NCBI GenBank assembly: GCA_963846575.1
Contig: CAWJWJ010000001.1
Coordinates: forward strand, 320,001 to 384,000
Source: an uncultured Nitrospiraceae bacterium
Lineage (GTDB): Bacteria; Nitrospirota; Nitrospiria; Nitrospirales; Nitrospiraceae
Reading direction: 5' to 3'
Length of the DNA: 64,000 nt
Shown: positions 1-64,000 of the stretch, in pieces
Layout: each line of letters starts with the position of its first letter
Numbering within the stretch: the stretch's first letter is position 1
Program-made: the position numbers and the translations under genes
Notes under the pieces: model-generated
What the model was told of the DNA's origin: nothing
What the model saw: the letters and a program-made list of their open reading frames with translations, nothing else
Database searches by the model: none

Positions 1-671
1 GTGAAAGAACCTCGCATGTGGCCGAACAGCTCGCTCTCCAACAATTGTTCCGGTATGGCGGCGCAATTGACGGGAACGAAGGGCGCATCGCGCCGGTCGC
101 TGTTGTAGTGAATGGCCTTCGCGACCAGCTCCTTTCCCGTGCCGCTTTCGCCCGTGATCAAGACATTGGTGGGGCTGTCAGCTACGCGCCGGATCAGGTC
201 GAACACGGCCTGCATCGACTTACTTTTTCCGAGAATCTGATGGAAGCTGTATTCCTTGTGCACCTCTTTTCGAAGCCGGCTGACCTCCCGCCGGAGTCCG
301 GACTCACGGATGGCCCGCTCGACTACTCGAACCAGTTCCTCGGTCTTCACCGGCTTGGTGAGATAGTCGCTGGCGCCATACCGCATGGCCTCGACCGCCG
401 TTTCAACCGATCCAAAGGCGGTCATCAGGATGACCCCGACATCGGGATAGGCGCGTTTGACTTCGGATAGGAGCTCGGTCCCCAACATGCCCTTCATGCG
501 GAGGTCGGTCAACACCACCGCATAATCCCCTTCACCAAGCTGCGTGAGTGCATCCTCGCCGTTGCCGACACCGACGCAGTGATGTCCTCGACCGTGCAAC
601 ACGTCGCAGAGCAGGCTGCGCATGTCCGCGTCATCATCGACCACTAACACCGCGCCACTATTCTCGGTCAT
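1..671 (-). CDS. Sigma-54-dependent response regulator (NtrC/ZraR family), runs off the left edge
   Basis: Manual translation from ATG at 671: [47 protein letters not shown] (REC), then AAA+ Walker [16 protein letters not shown] and [22 protein letters not shown]. Missing from the ORF track because no stop lies in the window. Confidence 0.93.
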
Positions 672-1288
672 ACGATTTCCTTCACTGACGTCCTCATCGC
701 AACGATCCATGGGGCAGCTTGCGCGGACAGACTAATCACCTATTCAGGGGCGGTCAAGGGGCATCACGCCGCACCTGTTCACTCTCACTGTCGCTAAATG
801 CCCCAGCCGCCTCTTCGTGACCGATCCTTGAGAGCGCGAATTATCCGCCCGCTCCTCTCACATTAGCCCTGGCCTCACGGACTCGAATCGGCACTTCTCT
901 TGCGTCTTATCGGTCGCAATGGGAGCTGCTGCATGGACCGCGACCCCTTTAAACCGGAAACACCACCCTCTTCCAGCCAGGCCACCACGCTCCTGGCACA
1001 TTCTCCGGTTGTGCAAAGTCAGGGCCAGGGCCCGCCTCACGACCTGTGACAGCGACATCTTTCGCGCCCCGGCCGAAGGGTTGGCGCATATTCCCGGTGC
1101 GATGGCAGTCATCGGCATCCTGAGCGCCGGCCTTGGGTACTGGCGGTCCGGCCCGCCGGTCATACTTCACTAGAAGACCCCGTCGGCATCTTCTTCGGCT
1201 TACCCGGCCAACAGGCCTCGCGGATGAATCCGATCGAGTCCCTGCACTATGAGTAGGTTGTGTCACATTCGACGGAGGAGAAAGCGGA

Positions 1289-2218
1289 CTATTTTCCCGG
1301 CACCTGTTGTTCCGCATGGTAGGAGCTTCGAACCAGCGGGCCCGATTCGACGTGGCGGAATCCCAGGGCCCGGCCTTCCGTTTTCAAGGCGGCAAATTCA
1401 TCAGGGTGATAGAAACGCGCCACGGACAGGTGCTCTTTCGTCGGCTGCAGATATTGGCCCATGGTCATGATGTCGCAGTCGACCGACCGCAGGTCGCGCA
1501 TGACCTCGCGAGCCTCGTCCGTTGTCTCGCCCATGCCGAGGATCAAGCCCGACTTGGTCGTCATGCCCATGTGTTTGGCGCGGCCGAGCAATTCGACCGA
1601 GCGCTGATATTTTCCCTGCGGCCTGATTGAGGGAAAGAGCCGCCTCACCGTTTCGATATTGTGATTCAGAATGTCGGGCCGTTCGGCTGCCACCAGAGCC
1701 AACGCCTCCTCGTTTCCCTCGAAGTCGGGAATCAACACCTCAATCGTGCAGCTGGGAATGAGCCGCCGGATATGGCGAATCGTGTCGGCAAACACCGAGG
1801 CGCCTCCATCATCCAGTTCGTCCCGGTTGACCGATGTAATGACCGCATGTCTGAGACTGAGCGCCTGGATGGCTTCCGCGACACGCAGGGGCTCCCCGCG
1901 ATCCACTTCATGCGGGCGGCCGGTGGCGACGGAACAATAGTGGCATCGCCGCGTGCAAATATCGCCGAGAATCAGAAAGGTGGCAGTGCGCGCATTCCAA
2001 CATTCCCACACATTCGGACAACGGGCTTCCTCGCAGATCGTGTGCAGATTGAGCCGATCCATGGTGTTCCGGATATCCTGATAGTCCGGACCGGTCTGAA
2101 GACGAACCTTGAACCAGGGCGGCAGGCGGCGGGGCGGCTGTTCCGGCAGGGAGTGACCGTCGGACAGTCCCGGCTCCTCGCCTGCTTTTCGCAGCCCTGC
2201 TATTGGAATAAACGTCAC
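1289..2218 (-). CDS. lipA: Lipoyl synthase (radical SAM)
   Basis: CEEARCPNVWEC auxiliary cluster motif, CTRRCHYC radical-SAM motif, C-terminal VRSSYHA. Confidence 0.97.
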   Translation of the reverse strand: MTFIPIAGLRKAGEEPGLSDGHSLPEQPPRRLPPWFKVRLQTGPDYQDIRNTMDRLNLHTICEEARCPNVWECWNARTATFLILGDICTRRCHYCSVATGRPHEVDRGEPLRVAEAIQALSLRHAVITSVNRDELDDGGASVFADTIRHIRRLIPSCTIEVLIPDFEGNEEALALVAAERPDILNHNIETVRRLFPSIRPQGKYQRSVELLGRAKHMGMTTKSGLILGMGETTDEAREVMRDLRSVDCDIMTMGQYLQPTKEHLSVARFYHPDEFAALKTEGRALGFRHVESGPLVRSSYHAEQQVPGK

Positions 2219-2465
2219 GAATTCACCGGGGGAGCCACGAGTTCCTGAGGAGTCGGCACAGCCTGCCTTATCGTGGCGGCGGACGCTGAGTTGGCCTTAT
2301 TAATCGGACGAGGCGTGACGCAGCCGGCCAAGGCCCTCGCAATTTCCTCGTCGGGCTCGGCAAGGACCGCGATCATGGTTCCCGACTGCATGGTTTCTCC
2401 ATTCGGCACGAGCTTCTTGTAGAGGGTGCCGGGGCAACGGCCTCGAGGTCCATGACGGCTTTGCC
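2215..2465 (-). pseudogene. pdhC: Remnant of dihydrolipoamide acyltransferase (PDH E2): lipoyl-domain fragment joined to a C-terminal tail
   Basis: Reads KAVMDLEAVA, then a frameshift near 2431-2434, then GTLYKKLVPNGETMQSGTMIAVLAEPDEEI, matching the lipoyl-domain pattern DKAxMxxEAxxxGxLxKILVxxGETV. Its stop overlaps the lipA start (GTGA). Confidence 0.72.
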
Positions 2466-2855
2466 GGCTCCCGCTGCGCGTCATTATGCATGGGCGCGAC
2501 GAGACTACTCAACCCTGATGTTCACGGGCCGGCATCAGGCAGGCCCTTTGCCCCTGCTCTCGATCCGCTCTGTTCAACACGCGACGAATGCGGACGGAGC
2601 TCACGGAGAGGTGCGCAGGCGGATCAAACCAGGCGGGATGACGGTCGAGGAATCTTCCTCGAGATGGATTGCCCGGAGCGTGAGCGCGCGAACCGGGCCA
2701 CGATGCCGGGCGTGGCCATGGTCCATAACCAGGGCATGGAACCATTCCAGGGGTCTCAATGGAAGGAGTCACTCACCAGGGTCGACCGTGCCCGCATTCT
2801 CCCGGCAGCCTCGACATCGTTGAAACCGACGGAGCTCAAGCGGCGACGTACATCG

Positions 2856-3185
2856 TTATTTTGCCACGAAGTGTTCGCGACGGCTTACCGCCACGTCACT
2901 GACGAACAGGGTCCCGGAATGTTTGGTAAATATGGGGCTGAGTCCGGCCAGGATCGGCTCAATCCGCTCCTCCGGCACGACCGTAAATACGATGACCTGG
3001 CTGCTGGTATCATTGAACAACAGGTGCCCCTCATGGAATCCATGATGCCCTTTTCCCGACACGCTGTTGATGATGGTATACCCGGTCGCGCCGACGCGAT
3101 CGAGCAGGTCCGTCACGAACTTCAGGTGCTCGCCTTGCATCACGATCTTAATTTCTTTCATGGGATGTAGCGTGAGTCCGCCCAT
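2856..3185 (-). CDS. PII-superfamily regulator (SbtB-like) associated with the DAB pump
   Basis: MKEIKIV..LLDRVGATGYTII..SGKGHHG PII-like signature, about 109 aa, directly downstream of and overlapping dabA. Confidence 0.85.
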   Translation of the reverse strand: MGGLTLHPMKEIKIVMQGEHLKFVTDLLDRVGATGYTIINSVSGKGHHGFHEGHLLFNDTSSQVIVFTVVPEERIEPILAGLSPIFTKHSGTLFVSDVAVSRREHFVAK

Positions 3186-6100
3186 CAGCTGCTCCTCCTT
3201 CTCCATGTAATGCCGTCCATCCGGTCAAGACTTCATACTGATACATCTTCGCATCATCGGGATCCAGCGCCACCAGCGATACCCACTCCAAGTCGAACAG
3301 TCGTTCGAGCAGGGGATGTTTCAGAATGATGGCTCGAATGCGCTCTCTCGGCGCCTCGATCACGGTGAGTAATCGCATCGGTTCGTGATAGGGCTCCGCG
3401 CCATTGAACACGGTTTGAGCCGGCAAGCCGATCCGGAGATCGCTGCTCACTCCGCTCATCACGCCCACTCGGGAGACCACATTATGGTAGACCTTGCTGC
3501 CACTCCCATACACTTCGTTATCGACCGTGGAAAAATAATGTTCCATGTTGATCCATTGGGCGACGACGAGGGGAGCGGTCATGATGGCTTCCAACAGTTT
3601 TCCTGAATCATCCTGCCGATGGTCGTAAGAATGAAGAAAAGCCCGTCCCTCTAAGTCGAGCGTTCGGGTGACGTCCCGTCGCCCGACGATGAGCAGGCTG
3701 TTCTTCGACAGGCCCCACTCGGGACGGACCTGCGCCCAATCCGTGCTCCTCCGCTGTGCGCGCATTTGCGCCACGCCCGCCTGCTGGGCGGCCGACAGGC
3801 CATCCAGCGCGATACCATGTTCGAGCGCGGCTTGCGCACCCGCCTCCTTGAGGTCCGCCAGCAGGCGGGACAGGTCTTTGCGATGGGTCGCCGGCACGTC
3901 TTCCATGTCCACGATCCGCACCTCATTACAGGTCGTGTCGTGCTCCGCGGCGAGAAAATGAGTATCGCTGGGAATCTTGATGCCCCGCGCCTTCAGCAAG
4001 TCACGGACGGAGGGACGGTTCGCCATCGACGCGAAGGCTCGTGCGTTCGGCAACCCGTTATTGCCGCCGCAGGCTCCGCAATCCAAAGCCGACTCATAGG
4101 GATTGTTGTCTGACGTACTGCCATGTGCGCAGAACACGATCAGCCTAGCGAAGTTGGAGGTGAATCCCATCAGCCGGAGCCCGGCTTCGACCCCGTAGGC
4201 CTGCTCCGCCACAGAAAACCCGTTCTGCGTGATACGAGCCAACCGGCTGGAGATGCCGCGGGGTGTGATATTCAACTGCTGCCGCAACCGCTCATACAGC
4301 GCGTCTTCGTCGGCGGGTGAAATCCCCAAGGTTTCGGCGACGTTTCCGTTCTTATGATCTTCGAGTCCCTCCAGCACCCGGATGCGGATCGTTTCGATCA
4401 ATGCTGGCGTGACGGATGACCCCCGCAAGTGGAACTCGTCGAGCAGGATCTGCCGGATATGCGCGCGCTGTTCCGCCGCGACGATCTCCACGGCCTCTTC
4501 TCTCGTCAGCTTATCAATCGTCATGGTCGTAGCCAAGGGCGGCAGAAAAATCTCTGTCAGCCATTGCTTGACCCGGTGGTACCAGAGCGGACAGAGCGTT
4601 TTCCCGAACAGCGGAAGACTGAAGAACCAACCCAACGCTTCCACCATGACGTAGGGAGTGATCACGTTTTCCTTGAGATCGTGCAGGAGCGCATGACCCG
4701 CCTTGGTGAGTTGCGCCGCAAAACGATGCCGCTCCGCCGTTTCGCCATGATAGCTGCGGGGGATCTCTCTGATCTGATTCTTGGGTTTCAGCAGCACCGG
4801 ACAATGCGTCACACTGTGCTCGGCGCCAAAAGACTGGTACTCCAGCGGAATACCGAAGAAGCCTGCCAGGCCGAAGGTTTCATAACCGCCGCGATTCTCA
4901 AGATGCCGCCGGAATACTTCTGAGCGCACGTCGATACAATGCACCATCTGCGCCAGGGGTCGCGACCGTTGAGTCACGCCGGGATGGTGACCCGTGGCCC
5001 GCAGCTGTTCCAGCGCGCCTTCCAGCTTGGCCACCACGTGATGGCGATGACGGGCTTCCATCGCCTGCAGCCATCGCCGGCCCTGCTGAGCAGGAGGAAA
5101 TCCTTCCAGCCAGTTGAGTAAGGTCGTCACATCGGAAGGCGTCGTTTCGAGGATGGCTTCCGCTGTGACAGACGTCGCGCGCGCGAGCGCCAACAGTTGC
5201 CGTGCCAAGGTCCGGGCCGTTTCTTGTGCACGCGCCTTGGCGGTCTCCTCGTAGATCTCCTTCCCCACCGCCTCCCACTCTTGCGGCGGCCTGGTGCGAG
5301 CCCTGACCAGTGCTTGAGCCTGCGCGGCGGCCGCTCGTGAAAGTTTCCCGCTGACGAGCTCGCGCCGCAGCCAGTACCCATAGGGAACGCTATGCATATA
5401 ATTGCGGATCGCATCGAAGCACCCGGCGATCCCGAGCTTTTCTTCGCAGTGCAGCGACACCAACTCGCGTTCATAAAACAATCGCACCGCCAGGTATTTG
5501 ACCAGGTCGATGGGATAGGTGGCCTGCCATGGATAATACTGCTCATCCGATCGCCACTTGATGAAGCCGGTCCAGCCCGGCAGTGCCGACAAGTGCCACG
5601 AGAGATAGGATTCCCAATTCAATTTGGGAATGCCCATGATGGCGAGGCTCTGAAGCAGTGCATCGTCCGACCGGTCTTCCAGGGCGGCAATCTTGTTCGG
5701 CCCGTTCTTCACCCCCAGCAATCCTAGACTGCTATCGTATTGCGCCAGCGCCTTCCAGGCCCGATAGAATTTCTCCTCGCGCCGCGGCATGGTCCACGAC
5801 GCCTCGCCTTCATCGAGGAACGCGCTGCACCACTTGATCATCTGCTCATTGATGGTCGAGACAATCTCCGTCCCGAGCGTCCGGTCGCACCAGACCGACA
5901 AGGGTTCTCTCGTGGGGAGTTCCACCGGTTCCCATGGAGTCAGTGGCACAAGAAATCGGTCTACCGTCTCGTTTAATGCCGTGGTGAGCCATGCGGTCAA
6001 TCGAGCGACCGGGTCATCCTCCCGAACGGAGGGTTCGGAAGGCTCCGGCGGGAGTTCGCCCAGTCCATGGATCATGGACAACCGAAGCACCTCCAGGTGC

Positions 6101-6420
6101 GAGAGCTCACGTCCGCCGAACAGGACGCGCTTCTCCACCGTGATGGAGGCGAGGACATCCGTGAGATCCTCGGCGCGAATGCGGCCCTGCTCAAAATACC
6201 GCCGGTACGTGGCAGTGGGGAGATAGCCCTGGCCCCCCAGCAGTTGCTCACCCCGCTTCACGGCTCGATCGAAGGGCAGTTCTTCCAGGCCATGAAGAGG
6301 ATTGTGGTGAATGAACGTCCGCATGGGCCAATAATGCGCGATCGCCTCACCGGCCAACTGCACATAAGAGCGCAGTTCCATCCGCTCTGTGTCTGAAGTT
6401 CTGACCTGTGCAGTACTCAT
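3148..6420 (-). CDS. dabA: DabA / DUF2309 beta-carbonic-anhydrase-like subunit of the inorganic carbon pump
   Basis: WPMRTFIHHNPLHGLE N-terminus; Zn ligands in CIDVRSE, CAHGS and LDCGACGG; DWAQVRPEWGL; HEPMRL. Start placed at 6420 behind an AGGAG RBS. Confidence 0.95.
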   Translation of the reverse strand: MSTAQVRTSDTERMELRSYVQLAGEAIAHYWPMRTFIHHNPLHGLEELPFDRAVKRGEQLLGGQGYLPTATYRRYFEQGRIRAEDLTDVLASITVEKRVLFGGRELSHLEVLRLSMIHGLGELPPEPSEPSVREDDPVARLTAWLTTALNETVDRFLVPLTPWEPVELPTREPLSVWCDRTLGTEIVSTINEQMIKWCSAFLDEGEASWTMPRREEKFYRAWKALAQYDSSLGLLGVKNGPNKIAALEDRSDDALLQSLAIMGIPKLNWESYLSWHLSALPGWTGFIKWRSDEQYYPWQATYPIDLVKYLAVRLFYERELVSLHCEEKLGIAGCFDAIRNYMHSVPYGYWLRRELVSGKLSRAAAAQAQALVRARTRPPQEWEAVGKEIYEETAKARAQETARTLARQLLALARATSVTAEAILETTPSDVTTLLNWLEGFPPAQQGRRWLQAMEARHRHHVVAKLEGALEQLRATGHHPGVTQRSRPLAQMVHCIDVRSEVFRRHLENRGGYETFGLAGFFGIPLEYQSFGAEHSVTHCPVLLKPKNQIREIPRSYHGETAERHRFAAQLTKAGHALLHDLKENVITPYVMVEALGWFFSLPLFGKTLCPLWYHRVKQWLTEIFLPPLATTMTIDKLTREEAVEIVAAEQRAHIRQILLDEFHLRGSSVTPALIETIRIRVLEGLEDHKNGNVAETLGISPADEDALYERLRQQLNITPRGISSRLARITQNGFSVAEQAYGVEAGLRLMGFTSNFARLIVFCAHGSTSDNNPYESALDCGACGGNNGLPNARAFASMANRPSVRDLLKARGIKIPSDTHFLAAEHDTTCNEVRIVDMEDVPATHRKDLSRLLADLKEAGAQAALEHGIALDGLSAAQQAGVAQMRAQRRSTDWAQVRPEWGLSKNSLLIVGRRDVTRTLDLEGRAFLHSYDHRQDDSGKLLEAIMTAPLVVAQWINMEHYFSTVDNEVYGSGSKVYHNVVSRVGVMSGVSSDLRIGLPAQTVFNGAEPYHEPMRLLTVIEAPRERIRAIILKHPLLERLFDLEWVSLVALDPDDAKMYQYEVLTGWTALHGEGGAADGRTHATSHERN

Positions 6421-6458
6421 TCCGCTCCTGTCTGTTTCCGGTCCGTCTCGCCGTGCGG

Positions 6459-8123
6459 TTAGGTCCGTCGGCACTGTCTTCCTACGGCACGAACGAGATC
6501 CTCAACGTAGAGGCCGTTGAGAAAGGCCACGTACGCCCTCACGCGAACACGCTCTACCCATGACGGCATCAAGAGTCTGATTCCATGTGCCCTGCCGTAA
6601 ATGAAGATCCATGCCGCGACGATCAGCAAGGCAGACACGATGACGAATACGTCGAACAGGCTTTGATTCCACCCGGCGGCTTGGAAGTAGCCGGCGGCCG
6701 TTCCCGGCACCGGATATAAGAAATGTGTGAAGGCGTTCCCTGCCCAGAGATACGTAACTCCGATCAGCGACAACGACCCGAGCATGGTCAGGGACACCTT
6801 CCAGGAGGCCACGCCTTGTAGACGATACAAACTGAACACCGCCTGTGACGACGTCACCCAGCCGAAAAAGAGGAAGATCACCGATCCCTGCTCCTCGAGC
6901 AAGGGAATCTGCACGAGACCATGCGCGGCAAGCAGAATAATCAGCGGCAAAATAAGCGTGACTGCAAAACCCGTTGCCCAGGTGACCGGCGAAAAAGACT
7001 TGGCCTCCTCCACCTCCGAGACCGGCGGCAGTTTGAACTCCTCTCTCGCCTTGTGGATATTCGCTCCGGAGTTTAAGAACAGGGTGGCCTTAAACAGGCC
7101 GTGCGCGCAAAGATGGAAGACCGCGAGCGCGAAAGCGCCTAACCCGCACTCCATCACCATGTACCCCATCTGTCCCATCGTGGAATAGACGAGGGTCCGT
7201 TTGATGCTGGCCTGCGTCAACATCGTCGTAGCGCCGATCAAGGCCGTGAGCCCCCCGATCAGAAACATCAGATGCAGCGTCGTCGGCGCGAGCCCGTAGA
7301 GGGGCGCCATCCGGTTCACCAGAAACCCTCCGGCATTCACAATTCCGGCGTGCAGGAGGGCGGAGACGGGCGTCGGTGCCTCGATCGTCCCCGGCAACCA
7401 GATGTGAAAGGGAAACTGCGCCGACTTGGTCATCACCGAGAGTAGCAGGAGCAGGGTCGTGAGCGAGGACACATAGACCTCCGCCCCCACCAGAGGAATG
7501 GACAAGAGCGCCGGCGCCGCCTGGAGTCGACTGAACAGCTCGCTCAGCTCGAACGTGCCGTAGGCCTGATGCAGCACGACCAGCGCGCAGAGAAATGCCG
7601 CGTCGCCGATCCCTTGTATCCATAACGTTCTCCGGGCGGCTTTTCCCGCGGCCGGACTCGAAGAATTAAAGGCCAGCAGCGCGGCGAGCAGCCAGGTGAT
7701 CAAATGCCACCAGACAAACAACCAGAGCAGATTCCCGCTAGTCACAAGACTCAATAAGACGAACGTCAGGATTCCCAGGAGGGCAAAAAATCGAACATAG
7801 CCTCGATCACCCACCATGTACCGTGCGGAATACACATGGATGAGCAGGCTCACCAGACTGATCAGAACCAGCATGACGGCGGCCAGCCGGTCAACGACCA
7901 GCGTGTAGTCGAGTGCCCCGGACGGTAGGCCCCAGAGAACGAGGCGAATAGTCGCCCCTTGAACCACCAGCACCAGGGTCGAGAGGGAGGCCAGCGCAGC
8001 TATCCAGAGCGATACGATTCCGATCCGGGCCGTACGCTCGCCGAGATCCAGTCCGAAGGCCTTGATCAAAAGGGCACTGACCAACGGCGCAAAGATGGCG
8101 ACAAGGGGGATTATCGATTCCAT
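6459..8123 (-). CDS. dabB: DabB / NuoL-like proton-translocating membrane subunit
   Basis: Multi-TM protein with KSAQFPFHIWLP..EAPTPVSALLHAGIVNAGG, YSTMGQMG and HLCAHGLFKATLFL; adjacent to dabA. Start placed at MESIIP (8123) behind GGAG. Confidence 0.93.
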   Translation of the reverse strand: MESIIPLVAIFAPLVSALLIKAFGLDLGERTARIGIVSLWIAALASLSTLVLVVQGATIRLVLWGLPSGALDYTLVVDRLAAVMLVLISLVSLLIHVYSARYMVGDRGYVRFFALLGILTFVLLSLVTSGNLLWLFVWWHLITWLLAALLAFNSSSPAAGKAARRTLWIQGIGDAAFLCALVVLHQAYGTFELSELFSRLQAAPALLSIPLVGAEVYVSSLTTLLLLLSVMTKSAQFPFHIWLPGTIEAPTPVSALLHAGIVNAGGFLVNRMAPLYGLAPTTLHLMFLIGGLTALIGATTMLTQASIKRTLVYSTMGQMGYMVMECGLGAFALAVFHLCAHGLFKATLFLNSGANIHKAREEFKLPPVSEVEEAKSFSPVTWATGFAVTLILPLIILLAAHGLVQIPLLEEQGSVIFLFFGWVTSSQAVFSLYRLQGVASWKVSLTMLGSLSLIGVTYLWAGNAFTHFLYPVPGTAAGYFQAAGWNQSLFDVFVIVSALLIVAAWIFIYGRAHGIRLLMPSWVERVRVRAYVAFLNGLYVEDLVRAVGRQCRRT

Positions 8124-8531
8124 GTATAGTGGCTCCGTATAAAAAACACGGGATGTACGCAGGCAGATCAGCAAAAACAGGACATGACGATCCTCTTTGG
8201 TACGACCCGAGGCCAGTCCAGTGACGGGTGAATCGATCGCCGGTCAAAACGGGCAATCGTCCGGGAGACTTGAGTGGGCCTCCCGGGCCTCAGCGCACGT
8301 ACGTCAAGCGGTGCAGACCTCCTGGTGAACGGGCCAGAATGGATTCCTGAGAAGCCGATCGGACAGTCGCCGTGCGTTAGCAGTGATCCACAACTCCCGG
8401 CGTGCCCCCGACGCAGCATCGAACGAAGGGAGAGAGGATCCCTCTGATTCAGAACATTCCACATCACAACACGACGTCTTTCTCAGGGCAGGTTCTGCCC
8501 GCAACCTCACATCCGTCTCTGTGCGAACGTG

Positions 8532-9206
8532 TTACTTCACCTTGGCGAAATCGGCGTCGAACTGCAACAGCTGTCCGTCCTGCAACGTCACAATCACGGT
8601 TGTCTTCGCATTGGGATCAAACGTATCGTAGGCAAAGCGGGCAGTAAATCGCGACCGATAGGGAGGACCCTCGCCGTCATTCTTTCTGCCCCGATCGGCA
8701 GGGCTCACGTCCACCGGCCGGATGGTTTTTCCCTTCTGCTGAAAGACCACGTCGGCCTTCTCCGCAAAGTATTCATCATCCCCGCAGATCTGCACCTCGA
8801 CTTCCATGTTCGGCATGTCCACGACCTTCTGGATAAACTCGTCGGGCATGCGCACTTCTTTTTTCTGTTTTTTTGATTCCGCGGCTTCCTGTCTCCCAAA
8901 CGCTTCGAGCCGATATCGTTTGGTGCGCAATATGGCGCTTGCGCCGCAGGGATCCTTTTCAGGGTCCGCGCCCACTCTCGTGACCAGGGAAGCCTGCTGC
9001 AACACCTTCTTGACGTCTTCCGGCGAATTGGCCTTTTCCATCGGCGTCCGTCCGGCCTCCAGGGTTTTTTTCGCGTCCTCGGGTGACAATTTAATGTCAA
9101 TGGCCCAGACCATCCCGCTGACTCCCCAGATGATCGACCCGACCACGACACCGGCCAGACCAAGGACTTCCCGCCGCCGAGCTGCCATTCCACGATGAGT
9201 GCGCAT
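8532..9206 (-). CDS. Exported hypothetical protein
   Basis: Basic/hydrophobic signal peptide ending VWA-ID, GGAGG RBS, natural-looking composition. Confidence 0.8.
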   Translation of the reverse strand: MRTHRGMAARRREVLGLAGVVVGSIIWGVSGMVWAIDIKLSPEDAKKTLEAGRTPMEKANSPEDVKKVLQQASLVTRVGADPEKDPCGASAILRTKRYRLEAFGRQEAAESKKQKKEVRMPDEFIQKVVDMPNMEVEVQICGDDEYFAEKADVVFQQKGKTIRPVDVSPADRGRKNDGEGPPYRSRFTARFAYDTFDPNAKTTVIVTLQDGQLLQFDADFAKVK

Positions 9207-9291
9207 GAGTACCTCCCTGACGCATCACTGAATAATGAGGCGCATTGTAATGGGTCAGAGAAGAGCTTTTCAATCTCACAGCGCACATCAA

Positions 9292-9924
9292 TCAAGGTGC
9301 GAATCGAGCCCAATTCGGATAGGGTTTCACCGCGTACAATCGATCCACATCCGCCTGACAGGGCATTCCGCAGCGGCGCAACATGTCTGCCACCAGACGA
9401 AGCGGGAGGCCGACGGCGGCCGTGTAATCGCCGTCGATGTGATCGATCAACTCCCCGCCGGCGCCTTGAATGGAATAGGCACCGGCTTTGCCGAGACTCT
9501 CGCCGGTCCCCAGGTACGCCTTCAGGATGGCCTCGTCGAAGGGCTTCATCGTGACCCGCACGGTCGCAACCTCGACGTTGCAGCTCCCCTGACCGGCACG
9601 GACGAGGGCGACGGCGGTCACAATGTTGTGGGGTTTCCCTGCCATGCGCCGGAGCATGGCTTCGGCTTCGGCCAGGTCCCGCGGCTTCCCTAACACCTCC
9701 GAGCCCAGACTGATCAAGGTGTCGCTCCCGAGGATGAGCCCATCGAGAGGTGCGGCAAGGCAGGAGCGGGCCTTGCCCTCGGCAAATTCGGCTGCCTGCC
9801 GGTCGGCGGACAGCGCTGGCCTCACCTGCTCAACATATGGCGGACTCATCACGGCAAAGGGCACGCCGAGAAGTCTCAACAATTCATGACGTCTCGGCGA
9901 GGTGGAAGCCAGAATCAGCGGCAT
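9292..9924 (-). CDS. maf: Maf-family nucleoside triphosphate pyrophosphatase
   Basis: LILASTSPRRHELL, GSDT, LGKP, GKAGAYSIQG, VGLP. True start at MPLILAS (9924). Confidence 0.93.
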   Translation of the reverse strand: MPLILASTSPRRHELLRLLGVPFAVMSPPYVEQVRPALSADRQAAEFAEGKARSCLAAPLDGLILGSDTLISLGSEVLGKPRDLAEAEAMLRRMAGKPHNIVTAVALVRAGQGSCNVEVATVRVTMKPFDEAILKAYLGTGESLGKAGAYSIQGAGGELIDHIDGDYTAAVGLPLRLVADMLRRCGMPCQADVDRLYAVKPYPNWARFAP

Positions 9925-9928
9925 GGGC

Positions 9929-11110
9929 TCAGGACGCGCAGGGCAGAAGGGGCCGAGTCTCGCAAGAAGGCGTCTCAAGCGGATCCTGCCCATCCATAAG
10001 GTCGCCGCAATAATCCGCCACCACGCGCTCGACCTCACGGGCATTCGCAACCTGAAACATCTTGCCTCGCATCGCGGCGGCATGAGGAAACCCTGTGCAG
10101 TACCAACCAAGATGTTTGCGGATGGAACGGAATCGCTCCAAGCCGGCGATGGCTTCATACTGCCGCGCGTGATCCAGCATCACCTGCATCCGCTGCTTGA
10201 GTGAGATCTGCGGCTCCCAGGCATGGGTGGCAAGTCCCGACAGGTCAGCCCGGTCCGCGAATGCCCGGCGGGCCTTTTCCTTTTCACGAAAAAACCATGG
10301 GGCGCCCAGCGTTCCCCGACCAACCAACACACCCTGCACGCGAGTCTCCACGGTGCGGCGGATGGCTTCCACCAAGGTATTGAGATCGCCGTTGCCGAGG
10401 ATGAGGGTGTCCGTCCCACAGGCCAGCTTGGCCGCTTCGGCGATGGCAGACCAGTCGGCGGCTCCTCGATACATCTGCTGCAGCGTCCGCCCGTGCACCG
10501 TGATCGCCGCGGGTGCGGCCTCCAACAAATGCTCGACCCATCGGCCGACCACCACGCAATCAAACCCCAGTCGAGTTTTGATCGAGAGCGGCAGCAGCCG
10601 GCGGGCAACAGTCGGCACACCGGATCGACTCAGGTTCAATCTCTGAATGAATTCAATGCGGGAGGGCTTAAATCCTTGTGTCTCGATCGATTGACCGTCG
10701 GCCCAGTCGTGAAGCCCTTGCTTGGCAGCCCGCACGATGGCATGGGCCACATCCGGCGTCTTGATCAAGGCCGCCCCTGATCCGGAGGCCGCCACGTTCT
10801 TCGAGGGACAGCCCATGTTGATGTCGAGTCCATCGAATCCCATTTCACAGACCACCTGGGCCGCGCGGTAGAACAGCTCCGGATCCTTGCCATACAATTG
10901 CGCCACGACGGGACGTTCAGCCTCGCTGTACACCAATGACGACAACAGATGATCCGGACCGCGACAGATTTCGCTCACATTGGTGAATTCGGTGAAGGTG
11001 ATATCAGGCCGTCCCTGTGTGGCCACCACCCGACGAAAGGTGGCGTCAGTCACGCCGTCCATCGGGGCCAACCCCAGAATCGGTTGCGGAAGCGTCGCCC
11101 AGAAGTTCAT
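9929..11110 (-). CDS. dus: tRNA-dihydrouridine synthase
   Basis: LAPMDGVTD, DINMGCP (catalytic Cys), KTRLG, TVHGRT, GNGD, RKHLGWY. Confidence 0.93.
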   Translation of the reverse strand: MNFWATLPQPILGLAPMDGVTDATFRRVVATQGRPDITFTEFTNVSEICRGPDHLLSSLVYSEAERPVVAQLYGKDPELFYRAAQVVCEMGFDGLDINMGCPSKNVAASGSGAALIKTPDVAHAIVRAAKQGLHDWADGQSIETQGFKPSRIEFIQRLNLSRSGVPTVARRLLPLSIKTRLGFDCVVVGRWVEHLLEAAPAAITVHGRTLQQMYRGAADWSAIAEAAKLACGTDTLILGNGDLNTLVEAIRRTVETRVQGVLVGRGTLGAPWFFREKEKARRAFADRADLSGLATHAWEPQISLKQRMQVMLDHARQYEAIAGLERFRSIRKHLGWYCTGFPHAAAMRGKMFQVANAREVERVVADYCGDLMDGQDPLETPSCETRPLLPCAS

Positions 11111-12585
11111 CCCCGCACCTCCTCCGACTCGACCGGTTCGTTCGCCGTACGGTACGCTGCCCGCAACTCCACGGACTCTTCCATGGCGGTGGCGGCGGCG
11201 GAAGGACAGCCGTCGGCCACGAACTCGACAAACCGGTCGACCTTGAGGAGGAAAAAGTCATAGTCCTCCTCTTCCGGCCTCGGTGTGCTGAACCAGAACG
11301 CGGTGAACCGCTCGACCGGAAGATTCGCCGCCGTGATGAGCTGGCAGGTCCGCGGAAACATATCCGTCAATTCGCCACCCCAATGGAGCAACTCTTGAGG
11401 AACATAGGTCTGGCGATACCGATCCAGATCCTCGATCGATCCACCCAGCAATGAAAGACCTGCTGGTACCGGGCGACGGTCAGAAGTCACGAGTGCCACA
11501 TAGTCTTCATACTGTCGCACAAGCGTCGCCATTTCGTCGGATGCCACACTCGCATTCTGCGCAGAAGCCGGCAGAGCCTGTCTGGCCCCTCCCTGCAGGA
11601 ACTCGACACGACCCGCCTGGCCTGAGTATCGAACCTTCGACTCAAACCGGTCGCTAAAGCGCCGAAACTCCGTCACGATCTCCGTGACCGGTTTGGTGTC
11701 GACCTCCAATGCCACGCCTTTCAATGCGGTTAGCCGCGGATGGGCCAGGACCTGAACCAACAGGTCAAACAAGACCTCAGGAATGGGACTCCCATGGCTA
11801 TCGATCCAATAGGGCAATCCCGGGAGTAGCGCATCATGTTCAGAACCGGGATGCCTGGCCAATGGTGCCAGACCGGCCACATGAATTTCGATGACCCGCT
11901 CCATCGGAAAAGCATCCAGAAACCCCGCAACAAAATCCTGCAGCGCCTGACTGCGCCAAACACCCGTGTACCGGTAGACAGTCCACAAATGGCCGATGTC
12001 GAGGACCAGCCCGCAGGCCACCCGTTCTGTCACGGCACGGAAAAAATCGGGAATCCCGGATGAGCCGCAGGCGAAATAGGTCAGCGGCGGCATCTCCAGC
12101 AGTACCAGTGCAGGGGCGCGTCCTGCACGTTGCCCCCATGCATCCACTCGTCCCTGCACATATTCTAAATTGTCGGCCGTTATCCTGGCCGATAGCTCCG
12201 TATACAACGGGGGTAAGTATGTGCCGAATGCGTAGCCGCCAATTTGTTTCGACGCGCATTCATGATTCAGCCATGCGCTCTCCAGCGTGCCGACCTGGAT
12301 ACAGGCCTCCGCAACCCCGTGCTGCCCCGAGAAGCTCCGGGCAAAATGAGGCTGGGTCAGCCATAACCCTTCGCCGTGATAGGTGAGCTTCAGTTCCGGA
12401 AGCCGGCGCCGGACCCACCGCAGCGCGGACGTCGTCGCCTTGAAGATCTCCAAGTACCCCGGTTGCAATCCTTCTTCGCGGAGGCTTCGGACGAGCTCCA
12501 TGAGGTCCGGAGTATAGACATCCACCGACAGCCCCAACCCATGCGCCGGGATCAGATTCGCACGTTGTGAGAATTCGCTTTCCAT
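11107..12585 (-). CDS. DUF692 family multinuclear non-heme iron enzyme (MNIO) with C-terminal extension
   Basis: GLGL start, YHG, LLEMP, LVLDIGH, EIHVAG, IDSHG and ALEVD match the DUF692 metal-ligand pattern. Stop overlaps the dus start (ATGA). Confidence 0.82.
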   Translation of the reverse strand: MESEFSQRANLIPAHGLGLSVDVYTPDLMELVRSLREEGLQPGYLEIFKATTSALRWVRRRLPELKLTYHGEGLWLTQPHFARSFSGQHGVAEACIQVGTLESAWLNHECASKQIGGYAFGTYLPPLYTELSARITADNLEYVQGRVDAWGQRAGRAPALVLLEMPPLTYFACGSSGIPDFFRAVTERVACGLVLDIGHLWTVYRYTGVWRSQALQDFVAGFLDAFPMERVIEIHVAGLAPLARHPGSEHDALLPGLPYWIDSHGSPIPEVLFDLLVQVLAHPRLTALKGVALEVDTKPVTEIVTEFRRFSDRFESKVRYSGQAGRVEFLQGGARQALPASAQNASVASDEMATLVRQYEDYVALVTSDRRPVPAGLSLLGGSIEDLDRYRQTYVPQELLHWGGELTDMFPRTCQLITAANLPVERFTAFWFSTPRPEEEDYDFFLLKVDRFVEFVADGCPSAAATAMEESVELRAAYRTANEPVESEEVRG

Positions 12586-12775
12586 CGTGTCGCGTTTGGC
12601 ATACTTTGAGGTGAGCATAGTGACTATAGTTCTTGTGCAGTCTAAGCGCCTAACCTCTTGGTTGACAAGGGAAGATGGGGAAGCTGATCCAACAAATCGA
12701 TCTGGTATACTTCCTTTCGACGTGGAGGTTGCCGGACCGGAAACGTCAGCCTCTCTCGCGGCGAGAAACAGGCTT

Positions 12776-13558
12776 ATGCAAATGACAAAGTCCGGCTACA
12801 TGCTCCGCGACAAACCGTCTCATCACTCATCCTCTATGGTAGCTCACATGATGACCCCCGGCGTCGTACAGGTTCCCGGAGATGTCTCCGTGAGCGAAGC
12901 TGCCCTGCTCCTCGACCGGGAACGGATCCCCTGTCTGTTGGTGAAGGATAGCGACACCACCTTCGGCATCATGACCTCCGGTGATATCGTCAAAAAAGTC
13001 GTGGCCCAGGGGCTTGAGCCGCAGGATGTGGAAGTCCGGTCCATCATGTCGAAACCGGTGCATTCGATTGAATGCGATCAGATCCTCGATGATGCCACCA
13101 GCGTGATGGCCTCGACCGGCGCGTCCCTTTTAATTGTCACGAAGCAAGGCCAGCCGGTGGGCATCCTGACCGCACGCGACCTGGCCTTGGCTCCGAAGCG
13201 TTGCGACACATGCCTTCCCGCCACGCTGCGCGTGACGAATGGCGAAGGCGAAGGGGCCAAACACACCGCCACCATCCGGCAGCTCAGTCACGTCGGCGCC
13301 TTCATCGAAAGTCGCACCCTGCTCCTACCCGGCACGACCGTGGTGCTCTCCTTCATTCTACCCGGCACGGATTTAAGCTTTTCTCTGCGCGGCACGATCC
13401 TCAACAGCAGTTTTGAGCCGGACCTGTCGGAAGACGAGGGGACAATGGGAAACAATCCCGGGGTGGATATCCAATTCGCGCCCCTTCCTTCGTCCGATGA
13501 GTCGAAAATTCGCGCCTGGGTGCTGCAGAATGTGCCGCGTAGCTCTGAGCTTTCCTAA
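12776..13558 (+). CDS. CBS-pair plus PilZ-like domain protein
   Basis: Two CBS repeats (VAHMMTPGV..GIMTSGDI; VRSIMSKPV..GILTARDL) and a C-terminal PilZ-like barrel (QLSHVGAFI..GVDIQF). Confidence 0.85.
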   Translation: MQMTKSGYMLRDKPSHHSSSMVAHMMTPGVVQVPGDVSVSEAALLLDRERIPCLLVKDSDTTFGIMTSGDIVKKVVAQGLEPQDVEVRSIMSKPVHSIECDQILDDATSVMASTGASLLIVTKQGQPVGILTARDLALAPKRCDTCLPATLRVTNGEGEGAKHTATIRQLSHVGAFIESRTLLLPGTTVVLSFILPGTDLSFSLRGTILNSSFEPDLSEDEGTMGNNPGVDIQFAPLPSSDESKIRAWVLQNVPRSSELS

Positions 13559-13657
13559 ACATCCTCAGATGAATCTTTGCTTCGCCGACGACAGGTTGTT
13601 ATGATTTCCTGCGCGGACGATACGCGTCCGAGTACACCGTGCGTTAGGTAACCACTG

Positions 13658-14713
13658 ATGAAAAGCCCTGCCGCTCGATCCAAACCGGCTCTGACCAAAG
13701 ACGAAATTCTCACACAACTCGGCCCCCTGCTCGACCGCCCGGACGACGATATTCAGGCGGCGCTCATGAAGGAAATCCTTACCGGCGTCATCCGGCTGGC
13801 GGACTCGCAGTTGGACGTCCTGGATCTGAAAATCGTCAATCGTGCCTTGAAGGAACTCCGACATGCCTTCAGGGTGTTCCAAGGGTATCGGCATCGCCTC
13901 AAAGTCAGCGTGTTCGGATCGGCCCGCACCCCCGTCGACGATCCCAATTATGTGTTGGCCTTTCAGTTCGCGCGGCGCATGGTGGAAGAAGGATATATGA
14001 CCATCACCGGGGGCGCCGACGGCATCATGCGGGCATCCCAGGAAGGCGCCGGTCGGGAGCATAGTTTCGGGGTCAACATTATGCTGCCGTTTGAGCAGGG
14101 AGCCAATGCCGTCATTGCTGACGACCCTAAGCTTGTCACGTTCAAATACTTCTTCACTCGCAAGCTCATGTTCCAGAAAGAATCCCATGCAATCGCCCTG
14201 TTTCCCGGCGGGTTCGGCACCCACGATGAAGGCTTCGAAATCCTCACGCTTGTGCAAACCGGCAAAAGCGACCCCAAGCCTATCGTATGCCTGCAGGCTC
14301 CGGGATGCGACTACTGGAATCACTGGCACACATTCATTACCGAACAACTGCTGAAACGGCACCTGATCAATGCCGAAGACCTCGCCCTCTTCACGATCGT
14401 TGACAATGTGGAAGATGCAGTCACCGAAATCCGTTTGTTTTACCAGCGGTACCACTCACTCCGGTTTGTGGGACGCCAGCTCGCCATCCGGATGAAAAGC
14501 CCCTTGACCGAGGTGCAAGTTGAGGAGATTCGCGCTCAATTCAGCGATATGCTGACGGAGGGCACCTTTGAACAACGGCCGTCCCTGCCTGAAGAAATCG
14601 ATGAACCGGGACTGAAAGATCTCTCGCGCCTGGCGTTTACGTTCAATCGCCGGAACGCCGGTCGTCTGCGGCAACTCATCAATCACCTCAATCGACTTCC
14701 CGCGTCGACGTAA
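13658..14713 (+). CDS. LOG family protein (nucleotide monophosphate phosphoribohydrolase-like)
   Basis: VSVFGSART, TGGADGIM, FFTRKLMF, PGGFGTHDE. Confidence 0.9.
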   Translation: MKSPAARSKPALTKDEILTQLGPLLDRPDDDIQAALMKEILTGVIRLADSQLDVLDLKIVNRALKELRHAFRVFQGYRHRLKVSVFGSARTPVDDPNYVLAFQFARRMVEEGYMTITGGADGIMRASQEGAGREHSFGVNIMLPFEQGANAVIADDPKLVTFKYFFTRKLMFQKESHAIALFPGGFGTHDEGFEILTLVQTGKSDPKPIVCLQAPGCDYWNHWHTFITEQLLKRHLINAEDLALFTIVDNVEDAVTEIRLFYQRYHSLRFVGRQLAIRMKSPLTEVQVEEIRAQFSDMLTEGTFEQRPSLPEEIDEPGLKDLSRLAFTFNRRNAGRLRQLINHLNRLPAST

Positions 14714-14810
14714 GCAGATTCGACCGATAGCGGAATGTCCGCTGACATCGCCTGCTCCTCCGAGATACCCCTTTAGTCCCCGTCGACGGACATGCTAAGG
14801 TTGAACGCAT

Positions 14811-15682
14811 ATGAACGCAGCCTCCATGCGAAGTTCTGTTCCTACTGACCCCACGCTGATCCTCTACCATGGGGATTGTGCCGATGGTTTCGGTGCCGCT
14901 TGGGCCATCTGGACGCGTTATCCCGCCGCACGCTATCAAGCCGTGAAACACGGGGAAGCTCCCCCACGGACCTGGCCGGGCAACACATCGTGATCGTGGA
15001 TTTCAGCTATCCCCGGCCGATTCTCGAAACCATCGCGGAGAAAGCCGCCAGCCTGGTGGTCCTCGATCATCACATCACCGCCGAACAGACGCTGGCCGAT
15101 CTCCCCTACGCCTATTTCGATTTGCAAAAATCTGGGGCGGTGCTCGGATGGGAATGGGCGCATGATGAGCCGACACCGTGGTTGCTACGTTATATTCAAG
15201 ACAAAGATTTATGGCACTGGGCGCTGCCGAACAGCCGGGAAATCAGCGCCGCCCTGGCCTCCTACCCCTTCGACTTTGCGCTATGGAGCGGATTCCAGCA
15301 GCAGGAATTAGAACGGGATGGTCGCGCCATACTCCGCTATGAAAACGAGCTCGTGACGAAGCTGTCCTCACAAGCGACGATGATGCACTTTGAGGGCGTG
15401 ACGGTTCCCGCCGTTCATAGTCCGCTCCTTACCAGTCAAATCGGCGAACGCCTGTCAGCCGATTTCCCATTCTGCCTCATCTGGCACGACCGCAACGGGC
15501 GACGCTACTACAGCATGCGTTCCCGCGAGGAGGGAACCGACGTCGGCTCGATTGCCGCATCGTTTGGAGGCGGCGGCCATACCCACGCAGCCGGATTTTC
15601 GGTTCCGTTAGAGGCCGACGGCTCGCTTCCATCGAATCCTCGATTGCCGCGACCAGCTGCCTCACAGCCAGACCACAGGTGA
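14811..15682 (+). pseudogene. DHH/DHHA1 phosphoesterase split by a 1-nt frameshift (or sequencing error)
   Basis: N-terminal YHGDCADGFGAAW lies in frame 14811; VDFSY, LDHH, SMRS and GGGGH lie in frame 14876. The frames join at the C5 run 14961-14965. Confidence 0.85.
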
Positions 15683-15685
15683 CCG

Positions 15686-16387
15686 ATGCTCCCCCTCAAT
15701 GACGATACCCCGACCGACAGCACGCCGGTCGTCACCGTCACCTTCATCGTCGCCTGCTCTCTTGTGTTTATGTATCAAAGCGCCCTCCTCCCGGCTCCCG
15801 GAGAAATGTTCGTGTATCAGTACGGTGCGATTCCGGCCATCCTGTTCGGTCATGCGGCCCTCCCGCCTGAAGCCATGGCGATCCCCGCCTTCACGACCGT
15901 CCTGACCAGCATGTTCCTGCACGGCAGCTGGATGCATCTGATCGGCAATATGCTGTACCTCTGGGTCTTCGGCAACAACATCGAAGATGTGATGGGAGCA
16001 ACAAAATTCGTTGTGTTTTATCTGCTGTGCGGCATCGTAGCCGCGTTCAGCCATGCCCTTACGGACCCCACATCTGCAATTCCGATGGTCGGCGCCAGTG
16101 GTGCGATTTCGGGGGTATTAGGGGCCTATTTGTTGCTGTTCCCCCACGCCAGAATCCTGTTACTTGCCCCGCTGGTGGGAACCACCTATGTGCCGGCCGG
16201 CTTCGTGCTGGGATTCTGGTTCGTGATGCAGATCCTGAGCGGGGGGGCGAGCCTCGTATCGCAAGGAGGCGGAGTTGCCTTCTTCGCGCACATCGGAGGG
16301 TTTGTGGCGGGTATGGTGCTGATCGGCTTCTTCAAACGGCCGGAGGTACGGTTCTTCACCCCTGCCCGCAGCTCCTCATGGCGTTAG
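15686..16387 (+). CDS. Rhomboid intramembrane serine protease
   Basis: SMFLHGSWMHLIGNMLYL, catalytic GASG, AHIGG. Confidence 0.95.
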   Translation: MLPLNDDTPTDSTPVVTVTFIVACSLVFMYQSALLPAPGEMFVYQYGAIPAILFGHAALPPEAMAIPAFTTVLTSMFLHGSWMHLIGNMLYLWVFGNNIEDVMGATKFVVFYLLCGIVAAFSHALTDPTSAIPMVGASGAISGVLGAYLLLFPHARILLLAPLVGTTYVPAGFVLGFWFVMQILSGGASLVSQGGGVAFFAHIGGFVAGMVLIGFFKRPEVRFFTPARSSSWR

Positions 16388-16403
16388 CCTCTCACTCGCC
16401 GCA

Positions 16404-18269
16404 TCACAGATCCAGTACCTCGCGGATCTTCCCGGCCAGGTCCTGCTGTCGGTAGGGTTGCTGCAGGAAATATTTCTTATTGACCCGGTGGCTCACGATC
16501 GTCTCGTCCGAAAGTCCCGACACGAACAAGGCCTTCATCTTGGGATGTTGGAGCACCAGACGCTTGGCCAAGTCCCGCCCGCTGATCTCGGGCATCGAAA
16601 GGTGACTGACCGTAACGTGGATTGGCCCCGCATGCTGCTGAGCCACCAACAACGCCTCCACGGCACAGGCCGCTTCCAGGACATGGTATCGATGACGCCG
16701 CAGGGTCGAGCGCGCCAGTTTCCGCTCGATTTCGTCCTCTTCCACCAGGAGGACCGTCTCCGCCCCTTTTGAGAGGGATTCAGTGGCGACCGTCATGTCC
16801 CGCATGTACCCTTGTCCCTCGATCAACGGAAGATAGACTTGTACCGTTGTCCCTTGCCCCGGCTGACTGAGCACCTCGACCGTCCCCCCTATTTGCCTGA
16901 CAATGCCGTACACCAATGTCAGGCCGAGGCCGGCATGGGCATCCTTGGTCGAAAAAAACGGTTCGAACATGCGCGACTGGACTTCCAGATTCATCCCGCC
17001 TCCGCTATCGCTGACGGCAATCCGTGCCATGCGCCTTCGAGGATTCTTCTCCAGTTGCTCCACGGGAAGTGCCTCGCCATGAACGACCTGCACCGCCATC
17101 GTGACGCCGCCACCTTCCGGCATTGCGTCTCTCGCATTGGCCACCACATGCAGGAGCACCTGCTCCAGGCGATCGTACCCCAGCTCCACCAGGGCCTCTG
17201 TCGCGTCGCTCGTGACCTGCAGGCCGATCCGGCTGGGCACCAGTTCCTGAAGCGTTTCCCGCATGGCCTCGATGGCCTGGCCAAGCGACAGAGTGTCGCG
17301 AATCATGGTGTCGTGAACACGCAACGCCAACAGCTGCGCCGTCACCGCCGCCGCCCGTTCTCCGCTGCGGAACATCTCGTCTACGGTACCCCGAAGAGGA
17401 TCATCGAGCTTCAGTTTCGACAGGAGGACGCCGGTCTCCTTCCCGATGACCGCCAACACCTGGTTGAACTCGTGCGCCAACCGGACCGCCAGGCGACCGA
17501 CTGCCTCGAACTTCTGAGCTTCCCGCAGCTGTCGTTCCAATCCCGTCCGCTCGATCATGCTCTGACGGATGTCCTGGTTTGCGCGAAAGAGTTCCTGCTT
17601 CAACCCCTGTACGCGCGTTTCGAGTTGTGTGCGTCGCTGTTCCAGCGCCGCCTCAGCCTGTTGCAGGCCCGCCACATTCTGCTGTAACGCGCGATTGCGC
17701 CCTCGCTCGGCGGCGACTGTCTCCAGCGTCAGCCCGTAAAACACCGCCATGATCAGCAAGACGGGAATGCCGAAGAGATGCCCCACGGCGAGAGTGCCCG
17801 ACTGCATCGCCTGTTCGTACACCAGCACTCCGTAACCAGCACAGATCACCAACGAGAGCCCGAGCAGCTGTCGAAGAGAGGGCACCGAGGAGGCAATCAG
17901 CACGAGGAGAAAATACGTCACATACAATTCCGAGCTGGCGTTGCCCGAGAGATAAATGGTGCCGGTGACCATCACGGTGTTGATGCTGATCAGCGCGCCG
18001 GAAAACCAGGAGCGGTCCAGAAGCTGACGCGGGAGGAGCATGATGCCGCAGCTGATGAGGATCAGGCCGACCGCCAGCAGTCGCGTCGCCGTCTGCCCAT
18101 AGATGGTGGCGTCACTAATGAGCAGTTCGTAGGAGAGCATCCCCGCCACGAGAGTTTGCAGAAAAACCGTGCGGGATCGCGCATGGTTGAGGAATCGTCC
18201 CAGGCCCCGCAGGCGGGAGTCCCGTTCAGTCTGGTCGAGGACAGAAAAAGAAGGTGCAACAGTGAGCAA
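16404..18269 (-). CDS. Membrane hybrid histidine kinase with degenerate receiver
   Basis: N-terminal TM helices, H-box AHEFNQ, NARDAM, DSGGGM, FEPFFSTK, GLGL, C-terminal REC-like domain. Confidence 0.88.
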   Translation of the reverse strand: MLTVAPSFSVLDQTERDSRLRGLGRFLNHARSRTVFLQTLVAGMLSYELLISDATIYGQTATRLLAVGLILISCGIMLLPRQLLDRSWFSGALISINTVMVTGTIYLSGNASSELYVTYFLLVLIASSVPSLRQLLGLSLVICAGYGVLVYEQAMQSGTLAVGHLFGIPVLLIMAVFYGLTLETVAAERGRNRALQQNVAGLQQAEAALEQRRTQLETRVQGLKQELFRANQDIRQSMIERTGLERQLREAQKFEAVGRLAVRLAHEFNQVLAVIGKETGVLLSKLKLDDPLRGTVDEMFRSGERAAAVTAQLLALRVHDTMIRDTLSLGQAIEAMRETLQELVPSRIGLQVTSDATEALVELGYDRLEQVLLHVVANARDAMPEGGGVTMAVQVVHGEALPVEQLEKNPRRRMARIAVSDSGGGMNLEVQSRMFEPFFSTKDAHAGLGLTLVYGIVRQIGGTVEVLSQPGQGTTVQVYLPLIEGQGYMRDMTVATESLSKGAETVLLVEEDEIERKLARSTLRRHRYHVLEAACAVEALLVAQQHAGPIHVTVSHLSMPEISGRDLAKRLVLQHPKMKALFVSGLSDETIVSHRVNKKYFLQQPYRQQDLAGKIREVLDL

Positions 18270-18517
18270 CGCGCCTGCCCCGGATGGAAGAATGTGAAAC
18301 CAGGGTGGGAATCAGCAAGTTTTATACCCCCTCCGGACGAGGCCAAGTCAGCGCATTATCAGATGCGCCGGTAACAACGGGGCGATGCGAAGGACCGGAA
18401 CGTCCCTAGTCCCTCACAAAACCGAACAGCCGATTCCTGCCGTGCTGCGGTAACCGCTGCGAATGAACACTAGGGTGGGGCAGTCAGGGGAGGGGAATCA
18501 CAGGCGCCGGAGGTCCC

Positions 18518-19684
18518 TTACGGGTGGGACGGAACATGCTGAGACCGGAACGCCGACGCTCTCGCGACGGCCTCTGCACGCGTCGATGCAAGAAACGTAA
18601 TGTGGCCCATTTTTCGTTTCGGCCTGACGGTGCGCTTTCCATACAGATGCAGCACCGCGCCCGGCTCGCGCAACAACGCCTGCGTGGCAGGCGCGGCCGT
18701 GAAGAGAGCCACTTCGTCGCCGATCAGATTGACCATCACGGCGGGGGTGAGAAGCCGCACCTCGCCCAAAGGTTGGCCACACAGGACCCGTACCTGCTGT
18801 TCGAACTGCGACACGGTACAGGCATCCAACGAATAGTGGCCGGAATTATGCGGCCTGGGCGCGACCTCATTGACCAGGAGTCGACCGTCTCTCATAAGGA
18901 ACAGTTCGACGCAGAAGACTCCGACGCCGTCCAGGGCTTGCACTGCTCTTCGTGCCATTGTCGCAGCCTGCTCTGCGACTGACGCCGACACATCCGCCGG
19001 AACCGTGGTCTGGCGAAGCATGCCATCTTCATGGAGGTTTTCGACGACCGGGTAGGTGCGCGTCTCTCCATCGACACTACGTACGACCAGAATGGAAATT
19101 TCGCGTTCGAAGGAGAGGTATTGCTCCAGGATCCAACGTGATCCCGGTCTCATGGTCCGGGTCATATCCAGTTGAGCCTCGGCACAATCCTCCGCACGCC
19201 CGATTTTCCATTGCCCCTTGCCATCGTATCCGGCAGTCGCGGTCTTACAGATCAGCGGGTATGCGAGTCGAGTCTGCCGGGCGAGTTCCTCCGGTCTGGT
19301 GATCGGATGGAATGCCGGCACATCCAATCCACGCTCGCACAGAAACGCCTTCTGTTCAATTCGATCTTGAATCACACGCAGCACATGGCTCGACGGCCGG
19401 ACCGGCACCAACAGTTCTAATTGCTGGCAGAGGTCGCTCGGCACATTTTCCCACTCATAGGTGACGGCACGAACACGCTGCGCAAATTCCTGACGGGCGA
19501 CCACGTCGGAGAACGGCTTGATGAGGGAGTAATCAGCGGCACGGTGGGCGGGCGCTTCGGCATCGGGATCCCATACCGCAACCTCAAAGCCCATGCGGCG
19601 GGCGGTCGTGGCGAACATGGCACCCAACTGCCCTCCGCCGAGGACACCCAGAGTGGCTCCGGGTTCGATGACCGGCTCGTTCAC
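18518..19684 (-). CDS. purK: N5-carboxyaminoimidazole ribonucleotide synthase
   Basis: [45 protein letters not shown]. Confidence 0.97.
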
Positions 19685-20247
19685 GATCGGCGGCTCGGCT
19701 TTTGGTGGCGCGTGGTGAGAAAGGGAGGCGTGAGCCGGGCATCGTCTTGCGAGTCGAGCACCGATTGCGTTTGGGAGGCACGGAACTGCTCCAGCCGGCG
19801 CCTGATTTTTGCCGACCGTACTCCGAGAATCTGTCCGGCCAGGATGGCGGCATTCTCGGCTCCTCCAATGGCGACCGTCGCAACCGGAATCCCTCGAGGC
19901 ATTTGCACGATGGATAACAGTGAATCCAATCCGCGTAGATGTTCGGTGGGAATAGGAACCCCGATGACAGGCAATGTAGTTTTAGCCGCCAACATTCCGG
20001 GCAGATGAGCCGCCCCTCCCGCTCCGGCGATAATGACCTGGATGCCTCGCTCCGCTGCCTGCTCCGCGTAGGCGAAGAGGCGATCGGGCGTGCGGTGGGC
20101 CGATACCACCAGGAGTTCGTTGGGAATCCCGAGTTCGTTCAGCATCGCCACGGCCTTCTCGAGAACGGGAAAGTCCGATTTGCTTCCCCCGAGCACTCCG
20201 ATGACGGCCTGACGCACCCTGTTCTGATTTGGCATTCGCGCGGTCAC
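19681..20247 (-). CDS. purE: N5-CAIR mutase
   Basis: [40 protein letters not shown]. Confidence 0.97.
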
Positions 20248-20410
20248 CTTTGCTCGAAAGGGAGGTGGAAAGGGCCAAACCTTAGCCGTTCTACGGTCGA
20301 AGGGTCAAGCCTGTCGCCGGAAGAAGCCAGCATTAAATTGACCGGCTCCCCGGATATCCTCTATGATAAATCTCATTTTCGTGCAGCCTGCTGTGCTCAG
20401 GGGGTGAGAC

Positions 20411-21847
20411 GTGCAGCGTATCCGCGAAGGACTCAGGAACAGGATCCGCTCCTTCGTCACCCAACACACGGGCCTGGACGAAATGGCCGTCGATGACCTT
20501 GCCACATCGACGAAATTGCAGTCCTGGGAAGCCGTCCAAATTCCGGAACGGCTCCGGTTCTCGTCCCGCCTGGCCATTCTCCTGGTCGGGCTCTTCATCC
20601 TGATCGTCGCGTTTGTCCCCTGGACCCAAACCATCACGGTCACCGGCCAACTCTCCGCCTATTCGCCCTTTGAACGGCCGCAGGATATTGAAGCGCAGAT
20701 TACCGGTCGCATCAAAAAATGGCACGTCTTCGAAGGCGTGCGCGTCACAGCCGGAGACGTGATTCTCGAACTCGAAGACTACGATCCAAGTTTCATGGCG
20801 CCGGATCTCCTCGGCTTGCTCGAGCAACGGAAGAAAGCCTTGGAGGACACCCGCAAGGCCGCGCTGAGTCGAGCGGACCAGTTGGAGAAGCGGATCAAGG
20901 AGATGCAGAACCTCGTCAAGGCGGCGGTGCCCTCGGCCGGCGCCCGGATCCAAGAGGCAGAAAGCAAGGTGCGTGAAGCACGGCAGAAGATCGAAGCCGC
21001 CAAAATCGCCGTGGCGACGGCCGAACTCAATAGGGCACGTCACCAGGAACTTGCCAAGAAAGGCCTCGTATCGCAACGCGAGTTGGAACTCACCATTCAA
21101 GCCGCCATCGCCAGCAAGGCTGATTTGCAAGGCGCACAGGCCAACCTCAGCGCAGCCGAGCAGGGCATGAAGGCGCTGGGTTTCGGACGAGACCAGGTGA
21201 GCGCTGAAATGCTCCAACGACTCCTTGACGCTGAAGCTTCGCGGGACGCGTCCATCGGAGAAGCGGCGAAAGCTGCCGATCAGGTCGCCGAGGTGTCCTT
21301 ACGACTCTCCAATGCGAATCAGCGCCGGGTGGCCGGACGCATTCTCTCGCCGATCGACGGAACCGTCGTGAAGATGGTGCAGGCCGGCGCGGGCGAAACG
21401 GTTCGGCCGGGGGATAAACTGGTGAGAATTTCCCCCAGCAGCGCGGACAAGGCTATCGAAATGGTCGCCGACGGTATTGATGCTCCGTTGCTCAATGTCG
21501 GGCGAAAGGTGAAGATCCTTTTCTATGGCATCCCTGCCATCCCATTGCCGGCCTGGCCGGAACTGATGGCCGGTACCTATAACGGCGTGATCAAGGTCAT
21601 CGACCAGGTGGATGACGGGAAAGGAAACTTTCGCTTCTGGGTGGTCCCCGATCAGGAAGAGCGACCCTGGCCGCCGCAAGAACATGTCCGACAGGGAACG
21701 AAGGCCATGGGATGGGTCATTCTCAACCGGGTCCCGCTATGGTATGAACTGTGGCGCCGTTTCAATCTGTTTCCGCCCGACTATCAGGAACGGCCCCCGA
21801 GTTTGATCGATACGCTCTTGCCGAAGGCCGGGCGAGGAGCCAAATAG
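20411..21847 (+). CDS. HlyD-family periplasmic adaptor (membrane fusion protein)
   Basis: Single TM, lipoyl-like half motifs (IEAQITGRIKKWHVFEGVRV; SPIDGTV), long coiled coil, C-terminal VPLWYELWRRFNLFPP. Confidence 0.9.
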   Translation: MQRIREGLRNRIRSFVTQHTGLDEMAVDDLATSTKLQSWEAVQIPERLRFSSRLAILLVGLFILIVAFVPWTQTITVTGQLSAYSPFERPQDIEAQITGRIKKWHVFEGVRVTAGDVILELEDYDPSFMAPDLLGLLEQRKKALEDTRKAALSRADQLEKRIKEMQNLVKAAVPSAGARIQEAESKVREARQKIEAAKIAVATAELNRARHQELAKKGLVSQRELELTIQAAIASKADLQGAQANLSAAEQGMKALGFGRDQVSAEMLQRLLDAEASRDASIGEAAKAADQVAEVSLRLSNANQRRVAGRILSPIDGTVVKMVQAGAGETVRPGDKLVRISPSSADKAIEMVADGIDAPLLNVGRKVKILFYGIPAIPLPAWPELMAGTYNGVIKVIDQVDDGKGNFRFWVVPDQEERPWPPQEHVRQGTKAMGWVILNRVPLWYELWRRFNLFPPDYQERPPSLIDTLLPKAGRGAK

Positions 21848-21924
21848 CACTTTCCCCCTGACTGGCGCGATCGTACCGAACGCTTCATCTCCTCGATTCT
21901 TACTCTTCCGAAAGGAGTGGCCTG

Positions 21925-23415
21925 ATGAAGAAGTCTATATGGGTATTGGTTCTGGCAGCCTGTGCACTCTGCTGGCTCCCCGAAGGGAGCGTGGCCGGGG
22001 ATGACGCCGGCAAATCCAGAACGCTTCCGCCGATTCCCCTTTCATTAAACGAGGTATTGGCCTGGATCGATCGATCCCATCCCCTGCTGAAGGGAGCCGG
22101 CACCGAAAAGGTTTCGGCGCGCGGCAAAATGCTCAAAGCCCTGGGCGCGTTCGAGCCGGTATTTATCAACGACACCGAGATCGAACGTTTTATCGAAAAA
22201 GGTACGTCCAAAACCCAAAGCGTAGGATTTAACGATACCTTGGTCGAAGCACGGACGCCCTGGGGATTCCGTGGCAGCGCGGGCGTCCGGCAGGCCATCG
22301 GCGAGGCGAGAATCCCCGACCTTTCCTTCGGCAACGGCAATCAACAGGTCATTCTCGGCGGCTTTCTGCCTCTTCTGAAAGGGCTCATGGTGAATCCTGA
22401 AAACGCCGAGCTCCAGCGCTCGGAGCTGGCGGATCCCCGTGCCGATGTGAAGATTTCTCAAACGAGACAGGACCTGTTCCTCGCCGCAGCCAGCCAGTTC
22501 TGGGATTGGGTCTCTTCCGCCAAATTCGTGGATATACAACGCCGGGCCCTGGGCGTCGCGGAGGAACGGTTGAAACAGGTTGAAGGCAGGGCAAAGGCCG
22601 GGGCCGTGGCACCGCTGGATGTGGTCGAGGCCGGGCAGGAAGTACAGCGTCGACGCGAGGTCTCAATCGCCGCCCAACGAGCGATCGAACAGGAGCAGTA
22701 CCGGATGTCGATGTTCCTCTGGGAGAACCAGGCGCCGAGCGCCCCCCAACTCGATCGCGCGCCGGACTTTCCTCCTTCAGCCGGCGCCCCGACGGCGGAA
22801 ACCGTCAAAGCCGACAAACTACAGGCCAAAACCGATCGCCCGGAGATTCGCGAGGTCGAGATCGAAGCGAAGGTTAACAATATCGATTTGGAGTTAGCCA
22901 AAAACAATCTCCTGCCCAGTCTGGACCTCGAAGCCGCGCCGGCACGCGCCCCGGAGAAATTCGTACTCGGGCTCGGCTACCGGTTTGGAGTGGAACTGCG
23001 CATGCCAATCCTCCAGCGGAGGAGCCGGGGAGAAGTCTTGGAAGCACAAGCCCAGGCCGATCGTCTGGTTCTCGTCCAGAAATACCGTGAGCAGCAGGTC
23101 GTCGTGGATGTCGATAACGCCCTGTCGGCCATCGAGCGGGCCAAAGAACGGGTGACCGCGGCTTCGGAATCCCTCCGCATGGCCAAAACGCTGGAAGAAG
23201 GCGAGCGGTTCCGGTTCAGCCTGGGGGCCACGAGCGTGCTGTTTGTGAACTTACGTGAACGGAACTCCGTCGATTCGGAAATGCAACTGGTACGGGCCAA
23301 AGCGGATTATCAAAAGGCGCTGGCCCTCTACCAGTGGGCCACGGGCACCTGGGCGAGAAGTCAGCCGTCGGCTGTGCCGGTCAACTATCGGATCGGTGCA
23401 GGCGTCTCCAAATAG
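21925..23415 (+). CDS. TolC-family outer membrane factor
   Basis: Signal peptide, two OEP helical repeats, RFSLGATSVLFVNLRE. Confidence 0.9.
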   Translation: MKKSIWVLVLAACALCWLPEGSVAGDDAGKSRTLPPIPLSLNEVLAWIDRSHPLLKGAGTEKVSARGKMLKALGAFEPVFINDTEIERFIEKGTSKTQSVGFNDTLVEARTPWGFRGSAGVRQAIGEARIPDLSFGNGNQQVILGGFLPLLKGLMVNPENAELQRSELADPRADVKISQTRQDLFLAAASQFWDWVSSAKFVDIQRRALGVAEERLKQVEGRAKAGAVAPLDVVEAGQEVQRRREVSIAAQRAIEQEQYRMSMFLWENQAPSAPQLDRAPDFPPSAGAPTAETVKADKLQAKTDRPEIREVEIEAKVNNIDLELAKNNLLPSLDLEAAPARAPEKFVLGLGYRFGVELRMPILQRRSRGEVLEAQAQADRLVLVQKYREQQVVVDVDNALSAIERAKERVTAASESLRMAKTLEEGERFRFSLGATSVLFVNLRERNSVDSEMQLVRAKADYQKALALYQWATGTWARSQPSAVPVNYRIGAGVSK

Positions 23416-23551
23416 TGGCATTTTGCGCGATGCTCTGTTAACGTTTGTCGAATGACGGGATCCTGTGCCGACGGGCTCCGATCCACGATGTGAGACTCCT
23501 CTCCCCTAGTCCGGGCAAGATGTCGGGAGAAGCCCGGTAGGGGTGGCAGCC

Positions 23552-25219
23552 ATGGCAGAAGACCGGTCCGACAAACAAATTAATCTTTTTCAAACGGTCG
23601 TCGGCCACCTCGGCCTCCTGATCCGCATGGAACGGCGGATCCTGGGCCTCATCTTTTCCTATTCCATCGCCATCGGGCTGTTTGCGCTGATCGTTCCTCT
23701 CACCGTTCAAGAACTTGTCAATACGTTTGCGTTCGCCATCCAGCCCATCACGATCGTGACCCTCGCGGTGGTAATGGTCACAGCCCTGTTGTTCGTCGGC
23801 GCGTTCCGCGCGTTGCAGTATTACGCTGTCGAAGTGCTGGAACGGCGAGTGTTCGCCCGCGTCGCCATTGCGATGGCCCAGCAACTCCCGCATCTGCGAT
23901 ATCAGGGGTTCAAGCCCCGTTACGCTAATATCTTCATGGAAACCATCCTGATGCAACGGGCCGTCTCGGTCCTGTTGGTGGACTTGATCAACGTGGTCGT
24001 GGGTGGCGCGGTCGGCATGTCCATCCTGGTCTTCTACCATCCGTATTTTCTCCTCTACAACGCCATCCTGCTGCTCGGGTTCAACGTGGTGTTCTTTCTG
24101 ATGAGCCATGGCGGCCTCAGGGCCGACCTGGACCTCTCTCATGCAAAATACGACACGTTGCACTGGTTTCAAGAAATCGCCTACAACCTGCTGCACTTCA
24201 AATCGACCGACAGCCAGACGCTCCTGATCAGAAAAACCGATCAGCTGGTGGATACCTACATCAGCGTGCGCAAGACCCGGTTCGGCGTGTTGATCCGGCA
24301 GTACCTGGGATCGGTAGGATGGCAAGCCATCGCGCACAGCGGCCTGATAGCGACCGCCGGCTGGTTGCTCGGAATCGGCCAACTGACACTCGGACAATTT
24401 GTCGCAGCCGAGGTGGTGGTCAGCGGAATTTTGTCGAGCTTCGACGGGGTGGTAAAGCGGATGGGACATATCTACTATTTCCTGACCGCACTGAGCGAAC
24501 TGAACTTTCTGTTCTCGCTACCGAAAGATCAAGATACCGCGAGCCTCGCCATTCCGCTTCCCGATCCGACCGTGCACGGCATCCGGGTTACCTGCAAGGA
24601 TCTGACCTTCTCCCCCCCGGGCGGCACACCCGTGTTCGAGCACTTCGATCTGGAAGTCACGCCGGGCGAAAAGATCGGCATTTATGCCGAGACGACGAAG
24701 GCCAAAACCGTGCTGGCCCGTGTGCTCGGCGGTTTGGACTCCCCTACCTCCGGTGTCATCCGCTACAACGGTGTGGACCTGCGACATCTCAATCTTGATT
24801 CGGTGAACCGATTCAGAGGATTCATTCTAGACTCCCAATTATCGCTGTTCGAAGGTACGCTCGAGGAGAACATCGTGCTCGGCCGGGACTACATTCCCTA
24901 CAGCGACTTGCGCTGGGCGCTCCGGTTTGCGGAACTCGAAGAAGAAGTCGATGCCTTGCCCCAGGGTTTGAAAACGCATATCCGGAACACCGGAAAGATT
25001 TTCGCGCCCACCCACATCGTACGGATCCTCGTGGCGCGGGCCATTCTGGGCCGGCCTCAACTCCTCATATTCGAGGGAATCCTGCACAATATGCCGTCGG
25101 CGATGCGGGAAACTATCATCAGGCGACTGTGCAGCAAGGAGGAACCCTGGTCCGTGATCTTTGTCTCCAATGATCCCAACCTCACCTCGCATGTCGACCG
25201 CCGCATCATGCTCAGTTGA
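23552..25219 (+). CDS. ABC exporter subunit 1 (TMD plus degenerate NBD)
   Basis: ABC-membrane domain (LIVPLTVQELVN..LTLGQFVAAE) and NBD fold (LFEGTLEENI, LPQGL, ARAILGRPQLLIF) with non-canonical Walker A and signature. Confidence 0.88.
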   Translation: MAEDRSDKQINLFQTVVGHLGLLIRMERRILGLIFSYSIAIGLFALIVPLTVQELVNTFAFAIQPITIVTLAVVMVTALLFVGAFRALQYYAVEVLERRVFARVAIAMAQQLPHLRYQGFKPRYANIFMETILMQRAVSVLLVDLINVVVGGAVGMSILVFYHPYFLLYNAILLLGFNVVFFLMSHGGLRADLDLSHAKYDTLHWFQEIAYNLLHFKSTDSQTLLIRKTDQLVDTYISVRKTRFGVLIRQYLGSVGWQAIAHSGLIATAGWLLGIGQLTLGQFVAAEVVVSGILSSFDGVVKRMGHIYYFLTALSELNFLFSLPKDQDTASLAIPLPDPTVHGIRVTCKDLTFSPPGGTPVFEHFDLEVTPGEKIGIYAETTKAKTVLARVLGGLDSPTSGVIRYNGVDLRHLNLDSVNRFRGFILDSQLSLFEGTLEENIVLGRDYIPYSDLRWALRFAELEEEVDALPQGLKTHIRNTGKIFAPTHIVRILVARAILGRPQLLIFEGILHNMPSAMRETIIRRLCSKEEPWSVIFVSNDPNLTSHVDRRIMLS

Positions 25220-25409
25220 CCGACTGCCGCATGAATCTCCCGACGCGCTGGTCGCCCGGAATCTCGCTCCCCGAAGCCGCTGCCATGAATGCCCGGCCCA
25301 TACCCCGTCGCGGTCCTGAGGACGGGACACCGGAACGGTCGGCCTCCTTGACAGACCTCCTGCGTTTCCTCAGACTGCCTTCGTGCAGCACGCCGACGCG
25401 AGTATCCGA

Positions 25410-27086
25410 GTGACTCACACTGCCACTGAGGCACCCCTTCCCACCCTGTCGGCCTGGACCGTCCTCGCACGCCTGAACCTGCTGGTCGGACTCGAACATC
25501 GTATTCTGATTATCATCGTGTCCTATGCGGTGGTCATCGGCCTGTTTGCCCTGATCATCCCGCTCACCGTGCAGGAACTTGTCAACACCTTCGCCTTCGC
25601 AATCGAACCCATCATGATCGTGACCCTGGCTGCGATGATGCTTGGAGCGCTGCTCTTCATGGGGGCTTTCCGGGTGCTCCAGGCCCGTGCCATGGAAATT
25701 CTGGTCCAGCGTCTCTATGCACGCCTCGCTGTCGCCTTTACCGAAACCCTGCCCCGCATCCGAGAAAATGTCTTTCTCCCTGAGCATACCAATGCCTTTA
25801 CCGAAGCGGAACTGCTCCCGCGCGCCCTGGTCGCGCTGCTCACTGACATTGTCAATGTGTCGGTGTCAGGCGTGATCGGCATGACGATTCTGGTGATGTA
25901 CCATCCCTATTTTCTCGGCTATAACACTTTGCTCATTGCAAGCTTCGGCTTCCTCCTCACCATCTTCGGCCGAGGGGGACTACGCATCACGCAACGCGTC
26001 TCTCACTTACACTATCAGACCTTTCACTGGCTGCAGGACATCGGCATTAACCGGCTCCACTTCAAGGCCACCGACAGCCTTCCCCTGCTTCTCAAAAAAA
26101 CCGATGCGCTCGTTCAGGCCTACGTCATGGCGCGTAAGACGCGCTCCGACATCTTGACCGGCGGGCAATACAAAAGCGCCGTCATCTTCCAGGCGTTCGC
26201 ACACAGCGGCATGATCGGACTGGGCGGATGGCTGCTGTCGATCGGGGATATTACCCTCGGACAATTCGTGGCCGCCGAAGTCATCGTGGGAACCCTGCTC
26301 CTGAATCTCGACACCGTGGCCCGCCGCATGTATGCCGCGATTTATGTCGTTACGTCACTCGATGAATTGTCGAAGCTCTTCGCGCTTCCCAAAGAGGAGA
26401 CCTCCCATTCCCTCACCGCATCCCTCCCCGACCCGTCGCGGAGTGGCGTGCGACTCACCTGCAAGGACGTGGCCTATGACGCGCCGGATGGATCGCGACT
26501 CATCGAACACTTTAATCTGGAAGTCATGCCGGGCGAAAAAATCAGCGTCCTCTCGCCTACCAGCACAAGTAAGACGGCGCTCGCATTGATTTTGGCGGGG
26601 TTGCACCATCCGACCGGAGGGGTGATTCGCTACAACGACGTGGACCTGCGGGACGTCTCGCTGAGTTATGTGAATCGATGCCGGGGGCTGATGCTGGATT
26701 CCCAACCCAGTTTGTTCGATGGAACCCTGGAGGAGAATATCACCTTGCAGCGGCCTTCGATCCGATTTGACGACCTGAGCTGGGCGCTCCGATTCGTGGA
26801 ACTGGAGGAGGAGGTCGATGCACTGCCGCAGGGATTGGAAGCCCCCGTCCGCGGAAACGGTGTGAATTTCACCCGAAGCCAAGTGTTGCGCGTGCTCCTG
26901 GCACGGATGATTGTGACCAAGCCGCGACTGCTGGTGTTTGACGGCAGTCTTCACAATATCGAACCCGGACTCCGGGTGACCTTACTGCGCCGGCTCTGTT
27001 CCAAGGAAGAAGCCTGGTCGGTGGTCTTCGTCTCCAATGATCCGGAGATTGCACAATTGGTGGAACGACGCGTGACTCTCGCCTGA
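25410..27086 (+). CDS. ABC exporter subunit 2 (TMD plus degenerate NBD), paralog of subunit 1
   Basis: Shares IGLFALIxPLTVQELVNTFAFAI, TLGQFVAAEV and LRFxELEEEVDALPQGL with subunit 1. Start uncertain (25383 or 25410). Confidence 0.88.
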   Translation: MTHTATEAPLPTLSAWTVLARLNLLVGLEHRILIIIVSYAVVIGLFALIIPLTVQELVNTFAFAIEPIMIVTLAAMMLGALLFMGAFRVLQARAMEILVQRLYARLAVAFTETLPRIRENVFLPEHTNAFTEAELLPRALVALLTDIVNVSVSGVIGMTILVMYHPYFLGYNTLLIASFGFLLTIFGRGGLRITQRVSHLHYQTFHWLQDIGINRLHFKATDSLPLLLKKTDALVQAYVMARKTRSDILTGGQYKSAVIFQAFAHSGMIGLGGWLLSIGDITLGQFVAAEVIVGTLLLNLDTVARRMYAAIYVVTSLDELSKLFALPKEETSHSLTASLPDPSRSGVRLTCKDVAYDAPDGSRLIEHFNLEVMPGEKISVLSPTSTSKTALALILAGLHHPTGGVIRYNDVDLRDVSLSYVNRCRGLMLDSQPSLFDGTLEENITLQRPSIRFDDLSWALRFVELEEEVDALPQGLEAPVRGNGVNFTRSQVLRVLLARMIVTKPRLLVFDGSLHNIEPGLRVTLLRRLCSKEEAWSVVFVSNDPEIAQLVERRVTLA

Positions 27087-27204
27087 GGCCTGGCGCCCGG
27101 CGGCCTGACTCCCGCGGCTTCTTTGTTGCCGTCCGATCTGGTAGACTTCATGGGTCTCGGCAGCGACCTCCCGGTTTCGTCTGCGGCCTAAAGAAAGGGA
27201 CTCC

Positions 27205-27987
27205 GTGTCACTGGCATCGCGACTGAAGTTATCCGTTCCCACCGGCAACCAATTGCTCATCAGCATTCTGATCGGAGCGCTGGGATGGATGAGCGGCCAG
27301 GCGCTCAGCCGAATCGATCAGGATCTGCGGATCATGTACACCGAATACACGTTGGGTGCGGCCGACCTCGCACACATTTCGGCCGACGTGATGCGCTATC
27401 GGAATACGATCATCCGGTCGCTGGAAGCCCAAAACCAGAAAACGTTCGAACGGATCACCGAGTCCCTGCCCTCGCAACGGGCGCGCATTCAACATGCCGT
27501 GGATCGATATGCCGCCGCCGGCCTCCGCGTGTCCAGAAGCGGCCGGAGCGAGGAAAAAGACATCCAGGCCGTGCGCGAAAGCCTGGACCAGTACTTCCAC
27601 GTGGCCAGTAAAACCGTTGATTTGCTGACTCAGGAATGGTCCGCGAGCTCGACTGCGGCGGCGACAGAGCTGCGGCGCAAAGCGGAAATTCATGCCGCCG
27701 ACAACGGGGGACCGAAGATCATGCAGGTGAGCCTGGCGCTCGACCGGTTACTGGAGACGGTCTCGGAAGTCGCGAAGGACATGCGTGACGAAGGAACCAT
27801 CACGATTCGCAATACGAGCTATTGGATTGTCGGAGGCAGTTTCTTCATCGCCCTGTTGAATCTGTTCTTGGCTTCGTCGTTACGGCCGCTCGCGGCTCCG
27901 CCTGCGAAATCAGAAGAACCCACTCGAACCGGGTCTCCCAGGCCCCTGCCGAATGACAGGCCGAATCCCGCGCTGCGAACCGACTGA
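27205..27987 (+). CDS. Stand-alone four-helix-bundle (4HB/MCP-type) sensor-domain membrane protein
   Basis: TM, helical periplasmic region (IDQDLRIMYTEYTLGAADLAHI), TM, then a short Pro-rich tail. Confidence 0.7.
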   Translation: MSLASRLKLSVPTGNQLLISILIGALGWMSGQALSRIDQDLRIMYTEYTLGAADLAHISADVMRYRNTIIRSLEAQNQKTFERITESLPSQRARIQHAVDRYAAAGLRVSRSGRSEEKDIQAVRESLDQYFHVASKTVDLLTQEWSASSTAAATELRRKAEIHAADNGGPKIMQVSLALDRLLETVSEVAKDMRDEGTITIRNTSYWIVGGSFFIALLNLFLASSLRPLAAPPAKSEEPTRTGSPRPLPNDRPNPALRTD

Positions 27988-28008
27988 CAGGGCCTCGCCT
28001 CTTCCTGT

Positions 28009-28719
28009 TCACGTGAAGGATCTACCCGGGCGGCCCAGCGCCTGAAAGAGACGGTCCCGCTCTTCCGTGGTCAGATCCGTCCATTGGCCCGCCTGCAGCC
28101 CTTCGATCGTGATATGCATGATCCGCACACGGTGCAACGCCACCACGCGGTACCCGAGCGCCTGACACATTCGTCGAATCTGGCGGTTCCGGCCCTCCAT
28201 GAGGATGATACGAAAGCGTCGAGAGTCGAGCCGTGACAGGCGACAGGGCCTGGTAGCGACACCCTGAATCATCACTCCCTGCGCCATACGCGACAGAAAG
28301 TTTTCGTCGAACTCCCGGTTCACGTCAACTCGATATTCCCGTTCATGCCCGTGCTCCACCCGGAGGATGTCGTTCACGATATCGCCGTCGTTTGTCAACA
28401 GAATGAGGCCGGACGAATCCTTATCGAGCCGTCCGATCGGAAAAATCCTGGCGGCATGGCCGATTTCTGAAATGATGTTTCGTGGTACGTGCAATTCGGT
28501 GGTCGTCGTGACGCCCACGGGTTTGTGATACTTGAGATAGACGGTGGCATTGCCCCGCTGAAGCACCGTGCCGTCGCGTGCGATGACATCCTGCGTCGAG
28601 ACCTGATCGCCGAGCTTCGCCACGAGGCCGTTGATCGTCACCCGTCCCTCGGCAATCAGCCGGTCGGCCTCCCGTCGTGAACATAACCCTTGTTCCGTGA
28701 AGAACTTATTGATGCGCAT
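28009..28719 (-). CDS. rRNA pseudouridine synthase (RsuA/RluF type, S4 domain)
   Basis: MRINKF..CSRREAD S4 motif, GRLDKDSSGL, EGRNRQIRRM. Confidence 0.93.
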   Translation of the reverse strand: MRINKFFTEQGLCSRREADRLIAEGRVTINGLVAKLGDQVSTQDVIARDGTVLQRGNATVYLKYHKPVGVTTTTELHVPRNIISEIGHAARIFPIGRLDKDSSGLILLTNDGDIVNDILRVEHGHEREYRVDVNREFDENFLSRMAQGVMIQGVATRPCRLSRLDSRRFRIILMEGRNRQIRRMCQALGYRVVALHRVRIMHITIEGLQAGQWTDLTTEERDRLFQALGRPGRSFT

Positions 28720-28996
28720 GGTCACCGGGACGTCCCCGTGAAGCTGTGCGGCAAGCTATCGTGGCGCGGAGGTTCGCCAGGAACCTCGAGCCGCTCTCTC
28801 AGGTTGTAACGTCCTTCACGCGGAGCGTGGGCAGGCTCTTCCGTCTGGTCACATCACGCATAGCGATTTTCGAAGAAATCATCATAGGGCCAGGAGAGAC
28901 GGTATCCGCTCGTTCGCCTGCACGAAGACCACCCATGGGCCGGCTTGTGGCAGCGGCAGAGGGAGCCAGTGCGGAGGCAAGGCGTGCTGATGTGGG

Positions 28997-29929
28997 CTAG
29001 TGGACGCGTCGGCCGGCCCGGACCCGCCCGAGCATGCGATAGATCAGCCGGGCAATGCTGAATTGTGGCGCAACAAACCCCTCGATGGGCGCGATCTCGC
29101 TAATATCCATGCCCACGATTCCCGGACCGTTCGCCAGCGCGGTCACCAGCGCAAGCGTATCGTACCATCCGAGGCCGCCCGGTTCGGGTGTTCCCAACGC
29201 CGGGACCAGCGAGGCATCCAGCCCATCACAATCAAACGTCAGATAGACCGGTCCCTTGCAGGCTGCCAGCACCTCGGGAATCCAGCGGGTCGCACGCCCC
29301 TCATAGGGACCTGACGGATCCAGGATAGAAGCCGCCAAAAATGTTTTGATCCGAGGTGTTTTGTCAATCAGCTCGATTTCTTCAGGACTTATCGAACGGA
29401 CCCCCACTTGGACCAGCGGCAGACCGTCCTGCACCACACGGGCCATGACACTGGCATGGCTGTACGGATTGTCCTGGTAGGCCTGGCGAAGGTCGCCGTG
29501 GGCATCGATCTGCAACACACACATCGTCGGATATTGCCGCGCATGCGCACGGATGGCGCCCAACGCACCGGTATGTTCGCCCGTCAGGGTGACGAGAAAC
29601 TTTCCCACGCCGACATGCGGCTGAACGAAGTCCTGAATAGCCTGCACGGCCGGCCCGTCGACCAGACCATTCAATTCCAACGTTGCCGCAGTCGCGACCC
29701 CTCCCCACTCCCGGTAGGGCTCATACCGCAGCGTTTCATCGTAGAGTTCAACCTGCTGGGAGGCTTCAATAATGGCGGAAGGGCCACGGTCCGACCCGAG
29801 GATATAACTCGAGGTATGTTCGTAGGGGGCAGGCAGTACGTAGACCCCGGCTTGCTCCGGATGACACCAGGGTTCGTCGATTCCGAGAAAATTGTCGCTT
29901 TGCCCGAGCCACCCGGAGGGGAGCGTCAT
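28997..29929 (-). CDS. speB: Agmatinase / ureohydrolase
   Basis: TGEH, DAHGD, SHAS, DCDGLD, GTPEPGG Mn-binding motifs. Confidence 0.93.
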   Translation of the reverse strand: MTLPSGWLGQSDNFLGIDEPWCHPEQAGVYVLPAPYEHTSSYILGSDRGPSAIIEASQQVELYDETLRYEPYREWGGVATAATLELNGLVDGPAVQAIQDFVQPHVGVGKFLVTLTGEHTGALGAIRAHARQYPTMCVLQIDAHGDLRQAYQDNPYSHASVMARVVQDGLPLVQVGVRSISPEEIELIDKTPRIKTFLAASILDPSGPYEGRATRWIPEVLAACKGPVYLTFDCDGLDASLVPALGTPEPGGLGWYDTLALVTALANGPGIVGMDISEIAPIEGFVAPQFSIARLIYRMLGRVRAGRRVH

Positions 29930-29941
29930 AACTGCCTGCCG

Positions 29942-30517
29942 CTAAGCCTGGTTCCGCAGGCGCTTGGGAATGTTTTCAAGAGGAATGAAGACCGCCAGCG
30001 CGATGACGCAGGTCCATCGATGGGGACGGCCTACTGCGGATTGCGTGATGTTCAGGGTCCGCACGATCTTTCCGCCCATCTTGAACACCTGCTCGCGTTC
30101 TTTCCAAGCCACGTCCGGATCGAATTCGATCCCTTGGGTGGTGGCCAGCATCTGAGCCGCCAGGTCTTCGGTATATTCACCGGACTCTTCGTCCGTCTCT
30201 CCGTATGCATGGTGCTCAGACAGATACCCGTAGGTATCGCGATCGGTGGGAATTGCCAGACCGATCGAAGCGGAGATCAACCGGTTCCGCTCATTGGTTT
30301 CCGAGCGCGCCATGACGCAAAACGTGATTTCTCCGGGATTCAGCAGTTTCTCACCGCGCTTGCGCGGGAGGATCTTGCAATTGGGGGGAAGAATCGAGGA
30401 CACACTAACGAGGTTGCAATACGCCACGCCGGCGCTACGCAAGGCCTGCTCGAACGCGGCCAATTTTTCCTTGTGTACTCCGACGCCCCTCGTCAAAAAC
30501 ATGTGTGTTGGTACCAT
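29942..30517 (-). CDS. Pyruvoyl-dependent arginine decarboxylase
   Basis: [25 protein letters not shown] (Ser-Ser self-cleavage site), YGYLSEHH. Start at MVPTH behind GGAGAGG. Confidence 0.92.
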
Positions 30518-30689
30518 GTACGTTTCCCTCTCCATCCCTCGTCGGAATCACTCTAACATGAGTGTTCGAATGATTGTGACAGACCGCGTTCCGCGCGCTT
30601 TATCGCGCGGAAACACGCGCGGAAGTTGTATCAAGTTTGCGGGGCATCCGCAATATGGCCTCGCGGTTTTTTTGTGGCACGTCCCCGCG

Positions 30690-32123
30690 TCACACAGGCC
30701 GGTCAAGCCGTAGGACCAGCAACCTGGGCTCCGTCATGTCTTCGATGGCATACCGCACACCCTCGCGACCGATCCCGGAATCCTTTACGCCACCATAGGG
30801 CATGTGATCCGCCCGGAACGTCGGAATTTCGTTCGCCAACACCGCACCGACTTCGAGCTGCTCGAACGCATGAAAAATACGCTCTACGTTGTGCGTGAAG
30901 ATTCCGGCTTGAAGACCGTAGTCCGATTCGTTCACCGCCTCCAACACGGCCCCGAATTCTCGGTACGTGGTCACTGTCACCAACGGACCGAACACCTCCT
31001 GGCAGGAGACCTTCATCGTGCCGGTCACCTCCGACAACACCGTCGGCCGCACGATCGATCCCTCCCGGTTCCCTCCCGACAACAACCGGGCGCCTTGCGC
31101 CACGGCTTCCTCGATCCAGCGTTCAACCCGTTGCGCCGCTCCCGCATCGATCAGCGGGCCGACCACCGTGTGTTCGTCACCCGGATCCCCCGCTCGCACC
31201 TGTCGCACCCGGGCCACCAGGTTTTCGGTAAAGTCCGCCGCGACCGACTCATGAACAAAGATCCGTTGCACGGAGATACAGGTCTGACCGGCGTAGGTGA
31301 ACCCGCCTGTGACACAACGCTGCGCCACATAGTCCAGATCGGCGTCCGGCTCCACGATGACGGCCGCGTTGCCGCCTAACTCTAAAACGACTTTTTTCTT
31401 CCCCGATTTGGACTTCAACATCCAGCCGACAGGCGCGCTTCCGGTGAAGCTGAGCAGTTTGAACCGGGGATCGACCACCAGCTGTTCCGCCACCGTATTC
31501 TGACAGGGCAGCACATTGACCGCGCCGGGCGGAGCACCGGTCTCCAGCAGCAATTCCCCGAGAAGCAGGGCGGTTAAAGGAGTCTGCGGAGCCGGTTTGA
31601 TGAGAATGGAGTTGCCTGAGGCCAACGCCGGCGCCACTTTATGCACGACGAGATTGAGTGGAAAGTTAAACGGCGTGATGCCGAGGATCGGCCCGATGGG
31701 AAACCGCCGCGTCAGCCCCCAATGGGACTCCATCCCAGGCGACCAATCCAGCGGCACCACTTCACCACCGATCCGCTTGGCTTCTTCCGCCGCAATCGAA
31801 AAGGTCTGAATAGCTCGGTCTACTTCCCGCCGCGCATCCGTCAGGGGTTTACCGGCCTCTGCGGTCATCGTGCGCGCAAACTCCTCGCGCCGAGACAGCA
31901 GCGCCTGTGCCGCCTTCTGCAGCAGCGTGGCGCGCGCGTGACTCGACAGCCGGCGCATGGCCAGAGCCCCTTCCACGCTGGATTGTATGCCTCTCTCCGC
32001 CTCCGCCGGACCGGCTTGGCAGACATGGGCAATCGTCTCGCCTGTATAGGGATTGTGTACGGGAACGGCTGCCGTGGTTCGGGACCACTGGCCGCCGATT
32101 AAAAAGGGGCGTCCATCTTCCAA
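30690..32123 (-). CDS. Aldehyde dehydrogenase
   Basis: ITPFNFPLNL, SFTGS, LELGGN, GQTCIS, EVFGP, PYGGVKDSGIGREG. TTG start at 32123 behind GGAG. Confidence 0.93.
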   Translation of the reverse strand: MEDGRPFLIGGQWSRTTAAVPVHNPYTGETIAHVCQAGPAEAERGIQSSVEGALAMRRLSSHARATLLQKAAQALLSRREEFARTMTAEAGKPLTDARREVDRAIQTFSIAAEEAKRIGGEVVPLDWSPGMESHWGLTRRFPIGPILGITPFNFPLNLVVHKVAPALASGNSILIKPAPQTPLTALLLGELLLETGAPPGAVNVLPCQNTVAEQLVVDPRFKLLSFTGSAPVGWMLKSKSGKKKVVLELGGNAAVIVEPDADLDYVAQRCVTGGFTYAGQTCISVQRIFVHESVAADFTENLVARVRQVRAGDPGDEHTVVGPLIDAGAAQRVERWIEEAVAQGARLLSGGNREGSIVRPTVLSEVTGTMKVSCQEVFGPLVTVTTYREFGAVLEAVNESDYGLQAGIFTHNVERIFHAFEQLEVGAVLANEIPTFRADHMPYGGVKDSGIGREGVRYAIEDMTEPRLLVLRLDRPV

Positions 32124-32154
32124 CGGACTTACTCCAAGGAAGGAAGGGAGAGTG

Positions 32155-32433
32155 CTATTGTACGGATTCCACGGGAGGTACGGCCTGCGCCTCGGCTCGA
32201 AGCGCTTCGTGATCCTGCTGCGCCTCCACCGCTTTGGCAATCAGGTCCTCGGTCCCCCAATCCTGAATCGCAGCCAACGTGAATGCCTCGTAGGTCGAAA
32301 CCCCGTGGCACGTCGGACAACCGGGCATAGGCACCTTCTGACAAAACGCCTCACTCAAACAAGACATGCAGACCCACAGATCCGGCTCTCCCGCCTTCGC
32401 AGGCACAGACCAAAAGGCTTGTTTCGAACCCAT
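32155..32433 (-). CDS. Small CxxC-CxxC (Zn-ribbon/rubredoxin-like) protein
   Basis: WVCMSC..GCPTCHG, AGGA RBS, fills the gap inside a co-oriented operon. Confidence 0.75.
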   Translation of the reverse strand: MGSKQAFWSVPAKAGEPDLWVCMSCLSEAFCQKVPMPGCPTCHGVSTYEAFTLAAIQDWGTEDLIAKAVEAQQDHEALRAEAQAVPPVESVQ

Positions 32434-32512
32434 AGTACGGTTTCCTCTTTCCTGGCTAGACGATGGTTCCAGTCACTCTCCCGACAATGCGGACCCCTGC
32501 GTAGGACCGATA

Positions 32513-33166
32513 CTACTTTTTCTTCTCACCAGGCGGTGAGAGCAATTTCTCGATTTCTTCCTCGAAGGCCTCGAACGGAAAGGCGCCCGGAATCGCAATG
32601 GCGGGATCCTTGGTTGTCGGTTGTTGCGTGGTGCGCATCAACACGAACCCGGGCGTTCCTCGAAACCCCCAGGCGTTCGCTTCCTGCCGGTCCTGAAAGA
32701 TGGCCTGCACATAGGGCGCATCGCGCAGACACTGCCGGAACTGCGACTGGTCGAGACCGATGGCTTTGGCATGTTGAGTATAGCTGTCCGCGTCCAACCG
32801 TCCGTCGGCGGCAAACAGCCGATCGTGCATCGGCCAGTATTTGCCCTGATCCCCGGAGCACCGGGCCGCAAGCGCGGCTGTTAGCCCCGGGCCCTGGTCG
32901 GCGCGAGGATAATCCTTGTACAGAAACCGCAGCTTCCCCGTCTCAACATAGCGCGCTTGAATTTTTGGCCATGTCTCCTTGAAAAACTTGAGGCAGTAGC
33001 CGCAGGTGAAGTCTGAGTATTCGATCATCGTCACCGGGGCATCCGCCTGGCCCCGCATCCGATTGTCGATCGTGGGTCCGCTTGCCGCCAAGGCGGTACC
33101 GGTTATGAGCAACAACCCAGCGACGAGTGCGGCGGACCTGAACCACGGGGCCTGTGTGAGAGTCAT
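32513..33166 (-). CDS. DsbA-like periplasmic thioredoxin-fold protein
   Basis: Signal peptide, EYSDFTCGYC, cis-Pro motif GTP. ATGA overlap with the upstream gene. Confidence 0.9.
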   Translation of the reverse strand: MTLTQAPWFRSAALVAGLLLITGTALAASGPTIDNRMRGQADAPVTMIEYSDFTCGYCLKFFKETWPKIQARYVETGKLRFLYKDYPRADQGPGLTAALAARCSGDQGKYWPMHDRLFAADGRLDADSYTQHAKAIGLDQSQFRQCLRDAPYVQAIFQDRQEANAWGFRGTPGFVLMRTTQQPTTKDPAIAIPGAFPFEAFEEEIEKLLSPPGEKKK

Positions 33167-34266
33167 GCGGACGCACTCTTGGGACGGCTTCGCTCCAACA
33201 GCCCCACCATGAGCAGAGGCCACACCAGCGTCGCATCGCTGAGGACCTCGGCGAAGCGGCCGCCCTCGGCCGGCGGAACGAACTTGCCCCAGGAGATACC
33301 TTCCTGATAGGTGCACCCGCTCAATCCTCCCCAGTAATCCGGTTCAGGGCAGATCCGCACCCCGTACTGGAAACGGGGCGGCTGCACGTTGAGGCCGAGA
33401 CGCGTATTGCTGATTTCGATGTAGGGGGCGACCTGCTGAGCCCAATTGCGAGGCACTCCGCCTCCGATCGTAAAAATGCCGAGCCGCTTCGAGCCCAATA
33501 TCTCCTCCGCGTAATGATTGAGGTCGAGATAGGGATTGAAGACCGGGCAAGTCTGATGCAACGCACGCAAGACCGCAAGATCCCCGCCATCCTTGGACTG
33601 GCTGCGAGCCCGATCGATGTGTTTGCCCATGGCCCAAGTGCCGACATCCAGCCCCATCTCGGAATCCGTGAAGGCGGGAATATACACCGGCACGTTTTTC
33701 AAATAGGCGCTTTTGAGAATCCCGGGGCCCTCGAACTCGTCCGTCAGCGTCTTGCCAAGTTCCCGGGTCAGAAGGTGGGAAGACAAGGGCTGGTCGGAAC
33801 TGATGCGCTTCAACGTGAGCGACACAACATGTTCGACGTAATTGAGGTTGGATTCCATTTCAAGCGTGTCATAGACACGGTTGTACCCTTTGCGAAACAA
33901 CTCTTCGTCGCTATGGGAGGCATCATGACGATAATGAAGTTTGCCCACCGATTCGCTCAATCCGTGCGCGACCAGCGCGCCGGTTGAGACGATCGCATGG
34001 ACCATCCCGCGATCGATCATCGTGCTGATGATCTTGCCCATCTTGGCAATGGTCATGGCCCCCGACAGCGTCAGCACCACCTTACAGTCGGGATCCTCGA
34101 TCATGGCCGCAAGTGTTTCATAGGCCTCGCCAAGCCGCCGCCCGCCGAACGCCGTCTTCCGCATCGCTTCCAGTAGTTCCGAAAAAGAATGAATCTTTTC
34201 GGGATCGAGAGGCTCCAAGGCCTCCAAACCATCCGTGGCACCGTCGTGAAACTCCCGTCCTGCCAT
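33163..34266 (-). CDS. Deoxyhypusine synthase-like protein (probable homospermidine-pathway enzyme)
   Basis: TLSGAM, STGA, PAFTDS, IGGGVPRNW, GGLSGC..EGISWGK (active-site Lys retained), DAT. Confidence 0.92.
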   Translation of the reverse strand: MAGREFHDGATDGLEALEPLDPEKIHSFSELLEAMRKTAFGGRRLGEAYETLAAMIEDPDCKVVLTLSGAMTIAKMGKIISTMIDRGMVHAIVSTGALVAHGLSESVGKLHYRHDASHSDEELFRKGYNRVYDTLEMESNLNYVEHVVSLTLKRISSDQPLSSHLLTRELGKTLTDEFEGPGILKSAYLKNVPVYIPAFTDSEMGLDVGTWAMGKHIDRARSQSKDGGDLAVLRALHQTCPVFNPYLDLNHYAEEILGSKRLGIFTIGGGVPRNWAQQVAPYIEISNTRLGLNVQPPRFQYGVRICPEPDYWGGLSGCTYQEGISWGKFVPPAEGGRFAEVLSDATLVWPLLMVGLLERSRPKSASA

Positions 34267-34480
34267 GATGAGAACCTCCCGAAAAAATCAATCCTTCGAT
34301 CAAGGAGCTCATTTTATACACAACCGACCGTTGCGGGGTCAATTCAAGCTCGAGGAACCATTGCGGTCACAGCGCTGGTTTGTGAGGCTCAACGCGAGCA
34401 GGATCGCCCCCTCATCGGCGCGATGATGCGAGCGTTGTATGAACCCGAGGGTCGGAGGGAGACCGGACGAGGAAAATCCG

Positions 34481-35233
34481 TCAACTCCGGATACCGGTGA
34501 CCAGCGAAAGGACCATGGCGGTGATATACATCAGGCTGATCCCGATGAACAGGCCCAGCGCGACTTGTAAACGACGCGTCGCAGTATAGGCCATGGCCGT
34601 GAGGGAGAGGACCACATAGAGCAATGAGCCGGCCGCCAGGGTGTAAAAGCAAATGGAGAAATAGGGGGACACCCCCTGCCCGCTGAGCAAGGTCCCGAGG
34701 GAGGTGGGGCCGCCGGCAATGAGGCCTAACAACAGAACATCACGCCACGAAATCGGCGATTTTCCGGCCGCGCCGACGATACCGAATCCCTCCGTCCCGT
34801 TATGGAGGCCGAACCCCGCCACCAACAAGAGGCTCAGCGTCCAGGCTCCGCTGCCGTAACTCGCTCCGATCGCGAGTCCTTCCCCGAGATTGTGCAACCC
34901 CATTCCTACCGCGATCATGTAGGGCAGCGACAAGACCCGGGTTCCTGAGCGGGTTCCAAACACCTGGCTGGATTCCAGCCAGACCAACCCGACCAGACTC
35001 ACACCCAGACTGCCCAAAAACACGACCCACGAAAGACCGTCACGTGCACCGGTCAGTTCCACCGCCTCATGCATCAAATCGAAGAAGAGATACACCAGCA
35101 CGCCGGTGGCCACGCCAATGAGCAGGCCTTCCCAGGACCGTGGCAATACCTTGCCAAGGAATAACGCTGCAAGGATCCCCAGATAGACCGGCATGACACC
35201 GGCGATTGCCCCCAGTCCCACCAATTCCAGCAT
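34481..35233 (-). CDS. ZIP-family divalent metal transporter
   Basis: Multi-TM with HNLGEGLAIG and LHNGTEGFGI motifs. Confidence 0.85.
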   Translation of the reverse strand: MLELVGLGAIAGVMPVYLGILAALFLGKVLPRSWEGLLIGVATGVLVYLFFDLMHEAVELTGARDGLSWVVFLGSLGVSLVGLVWLESSQVFGTRSGTRVLSLPYMIAVGMGLHNLGEGLAIGASYGSGAWTLSLLLVAGFGLHNGTEGFGIVGAAGKSPISWRDVLLLGLIAGGPTSLGTLLSGQGVSPYFSICFYTLAAGSLLYVVLSLTAMAYTATRRLQVALGLFIGISLMYITAMVLSLVTGIRS

Positions 35234-35595
35234 GGGAGAGTTCTAGCAGAATGACTGGCGGGGAAGAAAGATAGCCGTGACGAAAAACTTGGATGGCTAT
35301 CCGGTCTACGTGCGGGACCAGGCCTGCCGGGCCTGGTCTCCGCTCATGGTGTAGCGGGACGTCCCTTATCCTCTTCGAGCGAGTGCCCTTCTCGTGCGAA
35401 CCGGCTCACTGCCCGATCGATCTCGCGCGCAGGACAAGACCTGTGCAGGGCAGCCGACACTTGGCCGCAGGGTGGCTCCCGATAACGCGATGAGACCGTG
35501 ATACTGGCCCCGGCATCGCGGCCCATCGTCTGGCAAAGTGCGATCCGAGGGCCACACGACACCGTGATCAAACAGAAGAGACCGGCCTGTGAGCA

Positions 35596-36240
35596 TCATA
35601 GGGGACTCTCCGCTCCTTGAAGTGAATAGCCCGGGCGAACCGGCTGCCGGCGTCGGGCCGCCGTCGCGACAATTCGTTCGTAGACCGCCGTATAGGCCAT
35701 CGCACTCTCGACGAGAGAATCCAGCGTCTCCGCAAACGGCCCGTTGTGGGGCGAGGGACGATGCCACGGGATAATAGCCTGCCAGTTCAGTTCGGGGCAT
35801 TGCCGGACTTGCTCCACCGATGTGGCCACCAGGGCCAGTTCATTGAACTCCCGGTAGAGCTTCATCACTTCCGGCTCGTGCAATGACCCGTATACGGTCG
35901 CCATGATCGGGACCGGACTCCGCCGCATCAGGGGGAACGCGGTGAAGCCGGCATGCACGTGGATGATGTCGAAGGGAGCGGCAACGGAAAACGCTGTCTC
36001 GAGCGCGAGAAAGGTCAATCCTTCTGAAAGATGACGTTTGGGGGCCGGATAGTGCCGGAGGGCAAGGGGGGCCACGGGCACCAACTTGCCCGACACCCTG
36101 CTGTCTCCGCTGGCGAATACCGTGACGTCATGACCGAATCTGCTCAGACTCCTGGACAGAAACGCCACGCCGCGCGCTTCCGGACTTTCTCGGTCGATGG
36201 ACACCTCTTCAAAAAACGGGCTGACATGGGCAATACGCAT
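35596..36240 (-). CDS. GT4 glycosyltransferase N-terminal domain only (truncated or degenerate)
   Basis: MRIAHVSP..GHDVTVFASGDS..FDIIHVH; ends with a GT4-like terminal helix (AYTAVYERI) but lacks the sugar-nucleotide-binding domain. Confidence 0.7.
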   Translation of the reverse strand: MRIAHVSPFFEEVSIDRESPEARGVAFLSRSLSRFGHDVTVFASGDSRVSGKLVPVAPLALRHYPAPKRHLSEGLTFLALETAFSVAAPFDIIHVHAGFTAFPLMRRSPVPIMATVYGSLHEPEVMKLYREFNELALVATSVEQVRQCPELNWQAIIPWHRPSPHNGPFAETLDSLVESAMAYTAVYERIVATAARRRQPVRPGYSLQGAESPL

Positions 36241-36694
36241 GACCTTACCTTCCTTTTCTCGTGCGTCGAGCATCCGGATCGCGTCCCGCTCACGCCAACC
36301 TCTCGTCAGAGGTGAATCGCGTTCGGCGTCACGGTCGCAGGAATTCCATCTCCGGCCGAACAGATCGAGTCCGGCCGCGTGCGAAGCAATCACGGATGTG
36401 ATGGAGACTGCCTGCGCACGGCTGCCAGTGCGACAGAACCTTGCCGGCGCGTGGCGATCGAGGGCAGAGCACCCCGTTGCTTACTTCGTGAGCGCGGATG
36501 GTACGACGGGAACATGAAATTTAGCTGAAACAAATATGAAAATTTGATGAGAGCGGGGACAGGCTGTGGTGCCCGCGCCTCTCACCTGCCGGCCGGAATC
36601 GAAGGCTGCCTGGGGCGAGAGCTGACGCCAAGACCCACCGGGCTTCGAAGCCCGACGTGAAGGCAGGAGATCCGAGGAGTGATTGCGATGGCGC

Positions 36695-36946
36695 TCAGAG
36701 GGACGCTGATTGATCGCCATCCATATGGCAACGTTCACAGCAAGTGTGGAAGTACCAAACCTGATCGGAATCCAAATCCATGCGTCCTAATGCGTCGGAC
36801 TCCTTTTCCCAACGCTCCTGAGAGGGAGCTGTTCCGCTCGCAAATTTGACTCGTTCGCACTCCGTGCAATGGAACAGAACGGGCCGGCCCAAAAATCGCC
36901 GGCCTTGAACAATGAACTCTCTGTGGCTTATGGCGTGCATCTGCAC
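36695..36946 (-). CDS. Small Cys-rich hypothetical protein
   Basis: CTEC and CCERC motifs, GGAGG upstream of a GTG start. Confidence 0.4.
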   Translation of the reverse strand: MQMHAISHREFIVQGRRFLGRPVLFHCTECERVKFASGTAPSQERWEKESDALGRMDLDSDQVWYFHTCCERCHMDGDQSASL

Positions 36947-37100
36947 CCTCCCATCACGGCTAGTTCCGACCGTATCTCCCTTATAGGACTCCTCGTGACG
37001 ATGGGGAACTCGTAAACCGTGACAGTACGGGAAAGAAGATTACGAGGACGAGAATGGAAAAGCCTTGTGACCTGGCTGCGGGGAGATCGTCCGCGAAGGG

Positions 37101-37745
37101 TTAGGAGGGTGTGAGTAATCCGTGCGTGAGGGCGTATTTAATCAATTCCGCCGTGGTCCGCAACCCGAGTTGGTCCATGACCTGGGCTTTATGAAACTCA
37201 ACGGTGCGCGTCGAAATCTTGAGCCGGACGGCAATATCCTTCACCGTCCGCCCTTCGGCCAACAATTGGAGAACTTCGCGCTGGCGAAAGGTGAGCGGCT
37301 TCTTCTGCTGCGGCTGACCGGACCCGGCGGCGAGCAAGGTATCAATCAGCTCTTTTGCGATCAGCGGCGTGATATACGTATGACCCGTCCAGACCGTCCG
37401 GATGGCCTGCTCCAACTCATCGACGGCAGACCGTTTCAGCAGGTACCCCGACGCGCCGGCTTCGAACGCCGACCGGACGTAATCCGCGTCGGCATGCATG
37501 GTGACGAAAATCAGTTTGGTCGCAGGCTGAAGTTTTTTGAGTTGCGTGGCGGCATCGATGCCGTTCAGCAACGGCATCGACACATCCAGGATGACGATAT
37601 CGGGCTGCGTTCGTTGCGCCGCCTCAATGAGCGCCCGTCCGTCCTCGACCATCCCGACCAGATCGCATTGGTCGCTGAGAATGCGACGGAACCCTTCGAG
37701 CACCAGCGAATGGTCGTCAGCCAGCAGCACGCGCGGTTTAGACAT
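37101..37745 (-). CDS. NarL/LuxR-family response regulator
   Basis: LADDH, LDVSMP, GYLLK, LTFRQREVL..ISTRTVEFHK HTH. Confidence 0.95.
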   Translation of the reverse strand: MSKPRVLLADDHSLVLEGFRRILSDQCDLVGMVEDGRALIEAAQRTQPDIVILDVSMPLLNGIDAATQLKKLQPATKLIFVTMHADADYVRSAFEAGASGYLLKRSAVDELEQAIRTVWTGHTYITPLIAKELIDTLLAAGSGQPQQKKPLTFRQREVLQLLAEGRTVKDIAVRLKISTRTVEFHKAQVMDQLGLRTTAELIKYALTHGLLTPS

Positions 37746-38904
37746 GGGTACTCCCTGGAAACGGCACATGAACCTCGATATGCGTGCCGCGCCCCGGCGC
37801 GGTCACCACCGCTAATGTTCCATGCACTAGCCGCAACCGTTCTTTCATACTCAGTAACCCCAGATGTTCACGCCCCTGAGAAACCTGCACCGCATCAAAG
37901 CCAACCCCGTTATCCCGTATCGAGAGCGTGATCATCCCCTCGTCACAGATCAGTTCCACCTCGACCTCGGTGGCCTGGGCATGATGAGCCACATTACTCA
38001 GACTTTCCTGCGCGATCCGGTAGACACAGGTCGCAAGATCGCTCGGAACCGGAGTGATGGGATCACGATGAACATAGACCGCCTGCACTCCCGTGCTGAC
38101 CAGGAAATCGTCCACCAACCGGCGGACGGCCTTCGTGAGTCCCAAATCATCCAGGATAGAGGGATGGAAGCGATACGCGAGTTGCCGCACATCATCCGAT
38201 ACCTCCGTCAACCGAAAAGTGATCGATTCTACCATGCGCATGATGTTGGCGAGATCGCCCAGTTCGTCCTTCTCAATCCGCCGCAGATCCATCGTTAACA
38301 TGGCCAAGCGCTGGTTCACGTCATCGTGCAGCTCACGCGCGATGCGGCGACGATCATCTTCCTGGGCGGTCAGGAGCTGACCGGCGAGAGCCCTGAGTTC
38401 CTCGCGACTTCGCTGCAAGTCCTGCTGACTCGCCTTCAAGGAAGCCTCACTGCCACGGAGCGAGCGTTCCGTCTCCATCCGTTCTCTGATCTCTTCGATG
38501 AGCGCCTGATTCACGAGCCCAAGTTCGCGGGTGCGTTCCTGAACACGAACCTCCAACTCGTCATGCGCCCGGCGCAATGCCTGTTCAATTTTTCTGCGCT
38601 GCAGGAAATACACGACCGGCACCCAGATAGCCGTGAGGCTAAACAAGCGGTTGCTGATCCCCATCCACAGCGGGACGTTAGGCAAGGTCACCCCGAGGAA
38701 GACATCCGACACCGCGAGGACGGAACAGCCGCTTGCAACCAGCAAAGGAATCTTGCGGTCGGGAAAGGTCAACGACAACACAACCAGACCGCCGTACAGC
38801 ACCCCGTTGCCGATGCCGAGAGGAAGGTAGAGGTCCAGAGAAAACAAGCCCAGTCCGAGTATGACGATTGCGAACAGCAGGAGTGTCTGGGAGGGTTGTC
38901 TCAT
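37738..38904 (-). CDS. HisKA_3 sensor histidine kinase
   Basis: N-terminal TMs, RRIARELHDDVNQ, QESLSNV, DNGVGF, GLLSMKER. Confidence 0.92.
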   Translation of the reverse strand: MRQPSQTLLLFAIVILGLGLFSLDLYLPLGIGNGVLYGGLVVLSLTFPDRKIPLLVASGCSVLAVSDVFLGVTLPNVPLWMGISNRLFSLTAIWVPVVYFLQRRKIEQALRRAHDELEVRVQERTRELGLVNQALIEEIRERMETERSLRGSEASLKASQQDLQRSREELRALAGQLLTAQEDDRRRIARELHDDVNQRLAMLTMDLRRIEKDELGDLANIMRMVESITFRLTEVSDDVRQLAYRFHPSILDDLGLTKAVRRLVDDFLVSTGVQAVYVHRDPITPVPSDLATCVYRIAQESLSNVAHHAQATEVEVELICDEGMITLSIRDNGVGFDAVQVSQGREHLGLLSMKERLRLVHGTLAVVTAPGRGTHIEVHVPFPGSTHV

Positions 38905-39344
38905 CGAAAAGCGATTATCTCTCTTCACGGGAAGGGCTTCAAGCACTTCCCTCACAAACCAGACGCCCTCCCTCACCGTCCTAGAGGTTAGACGAGACAT
39001 TATGGAGAGGCAGGCTCGCCACACCCGTGAGCACGGGATGCCCTCCAGTTCAATTTGTGCCGTGTATCGGGAAGACCCCAATCCCAGGCCTGCTGCCGCC
39101 GGGCCACACAACGGAAGGGTCTGGACCAGGCATGTGGAGAGACACGGGTACGGGTACGGCTACGTACCGGACGCGGCAACTCCGGATGAGCGGAGGATTA
39201 CGGCGAGATCAGTGGGCGCAGCGACCGGTACAGGGGACGCGACCGCTCCCGTTTGCGTCGCAAGGCGGCAACAGTCGCGAGACCTCTTGGAGCCGTGCCA
39301 CTCTCCCGAGGCAGAACGCACGGGTCCCTTTCTCCGCCTTGTCT

Positions 39345-40046
39345 TCAATCAGCACTGTTGCCCTTTTCGCAATAGAGGCCGGGGCTGACTTGGCCCGCCG
39401 TCCATTTCCAGTACGTGCAAAAATCAGTGCGATGGGATTCGCTGAAAATGTCGCGGTAACAGACCCGGCCATGAAAATACACTGCGGCTTTCCCATCTTT
39501 AATGGCTTGGACCTCTTGGGCTGTCAAAGGACTCTCCCTCACTGTTTCGGGACGTTTGACCTTTCCGACGAACCACTTATTCTTGGTTGAACTCGGGCTG
39601 GGCTGCTGACAGTCCTCACTGGCCAGCGTTCGAGTCAACGGATATTCCGCCACGGTCACGTGCGCACTCGAACCGTTGTCGTAGGCCGGGGTTCGTCCGA
39701 TATTATGAAAACTATCATTCGCGCGAGGCTTGAGACCTTCCTCGATCGCGGGCATTCCCTTGGCCCTCACATCGATATAGGCCCGTAACTGTTGCTTGGC
39801 CTCCTCCTGAGCGATGAAATCCTGCCAACCGGGAATACCAACCGCTACAGCCGCGATGATGGCCGCAATGACGCCACCCCAGAAGATCGAGAGTTTCAGC
39901 CGGAAAAATTTGTCCTCCTCCGTGGCGGATGCCTGTCGCGGAGGCGAGACGCGCGTACGGCCTTCCTCCCGGGTGAGGTCACGCCCGGATCCGGGCGGCT
40001 GGTTGACGCCATCGGCGGGATTGTCTGGTCCTGTCTCATTCATCAT
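39345..40046 (-). CDS. Membrane-anchored hypothetical protein
   Basis: GAGAGG RBS, single TM, natural-looking beta-rich domain. Confidence 0.7.
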   Translation of the reverse strand: MMNETGPDNPADGVNQPPGSGRDLTREEGRTRVSPPRQASATEEDKFFRLKLSIFWGGVIAAIIAAVAVGIPGWQDFIAQEEAKQQLRAYIDVRAKGMPAIEEGLKPRANDSFHNIGRTPAYDNGSSAHVTVAEYPLTRTLASEDCQQPSPSSTKNKWFVGKVKRPETVRESPLTAQEVQAIKDGKAAVYFHGRVCYRDIFSESHRTDFCTYWKWTAGQVSPGLYCEKGNSAD

Positions 40047-40484
40047 CGACCTCTCACTTTCTTATTCCTATGCTCCTCGATGCACGAGCCGGATAGAGGC
40101 CCAGCATACACTCAGTGTAAAACAGGCGTGAGTTTTTGCAGCACTGGGAGAAGCCCTCGCCAGTTCCAGCACAGCCCCCCGGCAGACGCGTCCGGAAGCA
40201 TACCATGCTGGGCCGCACCAAAGGTGGGGACTCTCAGACATCTTTGCTCCCCTCCGTCCAGGCCGGCACTGACCGTCTCACGCCTGCAGAGCCCCGTCGA
40301 GCCCGAGGCAAGGCTCTGCGAGCGACCGGTGAGGATGTCACAGCATGATGACGAGATGAAAACCCGGCAGCTCAACGCGATCATTTTTTCGATGATATTG
40401 TACGATTCCGCGTTATAGTACTGGCCGAATGAGACTCCACACGCCAGCAGCCTCACGTGTCCCCGATCATGAGGCCGGTAGCCC

Positions 40485-41741
40485 ATGATCGATCACGGAA
40501 GCGGGAGTGACGTGTCAAGCCTAGCGCATTTTGTGAACATCTCATCATTCCACGGACGCGGACCCGGTCGAACCGTTTATCTCACGAAAAGGTACCTAGG
40601 CGACATTCTGGCGCGGTGTACCTTTGCTTTCTGTGTGTCGGCGGTCGCTTGTTTCGCCGCTGAAAACAACCCGGACAGCGAATGGCATTATGGCGGATAC
40701 GTGGATGTCGGTTATGCCGTCAATTTCAATTTCCCGGAAAACCACCTATGGCGAAGCAGGGGCACCACTCCGCGGGTGAATGAACTCGCGCCGAACATGC
40801 TGATGGCCTATGTGCAAAAGAATCCCACGGTCTCGTCGCGCTGGGGCATGGAATTCGGCATTCAAGGCGGTTATGACACCGACGCACTCATCCCGACGGC
40901 CATTCCAAACCGCGACCGGCCGGTGGATGGAGTCGATACGCTGCGGCATTTCTCCCGCGCGAATGTCTCTTACCTGGCACCCGTGGGCAACGGGCTGGTG
41001 CTGACCGCGGGGCTCTTCAACAGCTATATCGGATATCAGTCTATTTTCGCCAAGCAGAATTTGAACTATACCCGCACCTATATGGCCGACAACGCTCCGT
41101 ACTATATGTTCGGCGTGGCCGCTGAATACGCGATGACGCCCCGTCTGCAAACGAACTTCTACATCATCAACGGCTACAATTACCTGTCCCATCCGAACAA
41201 TCAATTCAGTTACGGGACACGCGTGTCCTACGCGGCCGACAACGGTGTAACCTTCACCGAAAACCTGTATTACGGGCCGGATCAATTCAATACGTCGCAG
41301 AGGTTTTGGCGGTTCTTTTCCGACAGCATCATCGAGTGGAAGCAGGACAGACTGACCCTCGCCTTCGCGTATGACATCGGAACCGAACAGGCGGCGGAAC
41401 AGGCGGGACACCCCCGCACGTTTTGGACGGCCGCGGCTCTCTATGCCCATTGGAAGGTGTCAGGTCCCTGGAGCGTGGCAGTTCGTCCGGAAGTCTATTG
41501 GGATCGTAATGGCAGGATCTCGGGCTCGGAGCAGTTGCTACGCGCGGTGACGACGACGCTCGAATACCGCATTCTCGCCTTACCTCAAAGCCTGGTCGCG
41601 CGTCTGGAGTACCGGTACGACGAGTCGACGGGAGCGGGCGGAGGATTTTTTCGCCGGGGCGAGATTGGGCCCGGCGTCATCGGCTTAGCCAAGGAACAAC
41701 AGCTCATCCTCTGCTCGCTTATCTGGGCGTTCGATCGATGA
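40485..41741 (+). CDS. Putative outer-membrane beta-barrel porin (DUF1597/BBP2-like); start probably further downstream
   Basis: GGYVDVGY, GLFNSYIGY, NYTR, aromatic-rich alternating strands, RLEYRYD, terminal WAF. Confidence 0.8.
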   Translation: MIDHGSGSDVSSLAHFVNISSFHGRGPGRTVYLTKRYLGDILARCTFAFCVSAVACFAAENNPDSEWHYGGYVDVGYAVNFNFPENHLWRSRGTTPRVNELAPNMLMAYVQKNPTVSSRWGMEFGIQGGYDTDALIPTAIPNRDRPVDGVDTLRHFSRANVSYLAPVGNGLVLTAGLFNSYIGYQSIFAKQNLNYTRTYMADNAPYYMFGVAAEYAMTPRLQTNFYIINGYNYLSHPNNQFSYGTRVSYAADNGVTFTENLYYGPDQFNTSQRFWRFFSDSIIEWKQDRLTLAFAYDIGTEQAAEQAGHPRTFWTAAALYAHWKVSGPWSVAVRPEVYWDRNGRISGSEQLLRAVTTTLEYRILALPQSLVARLEYRYDESTGAGGGFFRRGEIGPGVIGLAKEQQLILCSLIWAFDR

Positions 41742-41887
41742 CCGCTGCGCGGTCCTGACGCTGGAACACCAGTCTCACGGAGCGGATGCACCATGACCGT
41801 AGTTTCCGGGGTACAATTGCTGGCGAAGTTTTCCTCAATCACATGTGATATGATTCGTCGCCCTAGGACAGGCAGGTATAACACGCT

Positions 41888-42208
41888 ATGAGCACGCTTC
41901 TCATCTCACTGATTCTGGCCCTGGTCGCGGTGGCCTTTTCCCTGCAAAATACGGAGGCAGTGACAATCCGCTTCCTCCTCTTCGAGTATCAGACCTCGCT
42001 GGTGCTGGTCATCCTCGGCGGGCTGGCGATCGGCGCGATTCTGGCTTTGATTGCGTCCATCGGTCCCCGGCTCAGGCGGTCTCGTCAAATGCGGCAGTTG
42101 CAGGAAACCGTTGCCACGCAAGGAAGCCGCATTCATTCCCTGGAAGCGCAGCTTCAACAGGCGCAGCCCCCGGCCAAAGAATCCTCATCATTTCTCTCCG
42201 AATTATGA
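41888..42208 (+). CDS. LapA/DUF1049-family membrane protein
   Basis: Two TMs with FSLQNTEAVTIRFL and a C-terminal coiled coil. Confidence 0.85.
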   Translation: MSTLLISLILALVAVAFSLQNTEAVTIRFLLFEYQTSLVLVILGGLAIGAILALIASIGPRLRRSRQMRQLQETVATQGSRIHSLEAQLQQAQPPAKESSSFLSEL

Positions 42209-43419
42209 CGACAGCACCTCAATCCACTCGCTGGTTTCATGCCCCGTTTCAGATCCCATCCTATGTGCGCCATCTCGTGACCTGTAGCCTGTTCACGCTC
42301 ACTCTCTGCCCGGCCGCCTCCGGAAACCATGATGTCCCGATCCCTCTGTCGGAAGAAGGGTTCGCGGCTTCCATCGAGCCGCGCATCTCCGGAACCCTGA
42401 AGGCAGGGAACGAAGCCGTCACCCATCACAACTTGGGACTCGTCCTGCTCTCAAGACAGGACATCAAGGCGGCCACCGACGAATTCCGGACCGCCATTCA
42501 ACTGAGCCCTGAGTTCTCGGACGCCTATCACGGGTTGGGTCTCTGCCTGATGAAAACGGGAGACATTCCCGGTGCAATTCAACGGTATCGGCAGGCCATC
42601 CAGTTTGACCCGCTCTATTCGCTGGCCCACACCAACCTCGCGTTGGCCTTGGAGATGGATGGCGACATCGACGCCGCGGTGGAAGAATACCGCGAGGCGA
42701 TTCGCCTGCGGCCGGACAACGCGGTGGCACACAACAATCTCGGGATAGCTCTCAAGTTCTTGGGTGACGTGGACGGAGCGATCGCCGAATATCGATTGGC
42801 GATCAAGAGCCGCCCCGACAGCGCCCCGGCGCACAACAACCTCGGGGTCGCGCTGCAATCGAAGGGCGACCTCCAAGCTGCGATTCTCTCGTACCAGGAG
42901 GCATTCCGGTTGCAGGCCGGCGCCGGTGCGGTCTTGTATGCGCTCAATCTGGGGATGGCGTTGCAGACCAGCGGCAAAGTCGACGGCGCGCTGGGACTCT
43001 ATCGCACCGTCGTGCGACTCAAGCCGGAGCTCGCCGAGGTCCACTACCAGCTGGGAACGGCATGGCAGGTCAAGCAGGACCCTGACAAGGCCATTGCGGC
43101 ATACCAGGAAGCCATCCGCCTGCGACCGGACTATGCAGACGCCTATGCAGGACTGGGCACCGCCTACCAGTTAAAGGGCGATTCCGATCAGGCGCTGGCA
43201 AACTTGCAACGGGCCACTAACCTGCATACGGTAGCGGCGCTGATGCATTATCGATCCGGCATGAAATCCCTGGTCGCCGGAAAGCCGCGCAAAGCCGGAC
43301 ATGCCTTGGCGGAATTTCTCCGCTTGATCCCGGACAATCCCGATACACACGACAAAATCGTCACGGCCAAAAACATGCTGAGTGAACTCACCGAGCCGGC
43401 GCACAAGGACGCGCCATGA
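42205..43419 (+). CDS. TPR-repeat protein
   Basis: Multiple 34-aa repeats (AHNNLGxAL..A..Y..AI.L.PD). Confidence 0.9.
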   Translation: MTTAPQSTRWFHAPFQIPSYVRHLVTCSLFTLTLCPAASGNHDVPIPLSEEGFAASIEPRISGTLKAGNEAVTHHNLGLVLLSRQDIKAATDEFRTAIQLSPEFSDAYHGLGLCLMKTGDIPGAIQRYRQAIQFDPLYSLAHTNLALALEMDGDIDAAVEEYREAIRLRPDNAVAHNNLGIALKFLGDVDGAIAEYRLAIKSRPDSAPAHNNLGVALQSKGDLQAAILSYQEAFRLQAGAGAVLYALNLGMALQTSGKVDGALGLYRTVVRLKPELAEVHYQLGTAWQVKQDPDKAIAAYQEAIRLRPDYADAYAGLGTAYQLKGDSDQALANLQRATNLHTVAALMHYRSGMKSLVAGKPRKAGHALAEFLRLIPDNPDTHDKIVTAKNMLSELTEPAHKDAP

Positions 43420-43453
43420 CCCGATCGCGCTTCGGCCTTCTGGATGAGGGGTT

Positions 43454-44696
43454 GTGGACAGAGGGATAATTCGCGGTTGGCGCATTTTCGCCTGTGTCAT
43501 TACAATGACGATGCTGCCCTTGGCAGGCTGTCTCTCGCCCATTGCCCTGCACGAAGCGGTCCTGGAGTACGACCGCGCGGCCAACAGAATCCAATCGGAC
43601 ATGTTGCTGCTGAACATCGCGCGGGCGCATCATTTTCAACCCCTGCACTTCACCGCCGTTTCCAGTGTCGCCGCCACCTTCGATTTTACCGCCAACATCG
43701 GCATCTTACCTTCACAGGTGGAGCGCACCCCCTCGCCCGTCGCGCCGGGACTCGGCGTCAGCGTGGCCGAACGACCGACCATTACCATCGTACCGATCGA
43801 AGGGGAGGATTTTACCCGTCGCATCCTGGCCCCGATGGACTCTTCCCGGCTCTCGGCACTCTTTCAACAGGGGGCTGACTTCGGCCTGCTCTTTCGGCTG
43901 ATGGCCAAAGAAATTGCGGTGAGCGGATATGGGGAATCCCAATATCTGAGAAACGATCCGATCGACCGTGAACAGTATGTCGCCTTCCGCCGGAGGGTCC
44001 TCCATCTCTCATCTTTGAATCTTGCCCGTTCCCTGTATGTCGGACCGATTGTGTTCGAAGACGCGCTTCCCATCACCATCTCACCGAAAATGCCGTCGGG
44101 AGAGGGGCTGGCCGGACTCGACAAAGTCATCATGGCCCAGGACAAGGGATACTACTGGAACTCCCACTCCAGCGACGGCACCGTCGTGCTGACGAAACAG
44201 GTCATTGGGTCGCATTGCGATCACCAACTACGACATCAGCAAACTGCCCAACGAGGTCCGCCGTCGGCTGAATGAGGAAGCGAATCAGCTCCCGCAAAAT
44301 GCCGTGCTTATTGATGTCCGTCCGGGCGACCCGGGCGGGGACTTTCCGATGCATGGGTATTTTACCCTGAGAAGCTTCCACGCCATGATGCGGTTCATTG
44401 CCAACGGCATCGACGTGGCCCCGGAATTTCATGTCGAGAAGGATGCCCGAACCGGGGAAATCGCCAAAAACCCGCCATGGACCCTCCTGATCGAAGAGAC
44501 GGACAAGCGACCTGCCGAGGCGGCCTTCGCCATTCGCCATGAAGGTCGCTGGTATTCGATCCGCAGGGCTCCCCAGGTGGAAGGACTCACGTTTCCATGG
44601 AATCAGGAAGCGTTCCGTCTCTTGAATCACCTGTATCAGATGACCGTGACCGAGCTGCGGGATGTCCCCACGCCCGCGATTACCATTGCCAAGTAA
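43454..44696 (+). pseudogene. Lipoprotein (LLLNIAR type) split by a 1-nt insertion (or sequencing error)
   Basis: Lipobox LAGC. ORFs 43454-44275 and 44205-44696 join as VIGRIAITNYD if one G of GGG at 44207-44209 is removed. Confidence 0.75.
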
Positions 44697-44771
44697 ACTC
44701 TCCATCGAGGAGTCCTCCCGCCGCATGGAACGGCGGGCTCGAGCGGCCTCTGAACCCCACAGGAGATCCCC

Positions 44772-45311
44772 ATGCGGAAATGTGTGATGCCATCCCTCCT
44801 CCTCTGGATATTAGGCTGCGTGGTGGCGACATCATGGACGCTGTCCCCCGGGGCGACGGCGCAGCCGGCGGAAGGGCTCACGGCACCCGGCACGGCCTCT
44901 AAGACTGTGAAAGGAGAGTTGGTCCGGATCGAAGGACGCTACTACGTGCTCAAGGACGACCAGGGAAAGGAAATGCACCTGCTCGTTAGTCCGGATACCG
45001 TGGCCAAGGGCTCCTTCAAGACAGGAGATCGTATCGAAGTATCCGCCTCACCGATTGAGCATGCGATGTTCATCAAACCTCTCTCGCAGCGGCACGTGGA
45101 AATTGATTTGGAGGCCGCGACGCGCACGATTCGCGGCCGCCTCATCAAAATAGAAGGGAAGTACTACGTCTTGAAGGATGCCGCAGGCCATGAGTATCGC
45201 CTGCTCGTCACCGCGAGCACTGAAATGGTGGGAGCATTCGATCCGGGTGACGATCTTGAGATCGCAGTATCACCCGTTGAACATGCCATGAGCATCCGGG
45301 CGAATCCCTGA
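44772..45311 (+). CDS. Exported protein with two tandem OB-fold-like repeats
   Basis: Signal peptide; repeats TVKGELVRIEGRYYVLKD..SPIEHAM and TIRGRLIKIEGKYYVLKD..SPVEHAM. Confidence 0.8.
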   Translation: MRKCVMPSLLLWILGCVVATSWTLSPGATAQPAEGLTAPGTASKTVKGELVRIEGRYYVLKDDQGKEMHLLVSPDTVAKGSFKTGDRIEVSASPIEHAMFIKPLSQRHVEIDLEAATRTIRGRLIKIEGKYYVLKDAAGHEYRLLVTASTEMVGAFDPGDDLEIAVSPVEHAMSIRANP

Positions 45312-45370
45312 TCAGATCGAAGCATGAGGTTGCCGGACTGGTCACGTGAGTGGCGAACGCCGGGAGACAC

Positions 45371-46615
45371 TTAAGTTGCGCCGGTCCTCTGTCCACGAGG
45401 GCGAACCAGACGCCCGATGGTCAAGCCCTGCACGAGTATCGAAAACACCACTACGGCATAGGTAATGGTGACGATCGCGTTCCGCGGTTCTCCCTGCGGA
45501 ATCGACAGCGCCAGGGCCACCGAGATCCCGCCACGCAAACCTCCCCAGGTCAGCACGGCGATGGTTCGTTCGCTGAATTCGCGGACCAGACTGAAGAGTT
45601 TGATTTGCACGCCGACACTGAGGAATCTGGCCAGGAGCACAATCGGAATGGCCATGAGGCCTGCCAGGACATAGGGCCGTTCCAGACTCAGGACCAACAC
45701 TTCGAGGCCGATGAGGACGAACAGCACCGCGTTCAGTAACTCATCCACCAATTCCCAGAAATCATCGAGGTGCTCACGGGTCTTGTCTGACATGGCCCAC
45801 CGGCGGCCATGATTGCCGATGAAGAGCCCCGCAACCACAACCACGATCGGTCCTGACGTGTGCAGGGCATCCGCCAGCGCAAAGCCGCCCAGGACGAGCG
45901 CCAACGTGATCAGGATCTCGACCTGATAGTTATCTACCGACTTCAACATGCGGTAGGCGACATAGCCCAGCGCCCAGCCGAGCACAGCACCGCCGATGGC
46001 TTCCTCAATCAGCAGGGTAACGACGCCGAGCGCGGTGATGGAGCTCGGAGGAAGCAGGCTCAACAATACGATAAACACCACGACTCCGACACCGTCGTTA
46101 AAAAGCGATTCGCCGACGATTTTTACTTCCAGAGGTTTAGGCAGGCGGGCTTCTTTCAGAATACCCATCACGGCAATGGGATCGGTGGGTGCGATGAGCG
46201 CCCCGAACAGCAGGCAGTAGATCAGCGGGAGATCAAGCCCGGCAAAATTGAACAAATAATATCCCAGGGATCCGGTGACGACTGTCGATAGCACCACGCC
46301 GACGGACGCCAGCGCTCCGACCACCCACTTCTGATCCAACAATTCGGACAGATTAAGGTGCAACGCTCCGGCAAACAAGAGACAGCCCAACATGCCATGC
46401 ATGAGCGCTTCATTGAAATCGATGCCCATGATGAACCGTTTGGCCCCGTTTTCAATCCCGATTCCCAGCTTACCTAGCAACACCACCATGAGAGACAGGA
46501 CCAACGAAATGACCATGAGGCCAATCGTCTTGGGTAGCTTGAACAAGCGGTGGTTTACATAGCTGAAGACCGCTGCCAGGCAAACTAAGATGGTAATCGT
46601 GTGGATAAAGCTCAT
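45371..46615 (-). CDS. nhaP: NhaP-type (CPA1) Na+/H+ antiporter
   Basis: LLFAGALH, PTDPIAV, GESLFNDG, WGGLRGGISVALAL, VQGLT. Confidence 0.93.
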   Translation of the reverse strand: MSFIHTITILVCLAAVFSYVNHRLFKLPKTIGLMVISLVLSLMVVLLGKLGIGIENGAKRFIMGIDFNEALMHGMLGCLLFAGALHLNLSELLDQKWVVGALASVGVVLSTVVTGSLGYYLFNFAGLDLPLIYCLLFGALIAPTDPIAVMGILKEARLPKPLEVKIVGESLFNDGVGVVVFIVLLSLLPPSSITALGVVTLLIEEAIGGAVLGWALGYVAYRMLKSVDNYQVEILITLALVLGGFALADALHTSGPIVVVVAGLFIGNHGRRWAMSDKTREHLDDFWELVDELLNAVLFVLIGLEVLVLSLERPYVLAGLMAIPIVLLARFLSVGVQIKLFSLVREFSERTIAVLTWGGLRGGISVALALSIPQGEPRNAIVTITYAVVVFSILVQGLTIGRLVRPRGQRTGAT

Positions 46616-46886
46616 AGAAATTGTCGCAGAAGGTTCACTGCCCGGTTGACGGTTTCGGGGCGACTGCAGCGGTCGACTGAACAACGCCCGTTCTCTCTCT
46701 GCCGGCGTTCCTGTTTCGCATAGTCATGTCTACGTGCCACCATACTGCGGAGGAGAGGGTTGCACAATCCATTTTTCCTTGCATGCCGAATCCCCGGTGC
46801 GTTCATCGGGCGGGATGGGCGACCCTTCTCACGGCAGCGAGGTGACCGCGAGAACCGGTGCGCTGCGCGCACGCCGTGATCGTGGG

Positions 46887-47720
46887 CTATCGGTCCAGTG
46901 GAATATACATCTCGCCCACCAGCTTTTGCCCCTGGGGAGAGAGGGCCAGGTCGAGGAAGGCTCTGACCAGCGGCGAGGGCTGCGGCTTCGTCAAAAACAA
47001 CAGCGGGCGTTTCAGGCGATACTGTCCCGAGCGGAGGGTGGACGTCGCCGGTTCGACCCCGTCAATCAGGAGGATCCGGACAGATATTCCGTACGTCATC
47101 GCATCCAGCGCCGCCTTCAGGGAAAGAAATCCGATGGCATCCAGTTGTCCTGACACACGGCTGAGAACTTTCTGGTCGGAACGGATCGGCTCGGCTGCCT
47201 CGGGAATGCGGCTGACGACGCCGAGTGACCGCTCGAATCCGTCGGTGAGATTTTGATCGTCCGGGCGCACCACCAGTCGCACCCTGCCTGACGCCCTCTC
47301 GTCGAGTTCCGCCCAGTCCCGAACCGTTCCTGAAAACAGAGACGCCGCTTGGTCTGTCGTGAGGTCGGACACGGGATTGGAGAAATTCACGATCACGGCC
47401 AGCCCATCCCAGGCGACGGGAGTCGCCAACAAATCGGGTTCCTCCCTGCCACCGACCGCAAGATCGGCCTCGCCGTCCTTCACCATTTCGCCGGTGCGAA
47501 AATTCCGGTTCCAGCGAATGTCCACCGACGTGCCGATGTGCGCCTTCTCAAAGGCTTGAGCCAGTTCCTCGATCACGGGCCGCTCCGGACCTCGACCGGC
47601 GACGGTGATAGTGCCTCGCAATTCACCCGCGAGCCCCTCCGATGACAGGAAACTCGATACCAGTAGGAACGCCCAGATCCAACGGTCAGATGGATGAGCA
47701 CGAAAGCGGGACGTGTTCAT
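46887..47720 (-). CDS. PstS-like periplasmic substrate-binding protein (no permease genes adjacent)
   Basis: Signal peptide, VAWDGLAVIVN..NPV..LT, SG..DW, GQYRLKRPL, LSPQGQ. Confidence 0.75.
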   Translation of the reverse strand: MNTSRFRAHPSDRWIWAFLLVSSFLSSEGLAGELRGTITVAGRGPERPVIEELAQAFEKAHIGTSVDIRWNRNFRTGEMVKDGEADLAVGGREEPDLLATPVAWDGLAVIVNFSNPVSDLTTDQAASLFSGTVRDWAELDERASGRVRLVVRPDDQNLTDGFERSLGVVSRIPEAAEPIRSDQKVLSRVSGQLDAIGFLSLKAALDAMTYGISVRILLIDGVEPATSTLRSGQYRLKRPLLFLTKPQPSPLVRAFLDLALSPQGQKLVGEMYIPLDR

Positions 47721-48183
47721 TTTCCTTACACTCCAGGATGGCGAGACGAATCGGTTCCCACATCGTCGTTGCTGAGGCGTCGAGGTTCCTCTGGGCCGGA
47801 CCACCGGCCTCAAAGCGGGAATCGCAGCGAGCGGATCATAGCATTAACGCAGACGTTACGGTGAGTCCGGATGAGATACCCGGGCGCGTAGGTTATACAT
47901 TCGATGCCGGTGCCTATCCGCGAGAGAATCGAGCCATCCCCCCGCCCACATCCGCATCGGCCTCGCCGGCCTGGGGCAGCAAGGGGCAGGCACAGCCAGG
48001 ACCCTGCCCGAATACTTCCCATGCATGGTGTGATCATCATACGGCTCTCAGGCGAACCATCTGGCATGTACGTACCATCTGGTGCGCAACGCGTTGATCG
48101 GGGGAGTGGTCGCGCCCTTGGGACGCCCCTGGATTGCCTGAGTCGGGTCGATTCAACCACGCGACTGCCTTTCGAACGTCGCC

Positions 48184-48435
48184 GCGGGCCATCCGTGAGT
48201 CCGGACTCCGGCGGGAGGTCAACCGGCTTCAGAAAGAGGTGCACAAGGAAAACAACTTCCACCAGATTCTCGGAACAAGTCAGTCGATGCAAGCCGTGTT
48301 CGACCTGATCAAGCGCGTAACTGACAGCCCCGCCAATGTCTTGGTTAACGGCGAAAGGGGCACGGGAAAGGAGCTGATCGCCAAGGCCATTCACTACAAC
48401 AGCGACCGGCGCGATGCCCTTCGTTCCCGTCAATT
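48184..48435 (+). pseudogene. Duplicated internal fragment of the NtrC-family gene; inverted copy of 65-318
   Basis: Hand alignment to the reverse complement of 65-318 gives 20 substitutions and one 2-bp deletion. Confidence 0.92.
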
Positions 48436-48613
48436 CCACGCCCCCAACCGGCCTGCCAATTACCAGATTCCCGACATTTCCGCCTCATTTTCCCGTCAGC
48501 TATGGTGTCTCCACCATGCTTTGTGTACAATTCTCCCGCGCCCGGGATTTCGATCGGGAGCATCGTACGAAGTCCATCTGGCATCCTGTCCCACCCTTCT
48601 GCCAGGAGATACG

Positions 48614-50353
48614 ATGTATACGAATCATCCTCTACAGCAGTCCGACTCCCAGCAGGAAGCGACGCCTGATCGTACATCTGCGCCGACTCTTCCCGACGGG
48701 ACTGAGACGGCTGGCCTACTCGCGGCCTTGCGAGAGAAAACGGCAGCGCTCGAAGCGGAGGTGGCACGGCGACAACTCTCAGAGGAGCGTCTGCGTCGGC
48801 GGGATGCAGAAATGGCAGACTTTCTCGAAAATGCCGTTGAGAGTCTCCATCAAGTCGGACCCGATGGCACGATTATGTGGGCCAATAAGGCCGAACTGAG
48901 TATGCTGGGATTTGAAGCGCACGAATACATCGGACATAACATTACTGAATTCCATGCCGACCAACACGCCATCGCTGATATCTTGCGCCGCTTGCTCAAG
49001 GGCGAAACATTACACAACTACCCAGCCCGTTTGCGCTGCAAGGACGGGTCCATCAAGGACGTGCTGATTCATTCGAACGTGCGGTGGGAAGAGGGCGCCT
49101 TCAGTTATACCCGTTGTTTCACACGTGACATTACCGAGCGCAAGCGCTTGGAAACCGAGTTAGATCGGCGCGTAGAGGACCGCACGCGAGAACTGGTGGA
49201 GTCTCACCGGAAGCTCAGAACCTTAGCCGCGGAATTGAGCCTTGCGGAAAATCGGGTGCGTAAAACGCTGGCCAGTGAGCTGCACGATTATCTGGCTCAA
49301 CTTCTGATTGTCACCCGCCTGAAACTGGGACAGGCCACAGTCGAAGCCAAGCCGCATCCCAAACTCCAACAATTGTTGGAGGGCGCCGACGGGGTGCTCA
49401 ACGACGCGATCACCTACACGCGCTCCTTGATGGCGGAACTCAATCCGCCGATTCTGGGGTGCGGCCTACCCATGGGCCTGAAATGGTTAGCGGAGAAGTT
49501 TCGCGCCCATCACATTGACGTGCAGGTGGATATCCCGGAGTCCCTCGATCTGCAGCTTTCCGAGAATCAGTCCGGATTACTCTTTCAGTGCATTCGAGAA
49601 TTGCTGATGAATGTCGTGAAGCATGCCGAGACCGATCGAGCCACGATCACCTTGACTCGTACGGCTGAGCATGTGTCCGTTCATGTATCAGACAGTGGCA
49701 AAGGCTTCGGCCCTTCCGCGATACCCACAACGTTGAGCACGGACCAGTCCCTGACACAATTCGGTCTATTCAGTATTCGAGAACGCATGGAGGCACTGGG
49801 CGGTCGTCTGGACGTACAGTCGGGTCCCGATCAAGGAACCAGAGCGAGCCTGATACTGCCGTTAGCGGAGGCTGAACCCACGCTCCCTGTTCATGACGTC
49901 AGGACTGCGCCTCACGGCCTTGCCGGCATGAAATCGAGGGATTCCAACGCCTCCCTACGTATCCTCCTCGTTGATGACCACGCAATGGTGCGGGAAGGCC
50001 TGCGTGAGGTGTTGGAGGGTTATGCCGACATACAAGTCGTGGGTGAGGCCGCCGATGGGGAAGAGGCGATCGCTAAAGCGGACGCCCTCGTCCCGGACGT
50101 GGTCGTTATGGACATCAATCTGCCCAGAATAAATGGCATCGAGGCCACGAGGGAAATCAAGGCCCGAATTCCGCACACCATCGTCATAGGCCTATCGGTG
50201 CACCAGGCCAGCCAGGTTGAATTCGCACTCAAAGAAGCTGGCGGGTCGGCCTACGTGACCAAGGATTCCGCAGCCGCCTCGCTCTACGAAGCGATTCAAA
50301 TCGCAGTACAGCAGAGTCGCCCGCCGACCCTGCACGGCCGTGCTGAGTCATAG
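48614..50353 (+). CDS. PAS-HisKA_3-HATPase-REC hybrid kinase
   Basis: AGGAG RBS before ATG 48614, PAS (RLRCKDG..RDITERK), ELHDYLAQ, DSGKGF, GLFSIRER, REC with VDDH and MDINLP. Confidence 0.9.
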   Translation: MYTNHPLQQSDSQQEATPDRTSAPTLPDGTETAGLLAALREKTAALEAEVARRQLSEERLRRRDAEMADFLENAVESLHQVGPDGTIMWANKAELSMLGFEAHEYIGHNITEFHADQHAIADILRRLLKGETLHNYPARLRCKDGSIKDVLIHSNVRWEEGAFSYTRCFTRDITERKRLETELDRRVEDRTRELVESHRKLRTLAAELSLAENRVRKTLASELHDYLAQLLIVTRLKLGQATVEAKPHPKLQQLLEGADGVLNDAITYTRSLMAELNPPILGCGLPMGLKWLAEKFRAHHIDVQVDIPESLDLQLSENQSGLLFQCIRELLMNVVKHAETDRATITLTRTAEHVSVHVSDSGKGFGPSAIPTTLSTDQSLTQFGLFSIRERMEALGGRLDVQSGPDQGTRASLILPLAEAEPTLPVHDVRTAPHGLAGMKSRDSNASLRILLVDDHAMVREGLREVLEGYADIQVVGEAADGEEAIAKADALVPDVVVMDINLPRINGIEATREIKARIPHTIVIGLSVHQASQVEFALKEAGGSAYVTKDSAAASLYEAIQIAVQQSRPPTLHGRAES

Positions 50354-50751
50354 TCATACCTGAATGCACGATCGCGTCCACCCGCCTGTATTCACCCTCA
50401 GTTCCTCCCTTTCGAATGCAACGCCTGCCACTACCAGTTTTTTGTTCGTGATCCTGTCGCGAACTCGTGTTGCGCGATGAACCGATAATCCTTCCTTTAG
50501 CTGCCAGATGACCCAGGCGCGGGAATCCCCGCTCGTCAAATGATGGCGAGGCGACTTTACACCATCGACGGTCCGTCATCGAAGACCTACCGATCGTTCG
50601 AAATCACGTTTTAGCTGGCGACCAGCGACGGATGCGATAGATTTTTAGCTTGGGGCCAGGAATGGGAGAACCGTGAGCACAACATGCGCCCAGAGGGGCG
50701 AACAGCAACTTCACTGAATGCTCCCGGCTGATCATTCCACCCCTGCAGCCC

Positions 50752-50988
50752 ATGCCTCAATGGGCTCGATACAAATCAAAACCCTTGGACTGGAGTGACT
50801 TCGAGATGCCGGTTAATCACGTAAAAGCTTTGGCATTGACACAGAAACACCGAAACGCGTTTTGCTTTGGATGCGGACAAAGACCCGCGGACGCTCCGGC
50901 CGATACGATGTGGACGATCTGGACGGCCGATATGTTCTACTGTCCCGCCTGCGCGAAGGAGGAAGGCATCGGCCCGGATATGTACTGA
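50752..50988 (+). CDS. Small CxxC-CxxC protein
   Basis: CFGC..CPAC in a 78-aa ORF. Confidence 0.55.
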   Translation: MPQWARYKSKPLDWSDFEMPVNHVKALALTQKHRNAFCFGCGQRPADAPADTMWTIWTADMFYCPACAKEEGIGPDMY

Positions 50989-51621
50989 TCTTGACCGCAC
51001 CCGCTGATGGAACCGTCGTTCGGGCGGGGAGGAGGTAGTGAACACTGGCTCTCAGTTCCTGAGCCGGCGAGGATCCCGGCATGGGGGTTGCCCATTGTAT
51101 TCTTCCACTCGCCTCGGACATCTCCATGGCAGGGTCTTTGGACTGTTCGGGCGCACTGAATCGGGGGGATCGACAGGGACGGGAGTGAACCCGCCTCATC
51201 GAAAAATTTCCAAAGCCATACCTGATCGACGGCCGGCAGCTCGACACATTCCTCACCCAACGAACCTGGGGTCCCTGACTTCCCTCCGGCCGATCGACCC
51301 TCAGGGACCATTGACCGACCGGCAAATAAGTCCGCAATCTATTACCGCGGATGATTCCGGATGCTTAGGTGTCCGAATGGTGCAGCCGCTGGTGAAAGTG
51401 GCCTCAAGGCAAGGCTTGCCAGTGCTTTATCTGCGGCGTTCGCCCCCGCGTGGGGCCGTTATTCGAAATCCGTGATCTTAGGGCGGCACGCCATAGGTTA
51501 TTCGCGTCTGTCCTTGTTTTTACAATTCGGTTGGTCAAATGCAACTCCGTCGGTAAAGTATTGTTCACGGGTCGCCTTCCATCAGATCTGATTGGTCCAC
51601 CGCAGGGAGTCTTCACCCTCG

Positions 51622-53340
51622 ATGCCTACCAGCTTCACGCTTCTTTTGATTGAAGACAGTCGTCAGGATGCAGAATTAGTTCTTGAGACTCTCCGTGACG
51701 GCGGGTTTGATCCCATCTGTCGGCAGGTTGATACCAGGGAAGCGTACTTGAGGGAACTCAATGCCAGCTCCCCCGATTTGATCTTGTCCGATTTTTCGCT
51801 ACCTCAGTTTGATGGAAAGTCGGCGTTACAATTATTGAAGGCAAGTGGATTGGAAATTCCCTTTATTATTGTGTCAGGGTGCATCGGCGAGGACATGGCC
51901 GTGGAGTGTATGAAGGCCGGCGCCGAAGACTACCTACTAAAGGACCGGCTGGGGCGCCTGCCGCATGCCGTGTCACAGGCACTCGACCGGAAACGCCTGC
52001 TTGAGGAGAAACGCCAAGCGGAACAACGGTTATTCCTCGAAACTTTTCATGATCCACTCACTGGCTTGCCGAATCGCTCGTTGTTTCTTGATCGAGTCAA
52101 TCGGGTGATTCTTCGAAACCAACGAGAAATCGGTCGCTTGTTTGCAGTGGTCTACCTGAACCTCGAGGGATTTCAAATCGTGCACAATAGTCTGGGACCT
52201 TCTGCCGCTGACCGCTTGCTCATCGAGGTGAGCCGACGCCTCTTGATGAGAGTTCGCTCCGCCGACACGCTGGCTCGCCCCGGCGGAGAAGATTTCGTAT
52301 TCCTCCTGGACAATCTCAAATCCGACGACAACGCAACGAGAGTGGCGGAACGAATCCGGCAGGAGTTCGCGCTGCCGTTCTCACTGGACGGGCAGGACAT
52401 TTTTCTCACAGCGACCTTGGGTATCACCCTAAGTGCCACCGGATACAATGATGCGGAACATGCACTGCGGGATGCCACGACGGCGCTTCAGCGCGCACAG
52501 GCGCTCGGCCGTTCCGGGTTTGCCATATTTGATCAGGTCATGCACAACCAGGCCATGACCCGACTCAAGCTGGAAACCGATTTGCGTCAAGCCCTGGAGC
52601 GAAACGAGTTCCGACTGCATTACCAGCCCATCATCGATTTGGACATAGGATGTGTTACCGGATTTGAAGCACTCATTCGTTGGCAGCATCCGGAGCATGG
52701 ACTCATGATGCCGCAGGCGTTTTTGACGGTTGCCGCCGAACTGGGCATGCTGCCATCAATCGGCGCATGGAGCTGTAGGGAGGCTTGCAGGCAACTCCGT
52801 GCCTGGCAGGATGCATTCTTAAAAACGCCGCCGCTGACGATGAGCGTGAACCTGTCTACCGAACAGTTCGCTGACCTCGACCTGCTTTCTAAACTCCAAC
52901 AGATCGTGGAGTTTACCGCCATCGAGCCCGGAAGCCTGAAGATTGAGATCACCGAATCCGAAGTCATGGAAAATCCGAAAGCTGTATGCGACATGTTGTG
53001 CCAACTCAAAAAATCTGAAATCGATGCCTGCTTGGATGATTTCGGAACAGGATATTCGTCTCTCAGCTACCTCCAGCAACTGCCGATCACTTTCATCAAG
53101 ATCGATCAGTCATTCGTACGGCGGTTGGGCGGGGAAGACGATGCCCTGGCTATCGTGAAGACAATTGTGGTTCTGGCACATCAACTGGGGCGCAAGGTTA
53201 TTGCAGAAGGGGTCGAAACGGTCGAGCACCTGAACCTGCTTCGGTCGCTGGGCTGTGAATATGCCCAAGGATATCTATTTGCGAAACCCCTTCCCGATGT
53301 CGAAGCCCGCAATCTATTAATGGCCAGTCGCCGATGGTGA
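51622..53340 (+). CDS. REC-GGDEF(degenerate)-EAL protein, probable c-di-GMP phosphodiesterase
   Basis: REC (IEDS, SDFSLP), HDPLTGLPNR, GGEDF, FEALIRW, EITE, DDFGTGYSS, KID, AEGVE. Confidence 0.93.
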   Translation: MPTSFTLLLIEDSRQDAELVLETLRDGGFDPICRQVDTREAYLRELNASSPDLILSDFSLPQFDGKSALQLLKASGLEIPFIIVSGCIGEDMAVECMKAGAEDYLLKDRLGRLPHAVSQALDRKRLLEEKRQAEQRLFLETFHDPLTGLPNRSLFLDRVNRVILRNQREIGRLFAVVYLNLEGFQIVHNSLGPSAADRLLIEVSRRLLMRVRSADTLARPGGEDFVFLLDNLKSDDNATRVAERIRQEFALPFSLDGQDIFLTATLGITLSATGYNDAEHALRDATTALQRAQALGRSGFAIFDQVMHNQAMTRLKLETDLRQALERNEFRLHYQPIIDLDIGCVTGFEALIRWQHPEHGLMMPQAFLTVAAELGMLPSIGAWSCREACRQLRAWQDAFLKTPPLTMSVNLSTEQFADLDLLSKLQQIVEFTAIEPGSLKIEITESEVMENPKAVCDMLCQLKKSEIDACLDDFGTGYSSLSYLQQLPITFIKIDQSFVRRLGGEDDALAIVKTIVVLAHQLGRKVIAEGVETVEHLNLLRSLGCEYAQGYLFAKPLPDVEARNLLMASRRW

Positions 53341-53614
53341 CCTGCCCGCGAGGGATTGGAAACGGCCGGCGCATGCAAATAGTTCGAGAATTACAGGGCT
53401 GCTGAAAAACCCTACGCATAGGTAATGGAAGAGGCCTCGCTGCCGCATCGGGGTCCGTCCGCCGCCAGCGATGCCAGCAAGCCAGATCGTTTGGGGCTCT
53501 ATCAAACAAACGGCCAGTCATTTGCTGCATCGCAAGAAGAGTAACAGGCTTGTGTCCAACACCATGCTGCTTTTCTAAATGTTCATCTCTCACTGGGCGA
53601 GGCTGTAGGCGGAA

Positions 53615-53845
53615 ATGAATAGACGTCAAGTAGATTACTGCTCCATGATCACGCTCTTCATCGGACTCGGCGCGGGTTGCACAACACCTTCTGTCTGTCC
53701 CGTACAAAATGAGGTTTCCTCCCCGACCCTGGCGTCTTCCGCCTTACAACAGAAAGTGAAGGAGCAGGACAAGCGAATCGCCGAACTGTCTATACAGTTG
53801 AATCTGCTGAAACGGATTGATCAAGACAGGAAAAGGGATCGCTAG
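53615..53845 (+). CDS. Small lipoprotein with C-terminal coiled coil (paralog A)
   Basis: Lipobox LGAGC; C-terminus conserved with 57449-57703 through many synonymous changes. Confidence 0.75.
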   Translation: MNRRQVDYCSMITLFIGLGAGCTTPSVCPVQNEVSSPTLASSALQQKVKEQDKRIAELSIQLNLLKRIDQDRKRDR

Positions 53846-54011
53846 ATCCTGCACGCATGGCTGAGCAGGCAGGCGCATTGAAGGCGATGCACGGATCGTT
53901 CGGACCGGCTCACTGGGATAAATGGCGGATCGCAGTCAGATCGGTTTACTGAGTTTGGTAGCGAGTAGATGCACCTGAACATCGGAAGTGGGGAGGTCGC
54001 TCAGCGGCATG

Positions 54012-57000
54012 TCATGCCACGCGGGTCGCTTTGCCACCTGCGTCGGCTTTGTTCGCCCATCTGGTCAGAATGCGCGTGAGTTGTTCGACGTTGACTGGTT
54101 TGCTGACATAATCATCCATCCCGGCACTAAGGCAACGCTCGCGATCTTCCTGCATCGCATTCGCCGTGAGCGCAATGATAGGGATATGCCTGTTCAGTTC
54201 TCCCCTCATCTCTAGCTCGCGAATTCTTCTGGTGGCTTCAAATCCGTCCAGTTCAGGCATCTGGCAATCCATCAGCACTACATCGTAAGGGAGCCGCCGG
54301 ATCGCATCGATGGCTTCCAAGCCATTGGCAGCGACATCGGCTTTGTAGCCCAAATTTTCTAATAAACGAACCGCAACTTTCTGATTGACGACGTTATCCT
54401 CCACAACCAGCATTCGACCGCGGCTGCAGGCCTCAGCTTCTATCAACTGATGTTTTGTGACGAGTGGTGCGGACACCATGCTCGACGGCAGAGTCGTTGC
54501 CTGACCCAGGACCAGCTTGATACAAGCATACAATTGGGCCTGACGTACTGGTTTAATTAGGTACCCTGAGATACCCGCTGCCTGCGCCGCCTTCGCGCCC
54601 CCCCGTTTCGACATACACGTGAGGAGGATCATCTTGACTGACGCGGTGCGCGGATCCCCCTTAATGGTTTGAGCTAGTTCTAGACCGTCCATGCCGGACA
54701 TCTGGCTGTCGAGAATGACCAGGTCAAACGGCTGTGGTCCCAATGCTGCTTCGCGCAACATGGACAGCGCTTCTGACGGTCTGTCCGTCTCCGCACAGAC
54801 CATGCCCCATGCCTGCGCATAGTGTCGAAGCAGCCTTCGGTTTGTCGCCGTGTCATCGACAATACATAACCGTAGCCCGCGGAGATCATCCACTCCCAGC
54901 AGAGAAGGGTGGTCGTTCATTTGCTGTCGCCCTAGCCGGACTGTGAACCAGAAGCGGCTTCCCTCCCCTAGTGTGGATTCGAGACCTATTTCTCCGCCCA
55001 TCAGCGCCGTCAAGCGTTTACTGATAGCCAACCCCAGGCCGGTGCCACCATACTTCCTCGTGGTGGAGCCATCAGCCTGACTGAAAGAGTGAAAGAGCTT
55101 CCCGATGTTGTCCGGGCTGATTCCAATACCTGTATCCACCACGTCCATACGGATGATGACGTCCTCACTCACGAACTCCTGCAAGCTGACTTGCACGCTC
55201 ACTTCCCCGCGCTCGGTAAACTTAATGGCGTTCCCGATCAGATTACTCAAAATTTGGCGGATTCTACCGGGATCACCATGGACCCTCGAGGGCACGGCTG
55301 CGTCCATCAATCCCACCAGATCTAGGCCCTTCCGTTGTGCCGCCTCGGCCATGAGTTCCACCGTTTCTTCGAGCATGGTGCGTAAGTCAAAATTAATACG
55401 TTCAATGGTCAGTTTTCCTGCTTCAATTTTTGAAAAGTCCAGAATGTCATTAATAATGGTGAGCAACGTCTCCCCGGACCGTCGCACCGTTTCAGCAAAT
55501 TCCCGCTGCTCAGGCGATAATCCTGTATCGAGGAGAAGTCCGGTCATACCGATGACGCCATTCATGGGCGTCCGAATTTCGTGACTCATGGTGGCGAGAA
55601 AGTCCGCTTTGGCTTGGGCACTCCGCTCGGCGGCCTCTCGTGCCAGGGATGCGCTCCGTTCGGCTTCCAAGCGTTCGAGGAATTGTCCTATCTGAAGTCC
55701 GACCAAATGCAGCGCAACGAGCAAGGCCTCATCACGGTCTTGTACGCTGGACCAAAGAAACTCCATAACTCCTAAGGTAATCCCCCCCGATCTGATGGGA
55801 AAGGCAACCACCGACTGTAATCCACAGAGTGCGGCCACGTCTTTTCGTGGGAAATCCGAGTCGTCTGCAATCTCTCGGATCCAAGTAGGATTGTGTGTCG
55901 AGAGGACGCGTCCCGGCACACCTTCGCCCGCACGGAATGAAATGGATCGAGAACGCATCTCAAACGCGTCATATTGGGTTGGCGACGCACTCCAGACCGA
56001 CCGACAATGAAGTGATCCCTCCTCCGCATTTGTGAGCCATAAACCTGCGGTATCGGCAGAAAGAGCTGCCCCCACCTTCACCAGGATTAGGGCCAGCCCG
56101 GCCTCAGGGTCTCGTGCCTCGCTCATTACGCGGGCAGCCGCATACTGGACAGCCATCCGCTGTTCCATGCGTTTACGGTCGGTGATGTCTTGGACTGTTC
56201 CAACATGTCCTCGAATCGTGCCGTTCGCATGGTACAGCGGACGGGACCGGCTATGAACCCAGCGCACGCGCCCGCTGGGTTGCTGCATGCGGAATTCTGC
56301 TTCATATTCTTGGCCGGCAGGGACGCACTGGCTCCATCCTGCCACCATAACGCCACGGTCTTCCGGATGGACGGCGAGACTCCAGTCCGTATGCAGACTA
56401 GCCTCCAGTGACAGGCCTGCCATCTCCTGCCAACGCTTGTTCGTGTATACGGCGGTTCCCTGAGCATCAGTCACAAAGATTCCGTCGGGGGACATCTCAC
56501 ACGCGGAGTGGAAATGAGCCTCGCTTTCCTGCAATTCGACTGTCACACCTTCACTGAGACGCCAATAGAGAAGGATGGCCACACATTCAGCCAACAAAAA
56601 CGCGCCATGAACGAGTGCCCAGGGCCAGGGATGGGTCCACGCCGCCGAATAGTCATTGCCCGATCGCGGCATCGTCCAGTCCATCAATCCATGATGAAGG
56701 ACAACCAAGACGAGATTTGCCAGAATCGGAGCCCAGTCGAGATACAGCGCAATGAAGGCAATCATCACGAAGAAATGGAAATGCGCTTCGATACGCTCGC
56801 CGGACAAGTAAACCAGAGCCGCCGAACAAACAAACAATCCTATCGACATCGTCAGACCTCGCAAGAGGCGAGTGACATGCCGAATCGAAGCAACGGTAGC
56901 GATCAGGCTGATCCCCGCTGCAGCCAGGAGCGCATCTACGCGTGACTCCCCGTTCCAGCAGCCATAGATCGCGTAGGAGGTCGCGTGAAACCAAAGGACC

Positions 57001-57155
57001 CATAACAGGGTGGCATGTCGTTGATCCCAATGGTTACCGTTCAGTACTTGGCTGCAAGGGACCGCATTCCGTATCGCTAAGACAGCGCGCTTGGCCTGCA
57101 CTATGCACCCGTTCATGGTATGGAGAGACATGGCGCTATTATGGCAATCAAACAA
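54012..57155 (-). CDS. Hybrid histidine kinase: TM(HFHFF)-PAS-GAF-HisKA-HATPase-REC-REC; start uncertain
   Basis: EAHFHFFV membrane domain, PAS, GAF, FLATMSHEIRTPMNG, NAIKFT, GGTGLGL, two REC domains (LDSQM, MDCQMP). Confidence 0.93.
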   Translation of the reverse strand: MFDCHNSAMSLHTMNGCIVQAKRAVLAIRNAVPCSQVLNGNHWDQRHATLLWVLWFHATSYAIYGCWNGESRVDALLAAAGISLIATVASIRHVTRLLRGLTMSIGLFVCSAALVYLSGERIEAHFHFFVMIAFIALYLDWAPILANLVLVVLHHGLMDWTMPRSGNDYSAAWTHPWPWALVHGAFLLAECVAILLYWRLSEGVTVELQESEAHFHSACEMSPDGIFVTDAQGTAVYTNKRWQEMAGLSLEASLHTDWSLAVHPEDRGVMVAGWSQCVPAGQEYEAEFRMQQPSGRVRWVHSRSRPLYHANGTIRGHVGTVQDITDRKRMEQRMAVQYAAARVMSEARDPEAGLALILVKVGAALSADTAGLWLTNAEEGSLHCRSVWSASPTQYDAFEMRSRSISFRAGEGVPGRVLSTHNPTWIREIADDSDFPRKDVAALCGLQSVVAFPIRSGGITLGVMEFLWSSVQDRDEALLVALHLVGLQIGQFLERLEAERSASLAREAAERSAQAKADFLATMSHEIRTPMNGVIGMTGLLLDTGLSPEQREFAETVRRSGETLLTIINDILDFSKIEAGKLTIERINFDLRTMLEETVELMAEAAQRKGLDLVGLMDAAVPSRVHGDPGRIRQILSNLIGNAIKFTERGEVSVQVSLQEFVSEDVIIRMDVVDTGIGISPDNIGKLFHSFSQADGSTTRKYGGTGLGLAISKRLTALMGGEIGLESTLGEGSRFWFTVRLGRQQMNDHPSLLGVDDLRGLRLCIVDDTATNRRLLRHYAQAWGMVCAETDRPSEALSMLREAALGPQPFDLVILDSQMSGMDGLELAQTIKGDPRTASVKMILLTCMSKRGGAKAAQAAGISGYLIKPVRQAQLYACIKLVLGQATTLPSSMVSAPLVTKHQLIEAEACSRGRMLVVEDNVVNQKVAVRLLENLGYKADVAANGLEAIDAIRRLPYDVVLMDCQMPELDGFEATRRIRELEMRGELNRHIPIIALTANAMQEDRERCLSAGMDDYVSKPVNVEQLTRILTRWANKADAGGKATRVA

Positions 57156-57448
57156 CTCGGGTGAACCGCGGCAGGGGGAATTTTCAAGCTAACACCGAGC
57201 GTACCTGCGGACGCCGACGGTCTTCCCTATGCCCCTGCGCTCCTAATAAGAGTACCGTTACATTGTAAAGGAAGCCTCTTGGCGGGAAAGTGTATTCTCG
57301 TTTTAAACCTGGAACCATAAGGTCTGAACACCGTCACAAATGTACCGCCTGGCCTGGGTCCATCCTCCGGCGGCCGGTCGTTGCTAGCCACCATGGATGT
57401 TTTGACACTGGGCCTCTGACTAATGGGCAGCGGCAATGTCGCCGGTGC

Positions 57449-57703
57449 CTATCGATCCTTGCTTCGGTCGTGATCAATACGTTTCAGCAGGTTCAACTGC
57501 ATAGTTAGCTCACTGATGCGTTTTTCCTGCACTCTTATTTTTTGTTGCAACCCGGATTCCGGCGAAGTCGATACTTGCCTAATCTGGGAAGAAGGTGCTG
57601 CGACGAGGCTGGGAACCTCACACGGAGGAGCAACCGCGCACCCCCCGCTGAGTGCTATCCCAGAGATGAGGAGCGAGGCATATCCCCATCGTTGTCCGTT
57701 CAT
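57449..57703 (-). CDS. Small lipoprotein with C-terminal coiled coil (paralog B)
   Basis: Lipobox LSGGC; QQKIRVQEKRISELTMQLNLLKRIDHDR. Confidence 0.75.
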   Translation of the reverse strand: MNGQRWGYASLLISGIALSGGCAVAPPCEVPSLVAAPSSQIRQVSTSPESGLQQKIRVQEKRISELTMQLNLLKRIDHDRSKDR

Positions 57704-57802
57704 AGCCATTGCTTCAATCTTTGCGCATAAAAGTGTCAGTGCCATATACGACCACCTTTGCATGTATGGTGGAACTCCGTCCCTTGACGGCACCTGTACC
57801 AT

Positions 57803-58138
57803 CTAGACCGTCACAAGATAATCCTCCAACCGCTGCCGATCTTCGGTAGACATGCTAACGAACTCCACTGTAAACGCACCCCAATGGCCCCACGTTATCT
57901 TGGCGTGATCGATCCGAAGCGGCGAGTCGCTCCCAGGTAGGTGAATCCGCAACTCCAGCGTTCCTGATTCAGGAAGCTGCTGGGCACGAATGCTCCCTTC
58001 TGCGCCGGACATGAAGTCTAGAACGCTGGTCCGCTCACATTCTGGATTCCCGCCCATCGGCCAGTAATCCACCCGGCAGGATACCTTGAGACTCTGGTTC
58101 ATATCTGAACCCTCCGCTTCGAAGTTCTTACTGCTCAT
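57803..58138 (-). CDS. Degenerate PilZ-like protein
   Basis: LELRIHLPGSDSPLRIDHAKITW..FTVEFVSMSTEDRQRLEDYL resembles the PilZ barrel C-terminus. Confidence 0.6.
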   Translation of the reverse strand: MSSKNFEAEGSDMNQSLKVSCRVDYWPMGGNPECERTSVLDFMSGAEGSIRAQQLPESGTLELRIHLPGSDSPLRIDHAKITWGHWGAFTVEFVSMSTEDRQRLEDYLVTV

Positions 58139-58299
58139 GATTCAAGCGTAGTGGGGGTTCGCCAAACTGGCTATGCCGCAGAGGACGTACTATCAGGGAG
58201 TACGAATGGGGGGCTATCGGCGGGCTAACGTAAGAATGTTCTTTTGTGCGTGCCAGATGACGAACGGATTGAGACGTTCCCTGTCAGCGACGAACGCCG

Positions 58300-58885
58300 A
58301 ACTCATATCTCAAGTATCGAACCGGGCAACCTGACTGGGTGACATCAATCTCGACCGTCCGGTTCCTGTGGGACCACCATGCTGGATGGATTAACGGCAC
58401 CCCATTGGATTCGCCCGCTCCTGAGGACGGCAAGCTTCTGCCGCCGACGGCTGGAAGCCAACGCGGCACCCACTACGGTCCGCAAGGAATGGGACGTCCT
58501 GATGCGGATCATAAATCCTGCCGGCGATTTTGAGTAATCTGACCGAAGCCGTCTCAAGCGCGTTCAGCTCTCCGAGGTATCTTCCTGTCAGCGTACAGCC
58601 ACAATCTTGGGTTTTTCGGCAGTGAGGTTTCAGGCAGCGAAACGGCAGACGTGTACCGTTCTCGCACAGCAGTGACCCAGCGGAATTTCGGAAGATTGTT
58701 CAGAGTGCCCTCCATACTGGACTGAGGGAAGCCAAGATTCTCGAAATCAAACGATTCTGAATCAAACAGCGGACTGATGGATGGTGGCTCATTTTGCGCG
58801 GGCTAAGACCCGCTGTAAAGGCACGCCGCTCGAACTCCCCTTGAAGGCATCCGCGCATCGGACACCCTGCCCACAAATCACTTCA
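58300..58885 (+). pseudogene. Tyrosine recombinase/integrase remnant (frameshifts, stops, C-terminal loss)
   Basis: RRRLEANAAPTTVRKEWDVLMRIIN from 58442, stop at 58535, DRSRLKRVQL, then in another frame box-I ALHTGLREAKILEI from 58707 and a stop at 58758. Confidence 0.82.
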
Positions 58886-58964
58886 ACCGACGGTCGCATT
58901 GTTGTCGAACCCCAAGCTCCCGAAGTCAGCCGAGCTACTTGACACTACGCATAACCGGACGATT

Positions 58965-58988
58965 TTGTCTTATGGATTGTCCTATGAA
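58965..58988 (+). repeat. Tandem 12-bp repeat, candidate integrase arm-type sites
   Basis: TTGTCTTATGGA-TTGTCCTATGAA between the integrase remnant and the tRNA 3' end. Confidence 0.5.
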
Positions 58989-59054
58989 GGTTCGGCCACC
59001 GTGAAGCCTAAGCTGAGGAAGGTTGCGAACTCATCGGACGATCAGGGGAAAGGT

Positions 59055-59132
59055 TGGTGGTCCCAACGGGATTTGAACCCGTGTCTGAGCCTTGAGAGGG
59101 CTCCGTCCTAGGCCAAGCTAGACGATGGGACC
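59055..59132 (-). tRNA. tRNA-Glu (anticodon CTC)
   Basis: GGTCCCA/TGGGACC acceptor stem, GAGCC-CTCTCAA-GGCTC anticodon arm, GGTTCAAATCC T-arm, encoded CCA. Confidence 0.97.
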
Positions 59133-59155
59133 AGTGAGGCATCAGAAAGAGCGGA

Positions 59156-59185
59156 ACTGTACCATAGCGGGTTTTGGCTTTTCAA
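59156..59185 (-). promoter_or_regulatory. Candidate sigma70 promoter of tRNA-Glu
   Basis: TTGAAA, 18-bp spacer ending TGG, TACAGT (extended -10). Confidence 0.45.
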
Positions 59186-59274
59186 ACAGCAAGTCAAGTT
59201 TCTGAACGACACTTCGACGGCGTACACACATAACTACGCGGCATCGCTTGCGCCAATATTCCAATTAGCCTACA

Positions 59275-59718
59275 TTGCTACTCATGCGGATTCGTGGAGT
59301 AGGCCATCGGATTTATCTCCTCACAGGCATGTTCCCGGCATTTCTGAACCTGGCCGGCTGTGGCGCAACTTTTCTGGAAGGGACTATCGCCCCACCCTAT
59401 TCGAGTGCTTGGGCCCAATGCGGTAATGCCACGAAGGTACGCGTCAAACCGCCTCACTCTACGGTCACCATTTCCTACACCGAGCCCACAACCGGCACCG
59501 ATGGCAAGCCTTTGACGAATCTCGCTCACACCACCATTTATTATAATGCCGGAGAGGGCCCCGTAATCGGCAAGGTCGTCCCTGCCTCACAAAGGACCGG
59601 TGGAGGAAAGGTTTCCCAAACCATTAACATTGCCAGTCAGAACCAGTCTGAGCAGGAGGTAACGGTATGCGTCACGGCCACCGATACCGACGACCGTGAA
59701 GGCCCTGCCTCTCCGTAA
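59275..59718 (+). CDS. Putative lipoprotein with beta-sandwich domain; start uncertain
   Basis: Lipobox LAGC, Thr/Val-rich strands (EPTTGTDGKPLTNL..CVTATD). Confidence 0.65.
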   Translation: MLLMRIRGVGHRIYLLTGMFPAFLNLAGCGATFLEGTIAPPYSSAWAQCGNATKVRVKPPHSTVTISYTEPTTGTDGKPLTNLAHTTIYYNAGEGPVIGKVVPASQRTGGGKVSQTINIASQNQSEQEVTVCVTATDTDDREGPASP

Positions 59719-59842
59719 GCCCGCATCCCAGAACGCACTTGACAGCGCCCTTCTAACAGCCTACCTTTCTTCCACTTATTTGGGCGGGATGCGACCGAGT
59801 ACCGCGCTCAATGGATTCTCAGGTCACCCTAGTTCGATACGC

Positions 59843-60367
59843 ATGGAGCTACGAAAACCCGAGGCAGCCCGTCTCCCTCACCAGATGGAAGCGGAGCGAT
59901 TCAAGCACAGTCTGGAAATCCGCCTCGGTTCCAATATTTTCCGCAACACAAATGGAGTTCTACGCGTTCAGGGCAAGGAGCAACTCGTCCTTGAACTCGG
60001 CCCAGAACGTGACCGGATCCTCCTCACCATCGATGTGTACGACGGCAGCGGCAATCATATCGCGCATCTCCGTCGTAACCGCTGGGCCTTCAACGACGGC
60101 AATCGATTCGCCCTGAACACGAGTGATTCCTCGCCGACGCTGTTCCCGAATCTGCCGTGGCTAAAGCTGGCGGATCAGGAAACCGGGGAGACTGTTTTGG
60201 AAGCCGCTGTGGCACCGGAAGGGAAAATCCAGGTCGCCACAGGTAAGTTTTATTCTCACCGCGGCCAGCTCATCGAAATCACTTCCCACTTCTGCCGGGT
60301 AGGTTCAACTCACACGCTGTTTGGTGATGTCTATGAAGCGGGTGGCGGGACTGCCGTACTCGGGTGA
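59843..60367 (+). CDS. Hypothetical beta-rich protein
   Basis: Natural-looking ORF; no family recognised. Confidence 0.65.
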   Translation: MELRKPEAARLPHQMEAERFKHSLEIRLGSNIFRNTNGVLRVQGKEQLVLELGPERDRILLTIDVYDGSGNHIAHLRRNRWAFNDGNRFALNTSDSSPTLFPNLPWLKLADQETGETVLEAAVAPEGKIQVATGKFYSHRGQLIEITSHFCRVGSTHTLFGDVYEAGGGTAVLG

Positions 60368-60875
60368 CGGAGTCCCCTAACGAGAACTATCACTCACCCC
60401 GGTGGCTCAGGCTGTTTGGCTATGCAGCCACCTTATTGACAACGTCATCCTCACGAAAACGATTTCTGATCAACATTCCCCCCTCTGAAGACCAGACTTT
60501 TCCTTTTCACTAGCACTAGTTGGACACGTGGAAAGGAACGCCAAAAGAACCCCACCCGGGTGTTGATCTTAACTCTCTCAATACCAACCGACTCGCCTGC
60601 ATGTCGTTGCATACATCCTCATTGGCCCCTTTAATAGATTTCTGTTTTGGACGCAATGCAGCCACCACGGCACTCCCCCGCCCAAGTCATTACAACTTTG
60701 CTTATGCCTGAAGGCCCCCCTCAGCGTCTGGAAGCTTTAGAAGCTCCAGCTTTCGGGACACCCGTGACTAACCTCCGGACGTGAGGTGACGAGGTTGAGG
60801 AATTTCAAATGACCCGTAAAATCCAAGTGGAGAGGGATGGATCTCGATGGGGAGCAACTATCAGGCACGATTTGG

Positions 60876-62024
60876 TCAAAATGCCGTAGCGCTAGCCAGA
60901 CAAGCCTCGATGTATTCGTCCTCCCCCTTCCGGCAAGCTTGTGCACGCTTGTTTTTATCGTCGAACAGCGGAACCACCATCTCGCCCACCGTGGCATAAC
61001 AGTCCCTCTTAAAAGATCCATCCAAGGTTCGGCAGAAGGCAAGACCCGGATCTGGACTGGCATCGGTGAGGATAAAATCCTTCACGGCACCGATGATGCA
61101 TTGCCGGATTTGATCGCCTTGTCCAAGCCGGCAGAGTTCGTTGACGCGGACGGCATCGCGGAGGGTAAAGCCGCTGATATCACGACCCAAACTCCTATAG
61201 CAGGTTGTCTGGTGTTCGCCTTCCACACGAGCACATTGAGTGAAGGCTTGGGCAAAATCATAATTCAGGAACGTCAGTACTGCCGAGGTTTGCATGAGGT
61301 AACAGGATCTCAGATATTTTTCATTCAGAACCGAGCAGGGGTATAGGAGATCTTGTGGGTTCAAAAAACTTGTTGCCGACTCACTGTGGTGATGGCCGCC
61401 GGGCTGTGTTGCCCGCCTTGCCTGCTGAAACGTCACGATGTTTTCCATGAACACACCGCCATAGCAGGACTCGCGATCCCATGACCCGGGCAATGCATCG
61501 CAAAAGGCGAGACTTTTGAGGACATCATAATGAAACTGGATGGTCAGACCGTGTCCCAACCCATGAAGACAGTTGTACCGCTGGAATGAGTAGGCAGATA
61601 CCGTTTCACTGGTCGGACAGAGGGGCAAAATATGCTGTGGCTCCACTACGGGCAAACTGCTGAGATAAGCCTGCAACACACCATGGTAGCAGCCCGACCA
61701 GAAGACATCCCGACAATGCGACAAGGCCAACGGGGCCGTGCCATACCGGGAGAACGATCGTTGACCGACATGATGGACGAGGGGATGCGCCTCGCGTAAC
61801 GCCTCAGGGTCCTCAGCCGTGATCTGCTCGAGCGCGGTGATAGCCTTTTCGGTCCCCTCATTTTGCAGTACCGTCTCCAGCTGCTGCTGATAGCACTGTA
61901 TTCTCTCGTCAAACGGCAAGACTCGGCAGGCCGCTGGAAGGGGGAGCTCGCCTGCCCAACCCCATCCCGCCCATGAGTTGCCCAGCAACAGCACAAGGAT
62001 CCATGCACGCCAGCAAAACTTCAC
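60876..62024 (-). CDS. Exported Cys/His-rich helical repeat protein (CxHGxGH type)
   Basis: GAGGAG RBS, signal peptide, repeats AHPLVHHVG, CYHGV, CLHGLGHGL, CYGGVFMEN, CYRSLG. Confidence 0.85.
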   Translation of the reverse strand: MKFCWRAWILVLLLGNSWAGWGWAGELPLPAACRVLPFDERIQCYQQQLETVLQNEGTEKAITALEQITAEDPEALREAHPLVHHVGQRSFSRYGTAPLALSHCRDVFWSGCYHGVLQAYLSSLPVVEPQHILPLCPTSETVSAYSFQRYNCLHGLGHGLTIQFHYDVLKSLAFCDALPGSWDRESCYGGVFMENIVTFQQARRATQPGGHHHSESATSFLNPQDLLYPCSVLNEKYLRSCYLMQTSAVLTFLNYDFAQAFTQCARVEGEHQTTCYRSLGRDISGFTLRDAVRVNELCRLGQGDQIRQCIIGAVKDFILTDASPDPGLAFCRTLDGSFKRDCYATVGEMVVPLFDDKNKRAQACRKGEDEYIEACLASATAF

Positions 62025-62220
62025 AATCCGTGCTCCTCTTATTTGATACCTACAAACCGCAAAGCGTCTGATTCTAGGCCAGATCGTTCGTCCGATCCAG
62101 GAAAATTCAACTCATGCGCTCAGTGTAGTGGCCTCGTAATCGAAGCCTCTTCTCCCGCCCCGCTGTTCTGTGATAGAACCATGCGCGTTTCCTCATCTGA
62201 TCGACGGGACCACCGCAACC

Positions 62221-63924
62221 ATGTCCACTGAACAGGAATCCCCCTCGCGCTCGGACTTTATCCGTGAAATCGTGGCAGCTGACCGGGCCGCCGGCAAACA
62301 TGCCGGACGGGTCGTCACCCGCTTTCCACCCGAACCGAACGGCTATCTCCATATCGGGCATGCAAAGTCGATTTGCTTAAACTTCGGCATCGCCAACGAA
62401 CAGCCTGGCGGAACCTGTCATCTCCGCATGGACGATACCAACCCGACCACAGAAGATCCCGAATACGTCCGGGCAATCCAGGATGATGTCCACTGGCTCG
62501 GTTTCGATTGGCAGAACAATCTGTTCTTCGCCTCGGACTATTTTGAACGTCTCTACGAGTATGCGGTGACTCTGATTAAAAAACACTGCGCTTACGTCGA
62601 CAGCCTCTCGGCCGAGGAGATGCGCCGATATCGAGGCACCTTGACCGAACCGGGTCAGGCGAGTCCGTTTCGCGAGCGCAGCGTAGAGGAAAATCTCGAG
62701 CTGTTTCGACGGATGCGGGGGGGCGAGTTTCCAGACGGGGCACACGTGCTCCGGGCAATGATCGACATGGCTTCTCCGAATATCAATCTTCGTGACCCCG
62801 TGCTGTACCGTATCAGACACGTCGCGCACTATCGCACGGGCACAGCCTGGTGCATCTACCCCGCCTATGATTTCGCGCATCCGCTATCCGATGCGATGGA
62901 AGGCATCACACACTCGATTTGCACATTGGAATTCGAGGATCACCGCCCACTGTACGACTGGGTGGTTGAGAAGTGCGAGACACCCCATCGACCGCAGCAA
63001 ATCGAATTCGCCCGGCTGAATGTTGCTTTTACGGTCATGAGCAAGAGGAAACTACTCGACCTGGTGGAGCGGAAGCTTGTCCACGGCTGGGACGACCCAC
63101 GCCTCCCCACTCTCAAGGGTCTGCGTCGGCGGGGTTTCCCTCCCGAAGCACTGCGTGCGTTCTGCGAAGCAATCGGCGTGGCGAAGAGGGATGCGGTGGT
63201 CGAAATGCAGCTGCTTGAACATTTCGTCAGAGAGGATCTGAACAAGCGCGCCCCCCGTGTGATGGCTGTCCTCCGCCCGTTGCGTCTCGTCATCGAAAAC
63301 TATCCGGAGGACCAAGTCGAACAACTAGAGGCAGTCAATAATCCAGAAGATCCAACTGCCGGGGTACGTCAATTGCCATTTTCACGCACCATTTACATTG
63401 ACCAAGACGACTTCAAAGAAGATCCGCCCAAACAGTTCTTCCGCCTGACGATCGGCCGTGAGGTGCGGCTCCGGTATGCCTACATCATTAAGTGCGTCGG
63501 TCTGGTGAAGGACCCGGCCACGGGCGAGGTGACTGAAGTGCGATGCACCTATGACCAGGAGACCAAAAGCGGTGGGCCGCAAGCTCAACGAAAAGTAAAA
63601 GCCACTATTCATTGGGTGTCTGCGCCGCACGCCGTCGATGCGCAAATACGACTGTATGGCACGTTACTCCTCACGGACCCGGCCAAGATTTCACCTGATC
63701 AGGACTGGACTCAACACTTGAATCCGCTTTCACTCGAGCGTCTGCTGGCCTGCAAGGTGGAACCCAGCCTGGTGTCGGTCGCGCCGGGGACCAGGCTGCA
63801 ATTCGAACGGGTGGGATACTTCTGCGCCGACCCCGATTCCTCACCAGGGCAACCTGTCTTCAATCGAACTGTTACCCTCAAAGACGCTTGGGCCAAGATC
63901 GAAAAGGCTCAAGTTCCTCGCTAA
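62221..63924 (+). CDS. glnS: Glutamine--tRNA ligase
   Basis: [49 protein letters not shown]. Confidence 0.97.
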
Positions 63925-64000
63925 TCATCCACGCTCACTGTCCCGAATTGGCCTTCCTGACTCTCCCACACAAAGTACTGCCATTCCGGCCTTCAGCAGC

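Follow-up and report, generated by a model that had tools for sequence, protein, structure and literature searches.

ATP hydrolysis is the defining property of ABC exporters. In the type I secretion systems HlyB-HlyD-TolC (PDB 7SGR/8DCK) and PrtD (5L22), a type IV ABC half-transporter, an adaptor and an outer-membrane factor are encoded in one operon; in TM287/288, TmrAB, IrtAB and TAP the same fold is encoded by two paralogous genes in tandem, and such heterodimeric exporters with one degenerate site keep one hydrolysing site (PMC7756269 and PMC8277102). NHLP bacteriocin exporters (TIGR03796/TIGR03797) and PCAT1 likewise bring together two ABC genes and an adaptor. LmrA-MD and MsbA-MD, laboratory truncations of ATP-active multidrug exporters that work with neither adaptor nor TolC, act without a nucleotide-binding domain (NBD) as proton-coupled secondary transporters depending on membrane carboxylates, LmrA on a TM6 glutamate (PMC2704374 and PMC4979069); these demonstrations of ion coupling were made on engineered truncations.

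The window, by which we mean the whole 64-kb stretch of DNA analysed, holds an operon of type I secretion architecture (Table 1). Its four exporter ORFs, intact and co-oriented, run hlyD-tolC-abc1-abc2 and are followed by a conserved sensor-domain gene; an earlier, sequence-only reading had recognised the intact, co-oriented tripartite exporter at these coordinates and had put tolC ahead of hlyD. The adaptor has a single N-terminal membrane helix and family-specific C-terminal motifs. With its probable start at ATG 23552, ABC1 matches the length of most homologs (555 aa); it is 54% identical to ABC2, whose AlphaFold model (pLDDT 87) has a complete type IV fold with the NBD fold intact. Against HlyB-HlyD-TolC and PrtD, the exporter differs in having no catalytic motifs, C39-like domain or RTX cargo, and in belonging to a family with an invariant TM6 glutamate and NBD-less relatives. 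TIGR01846 scores 78 against a cut-off of 726, and TIGR01842, TIGR03375, TIGR01843 and TIGR01844 also fall far under their curated cut-offs. The NHLP models are the best or near-best NCBIfam matches, yet score only 107-115 against cut-offs of 709-853; moreover, the window ABCs have no peptidase domain (Pfam: PF00005 only) and the operon has no precursor or modification genes.

Table 1. Features of the exporter operon and its surroundings, in window coordinates.
Feature	Position	Strand	Basis
dabA (context, outside operon)	3148-6474	-	PF10070 E 9.5e-266
dabB (context, outside operon)	6459-8174	-	PF00361
purE-purK, divergent neighbour (context)	18518..20247	-	ORF sequences
Probable purE-purK divergent promoter, TTGACC-18-TAAGGT	20279..20308	-	conserved alignment blocks; not called by promoter scan
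Sigma70-like operon promoter, TTGACC-18-TATGAT	20338..20367	+	promoter scan, 10/12 matches
HlyD-like periplasmic adaptor, 478 aa	20411..21847	+	HlyD_3; TIGR01843 E 1e-20
TolC-like outer-membrane factor, 496 aa, N-terminus hydrophobic	21925..23415	+	OEP E 1e-30
ABC1, core type IV exporter half, predicted dead NBD	23543..25219	+	motif alignment
ABC1 TM6 Glu290	24410-24412	+	
ABC1 Walker A	24686-24709	+	
ABC1 signature	25001-25015	+	
ABC1 Walker B	25061-25078	+	
ABC1 switch Asn	25169-25171	+	
ABC2, dispensable paralog, predicted dead NBD	25383..27086	+	motif alignment; AlphaFold model
ABC2 TM6 Glu299	26277-26279	+	
ABC2 Walker A	26553-26576	+	
Stand-alone four-helix-bundle (4HB_MCP_1) sensor-domain protein	27205..27987	+	domain scan; fifth co-oriented gene, absent from the sequence-only reading

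Alignment to solved ABC proteins and to four canonical exporters from the same genome bore out the motif readings made earlier: Walker A, signature, Walker B and switch read AETTKAKT, FAPTH, LLIFEG and SND in ABC1, and SPTSTSKT, FTRSQ, LLVFDG and SND in ABC2. Neither site has the catalytic Glu or the switch His, as had been claimed, and both also lack the P-loop glycines and LSGGQ; Gly stands at the catalytic Glu position, Asn at the switch His position, and LHN replaces the D-loop. The Walker A Lys-Thr is retained in both subunits; the Walker B Asp is retained in ABC2 and replaced by Glu in ABC1. Across 29 Nitrospiraceae NBDs, the catalytic Glu, the switch His and the first P-loop Gly are absent throughout, and GK[ST] survives in just 5. 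The Walker A Lys is nevertheless found in 120/120 ABC1 orthologs, along with the new invariants D430, H515-N516 and N543-D544-P545, whereas the sister group of full-length homologs from marine Nitrospirales and Nitrospinota keeps it in 1/101 and has Arg in 94/101. Because relatives also lose this Lys or delete the whole NBD, it is very probable, judging from the motifs, that ABC1 and ABC2 do not turn over ATP.

All the same, the genes are being kept. dN/dS is 0.038 for hlyD (n=7) and 0.039 for tolC (n=30), and the NBDs give 0.046 in ABC1 (n=25) and 0.098 in ABC2 (n=7), so that all four exporter genes fall at 0.04-0.10, no higher than the purK value of 0.11; the 4HB gene gives 0.092 (n=7). A family match is present in 24/24 genomes of the genus and 29/33 of the family Nitrospiraceae, and the operon promoter is discernible by eye in 18/18 aligned Nitrospiraceae purE-hlyD gaps. 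The sequence-only reading had argued for selection over decay, and NBD values of 0.05-0.10, far from the dN/dS near 1 with canonical close orthologs that it had named as contrary evidence, agree. A decaying pseudo-system, suggested by abc2 decay in two genomes and by the patchy distribution of the family, is thus next to negligible as an explanation, and for hlyD, tolC and abc1 the dN/dS values rule decay out. Chance is likewise excluded as the source of the motif changes, given those values, the presence throughout the genus and the absence of the catalytic Glu and His from all 29 Nitrospiraceae NBDs. Since the NBD of ABC1 orthologs is under the same constraint as the membrane domain and its Lys is invariant, the NBD does something.

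The two ABC subunits had been framed as a heterodimer, an idea that fared poorly. abc2 is missing or a remnant in 3/24 genus relatives, two of these being the closest matches to ABC1; a single family ABC is found in 12/16 Nitrospiraceae operon loci showing an adaptor and in 80/80 loci from three other phyla; and ABC2 clusters in the tree with orphan paralogs, not with ABC1. These observations rule out an obligate ABC1/ABC2 heterodimer. In contrast to TM287/288 and its counterparts, neither site is intact here and the second gene is dispensable.

Beyond Nitrospiraceae, the exporter belongs to a multi-phylum, HlyB-like family. In a census of 168 sequences, the Walker A Lys, the Asp, the Glu and the His all survive in 25; another 140 show erosion, and 3 lack an NBD altogether; 88 retain GK[ST] without the full catalytic set. 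The NBD-less members include a clade of 13: the best 13 matches to a 339-aa query are 329-346 aa long with 77-100% identity, and dN/dS for one pair is 0.24. A search of their loci found no NBD remnant, and a split NBD gene was rejected because the best candidates in their genomes are only 29-34% identical. An independent NBD-less case occurs in Bacteroidota, and canonical clades are interspersed in the membrane-domain tree, which indicates several losses. Canonical, partly eroded and NBD-less members thus form a natural series in which adaptor and TolC stay the same, and comparison of relatives makes the role of ATP hydrolysis in such exporters directly testable. By analogy, the family would be a natural counterpart to the engineered LmrA-MD and MsbA-MD. 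A search of the open literature found no description of this family.

What might replace the ATP motor? Glu290 in TM6 and Arg243 are present in 168/168 family sequences (Glu290 was part of the search pattern for one locus set, which includes the 18 Nitrospiraceae operons, and its conservation there is circular), and position 147 is acidic in 161/168; five canonical exporters have V/L/N/L/L at position 290. Hydropathy and model helices place Glu290 and the acidic 147 in the membrane. These carboxylates recall LmrA-MD and MsbA-MD, although here NBD loss is natural and repeated and ion coupling is putative; Glu290 would be a putative counterpart of LmrA E314, and probably lies nearer the periplasm. 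The ATP motor here is out of action although selection preserves it, and some relatives have dropped it altogether, which suggests an ion gradient as the drive.

We therefore favour, tentatively and at slightly less than even confidence for the reading as a whole, a conduit that spans the envelope in a type I secretion architecture, works without ATP hydrolysis, is driven by a gradient and is tied to inorganic-carbon or pH stress. ABC1, most likely a homodimer, would form the inner-membrane pathway, with HlyD coupling it to TolC, ABC2 serving as an optional additional dimer or partner, and the NBD retained in its folded state for a structural or regulatory purpose. A small ionic solute may be moved by membrane potential or a proton or sodium gradient, the drive passing through Glu290, Arg243 and the acidic 147; we regard gradient-driven small-solute transport as evenly poised. 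For a TolC bypass for a small ion, the gradient-driven reading offers no rationale.

Of the functions proposed earlier, independence from hydrolysis has held up as very probable, while the existence of NBD-less members with no close separate NBD weakens both nucleotide gating and power in trans. In a nucleotide-gated conduit, ATP or another nucleotide would bind without hydrolysis and open or close the pathway, as in CFTR or SUR. The invariant Lys of ABC1 orthologs with its accompanying new invariants, the many family sequences with GK[ST] but an incomplete catalytic set, and the intact NBD fold of the model are what one would expect; the loss of the first P-loop Gly and rarity of GK[ST] in Nitrospiraceae, the Arg of the sister group and the persistence of NBD-less clades make gating unlikely. 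Power in trans would require dead dimers to sit together with a canonical ABC, the source of the ATP cycle, in a three-dimer assembly of the HlyB/HlyD type. Three HlyB dimers do accompany six HlyD in the HlyB-HlyD complex (PMC11026475), and the many Nitrospira orphan paralogs without their own adaptor suggest shared assemblies; yet all orphans examined are dead too, this genome holds no other family member, active or otherwise (the next ABC matches are 22-29% identical), and its canonical HlyB-like exporter comes with a dedicated adaptor, so that we consider such an arrangement very unlikely.

A type I derivative might instead secrete a protein or peptide independently of ATP, its cargo encoded at another locus and drawn out by proton-motive force or by folding outside the cell; this seems quite unlikely. 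HlyB (7sgr, positions 16-708) is the only solved protein, among the matches listed, to span the whole family profile, and in long family members the N-terminal domain resembles peptidase C39 (Atlas score 0.91-0.92), although this is no more than a lead and Pfam gives no C39 match; the window ABCs have no such domain. No ORF with 3 or more RTX repeats occurs in the 64-kb window, in keeping with the earlier observation that no RTX substrate is nearby; the genome's one multi-repeat RTX protein is encoded next to a dedicated, canonical pair of HlyB-like and HlyD-like genes, and was rejected as an orphan cargo for that reason. Nor did a cargo-like neighbour recur in 137 loci among ORFs of at least 90-100 aa, a range that smaller peptides fall outside. 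As with power in trans, we think it very unlikely that the assembly is a non-transporting scaffold or sensor, tying the two membranes together or passing on a signal from the 4HB protein. The stand-alone 4HB gene lies directly after the last ABC gene in 18/18 Nitrospiraceae operon loci, with a gap of 9-14 bp in 6, and orphan paralogs adjoin histidine kinase and sigma54 regulator genes; the domain scan found no signalling domain in the 4HB protein of the window, however, the gene was not found in operon loci outside Nitrospiraceae, and invariant polar and charged membrane-domain residues suit a substrate pathway better.

The case for a physiological setting of the gradient-driven conduit comes from gene neighbourhoods. 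In the window, the inorganic-carbon pump genes dabA and dabB lie 12 kb upstream of the operon, and the divergent neighbours are what we take to be purE and purK, from motifs in the ORF sequences rather than a family scan. PurK uses bicarbonate. The purEK adjacency in the window could be ordinary synteny. The window has no regulator flanking the operon, an own-profile search of the genome gave no close wHTH or TetR homolog, and no operator common to the dabB promoter and the operon is evident by eye. DabAB proteins are unrelated to the exporter, DabA occurs without it and vice versa, and the text of the DAB preprint contains no 'tolC', its sole 'ABC' being UvrB.

Across the family, operons recur, at a minority of loci, beside DabAB, carbonic anhydrase, SulP or purEK, with common regulators. 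Carbon genes lie within 4 kb in 6/80 unbiased loci against a 2.4% background, and in 90 Planctomycetia genomes with both, dabA is at most 4 kb from the exporter in 7 against about 0.2 expected; in 6 it lies immediately upstream on the same strand, 301-1175 bp away. Adjacency to carbon-uptake genes is above chance, which points to non-random linkage. For the locus set found with the Glu290-containing pattern, neighbours were labelled by Pfam for 126/347 ORFs and otherwise by our own profiles, so that carbonic anhydrases of other classes may have escaped notice. DabA co-occurrence at phylum level (10/43 vs 1/158; 17/23 vs 24/228; 12/24 vs 8/127) is largely confounded with lineage: within Planctomycetia it is 90/124 vs 46/77 (p=0.06). 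As it largely vanishes within one class, it is not our main support; co-occurrence with short DabA is stronger (34/36 among the matches listed, with 20 further matches), on a post hoc split. Two spot checks found DabA in 0/5 and 4/5 exporter-bearing genomes, and the link is therefore not obligatory. It extends to catalytically intact family members, and so does not explain ATPase loss.

We hold a role in carbon or pH homeostasis, under CO2/bicarbonate shortage or the pH or ion load accompanying inorganic-carbon uptake, at just short of even confidence. A bolder proposal, which we consider rather unlikely, is that a widespread type I secretion-like family switched repeatedly from ATP-driven export to an ion-gradient conduit, ending NBD-less. 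In this scenario it would work together with DabAB, carbonic anhydrase and SulP as a so far unrecognised component of CO2/bicarbonate acquisition that spans the envelope, carrying bicarbonate, hydroxide/protons or a counter-ion through both membranes. If the carbon link is true, the way nitrifiers, planctomycetes, Bacteroidota and myxobacteria handle inorganic carbon would gain an outer-membrane-spanning component. Several arrangements illustrate the association: a LysR-headed hlyD-tolC-abc-dabB-dabA order in two genomes, a SulP-CA-abc order in a Bacteroidota genome, and, in Obscuribacterales, an exporter preceded by CA-SulP-accBC-like genes and followed by dab. In Planctomycetota and Myxococcota, homologs of purEK lie next to family operons; such homologs also join dabB-dabA operons. 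The regulators are likewise held in common: 7/20 separate dabA loci carry strong matches to the exporter-flanking wHTH or NhaR-like LysR regulators, two of them together with purEK.

Alignment of ABC1 and ABC2, the two half-transporters of the operon, to solved ABC proteins and to four canonical exporters from the same genome confirmed every motif assignment of the sequence-only reading: both retain the Walker A Lys-Thr, both have lost the Walker A glycines and LSGGQ, and in both the catalytic Glu is replaced by Gly, the switch His by Asn and the D-loop by LHN. An AlphaFold model of ABC2 (pLDDT 87) shows the entire type IV exporter, in which the ATPase domain (NBD) is folded, and matches IrtB, HlyB, TM287/288 and PrtD at ~15-19% identity. 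The dead-ATPase exporter is real; four ORFs in one orientation, ordered adaptor, outer-membrane factor, ABC1, ABC2, bear out the intact exporter with two ABC genes proposed earlier. A sigma70-like operon promoter, paired with a probable purE promoter that points the other way, is visible in 18 of 18 aligned Nitrospiraceae intergenic regions, and a gene for a 4HB_MCP_1 domain protein follows the last ABC gene in 18/18 Nitrospiraceae operon loci found by pattern search. This chemoreceptor-type sensor is strongly conserved in Nitrospiraceae, and a search of it for a signalling domain found none; its Atlas cluster numbers 1071 members, and Verrucomicrobiota have similar clusters.

Features of the exporter operon and the nearby carbon pump (window coordinates)
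Feature	Coordinates	Strand	Remark
HlyD-like adaptor	20411-21847		first ORF of operon, intact
Outer-membrane factor	21925-23415		second ORF, intact
ABC1	23543-25219		third ORF, intact
ABC2	25383-27086		fourth ORF, intact
Stand-alone 4HB_MCP_1 domain protein	27205-27987	+	fifth gene
dabB-dabA inorganic-carbon pump	3148-8174	-	

The exporter query matched 24/24 genomes of the genus, 29/33 of the family and 2/13 of a second family in the same order; the remaining 154 Nitrospirota genomes searched gave no match. When the window genes were compared pairwise with orthologs at 70-99.5% identity (Nei-Gojobori), dN/dS was 0.038 for the adaptor (n=7), 0.039 for TolC (n=30), 0.053 and 0.046 for the ABC1 membrane domain and NBD (n=25), and 0.099 for ABC2 (n=22; its NBD 0.098, n=7), compared with 0.109 for purK (n=7). 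In 120/120 orthologs the dead ABC1 NBD shows its own set of invariant residues (K388, D430, A488-P489, H515-N516, N543-D544-P545). Together, the low ratios and these invariants uphold the earlier proposal of selection rather than decay, and we regard a decaying system as very improbable indeed.

The heterodimer in which ABC1 and ABC2 had been framed did not hold up as an obligate unit. abc2 adjoins abc1 in 21 of 24 relatives and has been lost in the remaining three, persisting as a short remnant in genome G012 and a broken one in G023, and being absent from G016. Two family ABC genes are present in 4 of the 72 pattern-search loci that show an adaptor, a count that leaves out two further double counts that are unrelated ABCs, and all 80 profile-selected loci (from 40 of the 44 Bacteroidota matches, 20 of the 24 Myxococcota matches and 20 of the Planctomycetota matches) have a single one. 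In a membrane-domain tree (built with FastTree after removal of one fragment, with five canonical exporters as the root), ABC2 clusters with orphan paralogs, also dead ABCs, located elsewhere in Nitrospira genomes. Loss, single-ABC loci and tree position rule out an obligate heterodimer; judged from sequence, the working unit is most likely a homodimer. Since the HlyB-HlyD complex has three ABC dimers per six adaptors (PMC11026475), ABC1 and ABC2 could by analogy form separate dimers within one assembly. One orphan paralog lies upstream of a histidine kinase and a sigma54 regulator (loci L041, L044 and L045; ~9300-11000), with pyruvate:ferredoxin oxidoreductase-like genes coming next in L044 and L045; a second lies near Alginate_exp-type porin, methyltransferase and glycosyltransferase genes (L040, L046, L048-L050).

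Relatives at ~30% identity occur in 43/201 Bacteroidota, 24/151 Myxococcota, 23/251 Planctomycetota and 124/201 Planctomycetia genomes, and further ones in Nitrospinota, Vampirovibrionia, Acidobacteriota and Gemmatimonadota. Three records labelled 'Alcaligenaceae bacterium' (L107, L118, L125) cluster with Planctomycetota in the tree, the L118 genome comes out as that phylum when classified, and the three are probably mislabelled. Across the 168 aligned sequences, in which a few genomes are counted twice, the full set (Walker A GK[ST], Asp, Glu, His) is retained in 25, GK[ST] without it in 88 and only the Lys in 27, while the Lys is lost in 25 and the NBD absent in three. Catalytically intact clades are scattered among eroded ones, a topology that suggests several independent losses of the ATPase.

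Glu290 and Arg243 (ABC1 numbering) are present in 168/168 sequences, Gln253 in 165/168, and position 147 is acidic in 161/168; at position 290, the residues of five canonical exporters are V, L, N, L and L. Glu290 belonged to the search pattern, making the pattern-search loci circular for this residue; it is also found in all sequences from profile-selected loci and in 120/120 and 101/101 proteins of two homolog sets. Hydropathy and model helices place it, putatively, in the periplasmic half of the sixth membrane helix (TM6). Published reports describe proton-coupled transport by engineered NBD-less LmrA-MD and MsbA-MD, and a requirement for Glu314 in TM6 of LmrA (PMC2704374, PMC4979069). Glu290 and Glu314 probably do not share a position.

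The best-supported reading, which we hold tentatively, is an envelope-spanning conduit that would operate without ATP hydrolysis, in which membrane potential or an ion gradient would move a small ionic solute via the conserved charged residues, in the service of inorganic-carbon or pH homeostasis. In marine Nitrospirales, a 339-aa member used as query drew 13 best matches, each 329-346 aa long and with a proper N-terminus; two NBD-less loci there yielded no NBD remnant, their genomes yielded no close separate NBD, and their membrane domains have a pairwise dN/dS of 0.24. One Bacteroidota operon has lost the NBD independently, with the adaptor gene still coupled. The persistence of such members indicates that the family's function can be performed without its own ATPase domain. 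We consider nucleotide gating without hydrolysis unlikely, and power supplied in trans, or a role as scaffold or sensor, each a poor prospect.

ATP-independent protein secretion, slightly less probable than nucleotide gating, draws on HlyB being the sole full-length solved match among the 60 matches listed and on the C39-like lead of long family members. The operon shares the architecture of type I secretion and tripartite efflux assemblies, but departs from type I systems in its ATPase, cargo and curated scores. At 2655578-2667688 on contig C2 of the same genome, the gene for a protein of 2134 aa carrying 35 RTX-type repeats neighbours canonical HlyB-like and HlyD-like genes; this is an ordinary type I secretion locus. 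No description of this dead-ATPase family turned up in the literature collection searched. The analysis contributes the dispensability of ABC2, a tally of ATPase erosion that ends in a clade with no NBD, an invariant glutamate in TM6, and a carbon link tested across phyla, with its limits.

In genomes G028 and G031 a LysR gene leads hlyD-tolC-abc-dabB-dabA, with SulP nearby in G028; in Obscuribacterales the exporter is flanked by carbonic anhydrase/SulP/biotin-carboxylase genes and by an ArsR-dab cluster, and one Bacteroidota operon has the gene order SulP-carbonic anhydrase-abc-hlyD-tolC. Of the 90 Planctomycetia genomes with both dabA and the exporter, 6 place dabA immediately upstream on the same strand and 7 have the two <4 kb apart versus ~0.2 expected, kin among the genomes not being independent. 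The commonest neighbours are regulators, namely TetR (24/137 loci), a LysR family that we take to be NhaR-like (17/137), a small winged helix (16/137) and ArsR (14/137); the same winged-helix or LysR families have strong matches in 7/20 separate dabA loci of exporter-bearing genomes, two of which also carry purE-purK, the genes divergent from the operon in the window, where dabB-dabA lies 12 kb upstream.

Other results weigh against the carbon link. Carbon-gene neighbours within 4 kb occur at only 9/57 and 6/80 loci, versus 2.4% of random positions in the window's genome. Phylum-level co-occurrence with DabA drops inside Planctomycetia (90/124 vs 46/77, p=0.06); in a post hoc split, a short DabA type alone co-occurs strongly, in 34/36 genomes among the matches listed. 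There, short DabA (~830-900 aa, dabB-dabA order) tracks the exporter and long DabA (~1050 aa, dabA-dabB-SulP order) does not. One survey places DabAB in all Nitrospirota it covered (PMC13147460), and the exporter is missing from most that we searched, so that, as far as that survey reaches, DabAB does not require the exporter. Carbon linkage is also seen for catalytically intact members, and thus informs the family's role rather than the reason for losing ATP hydrolysis.

The window's genome carries two dabA and one SulP, and whole-genome profile and query searches for beta-class carbonic anhydrase returned no match. Its second dabA is on C2, 5.5 kb from a dabB-like gene, and the ORFs between the two resemble a sensor kinase and a response regulator. 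Two Myxococcota operons (L213, L214) run, in this order, small winged-helix regulator, purE, purK, dabB and dabA, co-locating bicarbonate-dependent purine synthesis with the carbon pump. An HPF/S30AE-like small gene is often just 5' of the ABC gene in Planctomycetota (L078, L079, L096, L097, L099, L103, L105); in L221 and L222 it closely follows dabA. Elsewhere in the window, a 503-aa protein (11107-12618, minus strand) adjoining Dus and Maf genes contains an MbnB/TglH/ChrH (RiPP-modifying) domain (E 1e-11).
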